A DNA stretch of 63,266 bases, the filler included, from Conidiobolus incongruus B7586 (Eukaryota), in NCBI GenBank assembly GCA_000697335.1. It is 4 parts of 4 records of this genome, joined end to end, with 100 filler letters (N's around TTAATTAATTAA, not from the genome) between each part and the next. Parts side by side here need not be neighbours in the genome. Positions count along the whole stretch, not along the records: positions 27,590 to 42,723 come from JNEM01006068.1; positions 42,824 to 57,532 come from JNEM01006069.1; 2 more parts are not named here. One strand, given 5' to 3'. Below the pieces are notes generated by a model. That model was not told the DNA's origin. It made no database searches and was given only the letters and a program-made list of their open reading frames with translations. The position numbers were made by a program, and so were the translations under genes. Positions 1 through 63,266 of the stretch are shown here, piece by piece; the stretch's first letter is position 1, and each line of letters starts with the position of its first letter.

Positions 1-73
1 ATTTTGTGCTGAATACCACACAAATCTATTAGCAAGAACACTGCTTTTAAGCTTTATCCTGTTTTTTTCTCCT

Positions 74-750
74 ATGTCATCTATTATTAATACTGATAAT
101 AACAATAGAGACTCCCTTAAACCACATTTGATAGAAGCTATACTTAGTTAGTTGAGGCAAGAGGAAAACTATGAATCCTGGTGCTCTAACAAGTTAAACA
201 CTTCTTTTCAAATATGCAGGTTTGTTCTTGTTTTAGAAAGAGTAGATTATATAAAGTTGAGAAAGAAGCTTGATAAAATATTTAATCATGTAAGAACTCT
301 TATTCTCAAATTTAAAACTGCTGAACAAGTTCTAACAAGTAAATAATGTGGTAGAAATGGCCCTTTGTTTACAACAGTTAATACTCTTATAACACAAGAT
401 GATTTAGTTTTTAGAGCTTCTAACATAGCTCCTATAGCTTTTTTATCACACAACTAGTTTCACTATGAGGAACTAGATTACCTAGATGATAAAAAATAAA
501 GTAATAGTAGCTTTCACCTTTCATTGTTTTTTTTAATTAAAAACTTTAGAAACATAAGAAACAATGAAAGAAGAAGAAAAAATACCTAATTTTCCCTTTT
601 TCTTGAGGTTATCAAAAAAAACATACAGGAGCAAAATAAAATTTCAAGATAATAGATTAAGTTACAACAACTACAAAAAAAATGTTATTTATAAATATTA
701 AAACAACAACAATTTTTAATGGAAAAACTCTTATAATTAATATAAAGGAA
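74..750 (+). pseudogene. Probable Harbinger accessory (Myb/SANT-like DNA-binding) ORF, disrupted
   Basis: ATG at 74, frame reads ...IEAILS*LRQEENYESW...KFKTAEQVL...GPLFTTVNTLI. The stop TAG is one G>A from TGG, giving an LxWLxxEENYxxW motif like fungal Harbinger ORF2 proteins. It faces the transposase. 3' end approximate. Confidence 0.55.
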
Positions 751-799
751 CTTTAAAAAAAGTGGTTAGTTTATATGATTTTTATTACAAAACAAAATA

Positions 800-2105
800 T
801 AATCAAAAGAATACATCTAAAATAGTTAACCAAGTGTTAGTTTGTGATAAGATTACTACTTGTAATTTATTTAATTTAGTAAAGTTATTATGTGTGTTGA
901 TTATATCTTGTTTATTGTTGTCAATATTAATATTTTCACCAGTTTCTTTTTCAACTCCTTTTTTTAAATTGTAGTTTTATTCATTAAGAGAAATAAAGTT
1001 GTAAAGGAAAGTAGTTATATATATAAGTGTAACAACAAATTAATAAGCTTTTGTATTTTGTATATAATAAGGTAGTAACTTTAAACAAAAAAAGATAGCT
1101 TTCTAGATATTAAAAGTTCTTTTTTACTACAGATTACTTTTTATTATATACAATATTGAATTTTTCTATTCTTTTCTTTATAGAGAAAAAAATAGCTTCA
1201 ATCTAATTTCTTTAAAATAAAGTAACTATAAACTTATTATTAATATAACCTATAAAAAACAAAAATTAAATAAAAACATTTATTTGTTATTGATAATAAA
1301 TTAACTTAAGTATGAAGCAACTATATTACTTATTATTATTTATAAGAATATATTCTCTTTGTTTAAAGTATTTATTTAACTTATTGAATAATTTAAATGT
1401 TTTTAAAATACTAGAGTTATAATATAATTTAGGTTTCCTAAACTTAAAATATATAAATTTATTTGAAGATAATATAACAACTATATATTAAAGGCTATGT
1501 GTGCTTTTTTTGTTGTAATATAACTAAATATAAAATGTAAGCTAATTTTCAAGTATAATATAACTACCATTTAAATAACCAGTATAGTTATTAAAGGAGA
1601 GTTGTTCTGAATAAGCTTCCTCTATATTATAATGATGTTCTAACCAAACTATTTGATTATCTAGTTTCTCTCTAATAAAACATATTATTCTTTTAGTATA
1701 TAAAATAACAATTCCTTCTCCTATTTAGAACTTTTCTGCTATATCTTTTAAACATGCTTTTTTGTAACCTAGTTAGTAAAGTGTAACTGCTAATTGAGTT
1801 TCTAAAGGTGTATATTTTCCTTGATGAGAAGAAATGAAATTTTTATGTGACTGTAAAATATCAGCAAGTTAGAAAAACTTAGCCTTTAGCATCCTTATCT
1901 ATCTTTTGAAATCATTTTCTTCAGAAGGAAGTTTATGTATAGACTACTATAGCAAGTATAATGTGTATAGCAAGTGTGGAGATATGTATCTTGAGGTTTT
2001 TAGTTCATATAATAATCTTAAAATTGCTGGATCATCTGAGTTCTTATTAAAGTTTACTATAGTAAAAGTAATGAGGAACTCTACTATTTCTTTTGTGTTA
2101 AGCAT
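800..2105 (-). pseudogene. Harbinger/PIF (DDE_Tnp_4, HARBI1-like) transposase pseudogene
   Basis: Manual translation gives motifs in canonical order: FKR*IRM, PLETQLAVTLY*LG, IAEKF*IGEG, IVW, YTGYLNGSYI (CxGxxDG), YYNKKSTHSL, RKPKLYYNS (GxPGSxHDS), EYILIN..GY, FNIVYN, *SVVKKNF (RxxVE) and FLYNF (LHNF). A decayed intron probably lies at ~1250-1332. Confidence 0.85.
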
Positions 2106-2426
2106 AGGAAAAAATAAAACTTGTGAGGTGATTTTAATGAATATTATATATTTTTTAGTTTGAGAAGAGGAAAACTTAGAGTTAATTATCAAAAAAATTC
2201 AGTGAATTTTTTTAGGTCACATTTGAGTACATTTTTAACATTTTTCAGAAAAATCAGAAAAATCAGGAATCAGGACAGATTTGAGTAGGCCCATTATATG
2301 TTTATTAATTGAGTAGGTAAATTATATGATTATTGAATCATTATATGATAAAATGTGGATGATAATGATTTCATAAAATTAATATAGAAACCCTTTAGGA
2401 TATTAACGTCTTGCTTTTTTGCCTTT

Positions 2427-5195
2427 TCATTTGTATGGATTCGGCTTGGAAATTGATTTACTTTCTCCACGGTTTTTGCTACCACTTTTATTATTACCCG
2501 CAATTTGATCATTTCGGCGGTTGCTATCATTACCATTATTGCTACTATCGCCATTACTGATCTCAGATCCATCAGTACCGCCATTGACGTTATCTTCACT
2601 GTTGCTATCTGATCCATCATTACTATGATTGTTATTATCGCTTTTGATATTGTGAGAGCCATTATTGCCGCTGGTGCCATTATCTCCTCCATTAACGCTA
2701 GTATCATTATTATCATTACTCTGATTATCAGTTTCATCATCGTCATCATTGTCATTTCTACCATGACCATCATTGCGAGAACCATGATTGCCTTTGGCAT
2801 TCTTATTATTGGATTCCAATTCAATTTCGGTCTTAATGACTTTCTTACCATGAGTTTTTACATCGATATCAACAACATCGTCTCCTCTTAAAACTTTAGT
2901 ATCCAAATCGACAGCAGCTTTATCTCCATTTTTATTGTTCCCGGTCTCACCATGACCATTGGGTCCATCACTGTCAATGGCATCTTCGACAGTGTCAACC
3001 ACTTCCTCAATAACATCTTTATCTTTACCTTTACCTTTACCTTGAGATTTCTTCGATCTAAGATTTGGACCATGTCCTCCATCTTCTAGAAGATCCAGGT
3101 TGACATTGATATCTTGACTGTCTTTTCCACTTTGATGATGACCTGACCTATCTTTAGCTTGGTCATTTTGATCCTTCAATAAGTCCGAATCGGCAACTTC
3201 ATTGACAGTTTTCTCAACTTTTTTAACAGCATGTTGAACTTCTTTCTCAACTTCTTTCACGACTTCTCCCTGGTTGATACCACTAACCTTATGTTTGGTA
3301 TTTGAGGTCTTATCTTTATTGGAACCACTCAATTCGATACCAACCAATTTTTCATCTTTGTTATCCTTTTTGTTTCCATGATTGCTGTCTTTATCCAGCA
3401 CAGTGAAATCAACATCAATGTCAACTACATCTTTGCTTCCTTTAGATTGATGATTTCCAGCGTGTTGAGGAAGTACGTTAATTTCTACATCAACCGCATC
3501 GTCATCACTCCTACCAGAGCCATGTCCGTTATTTCGAGTTCTGTCAAGGACATTAACATCTAAGCCAACTGCATCATTGCCTCCTTTAGGAGGATGACCT
3601 CCAGAATGTTGAGAAAGCACATCAACACCAACATCGACTACTTCACTGCCTTTCTTTCCGGATTGATTTCTATTAGCGTGAGTCTTGTCGAGGACATTCA
3701 CACCAAGGTCAACTACTTCGCTGCCATCCTTGGGTTTGTGACTTCCACTGCGTTGAGAGAGCAAATTGACATCAGCGCCAACTACGTCATTTCCTTTCTT
3801 TCTAGATTGATTTCCATCAGTATGAGTCTTATCAAGGACATTCACACCAAGATCTACCACATCATCTCCGTCTTTCGATTTCTTGCTTCCATTGTGTTGA
3901 GAGAGTAAATTGACATCAGCGCCAACTACGTCATTTCCTTTCTTTCCAGATTGATTTCCATCATTATGAGTCTTATCAAGGACATTCACACCAAGATCAA
4001 CTACTTCATTGCCGTTCTTCGATTTCTGACTTCCACTGCGTTGAGAGAGTAAATTGACATCAGCACCAACTACGTCATTTCCTTTCTTTCTAGCTTGATT
4101 TCCATCAGTATGAGTCTTATCAAGGACATTCACACCAAGGTCAACTACTTCATCTCCATCCTTCGATTCCTTGCTTCCATTGTGTTGAGAGAGTAAATTG
4201 ACATCAGCACCAACTACGTCATTTCCTTTCTTTCCAGATTGATTTCCATCATTATGAGTCTTATCAAGGACATTCACACCAAGATCAACTACTTCATTGC
4301 CGTTCTTCGATTTCTGACTTCCACTGCGTTGAGAGAGTAAATTGACATCAGCACCAACTACGTCATTTCCTTTCTTTCTAGCTTGATTTCCATCAGTATG
4401 AGTCTTATCAAGGACATTCACACCAAGGTCAACTACTTCATCTCCATCCTTCGATTCCTTGCTTCCATTGTGTTGAGAGAGTAAATTGACATCAGCACCA
4501 ACTACGTCATTTCCTTTCTTTCCAGATTGATTTCCATCATTATGAGTCTTATCAAGGACATTCACACCAAGATCAACTACTTCACTGCCATCCTTGGATT
4601 TCTGACTTCCACTGCGTTGAGAGAGTAAATTGACATCAGCACCAACTACATCATTTCCTTTCTTTCCAGATTGATTTCCATCAGTATGAGTCTTGTCGAG
4701 GACATTCACACCAAGGTCAACTACTTCATCTCCATCCTTCGATTTCTTACTTCCATTGTGTTGAGAGAGTAAATTGACATCAGCACCAACTACGTCATTT
4801 CCTTTCTTTCTAGATTGATTTCCATCATTATGAGCCTTATCAAGGACATTCACACCAAGGCCTACCACATCATCTCCATCCTTCGATTTTCCTGACCCAG
4901 TGTGTTGGGAGAGTATATTAACATCGGTATCAACCACGTCCTTACCTGATTTTGGAGCCGATGCTTCATGACGAGTGTTAAGAATATTAACATCACCATC
5001 GACCACGTTGCTTCCATCTTCTTTCGAAGCAGCGCCCTTCGTTTGATGAGTCTTACTTAGAACCTTCACATCGGCATCTACTACATCGTTATCCTTGGCG
5101 ACCGCTCTCCGAACGATACCACCTATCTCGGAATGAGTAATAGGTTTAGCCATCAGTGACATGATCAAAATGCTAAAAATAGTTGCTGAGCGCAT
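2427..5195 (-). CDS. 922-aa secreted tandem-repeat protein; largest member of the clustered family
   Basis: Long intronless ORF with a hydrophobic signal peptide, IVRR pro-site, ~25 VVDxxVNVL-type motifs and an N/D/G/S-rich tail. No Cys. TATA-like TATATAAAG ~90 bp upstream. Confidence 0.92.
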   Translation of the reverse strand: MRSATIFSILIMSLMAKPITHSEIGGIVRRAVAKDNDVVDADVKVLSKTHQTKGAASKEDGSNVVDGDVNILNTRHEASAPKSGKDVVDTDVNILSQHTGSGKSKDGDDVVGLGVNVLDKAHNDGNQSRKKGNDVVGADVNLLSQHNGSKKSKDGDEVVDLGVNVLDKTHTDGNQSGKKGNDVVGADVNLLSQRSGSQKSKDGSEVVDLGVNVLDKTHNDGNQSGKKGNDVVGADVNLLSQHNGSKESKDGDEVVDLGVNVLDKTHTDGNQARKKGNDVVGADVNLLSQRSGSQKSKNGNEVVDLGVNVLDKTHNDGNQSGKKGNDVVGADVNLLSQHNGSKESKDGDEVVDLGVNVLDKTHTDGNQARKKGNDVVGADVNLLSQRSGSQKSKNGNEVVDLGVNVLDKTHNDGNQSGKKGNDVVGADVNLLSQHNGSKKSKDGDDVVDLGVNVLDKTHTDGNQSRKKGNDVVGADVNLLSQRSGSHKPKDGSEVVDLGVNVLDKTHANRNQSGKKGSEVVDVGVDVLSQHSGGHPPKGGNDAVGLDVNVLDRTRNNGHGSGRSDDDAVDVEINVLPQHAGNHQSKGSKDVVDIDVDFTVLDKDSNHGNKKDNKDEKLVGIELSGSNKDKTSNTKHKVSGINQGEVVKEVEKEVQHAVKKVEKTVNEVADSDLLKDQNDQAKDRSGHHQSGKDSQDINVNLDLLEDGGHGPNLRSKKSQGKGKGKDKDVIEEVVDTVEDAIDSDGPNGHGETGNNKNGDKAAVDLDTKVLRGDDVVDIDVKTHGKKVIKTEIELESNNKNAKGNHGSRNDGHGRNDNDDDDETDNQSNDNNDTSVNGGDNGTSGNNGSHNIKSDNNNHSNDGSDSNSEDNVNGGTDGSEISNGDSSNNGNDSNRRNDQIAGNNKSGSKNRGESKSISKPNPYK
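3650..4950 (-). repeat. Coding tandem repeat: 144-bp (48-aa) unit, 8 near-exact copies, with a 288-bp higher-order period
   Basis: AAATTGACATCAGC recurs at 3763, 3907, 4051, 4195, 4339, 4483, 4627 and 4771. Units alternate between SQHNGS and SQRSGS variants. Confidence 0.95.
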
Positions 5196-8032
5196 AATAC
5201 AATGAAAATAATTAATTGATTGAAATGAATTAATGTATTAATGTATAAATGTATGATACCGAATATTTGTCTCTTATCACTACTTTATATACATACTACC
5301 TCAGCATATTATATCATATCTTATCATTTTAATTCTACGGAAATTATTATAATTTCATCAAATTTATTAATATTAAAATTTATTAATTTTCCCAATTCAA
5401 TTCCAAATAAAATTGGTTAAAAATTTGCAAATCTTTTCATATATAATTTCCTAACGGATTCGGTATTAACGGAAATATTGGTAAATGGAATTATGGAAAG
5501 TTTTTTTTATTCTTAACAGCAATATTGAGATATTTGATAGTTGTCATGGTGTGATTAGTATTCATTTTTGAAATTAATTATTATTAATGTAGCGCTTAGA
5601 GATGACTAATGTGGTTCATTTTAAGATTATACTTATTAAAATATTTTTTATTTGCTTGAAATTTAAGCGTTTTAAAAATAAACCATCATTATTGTTAGCA
5701 AGACCAGTTTAATATTTGAGCTTCCTCAAAATACAACAATACATATAATTTATAATCTTTAATGCTTTATATTAAATAATTCAAAAATCAGTCATAATTC
5801 CAACTGGTTAGTTTATATTGATTCATTTTGTTTTATATAATATATTAAAGGGCTGTTATATCCAAATTAGTTAAATATATTTTCGTCTACTAAGCTATGG
5901 ATAAGTAGGATTAAAAAACTATCAGACATTTATCAATCCAATATTGAATAGATTAAATTTAATATTCAGACTCTTAAATTATTAGTATTGAATGATTACA
6001 GAGATATATTTCAAATGTAAGACATTTAATCTGATATTATATTCATTGATACACAATAAATTGAATAAAATATCTTCTTTTGATATTATCAAATTAATTT
6101 GTAGCCATAATGATAAAGGCGAACAATTAGAATATTCGTTGACAAAATAATATGAAAAATTTAATTCGTATTATTATCAATTTAATAATCATGCAATATA
6201 TTGATAATTGAAAATTGATGAAATTTTTGGGAAAATGATATGAGAAGTGAATGGAAGTGTGTATCAAGATATAGCATACTATGGTATGAATGAAAAATAT
6301 TCATAACATCTTGATAGAAAGTATGAATTCATTTTAGTTGTAAAAATTGATGATTGTAGTCCACATATATTTGCTTAATATCTCCATTATCATCCAAGTT
6401 ATTACATCTAGTAGATATTACTTCATTCTTCACTTTTAATTATTCTCAATCCATAGAAAGTTCGCTAGCCTCATCCAAAAATGCTCCAAAGTTTCCAATA
6501 CTTTTCAAAGATCCTTGGTCGTCATACAACGGGCCATCAACAGGCTTCAGTACGATTTCCAAAAGACTTTCAGTGGCTCCCGTCTCACAATTGATATCCA
6601 AAAGAGTATTGTTCAGAGTTTCTAAGAAGATTACTGCGGTGTGATCTATACTGTATCTATAGTGACTCATCTATGTGGTGATTGATGTGGGTCCTTAGGA
6701 CCGTCAGAATGCTTGATTAGATGTTTGTGTGGTTTCTTTTTTTTTTCATTTTTTTATATCTTATACATCGCTAAGGTTTATCACTTTTCTTAGATTGATT
6801 TTGGGCTTATTTGCAAGTGTTAGCAATCAATTTAGCAGTGGTAGAGCATATATTTCATTAGTAGCCATGACTAAATATTTCAATTATGAAAAACTATAAA
6901 AGGTTAACAGATATAAAGTTTTAATAGAATCAATATACAATATTATTTTGAGAATGAATTTTGGTATTGGTTAAATTTGAAATAGTTTTGACATGTGGTA
7001 AATTGATTTATATATTAGGGCTGAAATAGGTTGTTGATGTTGGTTTATTGATGATTGTCAAATTTATGTTTTTGAGCTTATTCTTGTGTTTTTAAATAAT
7101 ATGAACTATAAAAGACAAATACCAATCTTAAGCTGTAATGCAAATTAGGCTGGTTTATATTAAAATTTTATTTATCTCTATCAACATTGATATTATATTG
7201 AAAGTTTAGTTTAAGTGCAGTATATAATACAAAGTTTTATATATTAAATGATGTAGATATTTATTCCATACAATTGTTGATTAATATAAACCATCTTATT
7301 TTATATCTTCAAAATTAAAAATTTATATAAATTGGATCTATTTCACACCTAGAAACATTTTTATAATTCTTTTGACATTTTAATTAATATTAATCATTAA
7401 TATAATGACTAATGATAGAGAAAATAACAAAAATATATTACTCTGATTAGCAATAGCTGTTATAATTTCATGATGATTGATAAAATTAATAAATATGAAA
7501 ATCATAAATAAAATAATAGTAATGTTGTATAATTGTTTTATTACATTGAATCAACAATTATAATAATATTTTTTACAGAATTATGATTAAAACAAAAAAC
7601 TGCTATATATGCAATAAGTCAGATAATTATTTATATCATGATTTCAGTAGTAGGTGAATATTATGATATTCAAAACAAAATTTCAAATCCCAGTATAGAT
7701 AAGTTAATAAAAATATTTTCTAACTTATATTATTTGATGGTTGAGCTTTATCAACCTATATTGCTTTATTTCAATACATCGATTAGAATTTCAAATGGCC
7801 ATAAACAGTGCTATCTTTATATATGAAAACATAACACTAAAACAATCCCCAACAATATTTCATTATTTAAAATTCAAACAAAAACTAAATATTCTAAATA
7901 AACCACACTTTAAATCCCATCATATCTCAAAAAATTCAATCATCGATGATAATCAAATTGATGGTATTAAGAATATAAATTATCATTAATCATTTTGATG
8001 GCAATCAAGATGTTAAAAATTTAACATTATAA

Positions 8033-8347
8033 ATGATGCGATATATTATGTTATTCACATTTCTCATTTATGTCGGTGATGTGATTTCAATTACATCTGG
8101 TGAAAATATCTGAGAGATTCAAAGAGGTGGGCTGATTGAAGATTTTGAAATAGTTCAACTGGGTACGAATATTGGTGACAAGGATGAAGACATTGAAAGA
8201 GGTGAACGATTGCAAAAACAGGAAAATAAGGGTAAGGAGGAATCTAATCAAGACACTTTTTCTAGAGTTAATATGAGTGAGGCTTATGTGATTGATTTGT
8301 TAAGTGCCCTTTTAGGAAATTACCTTGACTCATTGTTAGCATTTTAG
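8033..8347 (+). pseudogene. Decayed small secreted protein, probable family member
   Basis: MMRYIMLFTFLIYVGDVISITSGENI*EIQRGGLIEDFEIVQLGTNIGDKDED...: signal-like start, one in-frame TGA at 8111, an IVQLGTNI strand motif, and TATAAA at ~7974. Confidence 0.5.
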
Positions 8348-9178
8348 TCATTTTATTATGAAAATATGATTAACTGATTTTATAATATAGTGGTATCAGT
8401 ATTTATATTAAGTAATAGAATTATGAGGGCTAAAATGCATTTATATATCAATTATATTGAGCTTTATATATCACACCTCAACAATTAAAAAAATCTTTTA
8501 AATTTGCAATATTAAAATCCAATCCTATATTGTATACTAATTATCAGTATTTTAATAAATTTAATAGATTCATTTAAAAATTATATTAGATATATAACTC
8601 AATTTTATTGATCAATTCTGTCATAAATGGTGATGTTTTAAATGAAATACAATAGATTTAAATGCTTTGTAATCATATTATTGATAAAAAATCCAAAAAT
8701 TGCATGTAATTGGGTTCAAAATATGTAATCATCTAATGACCTTTAATATTTAATTTTATATATTTGATCATGAATTTTTATTAGATCAAAATTTTTATAA
8801 TTATGTTGAATTCTATTTTGAAGTATACTATATAATTTTTTGTGATGCATATATTCCAAAAAAAGAATACTCAAAGCATCCATTCGGAGCATTAATATAG
8901 CACATCATTCCAAGCTTTCAATATTATTAAGGAACTTTCAAGTAACCAAAATTTCCGTTAAAAAATCGTATGGAAAAATTAAATTGATCATTACTTATAA
9001 AACTTTTGAATAAAAGATAATTTTTAACAAATATCAATAGGCGTAAAATATCTTGATTTTTGTATAATTTTTGGAGAGAGTATATAAATCACATCTCTTA
9101 TCCAAGTTAATACCATCAAATTATATTTATTTAATATTTGATATTGGTTAATTTTTAATTTTAATATAATTTTGAAGA

Positions 9179-9820
9179 ATGCGTACTGCCACTCTACTCG
9201 CAATTTGGATGACTTCGTTGGTTGCTACACCAGCTATCCCTTCCAGGCACCCAAAAGTGCGCAGAGCTGAGAATAAGGCCAACGATGTGGTCAAAGCCGA
9301 CGTTGATGCTTTAAGCCACAAGAAACATGAGGATGATGATTTTGATGTGGACGCCATTTTGGATGAACTTTTGGCAGATATTAAAATTGATGATGTAAAT
9401 GGAAAAGACGGTGCTGTAGACAATTTAGTAGAAACTGTTGAAGGGGCTACTAAACTCGATCTAATCAAGAGTAGCAAAGTCAAGCGTCCATCCAAAAAGA
9501 ATAAAAAAAAAGATGCATTGGATGTTGATGTCACTGCTCTCGATGATCCTGCTGTTGCTGAGCTTGAAGTTGACAATAATCGTAAAAAGCTTGCTGAGCT
9601 TGATGTGACTTTTGAAGAAAAAGCGGAGGAAGTGGAACAATCAGAACAATCCGAAGAGCCAGAAGAGCCAGAAGTGTCAGAAGTGTCAGAAGAGCCAGAA
9701 GAACCCGAGGAAGTAACAGAAGAAACACCTAAGCCACCTCATCGCTATAGTAAGAAGAGACCTTACGGTAAGCGCAGGTCACATAAAGCAAAAAATCGCA
9801 GAGGCCTCAGGTATTTTTAA
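9179..9820 (+). CDS. 213-aa secreted family member with acidic E/P linker and basic K/R tail
   Basis: Signal peptide MRTATLLAIWMTSLVATP. VRR-AENKANDVVKADVDALS aligns with VRR-AVAKDNDVVDADVKVLS of the 922-aa protein. TATATAAA at 9081 and AATAAA at ~9881. Confidence 0.9.
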   Translation: MRTATLLAIWMTSLVATPAIPSRHPKVRRAENKANDVVKADVDALSHKKHEDDDFDVDAILDELLADIKIDDVNGKDGAVDNLVETVEGATKLDLIKSSKVKRPSKKNKKKDALDVDVTALDDPAVAELEVDNNRKKLAELDVTFEEKAEEVEQSEQSEEPEEPEVSEVSEEPEEPEEVTEETPKPPHRYSKKRPYGKRRSHKAKNRRGLRYF

Positions 9821-11062
9821 TTCTCAACTGGATAGCTTCAATTTAATTTTTTTACCAAAAATACTGAATCTAATTTAATCAATAAACATATTATTTTTAC
9901 AATAGTTTTTTATTCAAATGAGCTTATATAATATTTTATACATCTCATTACCAATTAATGTGTTTCATTATAGATAAAATACTCATAACATTTATCTTAA
10001 GTACTATAATTTGTGAATTCCTATAATTAACAATTTCTAATGTATTGTATTAAAAATTATAAAATCTTAATTACATTATAAAAATGATCAGTTATGAATC
10101 AAATAACACTTTTGAATTCCTTAATGTGATATAATATCCAATGATTCCCATTTATAAATATATAATTAGAAAATTATTACTAAATGTTAAAATTCAATAT
10201 ACATCATTTAACCTAAATATTATATACTATTAACATCAAAATTTGAATATTCTTTAATAAATATTAGTATAGATATTGAATATTCATTGAATAGTTCAAT
10301 AAAACCATGAATAATTTAAACACAAGAATAGTTCTTAATCGGATAAAATATTGATTATTTTAATATCTGTTAATCATCAAAAATATATTATTAAAATTTA
10401 TTCAAACTTTCAAACAGCTTTATACCATTAAATTAATATTAAATTTAACCAATATTAAGATTTAAATTTGAAATGTGCTGAGGTTGTATATCATATTACT
10501 TATTAATGACTATGTAAAATAACAATAAAGTTATTATTTTAATATAAATATATTGAGTAATTATAGTATTGAGATTGATATTTTTTATATCGAATCGAAT
10601 TACTTAAAAAATGGGTAAAATATATATAAACGTAATATGATAGGTTGAGTACTTGCATTTACTATAAATATAATCATTAATTATATGGTTAGTATTATTA
10701 CGCTAAAATTAAACAAGATAAATTTCTAAATCTTATTATTTCATTTTTGATGTTTGATTTTGTAAATATACCATAATTTACTATCTATTAATAACTACAA
10801 AATATCACTGAGAAAATTATTTATATATTATATAATCTTTTTTTATTCAAAATGAAGTGGAATCATTTACAGAATGATGGTTTGATAAAATTTCAAATAA
10901 GAATTACCATTTTATAGAGATTATTTTAATAGATAGTAATATATTGTCAAATTTAATATTAAGATTCCAGAATAGATCAATCTATTATTTGATCTGAATT
11001 GATAAGAATAATAATATCCCTGAGATAGTGATTATACTAATCATTTTATTATTTCATTAAAT

Positions 11063-11848
11063 ATGCGTAATGTAATCTTCATTTCATTGTTAGTTGCATT
11101 TACTGGAGCTATTCAAGCAGCACATCATCATACCGGATTAGTTGGCTGTGAAGCATTGACTAAGGGAGACCTGGCAAATGTTAGTGTAAAGGTTGACAGG
11201 GACAGCAATCTGATCAAAGATGAAGATAGAAATAGCGGCTTGGATGTAGATAACCTTTTGAAGCTGAGTAACTTGAATGATGGTCTCATTGATCTCAATG
11301 ATTCGGAAAATAAAGATGATAGTATTGTCGAGTACTTAGCTTTGGATTTAAATGATTTTGATGATGTGATGGCCTTGTTAAATCTGAGTGAGAAGGATTA
11401 CCTTAACATTTTCCATTCGAGATCCGAAGCTATTCAGTATAGTAGTAACGAAAGTCAGTAAAAGAGTAGTGCGGAATGATTGAACATGAAAGCTGATGCT
11501 CTTGAAGGTATGATGTCGATGATATCAAGCTCGATAATGATTTTAGAGAGATTGCCGAAGTCAAAATTTCGCTTGGTAATGTTAATACTTAACAGGATTC
11601 AGGAGATGATAATGATGAGGGAGATAAAAAAGAAATCAAAACCTAAATCACTTTGATTACGTTGTAAGCCTCCAAAGAAAGGGCACTATTATAAACCCAA
11701 TTCTCATCACCAGTATAGCGAATATGGAAGGAGGAGTCCTAATGGTAGATATTTTTTACAACCTTCTTTTAGACCAGGACCAATGTATGAACCTGACTAC
11801 GGACGCCCGATTGGGTATTCTATGCCGTATCCACCAAGTTATCGTTAA
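11063..11848 (+). pseudogene. Disrupted secreted family member (132-aa ORF, then stops and frameshifts)
   Basis: Signal peptide present. Past the stop at 11461 the sequence still encodes LNMKADALEG / YDVDDIKLDNDFREIAEVKISLG (family module), an acidic then basic stretch, and a P/Y/G tail ending PYPPSYR* at 11848. The truncated 132-aa product could still be made. Confidence 0.7.
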
Positions 11849-13327
11849 TAATCATATCTTATATTCACATTTTAATTATCAAATAATTCATAACAATATA
11901 TATTGAAAGTTAGATGTATTATTTCTAATCTACAGATTTTTAACTTTTCTAATATTTGATACTTCCTTGATTGCTATAATAATTGATAACCCTAACTTTT
12001 TGATTAATTTTTTGTTGAGGTATTATAAATAACGGTATTAAATATTTCAAAAAGAATTCTACCAACAAATTCATTAATTTATATTGATATATTTCAGGAA
12101 ATATCTTAAAATTTTAAATATGATATTTAAATTTGTTAGGTTTTTATATTTGTCGCTTAATTTATGATTTATGAAGTTAATATACATCAATACTAAATCT
12201 CTAACTAATATAAACACATATTTCTTATTGATAATTGTTTTGTATTTTTGAAACATAGAAATAAATTGTTTTCTGGCAAAAAAATCAATAATGTATTATG
12301 TAATTCGTGAATTGAGTTCAGATAGATATTACAATCCTTGTTTTCAAAATCATTTTTATCCCAATAAATAATTTAATTTCTGAATACATTGAATAATATC
12401 TTGCTAGTATTAAAAAATTATAGTATACATAATTTTGTCATAACTTCGTCCAATTAAGCTATATTTTAAATAATATTTTATATTAATTACGATTATACAA
12501 ATTAATGAGATATACATTATTTCAGATTTATTAAGATAGATCTTTAGAAAAAACTAAATAATTTACTATATTTAAAACTTAACATCCCATATATTTTTAT
12601 TAATTTTATTTTAGTGCTTGGTTTATTATATTGCGGTTCTACCGATTGCTAGTAGAAGGTTAATAATAGATAAAGAAGCGGCTTGTTTATGGTCTGTTTG
12701 GTAGTTTAGGTTAGAGTGTTTTATTGGGTTTGTTAAGGGTTTTATGGACTTCGCAAAAGACCAAAGGTGATGGTGCTAATGTATCTTTTATAAAATAATT
12801 GTCGGCTGTAGGTAATGTAAAGTAGTATATTGGGTTGCTAGAAGAATGAGATCTTGGAGCGGTGTGATGAGTCTTTTGGTGGTAAGACTCCATAAGGTAA
12901 TAGATCGCGAGATGAAGTTGGTGGAGTGAGTGACCATTTATATAGCCACAATATATATTGGAATAAAATCAATGTATGTTTAAATGAAAATTATTTGAAA
13001 ATATGATTTAATGGGGTTACTTCATGTTCGAAATATACTTAATAACAAAATATTAAGAAAATATATTCAGGCTTCATTTTGAGAAGTCAATAAAATGAAT
13101 TCAATTACTGAATATCTGATATAAAACTAAATAGATTTTTTAATATATTCTTAACTGCAACTGTGATTAGTGCGAATTAGAGTTACCAATTCAGTTTAAT
13201 TCGTTTTATAGTAAGTTTCAAATCTGCAGTAGAGTTACAAATTAGATTTCAACATAATCGAAGTCTTTTAAAGCTAAATTAAGCTAATATCAAATTATTC
13301 AATGTTAATTATTTTTGATACTTAGTT

Positions 13328-13750
13328 ATCCGTGGAATTACTTTATCTCCTCTTCTAGTTGCCATTTTTTGCAAGCTCTTCCAATGAGTATCAGAGGTCC
13401 TTAATGTGGAGAGATGGTGACAATAAAGTACATACATTGGAGTTACTCCATTTTTTGGATGTTGATCCCAATAATTATGAAATTGATGACATTGAAGAAA
13501 AGGTTGAAAAATCTCATGAATCCAAGGAACATCATAAGCATCATAATGATCTATTGGAAGGAGCTTTCAATGTTTTGTTATTACACATAGTGAAAACCAC
13601 CAAGGTAAAGGTGATAAAGGAATTGAATTAAATTCGCAAATTGAAAATGATAGCGATTTCGTGAATGTCTAGTTAAATGAAATAATAAAAAGGTTCTCAA
13701 ACTTAAAATTGATGATGATGAATCGGGAAATAAGGAGCTTAGTACAATTA
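13328..13750 (+). pseudogene. Disrupted secreted family member
   Basis: IRGITLSPLLVAIF (ATC in place of ATG) ... SLMWR, then after a frameshift GDKGIELNSQIENDSDFVNV*LNE/NNKKVLKLKIDDD, which matches KDKGIELRTDVEDEDDILDIGLDDNEEEVVDV of downstream paralogues. Confidence 0.7.
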
Positions 13751-14978
13751 AAAATAATTATTGCATCAATTGGGTACTCAAAATAGATGGTTCAAGTCTA
13801 AACTTAGACCTGAACCGCATTTCTAATCTGAATCTGAAAGATCAGTTTCCAAAATACCATGCACTTTAATGACTTTTCAATTTTCAATCCTATTATTAAG
13901 ATTACTTATTTTTTCTCGGATTATAAGGCCATTTTAATAATTTTACAATTTTATTGACCATTCAGCATTTAAATGGTAATAAATTATTTTCTATATTTCA
14001 TACAATTTTTGTGATATAAATTAATCCAATACATTTCCTTTTAAATATCTAATATTTATATTAACAATAATTGAATACAAAAGTTAATGCTCTAATTTAA
14101 TATTGATAATAATCAAAATTAATGGAGACTTTATAAATTTCGATTATATGACTGAATCTGCAAAAGGTATTCTTTATTATTAATAAATCGTTGTATCCAA
14201 TTCAATAAAATTAAATTATATTTGAGAAAAAATTCAATTACATTCAGATAACACCTGATATTTTGTACATGATAATAAAAATGATATAAAAGTTCTTTAA
14301 TAATAGCTATTATTATTTTAGTTTGAATAAATATACACCCTATATTAGAATAAAAATGAAATAAAATCTAAATCATAATTTCATCCAATTTAGACATTGA
14401 AAATACTCTTTATTGAATCATTGATATACCATTTTCAATTGATTGAAGTTTCATCTATAACCCCAGGTTATTTGAGTATTTCAATATTTAATCAATAAAA
14501 ATGATCAAACACCCAAAAAATTAATTATAGATAAACTATTATAATTTTACTATTTTTCTATTTTGATTATTAGGAAGAATCAATTCAGTTCCAATTTATT
14601 AACCAATTTCTATATTGAGTCAATTATCCACATGATAATAAATATTAAAGATTAGAAGATATCGAGATAAAAAATCAGTATATTTCAGTATTATTTTAAA
14701 ATCGGTAATAAAATTTTAAATGATTAATTATATTATATAATATTATATGCAATTTCCCCAAAGATAATTGTTTAATATTATCACTAATATTGAACCATTC
14801 AATATTATTAAATGTTCATAAATTTGTCATATTTGAATATCATAAACATAGATCCTCCAATCAATTAATTGATATCGTATAAACAATTCAATTGGATTCT
14901 TGAGATATATAAGCAGATTTTAAGTACCGTAAAAAATTAAAATATTGCAATTCAATCTATATATATATATATTTAATA

Positions 14979-15749
14979 ATGCACACTACTACATTATTCA
15001 GTTTACTCCTAACTAGTTTAATTGCTACTCCCATTACTCCTTCGGAACATTCATTGATACGTCGATTAGACCTATTGAATAGGTTAATCGAAGTAGATGC
15101 TTTGGATGCCCTTGATATTGGAGGCATTACTGGTCGTGAATCCCGTCACCCTCGCGAAAAAGAAGATGGAATCAATTTGGATGCTAGGATCGAAGAGGAT
15201 GAAGATTTGGCCGAGCTTGAATTAGATGATGAAGCTAATGATATTGCTGGCATTCAGATCTTGGAGGAAGAGATACCTGAAGAGCCCGCTGAAGAGCCAG
15301 AAGAGCCTGAGGAATCTGAACAACTCGAAGAGTCTGAAGAGCCTATGTATGAAGATGATGATGAATATAATGATGAATATGATGATGAATATGATGGCAA
15401 ATACGGTCGCTATCCTGGAGGATATAACGACCGCTATGATGGAGGCAGATATCGTAGCTATGACGTTGGATACAGTGGTGATTACGGCAATGGTTACTAT
15501 GATAACTATAATGGTGGTTATAATGGAGATTATGATAATAGAATGTATCCAGGATATTTCAAAGATTATAATGGTGGTTATCGTAACGGCTATAGCGGTG
15601 GATATGGTAATGGTTATAACGGTGGATATGGTAAGAGCTATGATGGAGGTTATGATAATGGCTATAGCCGAGGCTATAGTGACAGCAATGGTTACAATGG
15701 AGGATATGATCGATACAATGGTGATTATGGTCCATATGGTGAATATTAG
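14979..15749 (+). CDS. 256-aa secreted family member with Tyr/Gly/Asn/Asp-rich tail
   Basis: Signal MHTTTLFSLLLTSLIATP, SLIRR pro-site, family module, EEPEE linker and (G/N)GY repeats. TATA-like element at ~14906. Confidence 0.9.
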   Translation: MHTTTLFSLLLTSLIATPITPSEHSLIRRLDLLNRLIEVDALDALDIGGITGRESRHPREKEDGINLDARIEEDEDLAELELDDEANDIAGIQILEEEIPEEPAEEPEEPEESEQLEESEEPMYEDDDEYNDEYDDEYDGKYGRYPGGYNDRYDGGRYRSYDVGYSGDYGNGYYDNYNGGYNGDYDNRMYPGYFKDYNGGYRNGYSGGYGNGYNGGYGKSYDGGYDNGYSRGYSDSNGYNGGYDRYNGDYGPYGEY

Positions 15750-16669
15750 TACTATCCAACTCCATCTAATCGGTTTATCAACAAAGACTTTGATTATACT
15801 TCAATCATCCAACTTAGATATTTTATATCTTTAAATATTCATTGAATTTCTCTTTTAATTACTTTTATAATAAATAGCATAATTATTCACTTCTCAGAAT
15901 TAAATCATGTAAAACCAATTGCCTTCTTTTTTTGAAAAGAAAAAACTATCATTAAAATCATTTTTAGGCCTTATATATATATATATATATATTAATAATT
16001 TACTTGGATAATTTGTTTATTAATTTTATTAAAATCTTTAAATTAATAAATATTCCAATTGACATTTATTTTTGAATCAATATGTTATTAATGATAACTA
16101 TATTCATATAATTTTTTGATATTAATGAGTATAAAAAATTCACTATCCTTACAATATTAGATTTTGTGGTATAATTTATCTGATTTATATAAGCTTTATA
16201 TTAATCAAATTTATATCCCTTTATGAATATCAATTAAATATAGAGTTGTTCTTTATTCGATCTGATTTTTGGATTAGGTTTTTAGTAATTGAGTTAATAA
16301 ACTGAGTTGAATTCAATGTTAATTATTGTGTTGGAATCATAAATAATATTAAAAAAAAAATAACATTAAATTCTAAAAATATTTATAATTCGATATCTTA
16401 CAGCACAATAAACAATATTGATATAAACACTACAGAATTGAAAAAGAGTAATTTGGTGACTTAAAAATTGACAATTTTTATATATGTGGAGTTGTTAGCA
16501 AAACAATAGATTTGATCTAAAAAAATAAATCTCCAAATATATAATAATTATATAATCAATGATTGATGATTTGATAACAAAATAAGTCATTTGAATTTTT
16601 ATTAATATTGATCGACAAAGTTAGGATTACAAATTATCAACATTGAAATGGTTGCATTTTTATATATAA

Positions 16670-19600
16670 ATCTGATGTGAGGACTAAAGTCATCATATTA
16701 TTTACTCATTGCTTTAATTCATCTTATATTTATTGTTTAACTATATGCATTCAACTATTTTGTTCGTTCTATTAGTTTCTAGTTTAATTGCTACCCCCCT
16801 TCCTGCTCCAAGTCATGCTTTGACTCGTCGTATCGATGCTTTGAAAGGATTGGACTTGGGAGATTTAGGTCTCATAAATGATATCTTGAAACTTGGTGAA
16901 AAACATCCTAAAAAGCAGCATCCTTCAAAAGATAAAGGAATTGAGTTGCGAACTGATGTTGAAGATGAAGATGATATATTAGATATTGGCCTGGATGATA
17001 ACGAAGAGGAAGTTGTTGATGTAGCTGTTTTGGAAGAAGAGCCTGAGCAGCTGGATGAACCCGAAGAATCTGAAGAATCTAAAGAGTCTGAAGATTCCGA
17101 AGAATATGAAAGTGAAGATTATGAAGATTATGAAGATTATGAAGGCGAGTACGATGAAGATGTATACGATGGCCAGAGGTATGGAAAGAAATCCAATGGC
17201 TATAAAGGAGACTATGGCAATGATGGTTATGATGGGAGATATGACTATCATTATAATGATGGACATGGTGGCTATAATCGCGAATACGATAGCTATGATG
17301 GAGAGTATGATGAGTATTACGGCGACTATGACGGCTATGATGGTGATTATCGCCAATACAATTTATACTGAATTTATGAAATCCAATCTGATTTAGAACA
17401 TTCACTAATGTATGTATATAACAAATAACATCAACGTATCATAGTTCAATGCATAGCTCATTCAATATATATTATTTTTCATTTTAGAATCACTAATTGA
17501 ATAAAAATCATTAAATTTGAAATTCATTTAATTATCCTTTTATTGTTGGTCAATTTCAAGTTTCATAATTTATAAAATGATATACATCAAATGAAATCAA
17601 AATGGTATAATGAATTTATTTACAGCTACATCAACATCACTTGATTTGATTTGATACAACTCTTATCCTATGTTCGATGTTTAGTTAGCATCGATAAAAT
17701 ATAAATGAAATCTTATTACAAATAATGGGCGTCAAATTATACCTTGAAATTATTGAAAACATAAATGTATTTCTAAAAATTTATTATTACCGATATAATC
17801 ATATTATTACTATTTTGGATATTTTTGAATCTACTTATATTAAGTATTTATACATTTTTATTCTCATTTTTGAATCAATTACTTTAAAATTTTTAATTAG
17901 AGCTAATTAAATGAATATATGAACTTTGGCTTATTATATTTTGAAATTTTCAAGTGTATGTTATATTTATTAGTTTTATTAGATAAATTTGAGATTTTTC
18001 AGTCAGTTGAGCTCCTGTTATAACAAAATTAGGACAGGGCCACAGAAATTTTTGAATTTAATGTTTTTGCATTTATATGAGTATTAGAAATTATAGTCAT
18101 TTTATTAATGAGGTAAAATTAGCAAATTTTTTAATATATAAACTATACTGTAATTTATAATCAATACCATGATAAAAAGTAAAATAATCAAGTTTTTAAG
18201 AAATACTACTCATATTTATTTGTAGAATTGTTGTAGGACAGTTTCTTTTGAAATAATGAAAGTTGAACCACATCTATTTGTATATCAAAGATTTTTATTC
18301 CAATTCTTTTAAAGGTAATATTTTATCAAATTTAATTGAATTTATTTTTGTATTTTATTAACTTATTTTTGATGGATTGAAAGCATATATTTCAACTATC
18401 CTTATATTTTAACTTTTTTATAATGATAGGTTTTCAAATGATAGTTATTATAACATTGAATTTCTCAATGCAATTAGGTTTGATTCAATATGAAACTTCT
18501 AATAAAGATATTACTTTTTATAAAGTAATTTTTTACTGTACTTAATCTTATCAATTAAATTTTATAATGAATAATTAATAATTGTAATACCTTTATATTC
18601 ATTATAAAAAGTCACTGTAAACTGGTATAACAATCTCTATTATGATTATTATATATTGGGTACATAATAATCCAATATCAGAATAAATAATCAAAAAATA
18701 CCAATTATATTTCACTAATTCATCCAATTCAAAATAGAGTAGATCCTTTATAGAATGAGAAATATCAAAACATTTGTCATTATTATCTCACTAATACTGC
18801 TCCTTAATAAGTAGTAAATAGTTTCAAATAAATGTTGTATATGCTTGATATAAGTAAAATTTTATTCTCTCTTGATCCTAGATAATAAACTTAAATCAAC
18901 ATATTGATGAATATATAAGAATATAGTGTATGAATATTGAAAATAGTTTATTTATCAAATAGAATATAATATTTATTGGATTTGATTAAACTTACTAAAC
19001 ATAAATTTTATATTACATTGACCAACTTCATAAACTAACTAATGTGACAATTAAAATGAAAAATTATAAATTGATGATCTCTATTGAGATTATCATTTAA
19101 TAACAAGGATAGCATTTATTGTTTTGATAGTATATTTATAGTAAATATCGATATAGAAATTAAGTGATTATGAAAGATAATTAATGTGCTATTGTTCTTA
19201 TTATAATCTTTCATGATTGGTGAAAATTTATACACAATCAACTATATACAGCTTGAACATTGAATTATGTAAATAAATGATCGTGATTTAAATTGGGATC
19301 AACATTGATAAAGGAAATTCAATTTATAAATTGTAAACATCTCAATAAATAAAGGTTATATATAAATGAGATCTGATGTAAGGACTAAAGTCATCATATT
19401 ATTTATTCATTGCTTTAATTCATCTTATATTTATTGTTTAAATATATGCATTCAACTACTTTGTTCGTTCTATTAGTTTCTAGTTTAATTGCTACCCCCC
19501 TTCCTGCTCCAAGTCATGCTTTGACTCGTCGTATCGATGCTTTGAAAGGATTGGACTTGGGAGATTTAGGTCTCATAAATGATATCTTGAAACTTGGTGA

Positions 19601-19862
19601 AAAACATCCTAAAAAGCAGCATCCTTCAAAAGATAAAGGAATTGAGTTGCGAACTGATGTTGAAGATGAAGATGATATATTAGATATTGGCCTGGATGAT
19701 AACGAAGAGGAAGTTGTTGATGTAGCTGTTTTGGAAGAAGAGCCTGAGCAGCTGGATGAACCCGAAGAATCTGAAGAATCTAAAGAGTCTGAAGATTCCG
19801 AAGAATATGAAAGTGAAGATTATGAAGATTATGAAGATTATGAAGGCGAGTACGATGAAGAT
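16670..19862 (+). repeat. ~490-bp near-identical direct repeat (16670-17162 and 19371-19862)
   Basis: Direct comparison at offset 2701 shows only a handful of mismatches. Confidence 0.93.
16745..17371 (+). CDS. 208-aa secreted family member with Tyr/Asp/Gly-rich tail
   Basis: First ATG at 16745 (the ORF track starts at an upstream TTG). Signal peptide, ALTRR, module and YD/YG tail present. TATATATAAA at 16661. Confidence 0.9.
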   Translation: MHSTILFVLLVSSLIATPLPAPSHALTRRIDALKGLDLGDLGLINDILKLGEKHPKKQHPSKDKGIELRTDVEDEDDILDIGLDDNEEEVVDVAVLEEEPEQLDEPEESEESKESEDSEEYESEDYEDYEDYEGEYDEDVYDGQRYGKKSNGYKGDYGNDGYDGRYDYHYNDGHGGYNREYDSYDGEYDEYYGDYDGYDGDYRQYNLY

Positions 19863-20024
19863 GAATACGATGGTCATAGATATGGAAAGAAACCCGATGG
19901 TTATAAACGAGGCTATGACAGTGATGAATATAACCGAGGATATGATTACCGATACAACAACAATTATGACGGATATGATTATGAATATGACGGAGATAGT
20001 GGTGATTATGAAGACTACAATTGA
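19446..20024 (+). CDS. 192-aa secreted family member, close paralogue of 16745-17371
   Basis: First ATG at 19446. The first ~139 codons are almost identical to the previous gene; the tail has diverged. Confidence 0.9.
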   Translation: MHSTTLFVLLVSSLIATPLPAPSHALTRRIDALKGLDLGDLGLINDILKLGEKHPKKQHPSKDKGIELRTDVEDEDDILDIGLDDNEEEVVDVAVLEEEPEQLDEPEESEESKESEDSEEYESEDYEDYEDYEGEYDEDEYDGHRYGKKPDGYKRGYDSDEYNRGYDYRYNNNYDGYDYEYDGDSGDYEDYN

Positions 20025-22599
20025 GAATATGCCCCTTAAAGTAGATATTATTATAATCAAACTCATATTAATAATGATTTAGAGGATATATTTTTTTACC
20101 ATTTCATCCAATCGTGTTTAAAAATAATAAATATTATTTTACGTTTAAAATAGCTTTATATCTTATAATCATAACAAAACTTTCTTAATATGATATATCA
20201 CTGATTTCGATTTATACTAATCATTAGTGGATTTAAAATTGCTAAAAAATTCAATTGTCATATTTTCAAATAACTTAAAATTTCTGAAGATATAATAATA
20301 TTATAACAAGACAGGAACCTCTAATTTCATCAAGTATCCTTATTAAATCAACTCAATATAATGATCATTTTTCCCTCGCATACAGATTCGCTTACTCTTT
20401 CTTAGATTTGCTATTCAGCGAAGCCACCACAGTAACTTCTAAACCACTTTACCCGACATACATTATAAAACCGGAATTTGGATGATTCAAATCAAGATCA
20501 GCCTTATAAGGGCCCTCTCCCCTAGTTGACAAAATCAATAAAATTCCCTTTTACCCATCTTATAGCCAAATATCCCGGACCACCCCTCTGTACTAATTCT
20601 GATCAAGACAATGCTTTCCCAAGTAGTGCCAATATCATGATTTCATTAAAAAAACAAATTTAAAATTAATAATTGTTTAATAAATTGAATGAAATTTAAA
20701 AATTGTGATGATTTCAATTTGAATGTTATATTCAATTCCAAGTTTTCATTAATAAGATTATAATATAACATTTATATATATCATGGAGTCAATACTTTAT
20801 AATGGTCAGGTGAAACGATTCAAATATACATTTTTCTAATTTATTTATTATATATATCAAGTAACAAATGATAATATAGTTTTTTTTCGAAATTAATAAA
20901 ATGATTTTGATATTTTGGATTTAATCCACCTACAGTTTGTTTTGATGATGTTATATTTCAGGTTATGATGCTCAATTATTTCTTATATCCCCTCCATATA
21001 TCTTTATACTTTAATATATTATTATGAAATTTATCTGATATTGTCACTTAATGTTGTATAAATAATTTTATTTAATATTTTCTTCCGTGTACTTTTTATT
21101 AAGTGAATTTAAATATTTTGATATTTAAGCTATAGATTCTTTACAAATACTATTCAAAAAAACTATAATAATTTTCTAATTATTAAATTGCGATGAATTG
21201 ATCATTAGGTATTGAAGAATATAATAGATATAAAACGTTCATCTTAATATTTTGTCTAGACATATTCCTAATAAATGTAACCTAAATTTGTAAATTTAAA
21301 AAGATATTTAATTCAAACTCACAGATAATGGAATTTATGATAATTTATAGAGTGAATTGAATATACCATTTTTTTACTTCAAGGGACTTGAACTTACTGA
21401 TAATCGTTTTATAGTCACTAAAATTTCATTTTTATTATAAACATATTGATGCGTAATACAACTGATTAATTGTTTATATTTATTATAATGTTAATATTAA
21501 TCATATAATTATCGGTTTAATTCTCATTCTTTTTATCATTTGTAAAACTCATCTTTAGCATATTCGAACCCTTACTAAATTTTTCAAAGGTTAACATTGA
21601 TAATTTCAGAAAATATTAAAAATTAAATATTTTTGTTTATATTCTGTTGCTTTATCAATTAAACTGTACCAACTATTTATTAAACGGTTATATTATCAAT
21701 TATCTCTCAATTTTATCCAACTTCCAAAAATTCTGGACAGTTAGGTTTTAATGATTTTAGCTTTCATTAACATAGATTATTCAATTCAAATATTGCATTT
21801 TACACTTATTCATAATAAAATAATATTGTTTAAACTAATATAAGAGCCTTTGAGTTAATCTTTATATTTCGTCGCTTTGAACTTTTGTTTTTTTAATTGT
21901 GTCAATTATATTTGATCAATTTTTGGTTCTAATTGAGTATTTAGTTAAATAGCGAGAATATTCAAATGTTAATTGACCGGTGAGGTCTACTTTCGCGTTC
22001 AACCAGTAAACAATTTTTATTATTTCAAGGGTTTATATAATTTCTAACCAAATTACCAGTTAAACAATCGCTAGTTATGAATTACCTTGGTTTTTAAAAC
22101 GAGATGTTGAAGCGTGAAGATTGTGTAATTATTAATAAAATAATTCAAATATCATAATTGATTTTTTGAGTAATATTTTTTGGGATTATAATCAAATTAA
22201 TATATATCTCTAAAACTTAAACTTATTCCTTTGTATTACACAGCTTTAAATCTTTCAATAGCTCTTTATCAAAATTTTCGATTAATCTGAAAATCATCGA
22301 ATATTTCATAATCAACCAAAATTAGTCATTATTAATTTCTATTTGAAAGATCAAGCTTTTCTAAAATTTCAAAAATGATTATCAAAGCGAAAGTTTTAAG
22401 GATTAATCACTGAATATTATTATGGTAATAATACTAAATTCAAAAAATATAATATAAAATATATTCTATTTGATTTAAGGCTCTTATTTTTTATTTTTGG
22501 GATTTATTATTATTAATGATATTACCCTTATTCAGATATCTTTTGACGTTTCGAAATTAGCATGTCCTAAATATCATTTAATAAATTTGTTTGACAAAC

Positions 22600-25250
22600 A
22601 GCTACCTTCTGAGTTGTAATATATAGTTATCCCTAAAAAGCCGCCTAGAAGACCTAAAAAGGCCAATGCAACTGTTAAATCTGTAAAACTTGAACAAGCT
22701 GCTCAGACTGTGCAATCTGTAGATATTCCCAAAACAACTGTTCTGGAGGTTGCTTCAGCTCAAACCGACTCTATTTAAGATCACGCTCCTTGTATTTTAT
22801 CAATATCTGAGGAGAATAACATAGAAATAGTATATGTATTAAAACATTATGGGTTGAATAAAGGTTCAGTTGAACAACCTTCAAATTTTCAAATTACATA
22901 AGCTTACACTGAAATAATAGATATTAATAGTCTCAAGAAAACAAGCCAAAAGGAGTTGACTTAACTATGATTGAGACCATTTTATATGCTCCAATTAAAT
23001 CAATACATCCATTTCTTACCAAATTTCATACTGTTAGATATCAGCTGACAATAACATTAAATGGAAGACTGGATTTAAAAATAGAATGCTCACCAAAACC
23101 TTTTCTACCAATGCATCCTTTCATCCTTAGTCCTCAAAAAAAGAAAGAATTGGCTGAAGTATAAAGAAAGGAAAAGGAAAAAGAAGAGGTAAAGTGATTA
23201 GCAATGATTCTGGGAATGAATAGAGATAATATCATCAGCATATTTTTCAGCTCAACTCGCTGCACAAAGTTTTCTTCATCAAAGCGACGCACTCCCAGTC
23301 CCGCTTCAGTCCTCCTCTTGGGCCCCCGGCTGCTTTTTAGTGATGAGCATATACTATATATTAAAAAAGCGAACTTGAATGAATACTTTCCTGTGAAACA
23401 TTGCAATATTTCAGAAATTCAAAAATCCTATAATTTGATTTTGCTCTCTCAGTCACACGTTTTAAGTAAAAGTGAAACTCCAGCAGGACACTTCATTTTA
23501 CTTGATATGCATGAGTGGTGGGACAATATTATGGCTCATGATAACTAGCTATCTCTCGCATCTAATTCTCACCAAAGAACTTGCTTCATCAAATATACAC
23601 CTAGTTTTCCTCACGAATTCCAGTCCAACTTTAATACAATTAGACTTGTAGAAATATGATAAAAACAATAAAAAATATAAATTCAACCGAAGAGGATAAT
23701 GAATATGACGAAGCCTTTATTTACTCAGGTTTGGAAATATATCGCAATTTTATTGATTATGGCTGTAAAGGCCTAAATTTCGCAAGAAATCTGAGAAGGG
23801 GAAGGGAAATACACCTAGAAAGAAATATAAGATTAACATTGGCGTTTCTGAGTCTGAAAACGTATCTCACGATTGGATCAGTTTTAATAATGATTTGATC
23901 CTTGATGGCCCTGCTCGAAGCGGGAAAAATATGACGGTACACCCATGTTTACACCCTATAGAATTCCAAGTCATTGAACTACACCCAAGAATGCTGCAAT
24001 TTTCTAAGGAGGTACAATAATGGATTAAAGAAGTTATTAATACACACTTTATTGGAGGAAATGGGAAGAGCATTTTAGTAAATTTCATCATTCACGCCAA
24101 TATTTTGCTTCACATTGACCACAATTCCTGGTAAGTTCTTATTCGGACTGCTAAAGGATCCAAAAGACATATCATTTTATTATCCAATTCTGGGCTTCAA
24201 ATACTTGTTAATTGTAAATTAAATATTCAGCACACCTTATCCCTAGAATTAATCAACTCTGATACTCTTACACCTTATATTCATTATATTCATTATACTC
24301 ATTATATTCATTATATTGCACATAGAGATAAGATTATACTAAACAAATCTGATAGTTTAACTGTATCTAATACTATGATTCTAGATATTAGTGAAGTATT
24401 AAATCAACTCGAATCGGTTTGTAAATTGATTCAATATCAATATATATCCAAGTCAGCCAAAATCATAAAATTGAAGATACTTTATCAAGGATGGGAATTG
24501 GACTAGATGCAGACCATGTTGAATCCGACTACGAAGACAAATTAGCTATATATGATTATATTCCTAATATCTGGAATGCTATTTGACAAGATTTTGATAT
24601 TGAAAGTGCAAAATATGCCAAATTAACGGATACTGAGATGACCATAGAAGAATGAGCCACAGTTTTGAATATAAAATCCAACTCTGATATCTGGACATCT
24701 AATACTAAGATTAATTATGGAGTATTGAAGCCTGAAGTAGGCTTAAAATCAAACACGTTATTAAATTGGCTAGAAAAATACGACCCCTGATCTTCTAAAT
24801 CAGCATATTCAGCCACTTTTCATTGTACTTTCCTAATAATATCGCATACCCTTGTGATGAAAGCGGCATTTGGAACTGCTACTCTAGTCATCCCATTATG
24901 CCATTATTAGTAATTCAAGTAACAACTTCTCCTTAATCAATCACAGCCACTTTTGGATCTTATAAACTTGAAACGCAAAATTACACATTATCATACACTT
25001 AAAGATGACATGACTAAACTAAATAATACACATTGGTGGTCTACTTTTGATTCTTACTTGGATTATATAATAGCAGGTAAATATCATTGGTACACAATAT
25101 TTGATAGAGGTATGAGAAGACCCCAGTTGTATTGTCGCAAATTTAATTTAAACAACGATGAAGAAGTATTATTCAAAGATTTAACTTTTAAGCAGCCAAT
25201 TGACAGCCGAGATGATCAATAACATCAGCATTGTACTTTAAATAAAAATT
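22600..25250 (+). mobile_element. Possible highly decayed non-LTR retrotransposon remnant
   Basis: Locally less AT-rich with broken ORFs. Weak fragments occur in LINE order: GMN...VFFIKATH (endonuclease-like), NVSHDWI (RT-like), GFKYL, and a Trp-rich end. No intact catalytic motif seen. Confidence 0.3.
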
Positions 25251-25713
25251 TAATTTAATTTTGTTTTCCTCATAAATTAAAATATTTATTTCATTCTATA
25301 AATTTATTTAATATATTATCAAAAATCAAAATGCTCTAATATTGAATTATCAAATTTACTTCCAAATTCAACAAAAGTTATTTTTTAGTATAATTAATTT
25401 ATAGTTTTTATATTCTTAATTATTATACTAAACTCATTTAGATATTTGTTCTTGCTATGATCAATCAACTTTCATCATTGACTATGTTACAAGAAATCAA
25501 ATTCAAAATGAAATCAATTGACAATGCTGATTAATACTTGAATAAGTCTATTATATTTTCAGCGATTTAATGGTTGGTTATATTTAATGAATGTAAGTGA
25601 TATCGTTACTTTTTGTCATTGAATTTTATATTTTGATTACATTTATTCAATAAATATAACCCAAATAATATGTAAAATGAAAACTGATTTTGAAACAATG
25701 ATTTATTAGGTAT

Positions 25714-26391
25714 TTATTTCTTTTTACCTTCCTTTCTTCTAACAACTTCATCACCAATGAAAATACCTTTACCATTGTAAGGTTCGGGTTTCTTCCACTT
25801 GCGTACTTTGGTAGCAAAAGCCATCAATTTTTGCTTATCAATACTTGTCATAATGATCTTAGTAGGGTTAGGAACTTTAACTTGAATACCCTCAGGAATA
25901 GGTTCATTGATAGGATGACTATAACCACATTTGAGACCAATAGTATCTCCTTCGAGCATAGCACGATAACCAACACCACTCATTCTAAGACTGATGGTAA
26001 AACCTTCGGTAACGCCTTCGATACAGTTTGAAATTAAAGCACGGGTAGTACCCCACATAGCTTTTTGGTGCTTAATAGAAGGATCTTCAACAGTCACCTT
26101 AAGTTCATGATTACCAGCCTCCGTTACTTCCTTGACAAAATCGAGTTTGACAAAAGGGACGATGGGAACTCTTTGTTCACCCAAGGGTCCTTTAACAGAA
26201 AGCATTTTAGCTTCACCATATTTCAGGTTATTGGGAGAAATTTCGTCTAATAAAGTGATAGAAACGTCAGAAGGGTAATATAAACTAGCTTTTCCAATAT
26301 GACTGAGTTGAGGAGAAAGGGTAGAAAAACTTCTCAAACAAGTTTGATTAAAAGATTTAGTTAATGTAGTTTTTAATAATGAGGAGATCAT
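25714..26391 (-). CDS. MRPL6: Mitochondrial ribosomal protein uL6m
   Basis: Presequence followed by SHIGK, VKGPLG, MWGTTRALI, GVGYRA and PEPYNGKGI. Confidence 0.96.
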   Translation of the reverse strand: MISSLLKTTLTKSFNQTCLRSFSTLSPQLSHIGKASLYYPSDVSITLLDEISPNNLKYGEAKMLSVKGPLGEQRVPIVPFVKLDFVKEVTEAGNHELKVTVEDPSIKHQKAMWGTTRALISNCIEGVTEGFTISLRMSGVGYRAMLEGDTIGLKCGYSHPINEPIPEGIQVKVPNPTKIIMTSIDKQKLMAFATKVRKWKKPEPYNGKGIFIGDEVVRRKEGKKK

Positions 26392-27489
26392 CTTAAAGTC
26401 TATATATTAAAAAAATAAATAAATAAAATATTGTTGGATTTAGATTAATTAATAAAAATTAAAATATTCCAAATATTATTATAATTTTATAATTTAGAAA
26501 TTTATGATTTTATGTTTTGATTAGTTTAGTTTAATTTAATTTTTTTATTTGTTATAATAAAAATTAATTTCCTATTTATCAAATATTTAATTTTGTTTAT
26601 GGGATTAATCTGAATTCTGAATAGTCCCATAAAAATATTATTTTATCATTTTATTAAAAACACCTATCTGGTCACAAAATGTATATATACACATCATTGA
26701 TTAAATTAAAATGGAAAATCAATTAATATAGACCAAATATTAAAATGAGATATTAATTTATATCATTTAGATCTAAATTAATATTTAACAAACGAACTCA
26801 TTCGATTAATAAAAGCATTTTAAATTTTTATATAAATTAGATTATTATTCAAAAATTTAAAAATAATTCAAATAATAATAAAGGTTTTTAAATTTAAATC
26901 TTTTATTAATTAATTAAATTAGATAATAATTGCAATATATTTAGTTTTATTAGCACTTTTTAGTGGTGTAGACTGAACAATAGCTGCTTATTTAATGATT
27001 CTAAAGTTAACTAAATAATTATAAAAAATCATTTTAAAAATAAAATTTATTAATTATTATTAGTATAAAAATTAAATAATAAGAAAATTTTAAAATCTAA
27101 ATTAAATATAGTTATTAATACATGAATTATTAAATTAATACACATGATAAAGTTAATACTCTGTTTTATTATTATTAACCCTTTACTATATTTTTAACAA
27201 GCTTCTAATCTTTAAAAAATAATGTTTTTTATTTAAAACTGAAATTAGGCATTTTACAAATTAATAAAATTTATTTATTGGAATTTTTTTAAAAATATAT
27301 TTTTTTATTATATAAAACAATTATAGTTATATAAATTTTAATCTTATGAATATATTACAAAGTAACTTTTTTTGAATTTTTTATATAGAAAATTTTTTAT
27401 AATTTTTAGCTTAATTTATTTTATAATTATTATTTAAAATTATAATTATTTATAATTTATAATAATAATATCAATTAAAAATTATTTTT

Positions 27490-27589
27490 NNNNNNNNNNN
27501 NNNNNNNNNNNNNNNNNNNNNNNNNNNNNNNNNTTAATTAATTAANNNNNNNNNNNNNNNNNNNNNNNNNNNNNNNNNNNNNNNNNNNN
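27490..27589. other. Assembly gap spacer N44-TTAATTAATTAA-N44
   Basis: The same 100-bp spacer with six-frame stops occurs three times; artificial. Confidence 0.97.
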
Positions 27590-30500
27590 TTAATTATAAT
27601 TCAAAATAATATTATTAGCTAATTAATTAATTTTAATAAGTTTAATATTATTTCATATTTATTATAATTAAGTTCAAAAATTAATATTTTTTATTTTAAT
27701 TAAATAATTAAAATAAATATCATTTAATAGTTAATTTATATTATTATAAAGTTTGTTATGATTTATTATCAAAATTATAATTAATTTCCAAATATATATC
27801 AAAATTATCATTAAATCTTTTTTTTAAATTATACTCTTAAATTTAAAAAATCGAATCTTAATAATAATAATTAATATTTGGTGAGTATAATAGATATAGT
27901 AATAAATACCAGTTATATAATAAATAATCCTTTGATGATTTTTATTTTTTATATATGACTATTATTATTTTCAATAAAAATTGCTTGTTTGAAAAATTAT
28001 TATAAAAATTAATAATAATTACTTTGAAATTTTTCATATATTATATTAGGATAAATTATTTTATTTAATAATAATAAATTAAATCCAATATAATTAAAAA
28101 GAAAACATAATACCTTTATTGGTTTTTTTTAAATATTTCTAGTTTAAATTATCTTTATAATAATTTTGATCTTTTAGCCAAAATATTCCATATATATTTT
28201 TATATTGAATTATATTTTAGGATCAATAATTTGATTATTACAATAGTTATTATTATAATTTTAAAAAGTATTACTATTGTATTTATAATAAATTTTATAA
28301 TTAAAGATAATTATTAGAAAAATACTTATAATATGATTTAGTAGATTATTTATTAATTTTGCTCTTTAATATATTGGGACTATATGTCTAAATACTTATT
28401 ATTAAGATATTGTAACAAAATATTTTAAAAAAACCTCCTTTATCTTTATCACTTTTGGGTTTAAATAATTGATTCAATGAAGGATATAGGGTTTGGTTAA
28501 AATCTAACAAAAATAAAAAGAACAAAGAGCATCCTTTAATTATAGACTGACAAAGCCAGCTTAAAAAATAATATTAGTTTAACTATTAATCTGAGATGGG
28601 AGGTTAATTTTGAAATACAATAATATAAAATTATTTTATATTCTCTTTTTTCTTTATATCCATTAATTCTTAATTGAAATATAAGCTATACCTACTCCTA
28701 ATTTTTCATTATTTTCTAAATATTTTATAGAAAAGCTCTAATAATATTGTAATTGAAAAACTCAGATTAAAGTAGTTATATTGAGAAATTTAAATAAATG
28801 ATATCGGAAAAATATATTAAATATATTTAAATACCTTTGGATTTTTAATAATTTTATACCTTAAACAAATTAAGCTTTTTATATTCGATCTTAATTTTAA
28901 ATTAACCAAATCATATTTTAATATATATATTTTCAAAAATTTTTAACACTAGTTAAGGTTAATATATATTTTTGCTAATAATTGAAATTAATTGCTATTA
29001 ATAGTATATTATTTATTAAATGCTTTATAATTAATTCTGGTAGAAGTTAAAGATTATATTATTTTCATTTATATTATTTATCCAAATTTCTATAAAAGAA
29101 TCATTTATATATAATGTTGATGATAAAATATTAAATTATTCAAGGCTATTTCATATATTACAGTTATAATGTTGAAAAAATTATAATTCATAAACAAGTA
29201 ATTGATTATCATTTAATTAATTATTGATTCTTTAAATATTTTTTATACTTTTTTTCAAGAATTTAATTTATACAAATATTATAACCAGAATTAAAATTAT
29301 AAATGTTTTATCAATAAATTAAATAAATTAATAATAAGCATATCTGGTCAAAATAATAAAAAAGTTGTCTATATGCATTCATATCACTATTCATAATTCA
29401 AAGCTATTTTAATAAAATATTGCTGAAAACTTGAATTTTTGTTAAATGATTTTTATAGTAATTTATAGATCGTCCGTTGAAATAAATAATAGAATTATAA
29501 ATCAGATCATAATAATATTATGACTTTACTCATATGATGACTTTTTAGTATTACGTATCAAATGAGCATGTAACTGCTGTGATCAATATTTTTAGAGAAT
29601 CTTTGATAGAATATTATCAAGTTTTTATAAACAATACTAATAATAGCATGAAAAACTTTAACAAAATATCCTTTGAAAATATTAAAGCTTATCATGAATT
29701 ATAATATATATATATAACGTTACTTAAAATTTAATAACAATTAATTGAAATATCTAAAAATTAATTAGAATTGATTTTTAAAATCATTATGAATTTAATT
29801 TAATTATATTTGGAAAAGAATCCTTGATATATATTTCGAAATATCTCATTTTAGTTAACACGTCCTAAATTATTACTATATATATATGAATAAGATTTCA
29901 GTTATTTACAATAGTGTGATCAATTCAAACTTAATAATTCAAGTGGATTTTATTTTGCATTCCTTAATTGTTTAAATTATCTAATTTACAATTAACATGA
30001 CTTGAGGTGGATTATTTTCAATGGAAAATTTAAAATTTTGTTAGTAAATTGTTAATACCAAGAGGCTAGAAATTATAATAATACTTTATGAGATATTTTA
30101 ATACTATTTCTTGAAATCTAAGATTTTTTATAGTGTAAATAAATGAATTTGATATTCAATTGCTTGTTAATGAATTATCAATTTGAATTTCGAAGTTTAT
30201 TTCTACACTTTAGTTGAATATTTCAATTTTAATTCTTTAAAACTAACACTCTTTATTGTGATTTACTAAAATTCAACTTTACCCGAAATAATCACATATT
30301 ATTTATTACTCTGTAAACATCAATGATGGAATGAAATCTTAAGGTTTTTCAATGATCTAATATTATTTTGACCCATCGATTGATAATAAATCCAAATCAT
30401 GGAAACCTTATGACAATACACACTATGGTCAATTTTATATACTTCAATTCATATTTAATATTTTGATCGAAATTTTATATTCAATTAACTCTGAGAATCC

Positions 30501-31213
30501 TAATAGAATCGGAGTCTTGAAGTAATTCAGGTTACACAGTATTATCAATACGTCTTATTGTGGTTACCGCATATGTGGATAATTATTTTCATTCATTAAA
30601 AATGGTTGAAATTTGAATTTTTTTTTCAAATGCGGATTATTTTTCCAATAGTATCAATTTTATTTAATTTTAAATAATATGATAAATAAATGTCGTGATC
30701 ACCTTGTCTAATATTGATGTTTAAAAGAAAATGGTAAATATCTTTTGATTAAACCAGTTAAATGTGTGAGCTACCATTATCATATCTCGGTAGCATTAAA
30801 TTGTTTTCCCTGCCAAAAAATAAAAGAGGTATTATTGATAGCAACAATTAAATTGATTATTTAAATGCAACTAGAGTTATAACGTCGATTATATAATTGT
30901 TTAAATTAAGACACTTTTAACATAATTAAATGATATCTGATTGATAAAGGAAAATAAACAAAATTGGTAAATAATTAAAATCTCAATTATTCTTTGTAAA
31001 TAATATAAATAAGTATATTTACAATTTAAAATTATGAAAAAATTATTTGGCACATAAATCATATGATAAAATGTATTAAATTAAAACGCACGAGAAAATT
31101 TATTTTATAAAATATAATATAAAAAGAACTTGATTCTAGAAAAAGAAATTAATATTTGAAAATATATTTATTTATTTAATTTAATATATACTTATTTTTA
31201 ATCAATAAAAATA

Positions 31214-34200
31214 ATGTATAACTCTTTAATTGCTTCATTAGCTCTTTTATTGATTAACCCTTGCAGTGGTTTGAATCTCCAAAAAACTGGCAGCATCAAT
31301 GCTGCAAGATTCGGCAAAGCTGGAGATCATGAATTGGCTCCCGCCCGTTTCTTGACCACTGACAATGCTCCCGCTGCTGATGGAGGCGAACCTAATTCCA
31401 AGAAAGCTAAAGCTGATCCCCTTCCTATTAGACCCCTCACCAAAGATTGGGACCTTGGTAAGTCTTTGAACCGCACTTTAGAAGTTACCTTGGACGAAGG
31501 TACATGGATCAATTTGGATGTCAGCCCTGATGGTAAAGAAATCGTCTTCGATTTACTTGGTGATCTTTACACTCTTCCCATCGAAGGTGGTGAAGCTAAA
31601 TTGCTCAAAGGTGGTCCTGCTTTTGACGTCCAGCCTACTTACTCACCCGATGGCAAGAAAATTCTTTTCACTTCGGATGCTAGTGGTATTGATAACTTGT
31701 GGGTTGCTGACAAATCAGGAAAGTCCTTCCAACTTACCGATGAAGGTTATAGATCCGTCAGTAATGCTCATTGGGCACCTAATGGTAAAGAGGTTGTTGG
31801 TGTCAAATGGTATACATCCGGCCGTTCCATTCCTGCCGGTACCATCCAAAGATATAAATTAAATGGCGAACAAGTCAGCAAACCGGAGTTATTAGTTGAT
31901 CTTAAATCAGCCCAAGTTGGTGTTGAAGAACCCATCTACAATCCAGTTGGTCCTGGTGATTCCATCTACTACTCCACCAATGATGTTGATGGTGCCAGAT
32001 GGAACTATGATAAAGACCCTCATGCTGGTATTTTCAATGTCTACTCTTTCAATACTACCTCTCAAGAAAAGGGTACCAAAGTTGCTGGAGGCGTTGGATC
32101 TGCTGTCCGCCCCACTCCTTCTAGAGATGGTAAGAAGCTCGCATTTGTTCGCAGAGTTGAATTCACTTGGTCTTTGATTGTCAAGGATCTCGAGACTGGA
32201 GATGAAACAAATATTTGGGATGGTCTTTCTCGTGACAATCAAGAATCATCTGCCTCCAATGGTGTTTATCCAAGATTTGCCTGGTTACCTGATGATTCTG
32301 CTATCATCATTTGGGCTCAGGGTAAGATTCATCGTGTCCCCTTGGATAAATCTCCAGTTAAGGTCATCCCCTTCAAAGCTAATGTTAAATTGAATATTGC
32401 TCCTACCGTTAAGCACCAACAAAGCTTAATTGAAGCTTCTGATGAAAAGACTTTCGATAACAAGATCATCCAGTTCTTCGATGTCAGTAAAGATGGTACC
32501 AAGGTTGTTTACATCGTTACTGGCCGCACTTATATCAAGGATCTCAAGACTGGTAAATCCACTTTACTTAAACTCGATCATTCCGAAGATAATCGTCATG
32601 CTCCTTCTTTCCATCCTTCCAATGATAACATTGTCATTCAATCCAGATGGAACGATAGCAAGTTATCTTTCATTGAAATTGTTGATGTCTCTAAAGGAAA
32701 GATCATTTCTACTCTCAAACTTCCCAGAGGTCATTACAATTATCCTTCTTTATCTCACGATGGAAAGAAATTCGCTTTCACCAAAGCCTCTGGTGATGAA
32801 ATTGCTGGAACTGTCCTTGCACAAGCCAATTTAGGTATTTATGTTGGTGAATTAAATGACAAGTTTGAAGTTATTGAAGGTTCTGTTGAACTTGTTATTC
32901 CTGACGAAATTGCTGGTGCTAAATTCACCGAAGATGACAAGCAACTTCGTATTGTTGGTTACACTGATCCTTATATCGTTGATCTAGCCAGTGGTGAACC
33001 TACTCCTCTTGGTTCCATTAAGGACAATGCTGGTGATGTTACTCTTAGTAAGAATGCTAAATGGGTCACCTATCCTCAATACAGACAGGTCTATGTTGCT
33101 CCTGCTACTGCTAATACCACCTATTGGAGTAAACCTGGAAGCTCTCCCGAAGGTTTAATCCGTTTATCCAAGGATGGTGGTCAAACCACTGTTATTGGTG
33201 GTCCTGATGGTCAAACTGCTTACTACTTACGTGCCAACACTCTTTTTGAAGCTCATATCCCTACTGTTGTTGAAAAATGTGGTGCTATTGCCAAGTCTGA
33301 TACCGCTAAGTTTGGTGCTGAATGTGTCCAACCTTTACTCAAGTCTCATGATTTGTCTGTTAAGGTCCCAATTTCTCGTCCTCCTTCTGATAAGGTCCTT
33401 GTTCTTGACAACGCTAAGATTGTCACCATGAAGACTGGTAACCCTGCCTCCGATATCATTGAACGTGGTAGACTTGTTGTCAAGGGTAACAAGATTTTGG
33501 CTGTTGGTGACTGTGATAGTACTCCCATTCCCAAGGGTGCTGAAGTTAGAGATCTTGCTGGTGCCACTATCCTTCCTGGCTATTTGGATGAACATGCTCA
33601 CTGGTCCGCTTACGATTATCCTGTTCGCTCCCACTGGCAACATCAACTAGCTTTATCCTATGGTGTTACCACCATGCACAATCCCTCTTACGATACCGTC
33701 CAAGGTTTCGCTGAACAAGAATTGGTCCGTTCTGGCCGTCTTTTGGCTCCTAGAATCTTTACCACTGGTACTATTCTTTATGGTGCTGAAGGTGCTGAGC
33801 GTGTTGAAGTCACCAACATTGATGATGCCAGATCTGTTTTAGGACTCCTCAAATCATATGGTGCCATCTCCGTCAAATCTTATAACCAACCTTCTCGCTA
33901 CTCTCGCCAAATGATCCTTGAAGCCGCCCGTGAACTTGGTATGCTTGTTGTCCCTGAAGGCGGTATGCACTTCGCTTGGAACACCAACCAAATCATTGAC
34001 GGTCACACCACTATTGAACACTCTCTCTCTCCTGGTATCCTTTACGAAGATCTTCAAGTTCTCTTTGAAAAATCTGGAACTGCCTGGACTCCTACTCTCG
34101 TTGTCTCTTATGGTGGTGTTGAAGGTGAAAGATACTGGTACCAATCTACCAATGTTTGGGAAGATCCTAAGATGCGTGCTCGTCACCCTCTTAAGGATTT

Positions 34201-34657
34201 GGAAGCTTCCTCCTTCCGTAGAACTTTGACCGATGAACGTGAATATGTCTTCTTGGAAACTGGTAAGACTCTTACCAACCTCACTCGCCGCAATGTCTTA
34301 ATCAATCCTGGTGCCCACGGTCAAAGACAAGGTGTCGGTTACCTTTGGGAACTCTGGATGCTCTCTAAGAGTGGATTAAATAACTATGAAGTTCTCCGTG
34401 CTGCCACTCGCAATCCCGCTCTTACACTCGGTCTCAAGGATCTTGGTTCCCTTGAAGCTGGAAAATTGGCTGATTATATTATTTACCCTGCTGATGCTTC
34501 TCCTCTTAAGGACCTCAAGCACCTCTATAACATTACCCATGTTTCTGTCAATGGTTTCCTCCACGATGCCAACTCTTTAGATCAAATCTGGCCCGAGAAA
34601 AAGAAATCTTTGCCTTTGCCCCAACTGAATGATAGTGTTTTAGTTCACGATAATTAA
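31214..34657 (+). CDS. Secreted TolB/PD40 beta-propeller + metal-dependent amidohydrolase, copy A
   Basis: 1147-aa intronless ORF with signal peptide and repeated SPDG/PD40 motifs. ATILPGYLDEHAH (HxH), GVTT, TIEH and LGSLEAGKLAD are amidohydrolase motifs. Confidence 0.93.
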   Translation: MYNSLIASLALLLINPCSGLNLQKTGSINAARFGKAGDHELAPARFLTTDNAPAADGGEPNSKKAKADPLPIRPLTKDWDLGKSLNRTLEVTLDEGTWINLDVSPDGKEIVFDLLGDLYTLPIEGGEAKLLKGGPAFDVQPTYSPDGKKILFTSDASGIDNLWVADKSGKSFQLTDEGYRSVSNAHWAPNGKEVVGVKWYTSGRSIPAGTIQRYKLNGEQVSKPELLVDLKSAQVGVEEPIYNPVGPGDSIYYSTNDVDGARWNYDKDPHAGIFNVYSFNTTSQEKGTKVAGGVGSAVRPTPSRDGKKLAFVRRVEFTWSLIVKDLETGDETNIWDGLSRDNQESSASNGVYPRFAWLPDDSAIIIWAQGKIHRVPLDKSPVKVIPFKANVKLNIAPTVKHQQSLIEASDEKTFDNKIIQFFDVSKDGTKVVYIVTGRTYIKDLKTGKSTLLKLDHSEDNRHAPSFHPSNDNIVIQSRWNDSKLSFIEIVDVSKGKIISTLKLPRGHYNYPSLSHDGKKFAFTKASGDEIAGTVLAQANLGIYVGELNDKFEVIEGSVELVIPDEIAGAKFTEDDKQLRIVGYTDPYIVDLASGEPTPLGSIKDNAGDVTLSKNAKWVTYPQYRQVYVAPATANTTYWSKPGSSPEGLIRLSKDGGQTTVIGGPDGQTAYYLRANTLFEAHIPTVVEKCGAIAKSDTAKFGAECVQPLLKSHDLSVKVPISRPPSDKVLVLDNAKIVTMKTGNPASDIIERGRLVVKGNKILAVGDCDSTPIPKGAEVRDLAGATILPGYLDEHAHWSAYDYPVRSHWQHQLALSYGVTTMHNPSYDTVQGFAEQELVRSGRLLAPRIFTTGTILYGAEGAERVEVTNIDDARSVLGLLKSYGAISVKSYNQPSRYSRQMILEAARELGMLVVPEGGMHFAWNTNQIIDGHTTIEHSLSPGILYEDLQVLFEKSGTAWTPTLVVSYGGVEGERYWYQSTNVWEDPKMRARHPLKDLEASSFRRTLTDEREYVFLETGKTLTNLTRRNVLINPGAHGQRQGVGYLWELWMLSKSGLNNYEVLRAATRNPALTLGLKDLGSLEAGKLADYIIYPADASPLKDLKHLYNITHVSVNGFLHDANSLDQIWPEKKKSLPLPQLNDSVLVHDN

Positions 34658-37600
34658 TTTAATCAATATTTATTATTAATAAAATTTAATAATTTAATTT
34701 AATTCAGAGTTATAAAATTGATTAATTATATTCTAAGTTTCAATTTTGATATTTGTAGCAAAAAACAATATTTTATAAACTAAACAAATAAACAATTATC
34801 AAAATATACTAATATTTAAAAAAAAATTTAATTACCTTATATTGGTATTTTATTAATACACTTGAATTTAACTTCCAATAAACCAATTAAAAAGTTAATT
34901 TTGATGAGGAAGTAATAATATGTAAGGTTATATTAAAATATATAACCTAATAATTTATAATCAAAACCTTATCAAATCAAATTTCAACAATGTCAACTAT
35001 TTAAAAATGTTTTTTGTAATATACCCATTAAAATTTAAACTATTAAACATTTGCGTGATATATTGGTTGAAATAATTAATAAGATCTCTTATAATATATA
35101 TTTATCACTTAAATAACTGATTCAATTATATTATTTCATAAAGTTTTATATATAAACGAATATATGAGCATTATTATATGAATAGATATTTGCTAAATTT
35201 AATAAAATTCATAACTTTAAAAGACGATATAATTAAAATACACAGCTACCAAATTCCTAAATATTTCGATAAAATTTTTGATATTTAATCTAATTCTACA
35301 ATATTTATTCGTTACCTGTTGAAATATTCTTTTTATCCCCCTATTTTTAATTAATTTGATTAAACTATCTCTATGATTGATATATAACTAAAACATTACT
35401 AACTATTCATTAATTATATTTGAAGAAGATTGTAAATTTAAATTTTATTGCGTGTAAACAATTAATATTCTATCTAGTATATAACCTAATGGATAATTAT
35501 AGACATTAATATTACATAATATTATATTCTGATCAATACATTTCCAATTTAGTATAATAATTAGGTAAAATTATTTAAAATTTTTTGATATACTATAATT
35601 GAAATAAATAAATAATTTTTTTAAAAAGAAAATATATGTAATTTTGATTATTTGGTCATTTTCAAGTTTAACTTAAATATTTCGACATGATTCAATATAA
35701 CAGATTTGATTATGATTGTATGTGCATATATAGCTAAACTATTTAAAGTATTATAAATGGTAAATGAACAATAATTCATATTCTATTTGAACCTTTTTAT
35801 TTGAGGTATTCTAGATTAAATGTACCATCAAATTTCAAACATTTAAATGCAAATAATTGGTCAGTCTCTAAATAGTATTTTCCTTGCAATATAAAAACCG
35901 GACCTAAATCAATTGGGATAACTGTACAAAATATCAAAGTTGTCCATTAAATCTAAAACGCTAGTTATAAACTAATCATACTTGTAGAAGTTAAAAATTT
36001 TCAAGTTTAGATAGTATTATTCTGTGACAATATGATCAACTAATTTTTACTATTCATATAGTTCATTAAATAGTTAGTTAAGATCAAAAATATAATTGAT
36101 TTTAAATTACAAACTGTGACAGCAACAGTATTATTATAATTTACAGATTTCTAAGATAGATCACTGAGAGAATATTCGTGACACTAATTTAAAGATTAAC
36201 AAATCAATTATTTATTATGGTATTTAGAAATCAACTAAATATTAATTTTTAATTGTAATAATAAAATGAATAAATATTACCTGGTTATTCTTATTAAACA
36301 TTAGATTTCAATTTTATTTGATAAGTACCAAGCCTCAAATATTTTCTGTGATTTATTGCTAGTTTTTTAATGATTAATATTTCATGTAAAGAGTTGACAA
36401 AGAGTAAATATCCTAACTATGGAGGTTTATTATAATTAAAAATTATGGTGAATTTTTGGCAAAAATAGAATATAATAGATAAATTTGTTAAATTGTTTTT
36501 TTATAACTAAAATTTTACATTTTAATAATTTTTCAGAGAAATATAATATTAATAAATAATGTAATTTTTTAATTTTGCAATAAAATATAATACTAGATCT
36601 CATATTCTTAATTTTCTGTTAATACTTGAATTATAATCAAATGACTAATTAATTGTGTTACAATAATCACATGATATAAATCAAATATTTAACACATCAA
36701 TTTGACTATTCTAGAGCAATAAATTCGAATCTAATTTGACTAATATCATTCAAATTCGTTTTATCAACTGAAGAATGAATGATTATTATAAATTAAATTT
36801 CCAACTTTTGAGTTATAATTAACAGAATTAAATAATATGTCTAAGTCAATATATTATACATTAGATTTGATGGATTACTGTAGAATTATTAATGAATTCG
36901 TAATTTGAGGTATTAGCGCATAATTTGTTATTATAATTAATTAAAATTACATTTAGAAAATAAAAACTAATGATACACAAGAATATATAATGAATATAAA
37001 GAAACAACTCATAATAATTTATATAATCAAATATCAAAATTATATAAAAAATTAATAAGATATTTTTATAAATATGTTGATTTAAATGAATAAATTTCGA
37101 ATGTGACTTTATTATTTAATTAATGTTACAGGTTTTACTTAAATGTACTTAATTGAATTTTATTATCTATTCTATAAATATTTCGGAATAATAACTTCAA
37201 ATGGAAATAGTGTTTCTAATAGAAATAATTATAATAATTACCCAATTTTAAATAATATTGAACACTTTTGAAAATTTGAATTTATCTATTTAGAAAAGAT
37301 GGCTTAATTCAAATAAATTGTGAACTGTGGTTATGACCATTAGATACATCTTCATATTTCTATATGAGAGAATTCTTTAGTATTGGATAAATAAAATAGA
37401 GGTGCATATGGGTTGAGGTACAAATAATGAAGTAAATGAATTGAGTTGTAGTAATTAAATTAATTATATATAATGTAAACTTGATGCAATTTAACGAGAT
37501 GTTCATGTGAATTAAACAAAAAAGTTGTCAAACAATATTTTTATATCATACAGACATATATTAATTTATATTTTATTAGAACTCAATGTAATTATTACAA

Positions 37601-37943
37601 ATCTAGAGATAAAAATTCATCTACTCTATTATTTAAGTAAAAAATTTTTTTTAATTCAAAATTAATTAATTAGAAAATTATTAAATTCTTAGAAAAAAAA
37701 TTAGTTAGTTTAAATTTAAATTTTGTGTAATAAAAATGTTAAAAAATAATTTAAAATTATTAATCATTATTTATTAAAAAATCATATGACATATTATATG
37801 AAAAAGTTTATATTCTAAAGAACATTAATTTCGGTTCAATAACTATATAAATAAATTATTCATTTACAAAATATCGCTAAACACTTATTTATTTATTATT
37901 TATTTTTTAAAATAATATACTTATTTTTAATTTTTTAAAAATA

Positions 37944-40900
37944 ATGTATAACTCTTTAATTGCTTCATTAGCTCTTCTATTGATTAACCCCTGCAACAGT
38001 TTGCAGAGCTTTGATTCTGAGTTTATCAATGCTGCAAGAATAGGTCGAGGTGGTGATCATGACTTGCCAAAGACCCGTTTTTTGACTACTGATAATACTC
38101 CCGGAGCAGATGGTGGAGTTTCAGATGCCAAGAAACCTGCTCCTGATCCTCTCCCTTTGAGACCTCCCTCCAAGGACTGGGATCTTGGTAAATCTTTGAA
38201 CCGCACTTTAGAGGTTACCTTGGACGAAGGTACATGGATCAACTTGGATGTCAGCCCTGATGGTAAAGAAATCGTCTTCGATTTACTTGGTGATATTTAC
38301 ACTCTTCCCATCGGAGGTGGTGAAGCTAAATTACTTAAGGGTGGTCCTGCTTTCGAAATTCAACCCACTTATTCACCTGATGGTAAGAAAATCTTGTACA
38401 CTAGTGATGCTAGCGGTCTCGACAATTTGTGGATTACTGACAAGTCTGGAAAATCATATCAAGTCACTGACGAAAACTATAGAACTGTCTCCAATGCTTA
38501 TTGGGCTCCTAATGGTAAAGAAGTTGTTGGTGTCAAATGGTATACCTCCAGCCGTTCCATCCCTGCTGGTTCTATTCAAAGATATAAATTAAATGGTGAA
38601 CAAATCAGTAAGCCTGAATTATTAATCAATACCAAATCAGCCCAAGTTGGTGTTGAAGAACCCATCTACAATCCAGTTGGTCCTGGTGATTCCATCTACT
38701 ACTCCACCAATGACGTTGATACCAGCACTTGGAACTATAGCAAAGATCCTCATGCTGGTATTTTCAATGTTTACTCTTTTAACACTACCTCTCAAGAAAA
38801 GAGTGTCAGAGTTGCTGGAGGTGTTGGATCTGCTGGTCGCCCCACTCCTTCTAGAGATGGTAAGAAGCTCGCATTTGTTCGCAGAGTTGAATTCACTTGG
38901 TCTTTGATTGTCAAGGATCTCGAGACTGGAGATGAAACCAACGTTTGGGATGGTCTTTCTCGCGACAGCCAGGAGGCTTCTGCCTCCAATGGTGTTTATC
39001 CAAGATTTGCCTGGTTACCTGATGATTCTGCTATCATCATTTGGGCTCAGGGTAAGATTCATCGTGTCCCCTTGGATAAATCTCCAGTCAAAGTTATCCC
39101 CTTCAAGGCTAATGTCAAGTTAAATGTTGCCCCAACTGTAAAGCATGAATACAGTTTGATTGAGGCTTCTGATGAAAAGACTTTTGATACCAAAGCAATT
39201 CAATTCTACGATGTCAGTAAAGATGGTACCAAGGTTGTTTACATCGTTACTGGCCGCACTTATATCAAGGATCTCAAGACTGGTAAATCCACTTTACTTA
39301 AACTCGATCATTCCGAAGATAATCGTCATGCTCCTTCTTTCCATCCTTCCAATGATAACATTGTCATTCAATCCAGATGGAACGATAGCAAGTTATCTTT
39401 CATTGAAATTGTTGATGTCTCTAAAGGAAAGATCATTTCTACTCTCAAACTTCCAAGAGGTCATTACACCTATCCTGCCTTGTCTGCTGACGGCAAGAAA
39501 TTTGCTTTCACTAAAACTGTTGGTGATGAGATTGTTGGTACGGTTATTTCAAGGGCTAAGACTGGTGTTTATGTTGGTGAATTAAATGACAAACATGAAG
39601 TTGTTGAAGGTTCATTGAATCTTGCTATTCCTGGTGAAACTGCTGGTGCTAAGTTTACCAAAGATGGCAAGCAACTTCGTATATATGGCTACACTGACCC
39701 TTATGTCTTTGACTTAGCCAGTGGTAAATCCTCTCCACTTGGTACAGTTAAGGATAACATAGGTGATGTTACCTTAAGTGATGATACCAAATGGGTTTCA
39801 TTCCCTCAATACAGGCAAGTCTTTGTTGCTCCTGCCAAAGTTAATACTACTTATTGGAGCAAACCCGGAAGCTCTCCCGAAGGTTTAATCCGTTTATCTA
39901 AGGATGGTGGTCAAACTTCTCTATTTAGTGGTCCTGATGGCCAAAATGTCTACTATTTGCAAGCCAATACTCTTTATGAAGCTCATATCCCTACTGTTGT
40001 TGAAAAATGTGGTGCTGTTGCCAAGTCTGATACCGCTAAGTTTGGTGCTGAATGTGTCCAACCTTTACTCAAGTCCCATGATTTGTCTGTTAAGGTCCCA
40101 ATTTCTCGTCCTCCCTCTGATAAGGTCCTTGTTCTTGACAACGCTAAGATTGTCACCATGAAGACTGGTAACCCTGCCTCCGATATCATTGAACGTGGTA
40201 GACTTGTTGTCAAGGGTAACAAGATTTTGGCTGTTGGTGACTGTGATAGTACTCCCATTCCCAAGGGTGCTGAAGTTAGAGATCTTGCTGGTGCCACTGT
40301 CCTTCCCGGTTTCTTTGATGAGCATGCTCACTGGTCTGCTTTTGATTACCCTGCTCGTTCTCACTGGCAATTCCAATTGGCCTTATCTTATGGTGTAACC
40401 TCTCAACACAATCCCTCTTACGATACCGTTCAAGGTTTTGTTGAACAAGAATTATCCCGTACTGGCCGTCTTTTGGCTCCTAGAATTTTCTCCACTGGTA
40501 CTATTATTTATGGTGCCGCCGGTGGATATCGTGTCGAAATTAACGATATTGAAGATGCTAGATCCATCTTAAGACTCCTCAAGTCATATGGTGCTTTCTC
40601 CGTCAAGTCCTACAACCAACCCTCTCGTTACGCTCGTCAACAAATTCTTCAAGCTGCTCGTGAACTCGGTATGCTTGTTGTCCCGGAAGGCGGTATGCAC
40701 TTCGCTTGGAATACCAATCAAGTTATCGATGGCCACACAACCATTGAACACTCCCTCAACCCTGGTATCCTCTACGAAGATCTTCAAGTTCTCTTTGAAA
40801 AGGCTGGAACTGCTTGGACTCCAACTCTTGTTGTTTCTTATGGTGGTATCTGGGGTGAAAGATACTGGTACCAATCTACCAATGTTTGGGAAGATCCTAA

Positions 40901-41387
40901 GATGCGTGCTCGTCATCCTCTCAAGAGTTTGGAATCTTCTTCCTTCCGTAGAACTTTAGGTGATGAACGTGAATATGTCTTCTTGGAAACTGGCAAGACC
41001 CTTACCAACCTCACTCGCCGCAATGTCTTAATCAATCCTGGTGCCCACGGTCAAAGACAAGGTGTTGGTTTCCTCTGGGAACTTTGGATGCTTTCTAAAG
41101 GAGGAATGACCAATTATGAAGTTCTTCGTGCTGCCACTCGCAATCCCGCTCTTACACTCGGTCTCAAGGATCTTGGTTCCCTTGAAGCTGGAAAATTGGC
41201 TGATTACATCATCTACCCCGCTAATGCTTCTCCTCTCAAGGATCTTAAGTACCTTTGCAACATTACCCACGTCTCTGTAAACGGTTTCCTCCATGATGCC
41301 AATTCTATGGACCAAGTCTGGCCCGAAAAGAAGAAGGCATTACCCTTACCCCAATTGAATGACAATGTCTTAGTCCACGATAAATAA
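37944..41387 (+). CDS. Secreted TolB/PD40-amidohydrolase, copy B (tandem paralogue)
   Basis: Same length and motifs as copy A, colinear at offset 6730. Confidence 0.93.
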   Translation: MYNSLIASLALLLINPCNSLQSFDSEFINAARIGRGGDHDLPKTRFLTTDNTPGADGGVSDAKKPAPDPLPLRPPSKDWDLGKSLNRTLEVTLDEGTWINLDVSPDGKEIVFDLLGDIYTLPIGGGEAKLLKGGPAFEIQPTYSPDGKKILYTSDASGLDNLWITDKSGKSYQVTDENYRTVSNAYWAPNGKEVVGVKWYTSSRSIPAGSIQRYKLNGEQISKPELLINTKSAQVGVEEPIYNPVGPGDSIYYSTNDVDTSTWNYSKDPHAGIFNVYSFNTTSQEKSVRVAGGVGSAGRPTPSRDGKKLAFVRRVEFTWSLIVKDLETGDETNVWDGLSRDSQEASASNGVYPRFAWLPDDSAIIIWAQGKIHRVPLDKSPVKVIPFKANVKLNVAPTVKHEYSLIEASDEKTFDTKAIQFYDVSKDGTKVVYIVTGRTYIKDLKTGKSTLLKLDHSEDNRHAPSFHPSNDNIVIQSRWNDSKLSFIEIVDVSKGKIISTLKLPRGHYTYPALSADGKKFAFTKTVGDEIVGTVISRAKTGVYVGELNDKHEVVEGSLNLAIPGETAGAKFTKDGKQLRIYGYTDPYVFDLASGKSSPLGTVKDNIGDVTLSDDTKWVSFPQYRQVFVAPAKVNTTYWSKPGSSPEGLIRLSKDGGQTSLFSGPDGQNVYYLQANTLYEAHIPTVVEKCGAVAKSDTAKFGAECVQPLLKSHDLSVKVPISRPPSDKVLVLDNAKIVTMKTGNPASDIIERGRLVVKGNKILAVGDCDSTPIPKGAEVRDLAGATVLPGFFDEHAHWSAFDYPARSHWQFQLALSYGVTSQHNPSYDTVQGFVEQELSRTGRLLAPRIFSTGTIIYGAAGGYRVEINDIEDARSILRLLKSYGAFSVKSYNQPSRYARQQILQAARELGMLVVPEGGMHFAWNTNQVIDGHTTIEHSLNPGILYEDLQVLFEKAGTAWTPTLVVSYGGIWGERYWYQSTNVWEDPKMRARHPLKSLESSSFRRTLGDEREYVFLETGKTLTNLTRRNVLINPGAHGQRQGVGFLWELWMLSKGGMTNYEVLRAATRNPALTLGLKDLGSLEAGKLADYIIYPANASPLKDLKYLCNITHVSVNGFLHDANSMDQVWPEKKKALPLPQLNDNVLVHDK

Positions 41388-41429
41388 TTTAATATCAACC
41401 TAATAATCCAATATTGGTTACAATTAATA

Positions 41430-42723
41430 TTACTTTGTAATTTAAATAATGGGAATTTTTTGTGATTGAAAAAAAAATAAACATTTTAATATATAAAAAG
41501 TAAAAATAAATATATAATATAAAATTAATAATTTCCTTTATTTCTAATAACTTTTTGCTATATTTTTAGCAAAGATCTAACACTTAAAAAACAATTCTTT
41601 TTATTAAAGACTGAAATTTGATGTTTTACAAACCAATTAAATTTTCCTGTAGAAATTTTCTTTCCTACAAGCTGGTTTTTTAATTGCTTAAAACAATTAT
41701 AATCACATAGGTTATAATCTAAAGAATATACTAGATGTGGTAGTTTTTTCTAGTTATTTTTAATTAGAAAGTTTTTTATAACTTTAAATTTATGTATTTT
41801 ATAATTATCATGTAAAATAATAGGTTTTCTTAAATTATATTAAGAATACTAATTAGAAATAGTTTTATTTAAAAAAAATATAAAGTTTACTATTAATAAA
41901 TTTTCTTTTAAGAATTAAATAAGAATAATATATGTTATTATAATTTATTATTACAATTAATATTTGTTTATTAATAAAGTGTTTATTTAAAGGAATTTAT
42001 AGAGGGGGTTGATTTAATTTAATTTAACACTTTGATTTATATTTTAATAAAAGATTATATAAAAAAATCTAAGATTTATTAATTATAATAATTTATTATA
42101 AAAGTTTTAGTTTCTAGTTATATCTTAGTAAGTTTTATTTAACAATAGTTACTCTAATTTTTTTTAAGTTTTAGTTAAATTATAAGGTACCTATTTTATA
42201 TTTTTATTAATTAATTTTAATTTAAACTTTAATATATATATAAAATACTTATGTAACTAATATTAAAATGTTTTAATAATTCTTTAACTAAAATAAAAAG
42301 GTATTTTTCAATATAATTTTTTACTTTATTAATAATTAAAAAAGTAATAATTGAAATTAGTTTTTTAAATTTTAACAAGATTTAAATAATTTCTTTTTTA
42401 ATTTTAAAATAATTTACCTAGTAATAAATTATTGATTTAAATAATATTTTATTATTAAAAGTTGTTTGTAAATTTTAAATAATTTTAAAAGGCTTATGGT
42501 TAAATTTTATTAATATTAAAATAAAAAACTTTTGATGATTATTATTTAGTTTAAATATAATTAAATTAAACAACTAATTTTAAAAAGAATTTTTTAAACA
42601 AAAAAATTATAATATATTATATATATATATATATATATTCTTATTAACTTTGTATATATTTATTTATTTCAAACTAATAATATATTTGAAAAATCAGAAA
42701 TTAAAAAATTTCCCATTATTTTA
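41430..42723 (-). mobile_element. Near full-length (~1.3 kb) mariner element, heavily C>T/G>A mutated
   Basis: Aligns with 56878-57532. Begins TA|TTACTTTGTAATTTAAATAATGGGAA. The inverted match TTCCCATTATTT at ~42710-42721 is cut by the gap. No intact ORF. Confidence 0.9.
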
Positions 42724-42823
42724 NNNNNNNNNNNNNNNNNNNNNNNNNNNNNNNNNNNNNNNNNNNNTTAATTAATTAANNNNNNNNNNNNNNNNNNNNN
42801 NNNNNNNNNNNNNNNNNNNNNNN
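42724..42823. other. Assembly gap spacer
   Basis: N44-TTAATTAATTAA-N44. Confidence 0.97.
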
Positions 42824-43618
42824 TTTCGACATATCTTTAATAATAGCATAGGTGTGTTCCTTCATACTGGTTAATAAGCCATCGGCACAGGTTTTGGGAT
42901 CAACCATAGGGATTAATTTTCCTTCTTGCAAGGATCTATAACAGTCATCAGCGCCCTTAGGTTCTCCTGCGAACACTGGTATGGGTTTTTCAGGATTGAT
43001 TCCTTTAGCGGAAATACAGGTTCCTGATAATAAACCACCACCACCGACTGGAGCAATGACGGCATCTAACTCATATCCCATCTCTCTAGCTTGTTCTTCC
43101 AATTCCAACATAGCAGTACCTTGGCCAGTGATGATATTAGGGTTATTATAAGGATGTACGAAAATAGCGCCAGTTTTTTTGATAACCTCTTCAACAGTAG
43201 TTTCTCTAGCTTCCTGACTAGGGAAACATTCGGTAATAATACCATCATATCCTTTGACAGCATCCTTCTTAACTTGTGGAGCGTTACTAGGCATAATAAT
43301 ATAAGCTGGGATGCCCTTTTCTTTAGCAGCAAGAGCTAAAGCTTGAGCGTGATTTCCACTTGAGTGAGTGATAACACCTCTCTTTTTCAATTCCTCAATA
43401 CCTAGTTCGTCTTCCAACTTCTTCAAAGTATACGAAGCTCCACGAAATTTAAAAGCTCCAACTTTTTGAAAGTTTTCACATTTGAACAAAATCTTCAAAC
43501 CTGCTAACTTGTTCAAACTCTCACAAGTCAAAACAGGAGTGCGATGAACCACCTGGCTTAAGTATTTAGCAGCTTCTCTAATATTTTCAATATTGGTACA
43601 GTAAGTATCTTGAGTCAT
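42824..43618 (-). CDS. PLP-dependent serine racemase / Ser-Thr dehydratase family enzyme (SRY1-like), 3' end lost in the gap
   Basis: KCENFQKVGAFKFRGA (PLP lysine), HSSGNHAQALA, PVGGGGL and ADGL motifs. Confidence 0.92.
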
Positions 43619-44539
43619 TAGTGTTATTAATTAATGAAATAAAGTTGATACATTTTTAATTTTGGATTTGGATGTATTTATATTTAAAAGATGCATAATG
43701 GTTAAATTTTTCAAATCCATATGATCCAATACAAGTTTATTTTAGGGAATTGGGTACTTAATTAGCCTAAACTTGGGATCATTTGACTCGTGATTATCTC
43801 TTTTAAACTTGCAACCAAGGCCAGCTTGTTCATCTGGATTTATCTTTCTTATTCTATTTCATTCTATTTTAAAGACCAAACAAGATCAATGAATTTTAAA
43901 AATCCAAATATGATTATTTGATCAGGAGTACTAGAAAATTATTAAAATCAATTGAAAAAAAATAATATATTTTGTATATGCTTATTCAATAATAATTGAG
44001 CACAGATATATATTAGATTTATTTTCATTATCAATTATCGGTATATTAAAATACGAAATAATTTTTCGAGATTGATAATCTGATTTTAAATATTTATTCA
44101 GCATCATTTTTTGATTATTTCAATGTTTATTTGTACTAAAAAATGTCATAGAAATGATTGAGGAATGAAAAAATTGAAAATAACTTACATTGATTAATAG
44201 TTGATAACATTTTTTAAATAATGTTGTATTAAAAATGAAATTAAAAATATTGAAAATTAATACATATTTACTACGTAAAAATATAGTGATGATTTTGTAT
44301 TGATTATAGAAAAACTATTGTGATATAATCGATAAGGAGGAAAATGGATTAAAAATATGATAAAATAGTTCATAATGAGATAAGTAAATTTGATATATAA
44401 CAAGCTATTAAACTAGGTATTTTAATGGAAATTAAATATCATATGTTGTTTATAAGAAGTTCAAAAAATTAATTATAAATGTAAAATATTTTTAGTACAT
44501 TTATCAAATTTATAAAGAGTATAATTGGCCATTGTACAA

Positions 44540-44611
44540 GGCTTCATGGTCTAGTGGTATGATTCCCGCTTTGGGTGCGGGAGGTCACGGGTTCAATTCC
44601 CGTTGGAGCCC
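44540..44611 (+). tRNA. tRNA-Pro (UGG), intronless
   Basis: Acceptor stem GGCTTCA/TGGAGCC, A-box TGGTCTAGTGG, anticodon arm CCCGC-TTTGGGT-GCGGG, T-loop GGTTCAATTCC; 72 nt. Confidence 0.97.
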
Positions 44612-45932
44612 TCTTGGACTGGTGCGAGTTTTTGACAAATTTTTAAACTATTTGTAATTCTAGTTAATGAGCATTGTTTTGATTATATTGTTACAAAGTC
44701 TAAATATCAATAATTCTTTAAAATTAATCAACATTGAGGATATTTATATCATAATCTAATTATAATAAATTTTATGATCGCAAATGTGTTTTTTGATGAT
44801 AAAGCACTATGTCAAAATAATGATGATTTCAATAATCATATTTTGTTGAGTTTGATCAAAGAGTTGAACAAAAATTACATTTCAAACTAATCCATTAATG
44901 AAAATGAATAATAATTCAAATAAATATTTTCAGACATCTTTTTTGTAGGTAAAAATAATTTTTTATTCAATAACTTAATTATTAAGGATTTATTATCAAT
45001 TAAATATAGGTTAAGCTTTGTCAAATGATATTACTAATAAGTGAAAAGTGATATTAATGTATTAATTTGACACAGGAATACTCTTTAAATATATACAAAT
45101 ATAATAATATCTGAATGAACAATATTTTAGCCTATTATGCTTACCCCAAGAATATGATGTAGTGAAATAATTATATAAAATAAAAATTCTATATTTCATA
45201 TAAATAGATAGAATTATTTAAAATTATTACTTTAACAGTTTAAATCAATTTTATATCATTTTTTTGAAATTATAAAGGATTTTGATTGTATAACTGCAAA
45301 AATTTTATTTGTTTTTACTTTGATTTACTCAGTAACATAAAAAAATTTTAGTCCACAAAGAAAATGTTCGAATATTCTAATAAGTGAAAAATCTAGGATT
45401 TATAAAATTCATAAATATAATAAATAGAGATTTATTTTTTAATTTATCAGACCAAAATCAAATTGTAAAAAAATAGTTAACAAAACCTTTTACTCACTGA
45501 TATATGAGGTAATTCAGTTATTTAAAAATTATTTAACATTTTTTGAGTCATTATTCTACTACCAAGTAATTAAATATTAATATCTATTAAAATGAATTTG
45601 TTAAATTATAAACATAAATGATTACTTTTAAAATTTGAAAATTTCTCAAATTTAATTATATAATAAAATAATATTTAAATTATTTTAAATTTATATTATA
45701 TGATAAATCGTATTAATACTGATTATATTAATTAAATATTTAATATATTAATTAAATTTCATTTTTCATATAATCATAATATAGATGATAGAGTATATAA
45801 ATTTAGAGATAATAAAATCAATAAAACTAGAATAATAGTTTTTATTATTAATATATCTGTTTATAATAATCATCTATATAAAAAAGGCAACCAGCTAAAT
45901 TGTCGCACGGATCATCGTATATATAATATAAT

Positions 45933-46838
45933 CTATTGAATGGGAAGATTAGGAGACTTGGTAGATTTTATACCAACACTCTCAATAGAGTCCCAACCGC
46001 CAGGAATGATAGAGGGTAATTTTTTGAAGAGGGTTTCGATATTGTCGATTAATTCGGATTCGGTAGATTCAGAATTACCAACCTTGTAGCTGACATTGGT
46101 TCCTGTGGGGTGGTAGACAGGGCAGGTCTTGATAGCTTTGTCGATCTTTTCACCCAACTTGCCAGTTAATTTGACAGGGATAGGTAATCTGTAATACGAT
46201 TAATATAATTAATATAATTTGTATGATTAAATATAATCTAGTTGATTACTTTTTAGATTCAAAGAATTTCTTGCCCAAATAAGTGGGTAATAGAGGAATT
46301 AACTTTTCTTCACATAAAAATATATCATAACGATTCTTTAATTGTCTCTTTAATTCGTAGGATTTGTAACTGGATTTCAAATTGTCAAAGCCAATAACCT
46401 ATTTCATATACTATTTAATAATTATATCAAATATACTACTATTTTAAATTTACCTCATTGATTGATTTAATATTCTCATTTTCTAAACGCTCTTCAATAT
46501 TAGCTTTATCTTTGACAATTAAACAAACTGTAGAGTCTTCAGGTAAGATTAAATGGGGTAAAGGACTAAAAAACAGATTAAATTAGTAACCATATATATT
46601 ATAAAATTAGTGAATAATAACATACACAAAAGTGGGAGCTTTAGGTTTTACGTTAATTTTATTTAAAGTTAAATTAATTAGAATGATCTGATTTTCACTT
46701 AATAAGTTATTATCGTCTTCTTTCTTTTCTTTGAGATAGGTGACTAATGCTTTGATAGCTTTTTTAGTCTATTAAATATATGTTATTATATTAATATTGC
46801 TATTTGATATTATATATTACTTGTTTGATATCTAGCAT
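45933..46838 (-). CDS. Ribosomal L1-domain nucleolar protein (RSL1D1/Utp30/Cic1 family), 5 exons
   Basis: Exons 46838-46821, 46768-46626, 46565-46454, 46398-46250 and 46188-45933 join in frame through GT-AG introns. Motifs PLPH, VCLIVKD, YKSYELKRQL..YDIFL, LGKKFF..KKLPIPV and SPNLPI. Confidence 0.9.
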
Positions 46839-47051
46839 TTTTTAGTATGATTATTAAAATATAATGATAATTAATTCGAACTTTTTTGTCAACATCTTTA
46901 TAGATTGAATTAGAGTAATGAAATATGTATTTTGAAATTGTGGGATTACGAATTTATTTAATCTCAAATTGAAAAATTTATGAAGCCTCATATCAATAGA
47001 TAGAATGACTGGAAAATTGGTTGAATATTCAATATTTATTTGAATATAATT

Positions 47052-48569
47052 TTAATTTGTAATCATTGATTTTATGTGTTTTTTAATTTGGGTTAAATGT
47101 AAATAGTTCGTATCCCATCCCACTTCCTTTAACTTTTCGTAAAAGCATTCAAATTCCTCAAGATCTAACTCCAAGTTGGATGATTGATTTGATGAATTTT
47201 GAGAAAGTTTATAATTGATCCAAGCTGCGTGGAAGTAACCTTGAAGTATGTGACAGTTGGATGGGGTGTCAATGTACCATAAATAAATTTTGTTGTTCTT
47301 GAGATGAACTAGGTAGTGATCATGGTTTTGGAGAGATTGCTGTAATTTTTCAACTAATTTGGTATCGGTAAAGATAAATTCATTAAGATTAGGATTGATT
47401 ATGATGGGGTGTTTGAATTTAGTTTTAAAGGGGAAGACGAAAGTTTCGGTTTGAGAGACTTGTTTTGGCGTGAGTAATTTGAGAGTATGGTTAAATGGTT
47501 GATGCGTATTGATAGGATGTTGCTTTTCGAAATAGTGACTAAGAATAATTTCAATTCTTTGGGGATTTAAATTCTTGGTGATTACAGCATTGTTGGAGAG
47601 ATAGGTCCAGTGCAGCGACAGATAGCAGAAGGGTATAAACGCTACCAATACTTTAATCAGCTCCCCTCCAGTTAATGATGACACTCCAATACCGATTGCA
47701 GTCCCGATGACTGAAGCAGCAGTAATTTGAGAGCCAGATTTACCAGTAATATCACCCAAACTAAAGCAAATTAAATTAGTGTCACATTGCCAATAGAGCG
47801 ATTCAATCATTATTACTTGTTGTGCAAAGCAAAACTCTGATTCATAGGAGCCCTCGTCGCAGAGTTAGCCAACCATGAAATATTTTTAAATATGTTAGAA
47901 ACTGAAGCAAGGGGAAGAAATAGGTGAGGTACGAGTGGCGAGAACACCTCCATCAAGTAAGAAACTTGCATCACTATAGAGCTAATAAATCGATGGCGCT
48001 TCGGCTCACTGTCGAATCGACCTCCCATTCGACTGGCATAGACTACACCTCCGAGCTGACCAAGTCCGTCTTTAATAATCCAATTTAGAGCAGCAGCCAT
48101 CTAAATACTGATTAAAATTATATTCACTTTAAAAAACATAAAAAATATTGGTTACGGGTATGGCTCCATTGCCCAAACCCACAGCGAATAACAAACTCTG
48201 CATTGAGAGGACACCAGTTACAGTACCCGCTACATTGGACAAAAATTGATACTTTGTAAATGGCCAATACCCTGAAGCTACAGAGTTTGGAAAGTCTTTT
48301 GGTAAAAAAGTAGTAACAAATCTGGATTGAAAATCATTTTTTAAGGTGTACCACCGATTTGTAATTGTCACATTTTTCAATTTGTTTTCTTTTTGTATTC
48401 GATTTACTTGTAAGTCATTACTTGTGTCAATTTCAAGTTGATTCAAATGATTTATGAAAAATTTCTTTGAAGTTTGTTCAATAACGATTTTAGTAGTATT
48501 ATGATGCAGTCTCGTTTGAACATAGTATATATTAACGGGTTTAATGGAATTATTTATTATATTTATCAT
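47052..48569 (-). CDS. RUS1/C16orf58 (DUF647) family protein, 3 exons
   Basis: Exons 48569 (or 48623)-48156, 48100-47817 and 47760-47052. Motifs FLPKDFPNSV, LLFAVGLG, AAALNWIIKDGLGQLG, FDSEPK and NLGDITGK. Confidence 0.92.
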
Positions 48570-51500
48570 TTTAATTGATTTATATAATTGAGAAAGAGTT
48601 ATGATTTCACAATTTGATCTCATTGATTAAATCTTATTGATGATAGAATGACATTTGAATTTTTGCATATGAAACATGATATCAACTTAAATTTTAGTTT
48701 AATATCAATGTATTTTGTAAATTAATTGAAATGATGCTAATATAATACTGTACAATCTAAATTATCTATTTATATAAGTTGAGTAAAATTTGGTAGTTAA
48801 ATTTAATCAACTATAACTTTAAATTAATAGAATCATAATTTTTGAATTAATCTCTTGATTATTGTATCTTTCATCTTGTTTATCTAGTAGTTCATGAGAA
48901 ATTATTAGATTTATTATTTGTGAATATTTCATATTTTTTGTTGAAATAATATATATAATTTTTTCTATAGCATTTGAATGATTTTCAAACAAATATTATT
49001 CATATGTAGTAACTTTCATAATAGATATTATCAAATGAATACTTTTGAATAAAATGGAGTATAGTAATATCAATGAATATTATGAATGTAAAAATCTTTT
49101 TATGGTTGTATTTCTCAATTTGCAAAAGATATTTACTGAAATATGAGTAGTTTTTCGCTGAGATTATTATAAATTATAGGTACGTATTGGAATAAATTAC
49201 AATAACAGTTCATTTAAATTTACCCTAAATGAATAACAATTACAACTTTGATATATGACAATGCTAAAAATTACAAGCCACTTATCCAAATATTATAAAT
49301 TTAGGACATTATAATTAATATTAGAATTTGAATTTTTTTGAACAGTAATTTTTTTAATTGATGTTAATAGGAACATATGATGAGTAATATATTTGTAGTA
49401 TTGACAAATTTAGAGTATTATGAAATACGATTAATACAAGATAATATATATATATTATAAGGAAGAGCATAAATTAGTGGAATAAACAGTTAGAAAACAT
49501 TATTTCTAGTATTTGAGTAAATATAAAGTTACCAAATAATCAAATGAAATTATTTAATATTAGAAAATATTGAAATATAAATTGATTCTATATATATCTA
49601 ATATAAAAAAAGAATATGAAATTTAATATAAATTTTTTATATTAATAATTATAGTAATACTGATAAAGTAAATCTTTTAGTTGATACAAAATTCCAGAGC
49701 TATTACAAAGCTTGAATATTTGATTTAAAAGAAAAAATTGAACTACACCATGTAATTTAAACATTTGATAATCACAAAAGTTTTTTTTGATATATATTAA
49801 AAATAGAAAACATATTACAATTTATTAATTTTATTATTACCTATCAAACTAAACTATTGATTTTACACTATCAAAAATTTGATTTTTATTTGATTTGGAT
49901 TTGATTAAACTCAGAAAATCAAAAAATTGACATTAAATTTAAATGTTACTTTATTAAACTTAAAATATATTCAAAAACCAATCTATATTAAATATTATTA
50001 AAGCAACAAAAGATGTTTTCATATAATTGATTTTATTCATATATTGAAAAGTGATTAATATTAAAAGGAATACAATGACTAAATTTACATAAATATATCT
50101 AATTGATACTAAAATGAATAGATTAATTCCTAAAGGACATTATTCCAGTATCTATCATTAGAAAATAATAAAAGATCCTTGTTTATTTGAAATGAATCCA
50201 TTTCTGCTTAAATTGATCTTCATATTTCTTTGACTGTTGATTTTTTTCTTCAGACATCTTGTTAATTAACTGATAATTTGTTTCAGTTATAGTTTATTAT
50301 TCAAAATGCATATGAGTTATTCTATAATTACTATAGTTTATTAACAAATAATAACAATATATTAAATATATATTGATAATAATCGTAGTTTAAGCTTTCA
50401 GTCATATTGCAATATTTTCAGAACATTTAATCTTATCTCACATTTAACATTCAACATATTTGATTATTATTATAAATATCTTAGCCTCTTAAACTTGAGA
50501 CATTAAGCAAAACATCTACAGTCTATTAATAAAGCAAAAACTCTTGAAATATTGAATATAATTGATAATTGATAATAGAGTTGTAAAAACACTAACAAAT
50601 GTGGAATTGGTTGTCAAATAGTTCTCCATCTATCAAAAGATGTGTAGAAAACCAGTTTTCCTTCTCATCCTTTAGGATAATACATTACTATGTATCCTTG
50701 TTGGGTTGTATTAATTTTGATTTGCACACCCTTTATGTTATCATTAATGTCAATACTGTGATTTATTTCTATAATTTAACAACAATTATAGTGTTTCGTT
50801 TGATGAATAATTTCAGGGAACATTATTCCTTTCAATCAGAGCCCTAGGTCAACTTATATTTATTTGACCTTGACACATTTTGGTTTAAAATATTCAATCA
50901 CTTAATATCAAAATATTTACCAAAAATCAAAAATCAAATGCCAAAATATTTTGAATTTTAAAAATGATTGTATATAATAAACTATAAAATATAATAAATA
51001 TTTTAACAATTTAAATAGAACTGAAAAATATTGCAATATTTTAAGTTAAAGAAACTTAATTTTTCAAATGCATGATTCAAGTTTTTTCATAAATTCATGT
51101 TACAACTGTGATCAGCCAGCCACTCTATTAAATTATGTCATATATTTTCGTAACTATCCCGCTGTATTTACCCACACTTAGCTTCACAATAGTATTACTA
51201 TGCTGACACCCACATGGATTTTGTAACAATAAAAGCCTTCATAACTTTTGTATATAATATATTGATATAAACTTCAATAAACAAGACATCTTTCATACTC
51301 ATCTATATCAATAAGCTCGTCCTTTCGCTTATCTCGCTTTACCTACGATCACAAAAGCACATATTTTATTCAAACTTATCCTGTTTTACTTTCACAACTA
51401 ATAACTACATTATGATATAATAAGATTCACTTTACTATATATTCAGAAGTTTTTCAACAAATTACTAGTAATTTCAAGATCAGCATATCCCATAACAAAT

Positions 51501-52492
51501 ATAGGTAGAATAAAAATATAGACAAGTCACTTTAATTAATAATAAAAATAATAATTATATTGACAATGGACAATACCAAATTAATTCAGCAAAAAATTGA
51601 ATATTTAAACCAGTTTAACGGTTTTGACGCTATAATAAGTAAATGGGTAGTCATTATTTCATATAATAATCCAGCTATATATTAATATTTATTAATTTAG
51701 ATTACTTTAATCTATTCTAAAAGTAATGGAGATTGTGAATTTGAATTTCAAGTTAAAAATATTCATACAGTAATAAATATTATATAAATGAGTCGTATAA
51801 TTGAATGTTAATATAGTTGATCTTTAGGATAACAAAGGATTTTTAAGCAATTCAATTCTTAGCTCCTTAATTGATTATATTGGATCTATATCCATTTTAT
51901 CCTATCCTCCAAAGTTATTAACTGTAACTTCTGATCTCAATATGACTTTTTTTTCAAAAGCTAAAATAGGAGACAATATAATTATAGTAAATATATAATT
52001 TTATTTGATTCTAGCATTATGCTTATACCATATATTCTAAAAGATCGGGAATACTATTGAAGGGAATAAATTGGCTAATTTTGCAGAAGTTAAATTAGTT
52101 ATTTCAGGCACGAAGCAATTGATTGCTAAAGGATCAATCACTAAAATAGCTATCACTGGAAAACTTTGATCCTATCCTATACTCCAATTGAATTTATTTA
52201 CGATTAATAAATGTAAAATGTACTTTATTAAATAATCAAATCAGATTTCTTCATTTTTAATTAGTTTGATACTACATTTATAAAAATATTAGATAAACTT
52301 GATAAAATACAATAGGATATAATAATATATTATATTAATTGAATTTACAAAATTGAGACTGGCTCAAAAGGTTTATTAAAAATTAAATTTGATTAAAATT
52401 ATATTATTAGTGTATGATAATATATTAAATTTTTTAAAATGGAGGTTGATGAAGGTATATATATAAATATACTAAATAAATTTACAATATTT

Positions 52493-54590
52493 TTAAAGGA
52501 ACCCTTGGAGATCGCTAGGGAGATAGGATACCAGTTTGTCCAATTGACTTTGAAGTTGAACGACGCAGCTTGATGAACTGTTAGAGCTGGGATGAGAATG
52601 ATAAGGCGACTTTTTAATCTCATCCAAGCGCTCTTTAAGCTTCATGATCACATCAACGATTTCAATTTCTTGTTTTTTTTGTACCCAGCCAGATACATCG
52701 ACAGTACACAAGTGTTGGACATAGCGAAGCTTCAGTTGGAGCTCGGAAGACTCAAGAGTCTGATGAAGCCAGGTAGCAAAATTACCAGATCTCAAGAATT
52801 GCTTGTACAATTCAATGTTCCAGTCCGATTTAGATGACCCGAGAGTTTTACTGTGGCTAGTTAAAGATTTGAGGAAATCGTCGGGTTTAAATGGCTTCAT
52901 AATAGGCATTGGACCGTTCAAAGTCCATTGGGTGTGACTGGGGAAAAGAGTGGTCATGTAGCGATTTAAAGGCAGTAAGAATTTTTGTGTTAACTCTCCA
53001 AAGTAGCGTCTGAGTCTGTTGTTTAAGACTGTAGCAGATCGATCACCCTGAAGGAGAGCTGATGTTAAATTGCGAATTGTGGTAGAATCGTGAATAAGAC
53101 AAGATTTTCTAGAAGTGTAAATACCTTGCTTCAATCCTCCATTGGGTGTGGTACAGCGGGAGGTAGTATTGAAAGCAGCAAATGGATTAGAGTGATTGAC
53201 ACGATGACGATGGCGTTTAGATCCGTTAGCGACGGCAGGTTGACCAGTGCCAACTTGAATCCAATGAGGCCAATGAGCCAAAGCATCAGAAAAATGAGGA
53301 TTGGTTACTCCAATAATGGTATTGGGTGGCACTCGGTTTTTTGATGCAAAGCTCTTAAAATCTGGATCTTGAATAGTAACATATGGTCTAAAATCCCCGC
53401 AGTAAGGAATAGGTTTAATGAGATCTAAAAGCTCAGTAATCACTTGAGAACAAGTGGATGGATCCGGACCCATAACTACCAAAGGTTCTCCTAGTAACAT
53501 AAGCTCCCAGATAGACCAAAGTTCTTCAAGTTTGTCCCACCAGTGGAAAAGCAATCCAGGTGATCCAATATCGGGCACAGATGCCATAATAGGAATATCC
53601 ATTTCAACTTGACCGCTAATCTCACTGGAGTTTGTTGTCAATTGGCTTGTTTCCAATAATTGAAGAGTTGGCTTATTAGAGTCAGGCATTTCAACTCTTA
53701 AGACTTTCCCAGATAAGGGAAGTTCAAGATTTTTAGCGAATACAGGATTGGGCCATTGAGCGATATTTCTTAATACTGAGTCGAGATAAATGTCAGCAGT
53801 GCGATTAGGAGTATTGGCATCAGTTTGTTTATAATCCAATTCAAAATACTTAGAACCAACGGTTCTAACAACCGATGTGAATAGTCCGACTGTTGTAGAG
53901 AAAGGAAGTGGTGTAATCAAAACCAATGATTTCTATTAATTTTTAGCGTTAAAAAACGAGAAAAATAGATAAAAATCAGAGCTATGTATTTACCTGATAA
54001 TAACCTCTCCTAATTCTGGAATCTTTCTTTTGTTTGAAATAAGTATATGCATAATAAAATCCATCTGTCTTGACTTGGTTAGAGCTACTAGAGTGTCTAA
54101 TACGGAACTGATAAACCATATCGCCACTTTCAAAAACTCGAGTATCTGGAAAAGCGGAAAAACAAATATTTTTCTCCTCACTCTCGCTAAAGGGGAAAGG
54201 TGGATAAATTTTATCGATAGCTTGACCTGTCTCTAAGTCAAAGCGAACTACACAAAATGCAAAACACCAACGGTGTAAACTCTTTAATTGCTCTGGAGTG
54301 AATTCTAAATTGGAGAAATAATCCTCCTTTTCAAATTCTAACGGTGTTGTTGCGGGACTGGATTGAGCAGATGCATAATCAGAAGAACTCAAACTATCCG
54401 AGTCCTGGCTATCTTGAGAGTCATTTGTGTAAATATTTAATGGTGAGCATGGCATAGAGGTGATATTATGAATAGTAGAGCTGGTGATATCAATATCAAT
54501 TTGACTTTTGGCTTTAATGCGACTATCTTTTATCCCAGTAAAACTTGAATTATTTCGAAATAAAGGCATGGTAGTGGTAGTAGTTGTCAT
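52493..54590 (-). CDS. DENND6/FAM116-like DENN-domain Rab GEF, 2 exons
   Basis: The intron 53993-53933 joins RRGYYQ|KSLVLI. Motifs FDLETGQ, AFPD, WELMLLGEPL, DFRPYVTIQD and GVTNPHF. Confidence 0.9.
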
Positions 54591-56877
54591 ATTTTTACAA
54601 AATTATTAATATATTTTGGGTAGAAGTATTTAACAAAGTAAATAATTTGTTTGTAACGTTTTAAAGAATATAAGCAACTCTAATAAAAATACAGTAATAT
54701 AAACTAGCTGGAAATTCCCTGCTAAAGTTGCTCAATACGGCTTAAGAATATAAAACAATATTGGTGGAAGTTTATAATACAATGACAGATTAGATATAGT
54801 GATATATTTTCGCTTAATTTACAGTTAAACTATATTTCGAGACTCTCTTGCTATTTATATCAATTTATTTATTATCCCTTTAATATTCTTGATCACAATA
54901 TATGTCACTCACAAATTGACTTCAGCCAGTTTTGTAATACCTCATTTTATAGGTTCATTGATTTGGATATTAATTTTACCCAAATCAGTGTAACTCCCCT
55001 TCTCTCAAAAAATTAAATCAAATCTCTCTAATATTTGATTGGCCAGCTGCAAGTTTGAAGGGTTGTAATTGGACCGCATTATCATAGATAGTGCGGGCTT
55101 TCTGTTTTACGCTTATTGGCTAATTCATCTAAAGTAAAAACAATTAACCCAACAGTGTTTAGCTAAACTGATAATAATTCAAGTTTAATCTACCACCGCC
55201 AATCCTGTAAATGATGAAAAAAAATACAAATTCAACTATTATTTTATCAGAGATATTGCACAAATTCACCAATTTTTTGCCAGTTTTGATATTAAGCTCA
55301 GTTGTAGAATTAAAATTTTTTTGAAAATATGAGAAAAAGACTCTAATCATCTGATCTATCTAAACTTCAACCAATCATTAGTTAATATGGACCAATTTAA
55401 ACAGAACTATTCGATTTCAAATAAATTCTCATTAATTTGTTACATTTAGGTTATTATGGCTATCATTATCAACTTCAACACCGCAGTCTTAAAATCCATC
55501 TATTTTCTCCATATATTTATCTATTATCTAATCATTTAACAATCAACTCGCCTCTCAAACCGTATTATGAGGATTTTTAGTCAATTTAATCACCCTAATT
55601 GCATATCAAATTAAACATGATCAATTTCATAAATATTCAATCATTTGGAACAACAGCATATATAAATCATAATATAAACAAGCATGGAATTATATTAATA
55701 TGAAATATAATTAAATAGTAATAATTTGTTAATATTTACTTTTTTACCCTATTATTTACTATGATATATTTAATTTATTATTTAATCTTTGAAATTTTAC
55801 AATATATTGAATTCTCTTAATTTGATTATTTAAGTTATAAATATCTATTCAAATATACATAAATATACAATACTATGTCTTTTTGATTCTATATTCACAT
55901 CACAATATTTGTTGATTTTATATTAAATTTTCTTTCGAATATTATAAACATCACAATTATTAACATTTAGCCGAATTTTTAGTAATTAATTAGAAAGAGT
56001 TATAAAGAAAAATAATGTATTAACCCGAACTAAAATATCATCCAAATATATGACAATATATAGTATAAGGTCATTTTATTTGTAATATTAACCATATTTA
56101 CTCATAAATATTCATCAATCAATCTTCATCATACTTATATTTTTAAAGCTAATGTCTGCAAACTAGAAAATCAAATGACAAAGATATTTCAATATTTCTG
56201 GTAATCTAATGACCTTTAAATAAGGACAGCTATTAATTAAATCCATATAAATAAGGATTTGAAATTATTAGAAATTATTCTTAAATTGACGAGATGATTA
56301 TGCAATATGTTATAAAAATAAATACTCTTTTTCAATTGACAAAATACATGAAATGTACATATATATATATATGTATATTCATCAATTTTCCTCGTGATGA
56401 TTATAATATTCAACATTAGTTAAAAATTAATAATTATTTTATGTTTAATCGAAACAAAAAAATTATGCTCAACTATGAAATATTGATCCAAATATAAATA
56501 TTCTAATATATTAAGATCTCAAGTTATAACTCAATAAATGGGAATAGATATTGTTTGTATTTTTTCAGTATAAAGTGATAAATTGATTATCAAAGCACAA
56601 AATCATTTTATTTCAAAAACATTGCAATATAGTTTTAAGAAATATACCATATTTACAATTAATCAACTGTTTTAAATTTATTAAATATATTTCACTTATT
56701 TAATTATTTGTTTAGACATTCTACCGTCATTGTAACTTAAGAGATTAAAATTTATTTATATTAGTATATATACTTCTATAAGATTTTGTTGATATATGTA
56801 TATTAAATTATTAAATTATTAGATTTCTGTTTATTGTTCTAGTATAAATAACTAATAAAATACTCTATATTATACTA

Positions 56878-57532
56878 TTACTTTGTAATTTAAATAATGG
56901 GAATTTTTTGCGATTGAAAAAAAATAAACATTTTAATATATACAAAGTAAAAATAAATATATAATATAAAATTAATAATTTCCTTTATTTCTAATAACTT
57001 TTTGCCATACTTTTGGCAAAGATCTAACACCTAAAAAACAGTTCTTTTTATTAAGGACTGAAATTTGATGTTTCACAAACCAATTAAATTTTCCTGCAGA
57101 AATTTTCTTTCCTGCAAGCTGGTTTTTTAATTGCCTAAAACAATTATAATCACATGGGTTATAATCTGGGGAATATACTAGATGTGGTAGTTCTTTCCAG
57201 TTATTTTTAATTAGAAAGTTTTTTACAACTTTAGATTTATGTATTTTACAATTATCATGCAAAATAATAGGTCTTCTCAAATTATATTGAGAATACCAAT
57301 TAGAAATAGTTTTATTTAAAAAAAAATATAAAGTTTATTATTAATGGATTTTCCTTTAGGAACTAAATAAGAATAGCATATGCCATTATAATCTATTGCT
57401 ACAATTAACATTCACTTATCAATAAAGTGTTTATTTAAAGGAATTTGTGGAGGGGGTTGATTTGGTTTAATCCAACACCTTGATTTATGTTTTGGCAAAG
57501 GATTATACAAAGGAATCCAAGATTCATCAATT
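56878..57532 (-). mobile_element. Mariner (DD34D) element, 3' half, truncated by the gap; transposase pseudogene
   Basis: IDESW ... K*MLIVAIDYNG ... HDNCKIH ... YSPDYNPCDY, with 34 residues between the 2nd and 3rd Asp. TA target precedes the TIR. One CGA>TGA stop and one homopolymer frameshift. Confidence 0.93.
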
Positions 57533-57632
57533 NNNNNNNNNNNNNNNNNNNNNNNNNNNNNNNNNNNNNNNNNNNNTTAATTAATTAANNNNNNNNNNNN
57601 NNNNNNNNNNNNNNNNNNNNNNNNNNNNNNNN
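57533..57632. other. Assembly gap spacer
   Basis: N44-TTAATTAATTAA-N44. Confidence 0.97.
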
Positions 57633-57682
57633 TAATTCAATTTAATAATTTTTTTCAATTGATCTAAGCAGACTTTATTTAG

Positions 57683-59171
57683 GATGGATCTGATAAATTC
57701 AATCCTTTAAGATTTGACAGAATTTTATGTGATGTACCTTGCAGGTAATTTATCCAACACTAGCATTTGTATATCAATCTCTAATTTTTGATATTTTTTA
57801 TAGTGGTGATGGTACACTTAGAAAAAATATCACCATCTGGAAAGATTGGGTCCCTACCAACGGTTACAGTCTTCATAACCTCCAAGTTAATATCCTGTCC
57901 AGAGGTATCCAAATGCTTAAGCCTGGTGGTCGAATCGTTTACTCTACTTGTTCATTGAACCCAATTGAAAACGAAGCTGTAATCGCTACTGTCCTTCAAA
58001 AATACGCTCCATATGTCACCCTTAAAGACGTTTCTAATGAACTTCCTGAGCTTAAACGCGCTCCTGGTTTGTCTACTTGGAAAGTATTGAATAGTGAAAA
58101 CAAAGAAGTCGATGATGAAGAACAATTGGGACCTAAACGTCGTAAGTGGATGGTACCTACCTTTTTCCCTCCATCTGATCCTTCTGGCCTTCATTTGGAA
58201 AGATGGTAATTAGTTGAATTATACATTCTCTAATTTATACTGATCTCCTTTTTAGTGTTAGAATTTATCCTCATCATCAAAATACTGGTGCATTCTTTGT
58301 TGCTGTCTTAGAAAAGTCTTTGGATGCTCCTCTCAAGATGGAAGCCAAGGCCAAGGCAACCGAAACTGAAACCGAGGCTCAAGCTGAAAATGAAGCTGAT
58401 GCTGATGCCGCAATTCAAGCCGAATCTGTTGATATTTCCGATGCTACTATTATTGACGGTGACAACGTCGAATCTGCACCTGTTACGGAAACCGAACCTA
58501 ACACTCCCGAAACCAAGGAGCAAGGAAATGGTGAACAAGTGAAAGCTTCTCGTTATAAGAATGGTAAATACGTTGAAGAACCCTTCATCTTTTTGAAACA
58601 GGATGGCAGCGAAGCTGACAACATTCGCAAACATTATGGTCTCGAAAAATTCCCTCTTAACCAATTATTGGTTCGCTCTGAAAGCAACAACAATGGTAGT
58701 GTCAACTTTGTTAGTTCATCAATCGCTAAAGTGCTCAAAGCTAGAAATGCTCACAGAATCAGAACAGTTTACACAGGTATTAAGACATTTATCAGAACTG
58801 ATGCTTCTAGAAACCTTGAATGTCATTTCCGTATCCAATCCGAAGGTGCTGGCGCTGTTTTGAGCACACTTAAGCCTGAACTCGTAATCAATGTTACACT
58901 CAAGGATATGTATGCTGTCCTCAATGAACGCAATCCCTTCTTCAACAAATTATCCGATCACTTGCAAAAGAAATTAGAGGGATTATCCAACCGCTCAGTA
59001 GTTATTATCTTCGACCCTAAGACTCATGAACCCGAAGCTGGTGCTGAATACGAGCTCTGCCCCTATTTCAACACCAAATTATTGTATCCTCTCTGGGTTG
59101 CTCCTACTAGTGTCAACCTCTTACTTAATGACAATGAAAAGAAGAGTTTGAAGGCTAGATTATTTAAATAG
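57683..59171 (+). CDS. NCL1: tRNA m5C methyltransferase (Trm4/NSUN2), 5' part missing
   Basis: Exons 57683-57744, 57804-58205 and 58256-59171. Motifs FDRILCDVPCSGDGTLRKN, VYSTCSLNPIENEAV and RCVRIYPHHQNTGAFFVAV. Confidence 0.94.
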
Positions 59172-60837
59172 ATATCACACGGTTGAAGTGTTTAGATTGA
59201 ATATTGATTAATAAAAGATAGGTATATATTAGCTGTTATTAACATGTATTCGGTGCAAAGTATTTTTTATAATCTATTTGCTCAAATTCGATATGTGATT
59301 AAATTTAACCTATTAAAAAAATTCTGAAACTTATGAGATTTTGTTTATCCTTACAAAGCTTCAGTAATATTGAAATAATTCAAATATATGATATTATTGA
59401 ATAATATCAATACTTTGTAGTAAACAATATTTTATTTGAAAGTAATTAAATATAATAATACTTGATATATAACAACATACTTAATCTCATCAATTGTTAA
59501 ACAATCAACATTTAGTGAACTATACTTCAGTTTTATAGAGAAACGATTTTTTGATAAAATCATTTTTTAATATAAATCATTTCAGTTATATATACTGAAT
59601 ATGTTTTCAATTAATAATAGATCACTTAATAAACTCTTAATATACAAGCATTTGATTAAATTATATAATTTGAATAACATAATACCTCCAAAAATGTTTA
59701 TTTTCTCGCCTATCAATATATTCCAAAGACAATGGATTAAATTATAATTAATCATACAATGTTCTGTCATCTCCATTGAAATCTATTTAGTTCATTTTAT
59801 TTATGACTATTCCAAATTCAAATATATTACTTAAATCAGATGATCTCAGGATAAGATAATTGAAATTAGGTGAAATTAAGATAATGTGAACACATTATAT
59901 TAATCAAAAGAGAATTTTATATCAATTATCACAATCTGGACATAAAAACAATAAAATATAAATTGGATCAAAATTTTATCAAATATAAAATAGTTAAAAG
60001 AACCCAATATATCTAATATAACTGGAAAGATTTTATTAATTTTTCATTTTAGATTATTAATTTCATATTAATTTTTATTCATTTTAATTAAATGGGTTCT
60101 TGAATAGGGTTTATAGTTTATTAATTTTTTCCTAATCTTAATAATAGTCTATGAGTGATGGATGTCGTATAAAATTAAAGGTCATTAATAAATTATATAT
60201 TTTTTAATATTATATATGTCTCTATTAAATTATGTTATTTTTTAAATATATCTCTATTTAAAACTGAGTATACTTCAAACAATTAGGATATAATTTTTAT
60301 TAATATATATAACATTAAAAATATTTTATAAATTAAAATGTGTATATGCACTTTTATTGGATCGATTATCATTTTGAATATATGAGATTAAAATATGGGG
60401 AAAATTTTTCAATTAAGTGATCCATATCAATTGGAGAAAGTTGTAGTTAATCAATGGGAAACAGATATTTGTTCAATGTGTAGAAATGCCTCAGGATATA
60501 TTTTAAGACGAATAGGAGAGATATTAACCATAATTTCAGCCAGGGATTCTAAAATTATAATTGGAATCTCGATTAAGTCAAGAGTTATAACCGTGTGTTT
60601 CTCCTCAACATTCCAAATTCAGCTCAAGGATATTGAACTTCTTTTTACAGCTCATTTGGCCCCTTCACGTGATGGAATATGAATTAATATATAAGATTTA
60701 ATTGCTTAATTCAAACCATTTGATCAATAGAAACCAACTCAAATTTTTCTGAATCAGTTTAATCAAAAATTAATTCCCCATTCCGCTAACCAATTGCCTC
60801 TTTGACTTAAACTCTATTTTATCCAACCATCTCCAAT

Positions 60838-62117
60838 ATGATCATGAATAGAAGAACTATGGCAGTAGACTTCTCTGGTAATTCAGATACGCCAGCCAAT
60901 ATAAAAAACCCTCCAATACCTTCTGTTCCCCGAAAGAGGCCAGAAAATTTGTCTCCATTTATGAACTTGAACGACCCTAGAGTCAAATTGAGCTTAGACA
61001 GAGCTAGGCCCAGAGCTCGCTACCCCAACTTGGCGCCACCAAGGGCCAACCCTTTGGCTAAACCTATAGCTACAGAAGAATCTAAACCTGTAGTAGCAAA
61101 AGAAGAGAAATTGTCTGAACAAAAGATTCCTAGCGAACTTTTGGACGATCCCAGTTTATACATTGTACAAAATCTCCCCAAAGGAGTTATAGATGCTTTA
61201 GCTGCTTTAAAAACGCCGCCTGAATTTATCAACAAGGTGATGACGAAAGCTCCAGTGTTTTTAGCCGGGAATAAGAATCCGCAGCTAAAACGCAAGCTAG
61301 AGTCCGAACCTAGCAAACCTGTGGTGCAAATTGTAGAAGATCCCTATTTCTCACGAGATCCTCTTCCAAACACTACTCATTTGGCCAAAGCTAAGCCTGT
61401 GGTACAAAACTTCCCTCTTTATGACCCTTCTGCACAGCCTTCACGCAGAATCGTCAGCTGTAGTGACGCTCCCACACTTCCTGCACCGCCTATGGGATCT
61501 ATCCTACCTTGCTACCATTCTAATGAGCATAGAGTACCACTAATAACAGCTCAAACTATGCGACAAGTTCTAGACGGCTGCTACTCTGAATACTACCACG
61601 ATTTGCGCATTCTCGACTGTCGATTTGAATACGAATTCGACGGAGGTCATCTCCCTGGAGCCGAGAATTTCCCAGACCCGAGGAAGCTACCCAACTTGGT
61701 ACTCTCTTCTGACTCTCAGGGCGGGGATAATCGTGTTAATTTAATGATAATTTATTGTGAATACTCCATGGATCGTGCACCAAAAATGTAAGCTAATATA
61801 ATATACTTGATATTAGATTATTTATTAATATGTTTATTAGTGCTCAAAAATTAAGGAATTTGGATGAAACCTTTACCAAATTAAAGAGAGGCAGAGACAA
61901 TGGTAAAGGCCTCAAATACCCCGAACTCTATATTCTCGACGGCGGCTATGCCACTTTTTACGAAACGTTCCCCAACCGGTGTGAACCTCAAGGGTACACT
62001 CCAATGGATTGTAGAGAGCACAGGTCAGATATGGCCAAGAAGATGCTCACCTTCAACCATAGGCTGGACCGTTTGGGACTGAACCTCGCTCGTCCTCACT
62101 CGAATCTTCCCGAATGA
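60838..62117 (+). CDS. Cdc25/Mih1-like rhodanese-fold phosphatase, 2 exons
   Basis: Intron 61788-61840. Motifs [25 protein letters not shown] (CX5R), [11 protein letters not shown] and CEPQGYTPM. Confidence 0.9.
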
Positions 62118-62948
62118 TCATCCCATTACAACTTCTTGCAAGTATCCTTGCATCAATCTCACTTCTGTATATACACCCGTATGTATATAATAATCACCCT
62201 TCGTTATTGTTTATATTTTCTAATTTCATAATCCAATCTTTATTTAGCTTATAATATTTTTACTCACTCTATTTGTTTATAACTTCAATTTTTAATTCAA
62301 TACTAATGTTCTATAAATCTTTAATAAATGTTTATATTTCGAATTTAACATAATTTATTTGTTATTATTAGTATTGTATATCATATTCAATGTGATTTTT
62401 GTTAGAAATATATTATTTTGTAATGATTAGTGAAATTAATATTATATGCATAAATCTTTGATTTTATAATTAGATAAAATTGTGTTGTATCATAATTTTT
62501 AAAGTCATCATAAATATTAATTTAAATAATTCAACTATTATAATAGTTTATCACTTCAAAAACTCTCTCATAACTAAGAGATTAAGGGTTAATAATTTCC
62601 ACTAATTTGTATAAGATTTTCAATGTCCAAATATTAATAAAACTTGAAACTATGACATTTTGTATATATTTTTTAATATTTGGTCCATGCTTTTAGAAAT
62701 TGGATCAACAGTTTAATTGTTAGTTTACAAATTGAGATTATTTTAAAAACTGTTGAAGTATTATATTTAGATATTCAATTAACAATTAATGATTTTCGCT
62801 AAAATACCTATTATCATGATATATCAATTTTAAAATTTATTCATAATTTTCAATATTTTTTCAATCTGTAACAATTGTTTCAAAACCCAATTTCACTACT
62901 AATTACCTCATCATCATTTTTATTATTTGCATAATTCGAAGTGATTTT

Positions 62949-63197
62949 TCAATTAGTAAAGAACATTTTACTTGAATTTTTATGAGAAAATTTTAATTTG
63001 TTAGATTTTGTAACGAGATTAGCTAGGGGTATCAATGCCAGCTCTAATATTTCGCCATGATGGTCGGAGATATAAGTGACTATGTGATCTACAACTCTAG
63101 GGGCCATGAGGACCAGTTGGGTCGCAATGGCCATCCGATTGGGTTCATCATATAGGATTAACTGCAAATTGGGCAGATTAGAACGAATGAGAGACAT
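62949..63197 (-). CDS. Hypothetical short ORF or gene fragment
   Basis: 82-aa ORF lying on a locally GC-richer island; no recognisable motif. Confidence 0.25.
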   Translation of the reverse strand: MSLIRSNLPNLQLILYDEPNRMAIATQLVLMAPRVVDHIVTYISDHHGEILELALIPLANLVTKSNKLKFSHKNSSKMFFTN

Positions 63198-63266
63198 ATT
63201 ATAAAATTATGTAATAGTGAGTAAAGCTAAATAAGAAAAGAAATTGTAGCAGAATAGATTTTATTA

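Follow-up and report, generated by a model that had tools for sequence, protein, structure and literature searches.

A tandem cluster of Cys-free, putatively secreted proteins in Conidiobolus incongruus: a candidate extracellular structural system with a predicted beta-solenoid member

What is encoded by a compact gene cluster of Conidiobolus incongruus B7586 (assembly GCA_000697335.1), and could its products build a structure outside the cell? The cluster lies within a 63,266-nt stretch of DNA, termed here the window, which joins parts of four records of this genome; all positions are those of the window. The original prediction described five intact and three decayed intronless genes for an unrecognised family of Cys-free, secreted beta-strand proteins that would act as spore coat, glue or functional amyloid. 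The features of the cluster are as follows.

2427..5195, minus strand: g1, an intact single open reading frame of 922 aa with a signal-type N-terminus and IVRR (29–30).
3637..4947, minus strand: 144-bp tandem array in g1, 9.1 copies with 88% matches, the core of the predicted beta-solenoid.
6420..6740, minus strand: GC-rich relic with a 73-codon open reading frame; 5 of 40 shuffles score as well.
8033..8350, plus strand: GC-rich relic with a signal-like start, a possible third decayed copy; 8 of 40 shuffles score as well.
9179..9820, plus strand: g4, 213 aa; predicted signal, KVRR, strands, three-strand module at 108–148, E/P/S linker and basic tail.
11063..11850, plus strand: d5, a decayed paralogue with stops and frame changes, lacking RR and TATATAA; remnant of a basic Tyr/Pro-rich tail.
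13328..13870, plus strand: d6, a decayed paralogue with no ATG and several breaks; module remnant closest to g8.
14979..15749, plus strand: g7, 256 aa; predicted signal, LIRR, module at 59–98, acidic linker and 133-aa tail.
16745..17371, plus strand: g8, 208 aa; predicted signal, LTRR, module at 60–99, acidic linker and 88-aa tail.
19446..20024, plus strand: g9, 192 aa; a recent duplicate of g8 with a different 72-aa Tyr/Asp tail.

The five intact genes are each a single open reading frame, as predicted, but the count of decayed copies stands only in part. Candidates were scored against five family segments with tolerance of frameshifts and compared with 40 codon shuffles; d5 and d6 each beat all 40, and the family score of the relics at 8033 and 6420, and of islands at 12610 and 20365, is not above all 40. 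Since only the copies at 11063 and 13328 exceed every shuffle, two of the three claimed relics are confirmed. The 6420–6740 relic shows no match in Pfam or NCBIfam. No recognisable unrelated gene is found between cluster members, in agreement with the prediction, but the intervals also display unassigned GC-rich relic islands at 6.4–6.7, 8.0–8.35 and 12.6–12.9 kb. Antisense or out-of-frame open reading frames that overlap the genes and are rich in I/M were rejected as shadows of the repeats.

A TATATAA box is situated at −73 to −98 in all five intact genes and in none of the three relic candidates. Elsewhere in the window it is present at one of three other genes and in 26 of 264 intergenic windows, the scan covering 130 nt for genes and 60 nt for intergenic windows. 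The most recent event in the cluster is apparent from g8 and g9, which differ at two positions in the first 420 nt and share the upstream region but carry different tails; these tails diverged after a near-identical duplication. The cluster is a gene family with tandem birth and death of its members.

A mitochondrial L6 gene at 25714–26391 serves as host marker. Its product has 89% identity to a protein in a 90% cluster with Conidiobolus coronatus KXN73333.1, and the second-best match is from Entomophthora muscae (52% identity), which places the host near C. coronatus NRRL 28638 but distinct from it. A synteny search by way of the L6 gene gave three loci at 46–66% identity, none of them from Conidiobolus as judged by identity.

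The proteins of the intact genes share an N-terminal region. The claim that they are Cys-free holds for all five (0 Cys), and RR is found where expected, at residues 29–30 in g1 and 28–29 in g4, g7, g8 and g9. The proposed motif M[RH][ST]xTxxxxxxxSLxA[TK]P fits four proteins but not g8, which has I rather than T at position 5. That the signal peptides are related is borne out by the first 31 aa, where all ten pairs are related beyond shuffles that preserve the hydrophobic block (p <= 0.004); as a control, the N-terminus encoded by a secreted but unrelated gene of the window fails the shuffle test (p = 0.06–0.44). All five display a hydrophobic N-terminal stretch, with a best 11-residue Kyte-Doolittle mean of 2.1–3.1, and all five C-termini are polar with no hydrophobic tail, consistent with the predicted absence of a GPI-like tail; these signal and GPI calls are based on hydropathy and composition rather than on a dedicated predictor. 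The S plus T share is only 8–13%, and the precursors range from 22 to 97 kDa. With their signal-type N-termini, the five proteins are likely to be secreted.

A three-strand alternating module of about 40 aa is common to the C-terminal region of g1 and the small members (p = 0.006–0.035, for a pattern chosen after inspection of the data). Alternating strands had been claimed for the intact members in general; they are regular and strong only in g1, and in the small members they take the form of this module. Mature g4 is collinear with the C-terminal region of g1 (p = 0.004), thus g1 looks like a g4-type protein in which the first strand has been expanded. The g7 and g8 sequences align significantly with g4 (p = 0.001 and 0.011) and not significantly with the g1 C-terminal region (p = 0.07 and 0.38), and a profile built from the small members gives g1 a score of only 14 bits. 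Once mature, the small members have strongly acidic cores (net −12 to −18), and low-complexity linker plus tail makes up more than a third of each protein. In g4 the linker has a net charge of −16 and the 24-aa basic tail one of +11. The tail of g7 (133 aa) is 26% Tyr and 26% Gly with net −14, that of g8 (88 aa) is 27% Tyr with net −21, and that of g9 (72 aa, Tyr/Asp) is net −20, Tyr being 26–27% across the three. Tyr/Gly-rich, oppositely charged tails resemble animal glues and cross-linked coats.

The largest member is of a different construction. Residues 38–600 of g1 consist of 24 strand repeats, an A type (VVGADVNLL) alternating with a B type (VVDLGVNVL). Each repeat is a 9-residue strand followed by a polar spacer of 14–17 residues, and A plus B form a 48-aa unit, of which there are 12. 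Strand position 2 is V and position 6 is V or I in 24 of 24 repeats, and position 7 is N in 21. Beyond the repeats are found an amphipathic helix (641–668), the g4-like C-terminal region, the three-strand module (755–796) and an N/D/S/G tail. Among the eight central units of the 12, all six variable strand codons are synonymous, whereas 15 of 21 variable spacer codons alter the residue (Fisher p = 0.003, an approximate value because the strand boundaries were set by the authors and the units share ancestry). Thus the strand sequence is what purifying selection keeps in g1.

A single-sequence AF2 model of g1 residues 30–270 (4386–5108, ten repeats) is all-beta, with pLDDT 67.5 and pTM 0.68, and reads as a two-sided beta-solenoid; the other four of the five models, all made without an alignment, give pLDDT 33–59. 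The modelled solenoid shows no capping domain at its N-terminal edge, and its outward surface is predicted to be hydrophilic, in contrast to a water-repellent rodlet. VIA-align of this model finds parallel beta-solenoids as neighbours and ranks highest SufBD with Z = 10.4 (rmsd 3.8, 163 residues aligned, 4–10% identity) and the E. coli CsgA fibril with Z = 9.5 (rmsd 8.3, 110 of 111 aligned), where a Z below about 13 for repeat proteins may mean a mere common arrangement. Five CsgA repeats span model residues 8–234, which suggests about 48 residues per rung. Other structural neighbours include adhesins and antifreeze beta-helices. Foldseek with the same model gave nothing at E <= 0.001; its weak matches are mostly beta-solenoids, including FapC (E = 0.23) and CsgA.

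Residues 494–802, which take in the five degenerate repeats that end the array and also the module, gave a single-sequence model of pLDDT 43.7 in which the repeats are unfolded, the module forms a weak hairpin and, at this low confidence, a helix appears at 641–668. A four-copy complex prediction of one 48-aa unit scores 0.02, with no alignment used and the chain fold uncertain, and it weighs neither way. Support for a beta-solenoid is moderate where the repeats are regular, and g1 probably forms a wide beta-solenoid; for the small members the models support no particular fold.

Does the family belong to anything already described? The claim that it is unrecognised is upheld by profile and sequence searches of Pfam, NCBIfam, representatives, metagenomes and the PDB, which gave no homologue. 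The g1 repeat profile shows no hit at E <= 0.001 among 1.84 billion representatives, and word searches of 5.8 billion proteins gave none. No homologue is found among 78 candidates for g8 residues 1–105 (lengths 114–364 only), 5509 candidates for the N-terminal family profile (lengths 34–270 only), 515 stretches of metagenome contigs for g4, or 107 from prokaryotic genomes for the g1 repeats. The Atlas gave none for g1 and for g4 one unnamed match at 0.76, a proteasome subunit at E = 0.05 was the sole match among PDB sequences, and exact-sequence look-up matched none of nine window proteins. Neither chaplin nor rodlin domains are found in the family with Pfam or NCBIfam at E <= 1 or 10, libraries which we take to contain both families. 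The sole match above cut-off is a TFIIB repeat (PF00382) in g1, with 31.8 bits (cut-off 23.6, E = 1.5e-7); it was rejected as noise summed over the repeats, since no stretch passes alone and the repeats model as all-beta.

The sensitivity of the searches was benchmarked with random substitutions and no indels, the word filter lying outside the simulation. With the repeat profile, 38 of 40 homologues of 24 repeats are recovered at 40% identity and 3 of 40 at 30%; with the small-member profile the numbers are 11–31 of 40 and 0–9 of 40. Within the reach of such searches, the family is an orphan at identities of about 40% and above, although the collection includes C. coronatus proteins. Its lack of detection in C. 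coronatus fits poorly with a universal rodlet protein, unless divergence is very fast. PMC7329392 gives 19 KEP accessions for C. coronatus, none of which adjoins the L6 gene product KXN73333, and four repeat motifs are absent from the Le Marquer supplements searched (PMC6339444). A search of open-access papers and preprint main texts found no published description of the family.

Comparison with known systems places the family outside the hydrophobins, the curlins and the strict Rep1 repellents. Like curli CsgA/CsgB, it is Cys-free, with predicted secretion, imperfect strand repeats in g1, and putative major and minor subunits in a cluster; a two-sheet beta-solenoid may be a further likeness, the g1 model being of moderate confidence and matching SufBD about as well as CsgA. 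However, the kernel N-x-Psi-x-Psi-x-Q / QX10Q has no match in the five proteins, there is no curlin Pfam match or sequence homology, the rung is 23 aa in curli and probably 48 here, the rmsd is 8.3, and the family would use a eukaryotic secretory route and has long charged loops and tails. Pseudomonas FapC/FapB resembles the proposed system in being a solenoid amyloid of imperfect repeats that has longer layers and includes a minor nucleator (PMC12459412), but FapC has three repeats against 24 in g1, its Foldseek match is not significant, and the sequences do not match. SufB/SufD shares only the wide beta-helix architecture, and is a cytosolic Fe-S scaffold. Hydrophobins are alike in the job proposed here (surface coat, rodlets, adhesion) but are defined by eight conserved Cys (PMC3364958), where the family has none, and are of at most 20 kDa, compared with 22–97 kDa and a hydrophilic composition. 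The hydrophobic C-terminal signal and S/T-rich stalk of GPI adhesins are both absent. The Rep1 repellents of Ustilago maydis, a hydrophobin-independent surface amyloid, and the fungal KEPs are likewise fungal, with a signal peptide, repeats and a similar unit length. Kex2 cleavage divides Rep1 into peptides, whereas the units of g1 are separated by KK only and preceded by a single canonical RR; the family is also a multigene cluster with charged tails and no sequence match to Rep1. Thus the family is not a hydrophobin, a curlin or a GPI adhesin, and g1 falls only under the loose computational KEP rule.

By analogy with curli or the Ustilago repellents, the cluster may encode a convergent, hydrophobin-free extracellular structural system, a surface fibre or matrix that would form part of a spore or hyphal coat. 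This reading is preferred tentatively, with a confidence somewhat short of even. The amyloid-like idea gains from the predicted beta-solenoid and from the purifying selection on strands, and an acidic curlin of pI 2.98 still polymerises (PMC10192328). The TATATAA box of the intact genes and the opposite charge signs of the tails also count in its favour. Against the reading stand the spread of the five alignment-free models (pLDDT 33–67.5), the absence of a Foldseek match at E <= 0.001, Z values that may mean a mere common arrangement, a best-fitting match (SufBD) that is soluble, the low-confidence model of residues 494–802, the hydrophilic outer face, the acidic cores of the small members, the non-significant alignments of g7 and g8 with the g1 C-terminal region, and a hydrophobin candidate present in Entomophthora muscae (bioRxiv 2022.08.19.504535). 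On the other side, hydrophobins are scarce in the phylum: according to the main text of the same source, in which Conidiobolus is not named, a strict hydrophobin is found in one of six Zoopagomycota genomes. Spores of C. obscurus are reported to show a rodlet layer beneath mucilage (PMC3364958, citing Latge 1986). C. obscurus is a distant relative, which weakens this spore-rodlet context for the preferred reading.

If such a coat exists, assembly might proceed in four steps. The proteins would be exported and trimmed by a Kex2-type protease at the lone RR that follows the signal. The g1 chain would then coil with one 48-residue unit per rung, a size suggested by the repeat period and the CsgA alignment; the A and B strands are predicted to face V/A/L inward, with D/G/N ladders and K/H/S/G loops exposed on the surface. 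Uncapped, Cys-free solenoid edges could join end to end, by analogy with curli fibres, which grow by docking of open solenoid edges (PMC10192328). In the weakest step, the small paralogues might attach by the three-strand module or by charge, and their basic (g4) or acidic Tyr-rich (g7–g9) tails may give a hydrated, sticky, possibly Tyr-cross-linked matrix.

Alternatively, g1 could be a rod-like beta-helix that stays monomeric, accompanied by small members that are largely disordered polyampholytes, together making a non-fibrillar matrix or adhesin (mucilage or glue) with no cross-beta polymer and held by charge pairing, Ca2+ or water binding, or Tyr cross-linking. This is a real possibility, if an unlikely one. 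The best-fitting structural match, SufBD, is soluble and non-amyloid, with CsgA less than one Z unit behind at a much higher rmsd, and the neighbours of the model also include adhesins and antifreeze beta-helices. The extent of low-complexity sequence, the tail charges (+11 versus −14 to −21), the Tyr content of three tails and a module unfolded in the single-sequence model are also consistent with it, as is the mucinous coat reported on entomophthoralean conidia (PMC9026835). However, the proteins show no recognisable anchor, stalk or ligand-binding domain, the S plus T share is low, and no cap is predicted at the N-terminal solenoid edge.

A bolder form of the preferred reading, in which an independent curli-like invention by Conidiobolus, a eukaryote, combines a 24-strand g1 solenoid fibre with small co-assembling, oppositely charged Tyr-rich subunits as the rodlet layer and glue of the entomophthoralean ballistospore, free of hydrophobins, is considered quite unlikely.

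Very unlikely is a Rep1/KEP-type precursor, in which g1 would be cut at KK once per 48-aa unit to release amphipathic repellents or bioactive peptides. KK is found in all nine core B-to-A spacers and is invariant among eight units, and 48-aa products lie within the Rep1 range of 34–53 aa (PMC3133707). The KEP rule asks for a signal peptide and at least three repeats of 8–100 aa between KR, KK, RK or RR (PMC7329392); checked by hand rather than with the pipeline (Umemura 2020), g1 appears to fit, counting KK and RK, and g4, g7, g8 and g9 do not. However, g1 contains no KR, its RR pairs are at 29 and 893 only, and so no canonical Kex2 site of the Rep1 type (KR/RR) lies between repeats; a dibasic pair of any kind is present in only 11 of 23 spacers, KK is a lesser Kex2 site (PMC6339444), and g4, g7, g8 and g9 contain no repeats that could be released.

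A host-directed role for the secreted proteins, as decoys, shields or effectors with birth and death under host pressure, would suit a tandem cluster with relics, fast-diverging tails and orphan status, and C. coronatus appears among the animal pathogens in PMC6339444; yet the charged, Tyr/Gly low-complexity tails and the repetitive solenoid look structural and no Cys-stabilised globular domain is present, which makes this highly improbable. That the proteins are very divergent members of a described family beyond the reach of the searches is scarcely credible: recovery of small members at 30% identity is poor and g1 itself scores low against their profile, but Pfam, NCBIfam, PDB and Atlas show no relevant match, and the proteins lack the motifs by which hydrophobins and curlins are recognised.

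New here is a 922-aa member with 24 strand repeats in 48-aa units, selected strands and a predicted solenoid. The adhesive of host-sticking entomophthoralean spores is chemically unidentified (PMC8588673). The cluster supplies named, easily expressed candidates for the entomophthoralean spore coat, with a concrete structural prediction, and makes this open question directly testable. If the preferred reading is true, secreted beta-solenoid amyloids would have arisen independently once more, this time in an early-diverging fungus, with a rung wider than that of curli and interchangeable charged tails, which may also be of interest for biomaterials.

The genes g8 and g9, two of the small Cys-free secreted-type paralogues of the cluster, share 95% identity across 593 bp (16660-17247 vs 19356-19948), a stretch which includes approximately 85 bp upstream. 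Despite this, the 3′ tails of the two genes are unlike. Judged by the sequence comparison, the pair is a recent duplication or conversion, with turnover of the tails. In g1, the 922 aa member, the number of 144-bp repeats may reflect misassembly, if the sequence is a scaffold built from short reads. Three pairs of 44-N runs are found at 27490-27589, 42724-42823 and 57533-57632, which are the filler joins between records.

Two GC-rich islands with broken frames are also present:
12610-12940, GC 0.38-0.41
20365-20630, GC 0.38-0.41
Neither displays similarity to the family when both strands are compared, and they are candidate remnants of mobile elements or of genes from outside the family. Directly past the cluster, 22600-24500 shows coding-like fragments and raised GC.

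An Rfam search of the window gave a single match:
44540-44611, + strand, tRNA

Two intronless secreted-type genes of 1147 aa each combine a PD40/TolB-like propeller with an amidohydrolase:
31214-34657, + strand, first gene
37944-41387, + strand, second gene
A 71-bp stretch upstream of g1 (5350-5420) has 79% identity to 34655-34725, immediately 3′ of the first of these genes, and is possibly a small dispersed repeat. Near full-length bacterial matches to the propeller-amidohydrolase genes (34-38%) are found on Bacteroidota plasmids. A possible origin of the pair, from sequence similarity, would be horizontal transfer followed by tandem duplication.

Follow-up and report, generated by a model that had tools for sequence, protein, structure and literature searches.

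A putatively secreted strand-repeat protein of Conidiobolus incongruus, a candidate β-solenoid of the fungal surface

The curli subunit CsgA is built from repeats 22–25 residues long, each forming a whole coil with tight arcs, and curli monomers are disordered before assembly. Chorion proteins carry Gly/Tyr-rich arms and are encoded in tandem gene clusters, and the HET-s motif is cytosolic, a prion-forming domain that comprises two pseudo-repeats and is joined to a HeLo/NLR partner.

The Pseudomonas functional amyloid FapC is described as cores joined by flexible linkers, in imperfect repeats with conserved Asn, whose unlike repeats stack and thereby limit charge repulsion (PMC12392863). Lepidopteran chorion is described as an amyloid coat built by many paralogues with a β-forming core (PMC13252134). 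Ustilago maydis Rep1 was shown experimentally to be processed into 11 peptides (PMC3133707), and the KEP class is defined by at least three tandem repeats of 8–100 aa between KR, KK, RK or RR sites, plus an ER signal peptide (PMC7329392). Hydrophobins are defined in one review as small proteins with eight conserved cysteines, and the same review reports a rodlet layer beneath the mucilage of Conidiobolus obscurus spores (PMC3364958). A 45-genome survey reports strict hydrophobins in one of six Zoopagomycota, Entomophthora muscae, although the six may not include Conidiobolus (10.1101/2022.08.19.504535); Mucorales spores are described as being without rodlet hydrophobins (PMC13514795, PMC4553469, PMC6394756), and early-diverging fungi that have hydrophobins are listed elsewhere (PMC6784888). 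Our literature searches found no paper naming a protein of the Conidiobolus rodlet layer.

We analyzed a 63,266-nucleotide stretch of the Conidiobolus incongruus B7586 genome, the window, in which one gene encodes a 922-aa protein of tandem strand motifs. In terms of known systems, the protein resembles CsgA (E. coli, 8enq; Pontibacter, 8c50) in its apparent secretion, its tandem repeats, its alternating inward hydrophobics and, as predicted here, its parallel β-solenoid. Unlike CsgA, with which it shares 8% identity in the structural alignment and no curlin Pfam match at E ≤ 1, it comes from a eukaryote and carries sequons and a Kex2-type pro-site; here each core makes up one strand, and a coil is predicted to span 48 residues, with long charged linkers. 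It shares with FapC imperfect, Asn-conserving repeats and flexible linkers, whereas FapC is described as having three repeats of ~38 aa in a Greek key (PMC12392863), against as many as 24 10-aa cores here; a Foldseek comparison with FapC was not significant (E 0.39, TM 0.11–0.15). Like the Rep1/KEP class, it is a fungal pre-pro-protein with tandem repeats, dibasic sites and amphipathic, β-prone units, from a lineage in which it could stand in for hydrophobins; unlike Rep1, its internal sites are KK or RKK with Lys at P1, and homologue searches gave no Rep1 sequence match. The paralogues at 14979–20024 recall the Gly/Tyr arms and gene clustering of chorion, an architectural analogy only, with chorion being an animal material of different core motif and no sequence match. 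The eight-cysteine signature of hydrophobins is absent, there being no Cys in the 922-aa protein or in any of the four intact paralogues. A likeness to HET-s repeats, put forward in the initial annotation, found no support: HET-s is not among the sequence or fold matches listed, the protein has a leader but no globular domain and no Pfam match to such a domain, and a Pfam scan of 10 larger window ORFs revealed no NLR gene.

The gene, its leader and its paralogues

The repeats noted earlier at 2427..5195 are real, but they are encoded on the minus strand, in a single exon. Four intact and two decayed paralogues adjoin the gene.

2427..5195, minus strand: the gene, single exon, 922 aa, 0 Cys and 0 Trp
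5285..5291, minus strand: TATATAA box, 96 nt 5′ of the ATG
5148..5195, minus strand: putative signal peptide, residues 1–16, from hydropathy and the invariant S13-L14-x-A16-x-P18
5106..5147, minus strand: likely pro-peptide, residues 17–30, C-terminal IVRR, from family comparison
9179..9820, plus strand: paralogue, 213 aa, blastp E 4e-9 to the 922-aa protein, leader and RR shared
11063..11850, plus strand: probable decayed paralogue, assigned by eye and not profile-scored
13310..13800, plus strand: decayed paralogue with stops and frameshifts, family profile match at 13586–13696 (iE 0.0036)
14979..15749, plus strand: paralogue, 256 aa, with leader, RR, strand motifs and acidic linker
16745..17371, plus strand: paralogue, 208 aa, with a Tyr/Asp/Gly tail
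19446..20024, plus strand: paralogue, 192 aa, sharing 95% DNA identity with 16745 over 593 nt, a recent duplicate

The leader contains a hydrophobic stretch (KD11 2.54) and the conserved S-L-x-A-x-P. No membrane or GPI-type anchor is evident, the maximum 19-residue hydropathy past residue 30 being 0.23. The RR at residues 29–30 is invariant in six of six family members, with an aliphatic P4 in five and Lys in one, and the published Kex2 motif has an invariant P1 Arg and an aliphatic P4 (PMC8528282). Because RR is both invariant and a fit to this motif, we infer a Kex2 cut at this position; IVRR (27–30) likewise has the form that defines a K2PP (Kex2-processed pro-domain protein), a short pro-region at the N-terminus whose last residues are KR/RR or L-x-x-R, P4 being aliphatic. 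A TATA-type box lies at −73 to −98 in all five intact family genes, whereas in the background 21 of 395 50-nt windows contain one. The protein has 18 N-glycosylation sequons, and those in the repeat region lie exclusively in linkers.

The paralogue at 9179 comprises several strand motifs, an acidic linker and a basic tail, and that at 14979 ends in a Tyr/Gly tail, with 34 of each residue among the paralogue's last 131 aa, and has no dibasic site beyond RR. At 11063..11850, a 132-aa ORF gives way to frameshifts and stops; the locus shows Asp/aliphatic stretches like those of the family, and its tail is of the Tyr/Pro/Gly kind.

Outside C. incongruus, phmmer against 1.84 billion representatives returned three matches, of which one is credible: Conidiobolus coronatus CONCODRAFT_6358 (KXN70985.1), a hypothetical, partial protein of 136 aa. 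It is a true homologue, 44% identical over the N-terminal part, with the same leader, RR and first strands, but it is an uncharacterized fragment that has no array within its recorded 136 aa and no dibasic site beyond RR. The other two matches, a Leishmania tandem repeat and a 928-aa repeat protein, were low-complexity matches with unrelated units. Scoring of 7990 candidates of near length with the full-length protein gave no match at E ≤ 0.001, that of 7995 shorter proteins no match at E ≤ 0.1, and that of 7992 longer proteins with the family profile no match at E ≤ 0.01. An exact look-up found none of nine window proteins in the protein collection, NCBIfam gave no match near cut-off, and a PDB sequence search gave no credible match and no curlin. 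The TFIIB repeat (PF00382) reached a whole-protein E of 1.5e-7, yet no stretch passed alone, and the score is a sum of weak repeat matches. Of 422 pattern matches in metagenomes none passed, and of 276 in prokaryote genomes one did; that gene, which we take to be labelled corrinoid-protein-like, shares one short motif by chance. Literature searches, with subscription papers mostly outside their coverage, found no description of this protein family. As judged by these comparisons, the gene cluster appears to belong to no catalogued family. The initial annotation did not mention the hydrophobic leader, RR 29–30, the sequons, the paralogue cluster or, as described below, the 288-nt repeat and a second copy of the gene.

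Strand cores, predicted fold and a proposed surface coat

The initial annotation counted about 25 strands. A pattern search finds 24 cores between residues 37 and 598, against at most two in each of 2000 protein shuffles, a test that shows non-randomness and not function, as the pattern was derived from the same cores. The spacing, noted earlier as 23–25 aa, is 23 or 25 aa, with a single 26.

4842..5087, minus strand: four diverged strand modules, cores 37, 63, 86 and 109
3645..4796, minus strand: array of eight 48-aa units, residues 134–517, with KK preceding every core A
3402..3644, minus strand: four diverged strand modules, cores 518, 541, 566 and 589
2796..3401, minus strand: residues 599–800, with looser strand motifs at ~618, 696, 760, 773 and 787
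2430..2795, minus strand: Asn/Gly/Asp/Ser-rich tail, predicted disordered, with seven sequons

Each array unit consists of core A, a 13-aa linker, core B and a 15-aa linker, and the linkers hold 10 sequons; the number of units is that of the assembly. Tandem Repeats Finder reports 144 nt × 9.1 copies at 3637–4947, and a 288-nt higher-order repeat is visible in the DNA, where the unit at residue 230 equals that at 326 and the unit at 278 that at 374. The alternation noted for two cores, DVVGADVNLL and EVVDLGVNVL, is strict in 16 cores but confined to residues 134–517 (42% of the protein); the other eight cores have diverged from the strict types. Residues 599–800 also contain two patches of Glu, Val and Lys, which by eye appear helical.

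The cores are sharply two-faced. Face 1 (positions 3, 5, 7 and 9) is aliphatic at 94 of 96 positions, on face 2 (positions 4, 6 and 8) 72 of 72 are polar or Gly, and the hydrophobic moment at 180° is 3.16, compared with 1.11 ± 0.17 (maximum 1.63) in 1000 within-core shuffles. Asn occupies position 8 in 21 of the 24 cores, and none contains an aromatic residue. The diverged cores have Asp at position 4 and again at position 6, an arrangement that would be repulsive without cations. Across the eight units, variants counted without a tree are seven synonymous to one residue-changing in cores and 10 to 16 in linkers (Fisher p 0.039).

Structure prediction of units, the check suggested at the outset, gave a regular fold only in part. 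The best AlphaFold model of a 10-strand construct is a parallel β-solenoid with a 48-residue period (pLDDT 58, pTM 0.54), but the other four models reached pLDDT 48.5, 45.0, 33.3 and 26.5 and a six-strand construct only 42, from alignments made of the protein's own repeats, which carry little independent signal. Co-folding of three copies of a 144-aa segment scored 0.01 and gave no verdict. In a VIA-align comparison of the best model with 48,161 chains, the top match was the E. coli CsgA fibril (Z 10.1, rmsd 8.6, 110 aligned), followed by SufBD-type β-helices (Z 8.3, rmsd 3.0, 149 aligned) and, in sixth place, Pontibacter curli (Z 6.9), although for repeats a Z below ~13 may reflect common arrangement only. 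Foldseek with the best model gave no match at E ≤ 0.001, and the ESM Atlas gave no usable feature match, with structure rows at TM < 0.5 (query model pLDDT 0.42).

The strand register may differ from that of the best model, which places A on A and B on B and so stacks acid on acid at 14 of 30 face-2 positions, whereas stacking consecutive strands in one sheet does so at one of 32. Alternation of A and B within one sheet, avoiding Asp-on-Asp, is a possible alternative that differs from the register of the model and rests on one amplified unit pair.

Our preferred reading, to which we assign a probability of roughly 0.45, is that of a secreted, pro-peptide-trimmed and mostly intact β-solenoid that stacks into curli-like fibers or sheets on the fungal surface. 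Its observed basis consists of leader hydropathy, the invariant RR, the strand pattern, the array and the paralogues. Export by the signal peptide is very likely and removal of the pro-peptide by Kex2 at RR likely, and the linker sequons would be glycosylated. On balance we favor one coil per 48-aa unit, in which the Val/Leu/Ala faces of A and B would pack, Asn8 would form a ladder and the linkers, charged and glycosylated, would point outward. The monomer is probably disordered before assembly. More tentatively, open solenoid ends might polymerize to form a layer of the wall or spore coat. The short paralogues might take part in it, with their Tyr/Gly tails as possible sites of cross-linking. 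The intact solenoid or cross-β scaffold of the initial annotation thus gains modest support from the amphipathic cores, the core/linker contrast and the CsgA-like model, tempered by that model being one of five.

The family is a concrete, easily made candidate for the rodlet layer of Conidiobolus spores. It is a doubtful proposition that this Cys-free family builds that layer as an independently evolved eukaryotic curli of adjustable length (~7 or 24 strands), with Tyr-tailed cross-linking partners, in the role of hydrophobins in a lineage largely without them. If fibers form, the protein would represent a new functional amyloid scaffold that contains neither Cys nor aromatics and occurs in natural length variants, with relevance to biomaterials and to how spores adhere in fungi that kill insects and occasionally infect mammals; if they do not, it would be a secreted repeat protein particular to its lineage, a gene type common among fungi.

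The protein might also lack a stable fold and serve in mucilage or as an adhesive, a disordered, heavily N-glycosylated polyampholyte whose short greasy strands are weak stickers in the spore coat. By charge and hydropathy all its segments plot as disordered, the sequons are numerous, pLDDT is below 50 in four of five 10-strand and all five six-strand models, and a mucinous fluid is described as coating entomophthoralean conidia (PMC9026835). Yet stickers would need less order than is seen in the 180° patterning, the column of Asn8 residues and the constant spacing of 23/25, and FapC monomers are likewise described as disordered before assembly (PMC12392863), so we consider this reading unlikely.

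Dibasic sites and Rep1-like processing

KK or RKK had been noted once per unit. KK precedes all nine A cores (RKK in four) and two of eight B-type cores, but none of six diverged cores (63, 86, 109, 541, 566 and 589). In a Rep1-like scheme, Kex2 or another dibasic protease would cut at every KK and release about eight 48-aa amphipathic peptides that form a water-repellent amyloid film. The KK sites do not vary among the eight units, and in silico cutting at all dibasic sites yields six fragments, bounded by KK sites and each exactly 48 aa long, in agreement with the repeat part of the KEP definition (Umemura 2020) and within the 34–53 aa range given for Rep1 peptides (PMC3133707). KK and RK count as cleavage sites in published KEP screens (PMC7329392, PMC6339444), and 19 KEPs are listed for C. 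coronatus, with Zoopagomycota named the most KEP-rich phylum (PMC7329392).

The sites themselves point the other way. The protein contains no KR, and all nine internal sites have Lys at P1 and Ser (seven) or Ala (two) at P4; they differ from the Arg at P1 of canonical Rep1-type flanking sites, from the Arg described as invariant for Kex2 (PMC8528282) and from the aliphatic-x-R-R of the family's own Kex2 site, and Kex2 is stated to use KK "to a lesser extent" (PMC6339444). An N-Q-S sequon occupies P6–P4 of seven of the nine. Of the 224 residues in the array linkers 42 are Lys, so that a single ancestral KK needs no special explanation. The C. coronatus homologue, in its partial model, is outside the 19 KEPs listed. 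Acidic residues after the cut site (PMC2515848) did not distinguish RR from KK sites. Rep1-like processing is weakened by the Lys at P1, by the sequons at seven of nine sites and by the absence of KK from the diverged modules and some paralogues, such as that at 14979, and we regard it as improbable; the initial annotation had ranked it below an intact scaffold for the weak KK site, and that order is borne out on more grounds. In the preferred solenoid, Kex2 probably acts once, at the conserved RR pro-site, to judge by the motifs, and the odds lean towards internal KK sites that are mostly uncut, having multiplied from a single linker as the array expanded.

Turnover of the array

A second copy of the gene is present in the same DNA sample. 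It is ~86% identical and 382 codons shorter, apparently without the array, which it bridges with 175 nt instead of 1321. Three further runs carrying the same species label gave no corresponding sequence, which does not prove absence. On a neighboring contig there is a stop at codon 2, and 17 of 19 listed tail changes alter residues, so that the second copy may, on its sequence, be a pseudogene; because of this, the missing array may represent loss and is not proof of recent gain.

That the array is a recent, near-neutral product of slippage in one copy of a fast-turnover family, with either the 7-strand form or the short paralogues doing the work and nothing special about 25 strands, would accord with the bridged region, with the two decayed paralogues and with array units that differ by 9.0% on average (two pairs being identical), less than the 13.6% between copies, but it is decidedly unlikely, as the core/linker contrast (p 0.039, no tree) suggests selection after expansion and the intact frame is that of the window's copy, and as a mechanism slippage is compatible with a solenoid coat. 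One 25-aa module of the diverged block at 3402..3644 is also missing in frame from the second copy, and both length changes (382 and 25 codons) are in frame and comprise nearly whole modules.

Repeat array of the query protein

The 922-aa repeat protein picked out in the initial annotation is a real one: a single-exon ORF on the minus strand at window positions 2427–5195, in an A+T-rich genome, in which a ten-residue strand core occurs 24 times between residues 37 and 598, compared with at most two occurrences in shuffled sequences. The proposed spacing of 23–25 residues is borne out (23/25), and the proposed count of about 25 strands is corrected to 24. Strict alternation of the two core types, A and B, had also been described; it holds in eight 48-aa units (residues 134–517) and not elsewhere in the protein. 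At the DNA level the array comprises 9.1 copies of 144 nt and contains a 288-nt higher-order repeat. The final third of the protein consists of a looser region followed by an Asn/Gly/Asp/Ser tail.

Core positions 3, 5, 7, and 9 are aliphatic in 94/96 cases, positions 4, 6, and 8 are polar or Gly in 72/72, and the 180° hydrophobic moment of the cores is 3.16, versus 1.11 ± 0.17 when shuffled, figures that are partly circular because the pattern was used to pick the cores. Asn8 is retained in 21 of 24 cores.

Leader and paralogue cluster

The N-terminus of the query protein, overlooked initially, is a hydrophobic leader with RR at residues 29–30. Four intact neighbours on the opposite strand (9179, 14979, 16745, and 19446) have the same leader and first strands, and S13, L14, A16, P18, R29, and R30 are invariant in all six aligned members. 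Because of these shared features and the neighbouring members, we assign the query gene, as its long member, to a tandem family whose proteins lack cysteine and are probably secreted. TATATAA is found at −73 to −98 in all five intact genes (background, 21 of 395 windows). Two decayed members lie among the intact ones, which points to birth-and-death turnover of the cluster:

11063–11850, plus strand, decayed family member between intact members
13310–13800, plus strand, decayed family member between intact members

Three neighbours (window 14979–20024, plus strand) have Tyr/Gly/Asp-rich C-terminal tails, which resemble cross-linked wall or coat proteins, and paralogue 9179 has a basic tail instead; the tail sequences suggest charge-complementary partners. 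Two short, G+C-richer intergenic patches (6380–6700, which contains a 74-aa minus-strand ORF, and 12620–12960) have no clear open frame and are possibly gene or transposon relics.

Predicted fold and processing

Structure prediction, proposed earlier as a check on the repeat units, gave a parallel solenoid as the best ten-strand model (pLDDT 58, pTM 0.54; other four models, 26–49), whereas six strands reached a pLDDT of 42. From this model, the repeats are predicted to form a wide parallel solenoid with a 48-residue period, in which A would stack on A and B on B; core B and the following 5–6 residues make one long strand, and core A is kinked at Gly-Ala-Asp. Acid-on-acid contacts number 14 of 30 in this register versus 1 of 32 in a possible alternative, an A-B-A-B sheet; in FapC, unlike neighbours are reportedly used to limit repulsion (PMC12392863). 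With a cut-off of E ≤ 0.001, Foldseek returned no match to the best model; its top-ranked rows are parallel β-helices. The top VIA-align match is the E. coli CsgA fibril (Z 10.1, rmsd 8.6, 110 aligned), followed by SufBD-type helices (Z 7.6–8.3, rmsd 2.8–5.4) and Pontibacter curli (Z 6.9), although for repeats Z values of such size possibly reflect a mere common arrangement. The likeness to curli suggested at the outset is echoed in this ranking, and that to HET-s is not: by the features tested, the protein is not a HET-s-type domain, a curlin, or a hydrophobin. It is predicted to work similarly to curli and FapC, and its arrangement is like that of fungal pre-pro repeat proteins.

The most likely reading, with a probability of roughly 0.45 for the whole mechanism, is an intact secreted solenoid coat protein; of the two models proposed initially, an intact scaffold and a Kex2-processed precursor, the former is favoured, in partial support of that interpretation. 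We infer export, cleavage, fold, assembly, and location alongside sequence features that are directly observed. The protein would be exported and then cut once at RR, its linkers would be glycosylated, and its repeats would adopt a parallel-solenoid fold, with Val/Leu/Ala forming the core and Asn a ladder; solenoids would join end-to-end to coat the surface, possibly together with the Tyr-tailed paralogues. According to a review, spores of C. obscurus carry a rodlet layer (PMC3364958), and a survey describes hydrophobins in one of six Zoopagomycota, which may not include Conidiobolus (10.1101/2022.08.19.504535); the family is therefore a testable candidate for the Conidiobolus spore rodlet layer. 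Sequence searches found no C. obscurus member.

Kex2 is described as needing Arg at P1 and preferring an aliphatic P4 (PMC8528282), and as using KK to a lesser extent (PMC6339444). The conserved leader RR site agrees with this preference. A Rep1-like precursor, from which processing at internal KK sites would release peptides, appears unlikely. KK, noted earlier as occurring once per 48-aa unit, is invariant among the units and precedes all nine A-type cores, the pieces would be 48 aa (Rep1 range, 34–53 aa; PMC3133707), and the protein passes the screen for Kex2-processed repeat proteins as outlined in PMC7329392. However, the nine unit sites have Lys at P1 and Ser or Ala at P4, unlike the described preference, with an N-Q-S sequon at P6–P4 in seven; KK is absent before all six diverged cores, internal dibasic sites are missing from paralogue 14979 and the C. 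coronatus fragment, and a single KK in a Lys-rich linker (Lys, 42 of 224 array linker residues), copied along with the array, would account for the periodicity. KR is absent from the query protein.

An unfolded mucilage glycoprotein is likewise doubtful. In its favour, the monomer plots as disordered by charge and hydropathy. All repeat-region sequons lie within linkers. Variants among the eight units are seven synonymous to one residue-changing in cores versus 10 to 16 in linkers (p = 0.039, uncorrected for shared history of the variants).

Second copy, relatives, and other genes

Contigs from the single DNA sample that contains the window include a second copy of the locus, ~86% identical with flanks included (aligned to window 2250–3630 and 4950–5330; 162 differing letters over 1192 nt), which may reflect a hybrid or duplicated genome. 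One 4520-nt contig spans both array sides with 175 nt versus the window's 1321 (382 codons fewer), and one further 25-aa module is missing in frame; read from these contigs, in which a collapsed repeat is possible, the second copy would carry about seven cores in the region versus 24. A contig over its 5′ end, joined only via a shared 55-nt piece, keeps RR, but its codon 2 is a stop. Of the 19 tail changes shown, 17 replace the amino acid (based on 24 of the 26 coding-side rows listed, from 174 differences in all). The second copy is therefore possibly dead, and the array may have been lost from it. Array units differ mutually by 9.0% on average versus 13.6% between copies, which fits recent expansion or homogenisation; that the array is a near-neutral expansion is rather improbable.

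Among 1.84 billion representatives, three proteins scored and only one is a credible homologue, KXN70985.1 (Conidiobolus coronatus, hypothetical protein, partial). This single homologue and the low G+C content point to a likely Conidiobolus affinity of the source organism. Word-based protein searches, Pfam, NCBIfam, PDB, ESM Atlas, prokaryote genomes, and metagenomes gave nothing credible; because low-complexity repeats are poorly served by such searches, there may be wider relatives. The literature searched held no description of the family.

Other genes of the window are as follows:

31214–34657, plus strand, single-exon 1147-aa gene, likely signal peptide, PD40/DPPIV_N propeller and amidohydrolase domains
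37944–41387, plus strand, single-exon 1147-aa gene, likely signal peptide, tandem partner of 31214–34657
25714–26391, ribosomal L6 (domain match), housekeeping, mitochondrial-type leader by eye
58338–59171, NSUN2/Trm4 C-terminal part (domain match), housekeeping
60838–61791, rhodanese-domain protein (domain match), housekeeping, resembling Cdc25

The domain architecture seen in the first of the 1147-aa genes is familiar from bacteria, and the pair may have been acquired horizontally. The filler joins at 27490–27589, 42724–42823, and 57533–57632, each 44 N, 12 bases, and 44 N, all lie outside the query gene and cluster.

What the first reader, a model, noticed from the sequence alone, without database searches (positions are those of the whole stretch)
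2814..19738. Hidden ~37-aa three-strand module shared by seven cluster members
Seen, near gap-free manual alignment: GDKAAVDLDTKVLRGDDVVDIDVKTHGKKVIKTEIEL (~2814-2927); KKDALDVDVTALDDPAVAELEVDNNRKKLAELDVTF (~9506-9613); LNMKADALEG/YDVDDIKLDNDFREIAEVKISL (~11480-11575); DKGIELNSQIENDSDFVNV*LNE/NNKKVLKLKID (~13613-13715); EDGINLDARIEEDEDLAELELDDEANDIAGIQIL (~15162-15263); DKGIELRTDVEDEDDILDIGLDDNEEEVVDVAVL (twice). The hydrophobic periodicity is conserved while identity is low, and the module always sits just before the low-complexity region. Inference: an undescribed beta-meander that mediates co-assembly.
Basis: partly seen in the sequence, partly recalled or inferred. Interest (0 to 1): 0.7.

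Follow-up and report, generated by a model that had tools for sequence, protein, structure and literature searches.

The report
Conidiobolus secreted beta-strand repeat protein family
A soil fungus of the Conidiobolus type carries a cluster of seven related genes, two of them broken, for likely secreted, cysteine-free proteins that share a short strand motif, repeated 24 times in one of them, and these proteins may self-assemble into a spore or hyphal surface coat, which is untested.

Summary
The module is real. All seven strings are at the stated places. Each of six held-out copies is recovered by a profile of the other five, above all 300 window shuffles. No Pfam family matches the module. 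Corrections: the seven sites are five intact genes (two near-identical) and two broken ones. They are paralogs: their signal/pro region is better conserved than the module. The module is not a stand-alone novelty: its first two strands match a strand motif that gene G1 repeats 24 times. The only outside relative found is a partial Conidiobolus coronatus hypothetical protein. AlphaFold draws the module as three strands (pLDDT 51-56) and the G1 array as a parallel beta-solenoid (pLDDT 56; top match curli CsgA, Z 9.8, rmsd 9.1); both are weak. Best reading: a lineage-restricted family of secreted surface structural proteins that likely assemble through amphipathic strands and display acidic, Tyr/Gly or basic tails. 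Co-assembly is inferred only. G1 also meets the computational KEP rule. Moderate interest: a testable candidate for the Conidiobolus rodlet or mucilage layer.

The parts
2427..5195 (-). G1: intact 922-aa ORF; predicted signal peptide, RR at 29-30, 24-strand repeat array, module, N/D/G/S-rich tail; no Cys
3345..5093 (-). G1 repeat array: 24 hydrophobic strands, mostly spaced 23/25 aa (48-aa unit, 144-bp period, 9.1 copies), KK every 48 aa at nine sites; predicted parallel beta-solenoid (low confidence)
2814..2927 (-). Module in G1 (residues about 757-794); predicted three strands
9179..9820 (+). G2: intact 213-aa ORF; predicted signal peptide, RR at 28-29, one G1-type strand right after it, module, acidic Glu/Pro linker, basic tail (net +13)
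9506..9613 (+). Module in G2
11063..11848 (+). G3: broken gene (stops and frame changes); different N-terminus without the RR site; Pro/Tyr/Gly tail in another frame. A 50-nt GT-AG stretch at 11458-11507 could be an intron, but its GC (0.40) is coding-like
11480..11575 (+). Module remnant in G3, split by a frame change
13328..13869 (+). G4: broken gene (no start codon in the signal-like stretch, several frame changes, a stop inside the module); ends approximate
13613..13715 (+). Module remnant in G4, with a stop and a frame change
14979..15749 (+). G5: intact 256-aa ORF; predicted signal peptide, RR, acidic module (net -12), acidic linker, Tyr/Gly tail (27% Y, 28% G)
15162..15263 (+). Module in G5
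16745..17371 (+). G6: intact 208-aa ORF; same plan as G5; recent duplicate of G7 (96.8% over 566 bp)
16931..17032 (+). Module in G6
19446..20024 (+). G7: intact 192-aa ORF; one base differs from G6 in the first 418 coding bases, tails then diverge
19632..19733 (+). Module in G7, identical to G6

Best explanation
The cluster encodes a paralogous family of cysteine-free, predicted secreted proteins of a Conidiobolus-like fungus, which likely serve as structural surface (spore coat or mucilage) proteins and would assemble through a short amphipathic beta-strand motif. Shown: paralogy, gene status, the strand motif repeated 24 times in G1 and matched by module strands 1-2 of G1 and strand 1 of G2, the tail compositions. 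Predicted: signal peptide removal and cleavage at the conserved RR; three strands in the module; a parallel beta-solenoid in the G1 array. Inferred: a 37-residue one-sided sheet cannot bury its hydrophobic face alone, so it would pack on other copies or on the open ends of the G1 solenoid in cross-beta fashion, leaving the acidic, Tyr/Gly-rich and basic tails outside for charge pairing, metal binding, adhesion or tyrosine cross-linking.
For: All 5 intact ORFs have a hydrophobic N-terminus, RR at 28-30, no Cys and no later hydrophobic segment, so no membrane or GPI anchor is evident. Module significance. A matrix built only from 13 distinct G1 array strands finds module strands 1 and 2 of G1 (16.2 and 16.5 bits) and two strands in G2 (17.9, 13.0), each p=0.003 against 300 shuffles, and G6 weakly (p=0.043); 0 of 6 control proteins reach p<0.05. 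The C. coronatus relative keeps signal, RR and two strands (45% over 77 residues), and one of its strands matches module positions 1-13 (6.9 bits; 2 and 3 of 500 shuffles). The array model is a regular 48-residue beta repeat; its structural neighbours are mostly parallel beta-helix or solenoid proteins by my reading of the titles, led by E. coli CsgA fibril (Z 9.8, rmsd 9.1, 110 aligned) and a SufBD-type chain (Z 8.2, rmsd 3.1, 147 aligned). Context from papers: C. obscurus conidia have a rodlet layer under mucilage (PMC3364958, passage citing Latge 1986); strict hydrophobins were found in 1 of 6 Zoopagomycota genomes (10.1101/2022.08.19.504535, passages).
Against: Both models are low confidence (mean pLDDT 44.8 and 55.7; pTM 0.20 and 0.48); the array alignment is nine shifted slices of one gene, and the tool warns that Z under about 13 for repeats may be only a common arrangement; Foldseek gave no match at E<=0.001. 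The array matrix finds nothing significant in G3, G4 or G5 (p 0.59, 0.15, 0.52), so strand kinship is shown for only part of the family. G5, G6 and G7 modules carry net -12 in 35 residues, which opposes in-register stacking unless cations or basic partners screen it. The module is less conserved than the signal/pro region and is decayed in 2 of 7 genes. The C. coronatus protein shows no whole module, though it is annotated as partial. A second, diverged copy of the G1 5' end shows 17 listed differences spread 5/6/6 over codon positions, no sign of purifying selection there.
Confidence: 0.45

Rival explanations
1. G1 is a KEX2-processed repeat precursor cut at KK into 48-residue two-strand peptides, like Ustilago Rep1 repellents; the short genes are relatives that lost the array, and the module is a leftover rather than the assembly core.
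For: KK recurs exactly every 48 residues at nine sites (130 to 514), giving six whole 48-mers; this meets the published computational rules (PMC7329392 passage; PMC6339444 section 24). Rep1 peptides are 34-53 residues and form surface amyloid (PMC3133707 passages).
Against: KK is the weaker Kex2 site (PMC6339444 passage); the array has no KR or RR. KK also lies inside the G1 and G2 modules and twice mid-unit in the array, which fits polar turns as well. The C. coronatus relative has no such periodic sites and is not among the 19 C. coronatus KEPs listed. G2 and G5-G7 have no repeats between dibasic sites.
Confidence: 0.2
2. The module is half of a small monomeric alpha/beta domain: a short amphipathic helix 15-25 residues upstream covers the hydrophobic face of the meander, so no co-assembly is needed, and the proteins act as acidic, metal- or surface-binding polymers.
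For: AlphaFold places a helix at G1 727-741 just before the module; the matching stretches of G2 and G6 align to it. The weak Foldseek rows for that model are largely cystatin-like helix-plus-meander folds (E 0.19 or worse).
Against: pTM 0.20, no confident packing; the G5 stretch at that place is Gly-rich and not helix-like; the spacer length varies among members; the G1 array strands have no such helix.
Confidence: 0.15
3. A fast-turnover family of secreted host- or microbe-interaction proteins under birth and death; the module is only residual homology among paralogs, with no special role.
For: 2 of 7 genes broken and confirmed so in read contigs of the same sample; a recent duplication with fast tail divergence; a second diverged G1-G2 block elsewhere in the same DNA; low module identity; most similarity is the hydrophobic pattern; one relative among 1.84 billion representatives.
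Against: The module keeps its length and register almost without gaps while neighbouring segments change freely, and leave-one-out scores exceed pattern-keeping shuffles, which suggests a structural constraint.
Confidence: 0.2

Closest known systems
Conidiobolus coronatus CONCODRAFT_6358 (KXN70985.1), hypothetical protein, partial
   Same: Signal/pro region, RR and the first two G1-type strands; 45% identity over 77 residues with G1.
   Different: 136 residues, annotated partial; no long array and no whole module detected; no function on record, and no paper in the library holds 'CONCODRAFT'.
Ustilago maydis Rep1 repellents / KEX2-processed repeat proteins (KEPs)
   Same: Signal peptide plus tandem repeats of similar size between dibasic sites (G1 only); a precedent for surface amyloid that does a hydrophobin-like job (PMC3133707 passages).
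   Different: G1 uses only KK/RKK in the array; no Rep1-like sequence surfaced; the five short members are not repeat precursors and carry acidic and Tyr/Gly or basic tails.
Bacterial functional amyloids curli CsgA and Pseudomonas FapC
   Same: Imperfect strand repeats with a conserved Asn column (my reading); top structural neighbour of the array model (CsgA Z 9.8; FapC rank 2 at E 0.043, TM 0.08); paralogous major and minor subunits in one locus.
   Different: No curli or Fap Pfam match; 6% identity and rmsd 9.1 to CsgA; eukaryotic secretion; a 48-residue unit with long polar loops; FapC has three imperfect repeats in a Greek-key fold (PMC12392863 abstract).
Lepidopteran chorion proteins
   Same: Many paralogs sharing a gap-free central amyloid domain of fixed length with variable flanks (PMC13252134 abstract and passages): the nearest architectural analogy for G2 and G5-G7.
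   Different: Their core is 51 residues and Gly-rich; this module is about 37 residues and Asp/Glu-rich; analogy only, no homology tested beyond the Pfam scans.
Fungal hydrophobins
   Same: Small secreted proteins of the spore and hyphal surface (proposed role only).
   Different: Hydrophobins are defined by eight Cys (PMC3364958 passage); the five intact proteins have none.

Membership tests
KEP (KEX2-processed repeat protein), G1 only | N-terminal signal peptide, no transmembrane segment | tested here: met
   Hydropathy only, no SignalP: maximum 15-residue Kyte-Doolittle mean 1.75 at the N-terminus, 0.55 later
KEP (KEX2-processed repeat protein), G1 only | At least three similar repeats of 8-100 residues between KR/RR/KK/RK sites, over 15% of the length | tested here: met
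   Six whole 48-mers between KK sites, 288 of 922 residues; rules
KEP (KEX2-processed repeat protein), G1 only | Actual cleavage into peptides in vivo | not testable with these tools
   Needs peptidomics; KK is the weaker site
KEP, short members G2 and G5-G7 | At least three similar repeats between dibasic sites | tested here: not met
   G5 has 1 dibasic site, G6 3, G7 4, G2 13 but without repeated units between them
Hydrophobin | Eight conserved Cys | tested here: not met
   0 Cys in 5 of 5 intact proteins
Curli CsgA / FapC functional amyloid | Family sequence profile | tested here: not met
   No such Pfam or NCBIfam match at E<=1
Curli CsgA / FapC functional amyloid | Parallel beta-solenoid or cross-beta fold | tested here: inconclusive
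   Model pLDDT 55.7; CsgA Z 9.8, rmsd 9.1, 110 aligned; Foldseek E>0.001
Curli CsgA / FapC functional amyloid | Forms ThT-positive, detergent-resistant fibrils | not testable with these tools
   Bench test
   0 families for 6 of 6 module rows at E<=10. The TFIIB hit on whole G1 (31.8 bits, above cut-off) has 0 significant stretches and lies in the repeat array: read as a repeat-summing artefact
GPI-anchored fungal adhesin | C-terminal hydrophobic GPI signal | tested here: not met
   Last 30 residues hydrophilic in 5 of 5 (maximum mean -1.55 or lower)

The most novel reading that the evidence does not exclude
This family is the cysteine-free functional amyloid of Conidiobolus conidia: G1 is a curli-like solenoid scaffold, the short paralogs dock on it through the three-strand module as chorion paralogs share one core, and their acidic, Tyr/Gly and basic tails make the rodlet or sticky mucilage layer of the shot spore. 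It would be an independently evolved replacement for hydrophobins in an early-diverging fungal lineage.
Probability: 0.2. Interest if true: 0.75.

Novelty: new variant of a known kind. Interest (0 to 1): 0.4.

Why it matters
Entomophthoralean conidia stick to hosts through a mucous coat (PMC9026835 passage), C. obscurus conidia have a rodlet layer (PMC3364958), the adhesive of E. muscae is described as undetermined (PMC8588673 passage), and hydrophobins were found in only 1 of 6 Zoopagomycota genomes surveyed. The proteins behind these layers were not named in what I read. This cluster offers short, easily expressed candidates and a defined strand motif, so the question becomes testable. If the proteins do not assemble, the finding is an ordinary lineage-specific cluster of secreted low-complexity paralogs.

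Tried and rejected
Complex prediction of four copies of the 44-residue G2 module gave no verdict (ipSAE 0.01 and 0.02, mark 0.32; alignment not used, controls not folded): no evidence either way. No RNA holder was listed for 14900-20100, so expression is open. Word-based homolog searches: G6 1-100, 0 of 66 candidates; G1 30-800, 0 of 7989; alignment A5, only P0001 among 7994; each covered a limited length range. Atlas: one unnamed cluster at 0.76 for G2, below the usable level; nothing for G1 30-330. Metagenome scan with G1 1-110: 327 pattern matches, 0 confirmed. None of 8 window proteins is in the 15-billion collection by exact sequence; no whole genome is held. Runs X5 and X6 gave next to no cover, which proves nothing. 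Foldseek on both models: nothing at E<=0.001. TFIIB repeat hit rejected as an artefact. Assembly error as the cause of the G3/G4 breaks: single contigs cover 9271-11850 and 12893-15964 with 0 other letters and 0 gaps in runs X1-X3 (one sample, possibly the source of the window, so not independent). Intron rescue of G3: 11458-11507 is 50 nt with GT, a branch-like site and AG, but GC 0.40 against 0.15-0.26 for intron candidates with branch sites in three housekeeping genes; judged unlikely, not excluded; if real, strand 1 of the G3 module would be intronic. Literature: no paper on this family surfaced in searches (listings read); supplements of the bioRxiv hydrophobin survey are closed, so I could not see whether a Conidiobolus was among its six Zoopagomycota genomes. 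Earlier scan notes held nothing related.
Full report
Setting. The window is AT-rich eukaryotic DNA (about 28% GC) with housekeeping genes further on (ribosomal L6, PLP enzyme, NSUN2-like, rhodanese). No whole genome is held. The one outside relative of the cluster is a Conidiobolus coronatus protein, so I infer a Conidiobolus-like fungus; lineage was not tested on housekeeping genes.

Anatomy. The finding spans seven genes. G1 (5195-2427, minus, 922 aa), G2 (9179-9820, 213 aa), G5 (14979-15749, 256 aa), G6 (16745-17371, 208 aa) and G7 (19446-20024, 192 aa) are open frames; G3 (11063-11848) and G4 (about 13328-13869) carry several stops and frame changes. Read contigs of the same sample cover both broken genes with no difference from the window, so the breaks are unlikely to be assembly slips. 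All five intact proteins start with a hydrophobic stretch, have RR at 28-30, lack Cys and lack any later hydrophobic segment. After the module, G2 and G5-G7 have an acidic linker (51-62% D+E) and then a basic tail (G2, net +13) or a Tyr/Gly tail (25-28% Y); G1 has an N/D/G/S tail. G6 and G7 are a recent duplicate.

Is the module real? Pairwise, 9 of 10 informative pairs beat plain shuffles and 2 of 10 beat pattern-keeping shuffles (11 of 21 pairs dropped, 6 for a mis-framed G4 and 5 for the G7 duplicate), so most pairwise signal is the hydrophobic pattern. Leave-one-out profiles recover the module in 6 of 6 held-out proteins at 11.5-17.1 bits, above 300 of 300 window shuffles and at least 298 of 300 pattern-keeping shuffles; 7 control proteins reach at most 3.7 bits. 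A profile from only the four distinct intact modules, run over all six frames, next finds a G1 array strand and the G4 and G3 remnants (6.4-6.7 bits) against 2.1 for the best site outside the cluster. No Pfam model matches the module.

What it is. First, homology among paralogs: the signal/pro region is more identical than the module in 6 of 6 pairs. Second, the module is tied to a smaller unit. G1 holds 24 strands, mostly at 23/25-residue spacing (144-bp period, 9.1 copies). A matrix from these strands alone picks out module strands 1 and 2 of G1 and, in G2, a strand after the RR and module strand 1 (p=0.003 each), G6 weakly (p=0.043), and G3, G4, G5 and 6 controls not at all. In the module the strands are spaced 13 residues apart with short turns; in the array they are joined by long polar loops. 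The C. coronatus protein keeps signal, RR and two array-type strands, one of which matches module strand 1, but shows no whole module; it is annotated as partial.

Structure. G1 466-796 folded alone gives three strands at 763-770, 773-782 and 785-794 (pLDDT 51-56) after a helix at 727-741, with mean pLDDT 44.8 and pTM 0.20; Foldseek finds nothing significant. Five array units folded with shifted copies of themselves give a regular beta repeat (pLDDT 55.7, pTM 0.48). Its neighbours are mostly parallel solenoids by my reading of the titles, led by CsgA (Z 9.8, rmsd 9.1, 110 aligned) and SufBD-type chains (Z 8.2, rmsd 3.1, 147 aligned), with no Foldseek match at E<=0.001. This supports a fold class weakly and no family.

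How it likely works. Secretion and removal of a short propeptide at RR are predicted from sequence and from general knowledge of kexin processing. Each strand has one hydrophobic and one charged face; a three-strand sheet of 37 residues needs a partner surface. The simplest partner is another copy or the G1 solenoid, giving a cross-beta coat with tails outside; opposite charges (G2 tail against G5-G7) or cations could screen the acidic modules, and Tyr/Gly tails could cross-link or adhere. These last steps are inference (confidence 0.45). Rivals: G1 is cut at KK into 48-residue repellent-like peptides (0.2; it meets the computational KEP rules); the upstream helix closes a small monomeric domain (0.15); or the module is residual homology in a fast-turnover family (0.2; two broken genes, a second diverged G1-G2 block in the same DNA).

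Comparison with the known. Not a hydrophobin (no Cys), not GPI-anchored, no curli or Fap profile; G1 is a KEP by computation only. It would work like Rep1 repellents, curli or chorion proteins without detectable kinship to them. Papers seen: PMC3133707 (passages), PMC6339444 (abstract, passages, section 24, one supplement row), PMC7329392 (passages, supplement table part 59), PMC9026835 (passages), PMC8588673 (passages), PMC13252134 (abstract, passages), PMC12392863 (abstract), PMC3364958 (passages; Latge 1986 seen only as cited there), 10.1101/2022.08.19.504535 (passages; supplements closed).

Verdict. The family has one known relative among 1.84 billion representatives and no description in the searches run. 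It is best filed as a new variant of secreted beta-repeat surface proteins, interest 0.40, with a 0.2 chance of being the cysteine-free amyloid coat of Conidiobolus conidia.

Noticed in passing
window 5088-9665: Read contigs show a second, diverged copy of the G1 5' end, the intergenic stretch and G2 elsewhere in the same DNA (for example 41 differences in 222 bases at 6444-6665; an in-frame 3-base loss at 9623): an old segmental duplication or a second subgenome.
   Followed up: partly
window 6449-6670 (-): A 74-codon ORF with no Pfam match is kept without gaps in the diverged copy while its flanks are full of gaps; it may be a small real gene or exon.
   Followed up: no
window 8012-8344 (+): A signal-like start followed by a stop and a 77-codon charged ORF; the diverged copy has six one-base losses here. 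Possibly another decayed secreted-protein gene.
   Followed up: no
window 12658-12922: High-copy repeat between G3 and G4: summed contig depth about ten times the flanks, many variant contigs and loose ends; a small mobile element is likely.
   Followed up: no
window 16706-17162 and 11858-11868: The contig shared by G6 and G7 has about 2.5-3 times flanking depth, and a variant contig overlaps the G3 tail end, hinting at further family copies outside the window (depth is not a copy number).
   Followed up: no
window 31214-34654 and 37944-41384 (+): Two tandem, intronless, about 1150-aa genes with a signal-like start, PD40/DPPIV-type propeller and amidohydrolase domains (Pfam scan of the first); the architecture recalls bacterial proteins (recalled, not tested).
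   Followed up: no
window 56975-57334 (-): A 120-codon ORF that reads like a mariner-type transposase fragment (recalled likeness; not scanned).
   Followed up: no
window 27132-27489 and 41504-41866: A dispersed AT-rich repeat, 73% identical over 369 bases, with nearby inverted arms.
   Followed up: no

Follow-up and report, generated by a model that had tools for sequence, protein, structure and literature searches.

Layout and host of the window

The window, meaning the whole 63,266-nucleotide stretch of DNA analysed here, is made of contigs joined by N44-TTAATTAATTAA-N44 spacers at 27490-27589, 42724-42823 and 57533-57632. It contains three transposon relics of the mariner type, a further transposon-like relic, two pairs of gene paralogues, a coding tandem array and one taxonomic marker (Table 1). 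The marker protein, RPL6, is 90% identical to Conidiobolus coronatus KXN73333.1 and joins it at 100/100 in a tree of 21 rows picked from search matches. This single gene assigns the host to Conidiobolus, outside Dikarya, in line with the original prediction of a non-Dikarya fungus. Scanning of 147 metagenome stretches gave only three distant RPL6 loci, which were set aside. The Conidiobolus genome is AT-rich, and its assembly is fragmented.

Table 1. Features of the window, with strand and supporting detail
Feature	Position	Strand	Detail
PIF/Harbinger-like relic (probable)	1..2293	-	DDE_Tnp_4 at E=0.1, a weak match that misses the cut-off
Coding tandem array, 144/288-bp period	3405..4947	-	perfect 375-bp direct repeat, 37 CpGs
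Secreted-protein paralogues	16660-17247, 19356-19948	+	95% identical, 590 bp, 2.7 kb apart
Mitochondrial ribosomal protein L6 gene	25714..26391	-	taxonomic marker
Older, more distant mariner relic	27052..27489	-	~70% to copies A and B, GC 9.8%, zero CpG
Amidohydrolase/beta-propeller paralogues, intact	31202-34657, 37911-41387	+	86% identical, 3.5-kb tandem pair
Mariner copy A, ~1.3 kb, with heavy C>T/G>A change	41430..42723	-	inverted arms, alignment to copy B
Mariner copy B, 3' half, contig-end truncated, near ancestral state	56878..57532	-	transposase remnant

Two dead mariner elements

Copies A and B both begin directly after a TA target (41428-41429 and 56876-56877), and the loose ends of the family break at 56876. 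On the left, each copy thus shows the TA and one full end. The inverted arms of copy A (41444-41461 and 42704-42721) match at 94%; its right inverted repeat is present but truncated where the contig stops, to judge from the left arm some 13 bp before its tip. Because the copies lie on separate contigs, a 15-kb spacing or linkage between them is not established.

The transposase remnant of copy B (56972-57531) retains the DESW, HDN and YSPDYNPCD motifs, and a hand count puts 34 residues between the aspartates of HDN and PCD. Its DDE_3 match (E=9e-6) falls below the curated cut-off. A HMMER search with the transposase fragment returned 2289 relatives, which bear Transposase_1 and HTH_48 domains; the best are 37-44% identical, too distant for polarising changes at the DNA level. 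A word-based search with the same fragment accepted 0 of 23 candidates, and metagenome scans found the transposase in 0 of 88 stretches. The length of about 1.3 kb, the TA target, the short inverted ends as far as they survive, the three motifs and the D34D spacing are shared with DD34D Tc1/mariner elements, to which both copies are assigned on sequence features. Unlike known members, the nearest proteins found for them are these distant relatives, and both copies are dead: the transposase frame of copy A has seven stops in the aligned half, and copy B has one TGA stop derived from a CpG and a 1-bp frameshift within an A run. Copy A has no CpG, and its GC content is 15% in 41429-42084 and about 10% in 42085-42723.

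A nearly one-directional substitution spectrum

Alignment of 41429-42084 with 56877-57532 gives 657 columns with 62 substitutions and two gaps. All but one of the substitutions are transitions, and 59 of the 62 are C>T (34) or G>A (25) on the copy A side, a near-exclusive C:G>T:A spectrum of the kind that defines RIP. The original prediction of about 60 nearly pure transitions, falling on both strands of copy A, therefore stands. Of the remaining three, two are transitions in which copy B has the T/A, and one is a transversion, at which copy B has the family's minority letter. Polarity is 59:2 (binomial p=1.6e-15), and comparison with intact relatives identifies copy A as the derived copy. One ancestral CpG became TG in copy A and CA in copy B, as had been noted, at 41965-41966 and 57413-57414, leaving the TGA stop in copy B.

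Copy A has lost 59 of 157 C:G sites (38%) to T:A, a corrected distance of 0.47 per site, while transversions amount to at most 0.0085 per site (upper 95%). The ratio between the two is at least 56, with a point estimate of 310; for fully methylated human CpG the corresponding ratio is about 30. Synonymous and non-synonymous sites changed at equal rates (11/28 and 47/117, p=1.0), which indicates that the damage followed insertion and went on without selection. Mutations affect both strands without strand runs (29 runs against 24.8 expected), and after adjustment for position, plus-strand cytosines are mutated more than minus-strand ones (OR 0.31, p=0.006).

Sequence context and gradient

Most changes, 50 of 59, lie at CpA or CpT, with rates of 32/64 and 18/52, respectively (CpA versus CpT in a logistic model, p=0.33). 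CpC changed in 8 of 23 cases when the 3' C was mutated too and in 0 of 15 otherwise (p=0.013), a dependence that suggests successive rounds of mutation. A preceding C or G is favoured, 5' C being the strongest term (odds ratio 5.9, p=3e-4). A Dcm-like CCWGG target is unsupported by the +2 base. Only two CpG cytosines are left in copy B, so the pair gives no measurable CpG rate. The signature is [C/G]-C*-[A>T]. It is this system's own, as the original prediction proposed; the accompanying description of a broad context is overstated, CpC never having changed on its own. Decay of CpG alone, already judged insufficient, is excluded by 50 CpA/CpT changes alongside a single transversion.

Other copies of this high-copy mariner family show the same direction. 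In Logan contigs, run X3 has 52 C>T and 47 G>A among 132 variable places, and run X1 has 48 and 46 among 130; the runs represent one sample, probably the window's own source. Family-wide, 16 of 132 places are transversions, a weaker bias than in the A/B pair. Beyond that pair, context was read from 19 C>T/G>A rows among the 40 listed of 136 family rows: 13 are CpA (p=0.016), none is CpC (p=0.005) and in 14 the preceding base is C or G (p=0.003), in agreement with the pair. In runs X5 and X7, from a different organism, copy B is matched by 0 and 1 contigs, which is no proof of absence.

Along the A/B pair, changes per C:G site rise from 1/16 through 14/53 and 12/34 to 32/54 (Spearman p=5e-6). 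The two substitutions in the first 125 bp and 33 in the innermost 180 bp reproduce the increase in density first described. Genuine within the pair, the gradient is not supported as a family trait by the 19 visible family sites (shares show no inward rise, rho -0.43, p=0.065), which come from pre-selected rows under an 80% filter that loses heavily mutated interiors. It appears one-sided, since GC stays near 10% right up to the right end of copy A. Possibly, the adjacent gene shields the left edge.

Other transposon relics carry related marks. Compared with copy B, the older mariner relic has 59 versus 14 polar transitions and 63 transversions. The probable PIF/Harbinger-like relic has no CpG in 539 cytosines and is poor in CpA, with CpA:CpT odds of 0.52 relative to pooled intergenic DNA (p=3.5e-11); CpT is not depleted (observed/expected 1.37). 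A search for its homologues accepted 0 of 1076 candidates, and generality beyond the mariner family is read from the composition of this one relic.

Duplicated host sequences are spared

Three duplicated host sequences serve as internal controls, and all show balanced transitions with 26-34% transversions. The amidohydrolase/beta-propeller pair has 154 versus 161 transitions and 164 transversions; the secreted-protein pair has 7 versus 10 and six, and its members retain 11 and 14 CpGs. In the tandem array, where 3922-4296 equals 4210-4584, transitions are balanced and 53 of 159 differences are transversions. Transitions account for 17/23, 315/479 and 80/103 differences in the control duplicates, against 61/62 in the A/B pair (Fisher p=1.3e-3, 1.7e-9 and 1.4e-4). 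The C>T excess is therefore restricted to transposons while genes are spared, as in Dim2-type mutation, and the bias is absent from gene duplicates and unique DNA, as the original prediction required. The paralogue ending 42 bp from copy A has no T/A excess, so there is no spread into the flank. Selection filters which gene duplicates survive, which weakens the control comparison.

Candidate methyltransferases and a proposed mechanism

A published survey provides candidate enzymes from the related C. coronatus. Its DNMT1 is KXN74494, and it is scored ND in the column that contains Neurospora RID (PMC10538959, table and supplements). In the same study, KXN73869 groups with the Dim-2 clade (99.9/97) and keeps its PPCQ motif intact; the table gives Dim2 as absent for C. 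coronatus and places KXN73869 in the Coemansia row, whereas in both tree and alignment it carries the label Conidiobolus. Motif VI of KXN73869 reads EQV rather than ENV, which makes it only a candidate active enzyme.

The likely explanation is that a DIM-2-type methyltransferase acts on silenced transposon chromatin and causes iterated non-CpG C>T mutation without RID. The host's orthologue of the C. coronatus Dim-2-clade enzyme would be the mutator, acting in successive rounds to change cytosines outside CpG to thymines. Targeting would go through transposon chromatin rather than DNA-DNA pairing, CpG loss would be added through DNMT1-type methylation, and the process may be mitotic. Of the active or non-CG-methylation-driven defence originally proposed, the non-CpG, transposon-confined C>T excess holds, while homology-triggered sexual RIP is unsupported, gene duplicates being spared.

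The closest known system is Dim2 of Zymoseptoria tritici, where more than 95% of mutations in methylated repeats during mitosis are C>T and more than 98% fall at CpA, with CpG spared (PMC8016269). Both systems share a near-exclusive C>T spectrum, confinement to transposons and CpA as the context with the most changes. In Z. tritici, the DIM-2-clade enzyme is demonstrated and no sexual cycle is needed, whereas the Conidiobolus enzyme is a predicted one. Additionally, Z. tritici has RID, while the sister species C. coronatus has none listed. Conidiobolus differs further in preferring cytosines preceded by C or G. Set against a Dim2 model are the CpT changes (18/52) and the total loss of CpG from the relics; the undepleted CpT of the relic at 1-2293 also speaks against the proposed explanation.

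Alternative explanations

Passive decay would dispense with a mutator altogether: dense CpG and non-CpG methylation followed by spontaneous deamination of 5-methylcytosine over a long time. The order CpG > CpA > CpT > CpC could mirror methylation levels, transposons of Phycomyces carry CG and CHH methylation (PMC11258239), and the older mariner relic has also gathered transversions (63/136). This account is nevertheless doubtful, because non-CpG cytosines reached 0.47 changes per site while the 657 aligned columns hold one transversion, a ratio of at least 56 and thus above that of fully methylated CpG. Moreover, the Z. tritici authors dismiss spontaneous deamination as the source of a comparable excess. 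Transposon decay through CpG-biased C>T change is known from DNMT1-bearing fungi such as Microbotryum and the rusts (PMC4352252), which share the repeat-confined CpG loss; here, by contrast, the changes lie mainly at CpA and CpT.

True RIP outside Dikarya, with homology recognition at the zygospore stage, bursts of mutation and a RID-independent enzyme comparable to the DIM-5/DIM-2 branch, is unlikely. As in Neurospora and other Pezizomycotina, C:G>T:A changes are nearly pure, affect both strands, are most frequent at CpA, and leave AT-rich relics with stops at Trp and Gln codons; CpA plus CpT signatures also occur in Botrytis, Sclerotinia and Magnaporthe (PMC4352252). Mutation declines towards the left edge of the element, and a composite RIP index is positive in 4 of 64 1-kb bins, three of them on relics. 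An index-based RIP share of 24.2% is given for Zoophthora radicans, with 2.4% for E. muscae, in the accessible part of PMC11105155, where no value for Conidiobolus appears. A DIM-2 route without RID exists in Neurospora, although there it spreads into flanks (bioRxiv 10.1101/115501), and such spread is absent here. PMC6572847 cites thresholds near 400 bp and 80% for Neurospora RIP, yet the 95% pair of 590 bp, the 86% pair of 3.5 kb and the perfect 375-bp repeat are unmutated. These intact tandem duplicates argue against homology triggering, with selection on genes as a caveat. The absence of strand-clustered runs and the near-intact state of copy B in a high-copy family also speak against RIP. 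Neurospora RIP is premeiotic and RID-dependent, whereas the Conidiobolus process, in a non-Dikarya genus with no RID listed, may be mitotic.

In place of the methylase, the agent could be a cytidine deaminase or faulty repair limited to silenced chromatin. APOBEC3G has a similar CC* preference, which the strong 5' C term resembles, and the plus-strand excess would also fit. However, complete CpG loss across the relics points to methylation, and the mutations are unclustered on both strands, making this very improbable. An artefact of misassembly or library damage, or else plain AT drift from a genome-wide bias in an old copy, gains something from the AT-rich genome, the fragmented assembly and the fact that copy A is known from the assembly alone, but it is largely refuted by the balanced, transversion-bearing control duplicates, by two runs in which further members of the family repeat the direction and context, and by CpG retained in unique intergenic DNA (observed/expected 0.4-0.97).

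Relation to earlier work and significance

The idea is not wholly new. It was preceded by index-based RIP for Z. radicans and, in Zymoseptoria, by mitotic C>T mutation of repeats that depends on Dim2. The accessible text of the eLife 2024 study by Stajich et al. (PMC11105155) argues for RIP in Z. radicans from dinucleotide indices, attaches major caveats to this index-only suggestion for Entomophthorales, and proposes RID-like methyltransferase architectures outside Dikarya. That work shares with ours the order and RIP-like activity outside Dikarya; as far as that text goes, it uses indices only, whereas here the spectrum is aligned and polarised, with context and internal controls. No earlier alignment-based report in Conidiobolus was found in the literature searched, the fungal methylomes of Bewick et al. 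2019 lying outside its scope. According to the portion consulted, a 2025 kingdom-wide screen confines RIP-like defence to ascomycetes and scores C. coronatus as 'no_rip' (PMC12543289), with which the present spectrum contrasts. Index and k-mer screens may overlook the process in AT-rich genomes, as the index bins suggest.

The lineage of a culturable Conidiobolus thus has strong C>T mutagenesis of its transposons outside CpG. With a candidate enzyme named, it can now be asked experimentally whether enzymes of the DIM-2 clade mutate DNA unaided and whether such activity gave rise to RIP. A bolder and rather improbable reading is that Conidiobolus possesses an active, RID-independent transposon mutator with the signature [C/G]-C*-[A/T], acting through a deep-branching Dim-2-clade enzyme. 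Enzymatic repeat mutation would then be older than Dikarya and ancestral to RIP. On this bolder reading, motif VI EQV would sit between the ENV of DNMTs and the QT/ET of RID.

Hypermutation revealed by a pair of mariner copies

Non-CpG C>T hypermutation is real in this non-Dikarya fungus, confined to transposons and marked by its own sequence context, in line with the distinct signature that the original prediction had drawn from two mariner copies, A and B. Alignment of the pair over 657 columns yields 62 substitutions and 2 gaps. As anticipated, nearly all are C>T or G>A in A (34 and 25); two further transitions lie in B, and one difference is a transversion, at which B carries the family's minority letter in Logan contigs. 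TA immediately precedes the start of both copies, and A has an inverted repeat at its right end. The translation of B retains DESW, HDN, YSPDYNPCD and the D34D spacing, and its best matches among 1.84 billion proteins (HMMER) are mariner transposases at 37-44% identity; of ten relatives looked up, two are named, and both of these come from a pseudoscorpion. The aligned transposase frame contains seven stops in A and one in B. At residues degraded in A, intact relatives agree with B (IDESW versus INKS-stop, YSPD versus YSLD), so A is the derived copy. Synonymous and non-synonymous sites were mutated alike (11/28 and 47/117), so the damage came after insertion.

The window joins four contigs through 100-bp spacers. 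Since these are artificial and two of the contigs, those behind the second and third spacers, begin inside genes (a PALP enzyme and NSUN2), neighbourhood across them is not real evidence; A and B sit on separate contigs, and their spacing need not be a genomic distance.

Positions of the features discussed
Feature	Position	Strand	Remark
Probable PIF/Harbinger relic	1-2293		transposase-like frame (-), second broken frame (+); ended at ~2293 by a GGGCC-type tip, presumably a family trait
Secreted-like cluster	2427-19948		members 2427-5237, 9176-9820, 11024-11461, 14913-15749, 16718-17371, 19419-20024
CpG-free tract	17791-19149		1.36 kb, between secreted paralogues
RPL6 gene	25714-26391	-
Artificial spacers (contig joins)	27490-27589, 42724-42823, 57533-57632		44 N + 12-letter all-frame-stop motif + 44 N
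AT-rich tract	27590-28800		at contig start
Amidohydrolase gene pair	31202-41387		intronless, tandem
Mariner A	41430-42723	-	almost complete, 1.3 kb
Mariner B	56878-57532	-	3' half only, cut by contig end

Sequence context and family-wide evidence

Grouped by 3' base, the mutated cytosines of the A/B pair comprise 32/64 CpA, 18/52 CpT, 8/38 CpC and 1/2 CpG; by 5' base, they comprise 23/38 after C, 11/24 after G, 14/48 after T and 11/46 after A. CpA and CpT lead, as in the original prediction, but the context is narrower than stated there: CpC was mutated at 8/23 sites where the 3' C was also mutated versus 0/15 otherwise (p=0.013), so that CpC was probably mutated only after conversion to CpT. 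In a position-adjusted model the odds ratio is 5.9 for a 5' C and 3.3 for a 5' G, and CpA and CpT do not differ significantly. CpG is erased from all relics in the window (none in A, one left in B, 0 against 32.5 expected in 1-2407). The probable Harbinger relic is CpA-poor too, yet not CpT-poor.

The mariner family was surveyed in Logan contigs from two runs, both made on one sample that probably has the same source as the window. It is high-copy, with 63 and 71 contigs leaving the left end into unlike flanks. C>T/G>A changes account for 99/132 and 94/130 variable places, and transversions for 16 in each run. Among the 40 of 136 family rows listed, 19 are C>T/G>A: 13 CpA, none CpC, and 14 with a 5' C or G.

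Control duplicates and gradient

Duplicated genes depart from the mariner spectrum in every control tested (Fisher p between 1.7e-9 and 1.3e-3). In the amidohydrolase pair, 3.5 kb long and 86% identical, there are 154 versus 161 transitions and 164 transversions; the secreted-protein pair (16660-19948; 95%, 590 bp) has 7 versus 10 transitions and 6 transversions; and the coding tandem array (3405-4947), which contains 37 CpGs and a perfect 375-bp repeat, has balanced transitions, with transversions making up 53/159 differences. No spill-over was detected in the gene whose end lies 42 bp from A (20 versus 26 in the last bin). Balanced, transversion-rich controls and the lack of spill-over therefore speak against a bias shared with sequence outside transposons, the outcome named beforehand as damaging to the prediction.

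The predicted inward rise holds within the A/B pair, where the mutated C:G fraction climbs from 1/16 to 32/54, and was not reproduced among the 40 of 136 family rows listed. GC in A stays at ~10% up to the right end, although GC-rich residues are not clearly scarcer in the N-terminal halves of relatives. A one-sided boundary beside the neighbouring gene would fit the gradient as well as an edge effect would.

Candidate mechanisms

We lean towards a DIM-2-type enzyme that would mutate cytosines in transposon chromatin, with CpG depletion added by DNMT1-type loss; the process is best filed as a variant of DIM-2-type repeat mutagenesis. Passive decay is rather unlikely given the rate: the corrected C:G>T:A distance in the pair is 0.47/site against at most 0.0085/site for transversions, a ratio of at least 56, and the comparable ratio for methylated human CpG is about 30.

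True RIP produces the same outcome, but its homology test failed here: linked duplicates above the Neurospora thresholds (~400 bp, 80%, as cited in PMC6572847) were spared, with selection on genes as a caveat, and there was no spreading into the flanking gene, which together make homology-triggered RIP improbable. A deaminase is very improbable, and an artefact is hardly credible.

For the DIM-2-type reading, Zymoseptoria tritici Dim2 gives >95% C>T in methylated repeats during mitosis (PMC8016269), and in Neurospora mutation by DIM-2 can proceed in the absence of RID (bioRxiv 10.1101/115501). In PMC10538959, Conidiobolus coronatus has DNMT1, with RID and DNMT5 columns empty; KXN73869 groups in the Dim-2 clade (support 99.9/97); its PPCQ motif is intact, and its motif VI reads EQV. 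The paper's table, in rows 71 and 73 of supplement file 1, scores Dim2 absent for C. coronatus and lists KXN73869 under Coemansia, whereas the tree labels this protein Conidiobolus. The negative score is thus apparently a row slip in that file.

Index-based RIP has been reported in Zoophthora radicans with major caveats (PMC11105155), and PMC12543289 limits RIP-like signatures to ascomycetes and enters C. coronatus as no_rip. A literature search, with Bewick et al. (2019) outside its coverage, found no alignment-based report for Conidiobolus.

Host and other features of the window

The mitochondrial ribosomal protein L6 (RPL6) is 90% identical to C. coronatus KXN73333.1, against 48-58% for four other named zygomycete rows aligned, and a 21-row tree of selected search matches places it with C. 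coronatus (support 100/100). This one gene indicates Conidiobolus, at genus level only. The genus belongs to Entomophthorales (NCBI taxonomy), so the predicted non-Dikarya host is borne out.

One cluster holds some six proteins that are small or rich in repeats and apparently secreted, with D/V-rich repeats and Y/G/D tails; they have no credible Pfam family match and may be a lineage-specific family of spore or wall proteins. The two 1150-aa amidohydrolase genes, with T or C at 448/478 four-fold sites, also encode a PD40 beta-propeller, an architecture that looks bacterial, so horizontal transfer is possible. The AT-rich tract is CpG-poor, CpA-poor and CC-rich; its surviving-cytosine profile matches A, and it is probably another relic. 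The CpG-free tract (13 CpGs expected) shows no CpA loss; this CpG-only decay is perhaps a layer separate from the non-CpG process.
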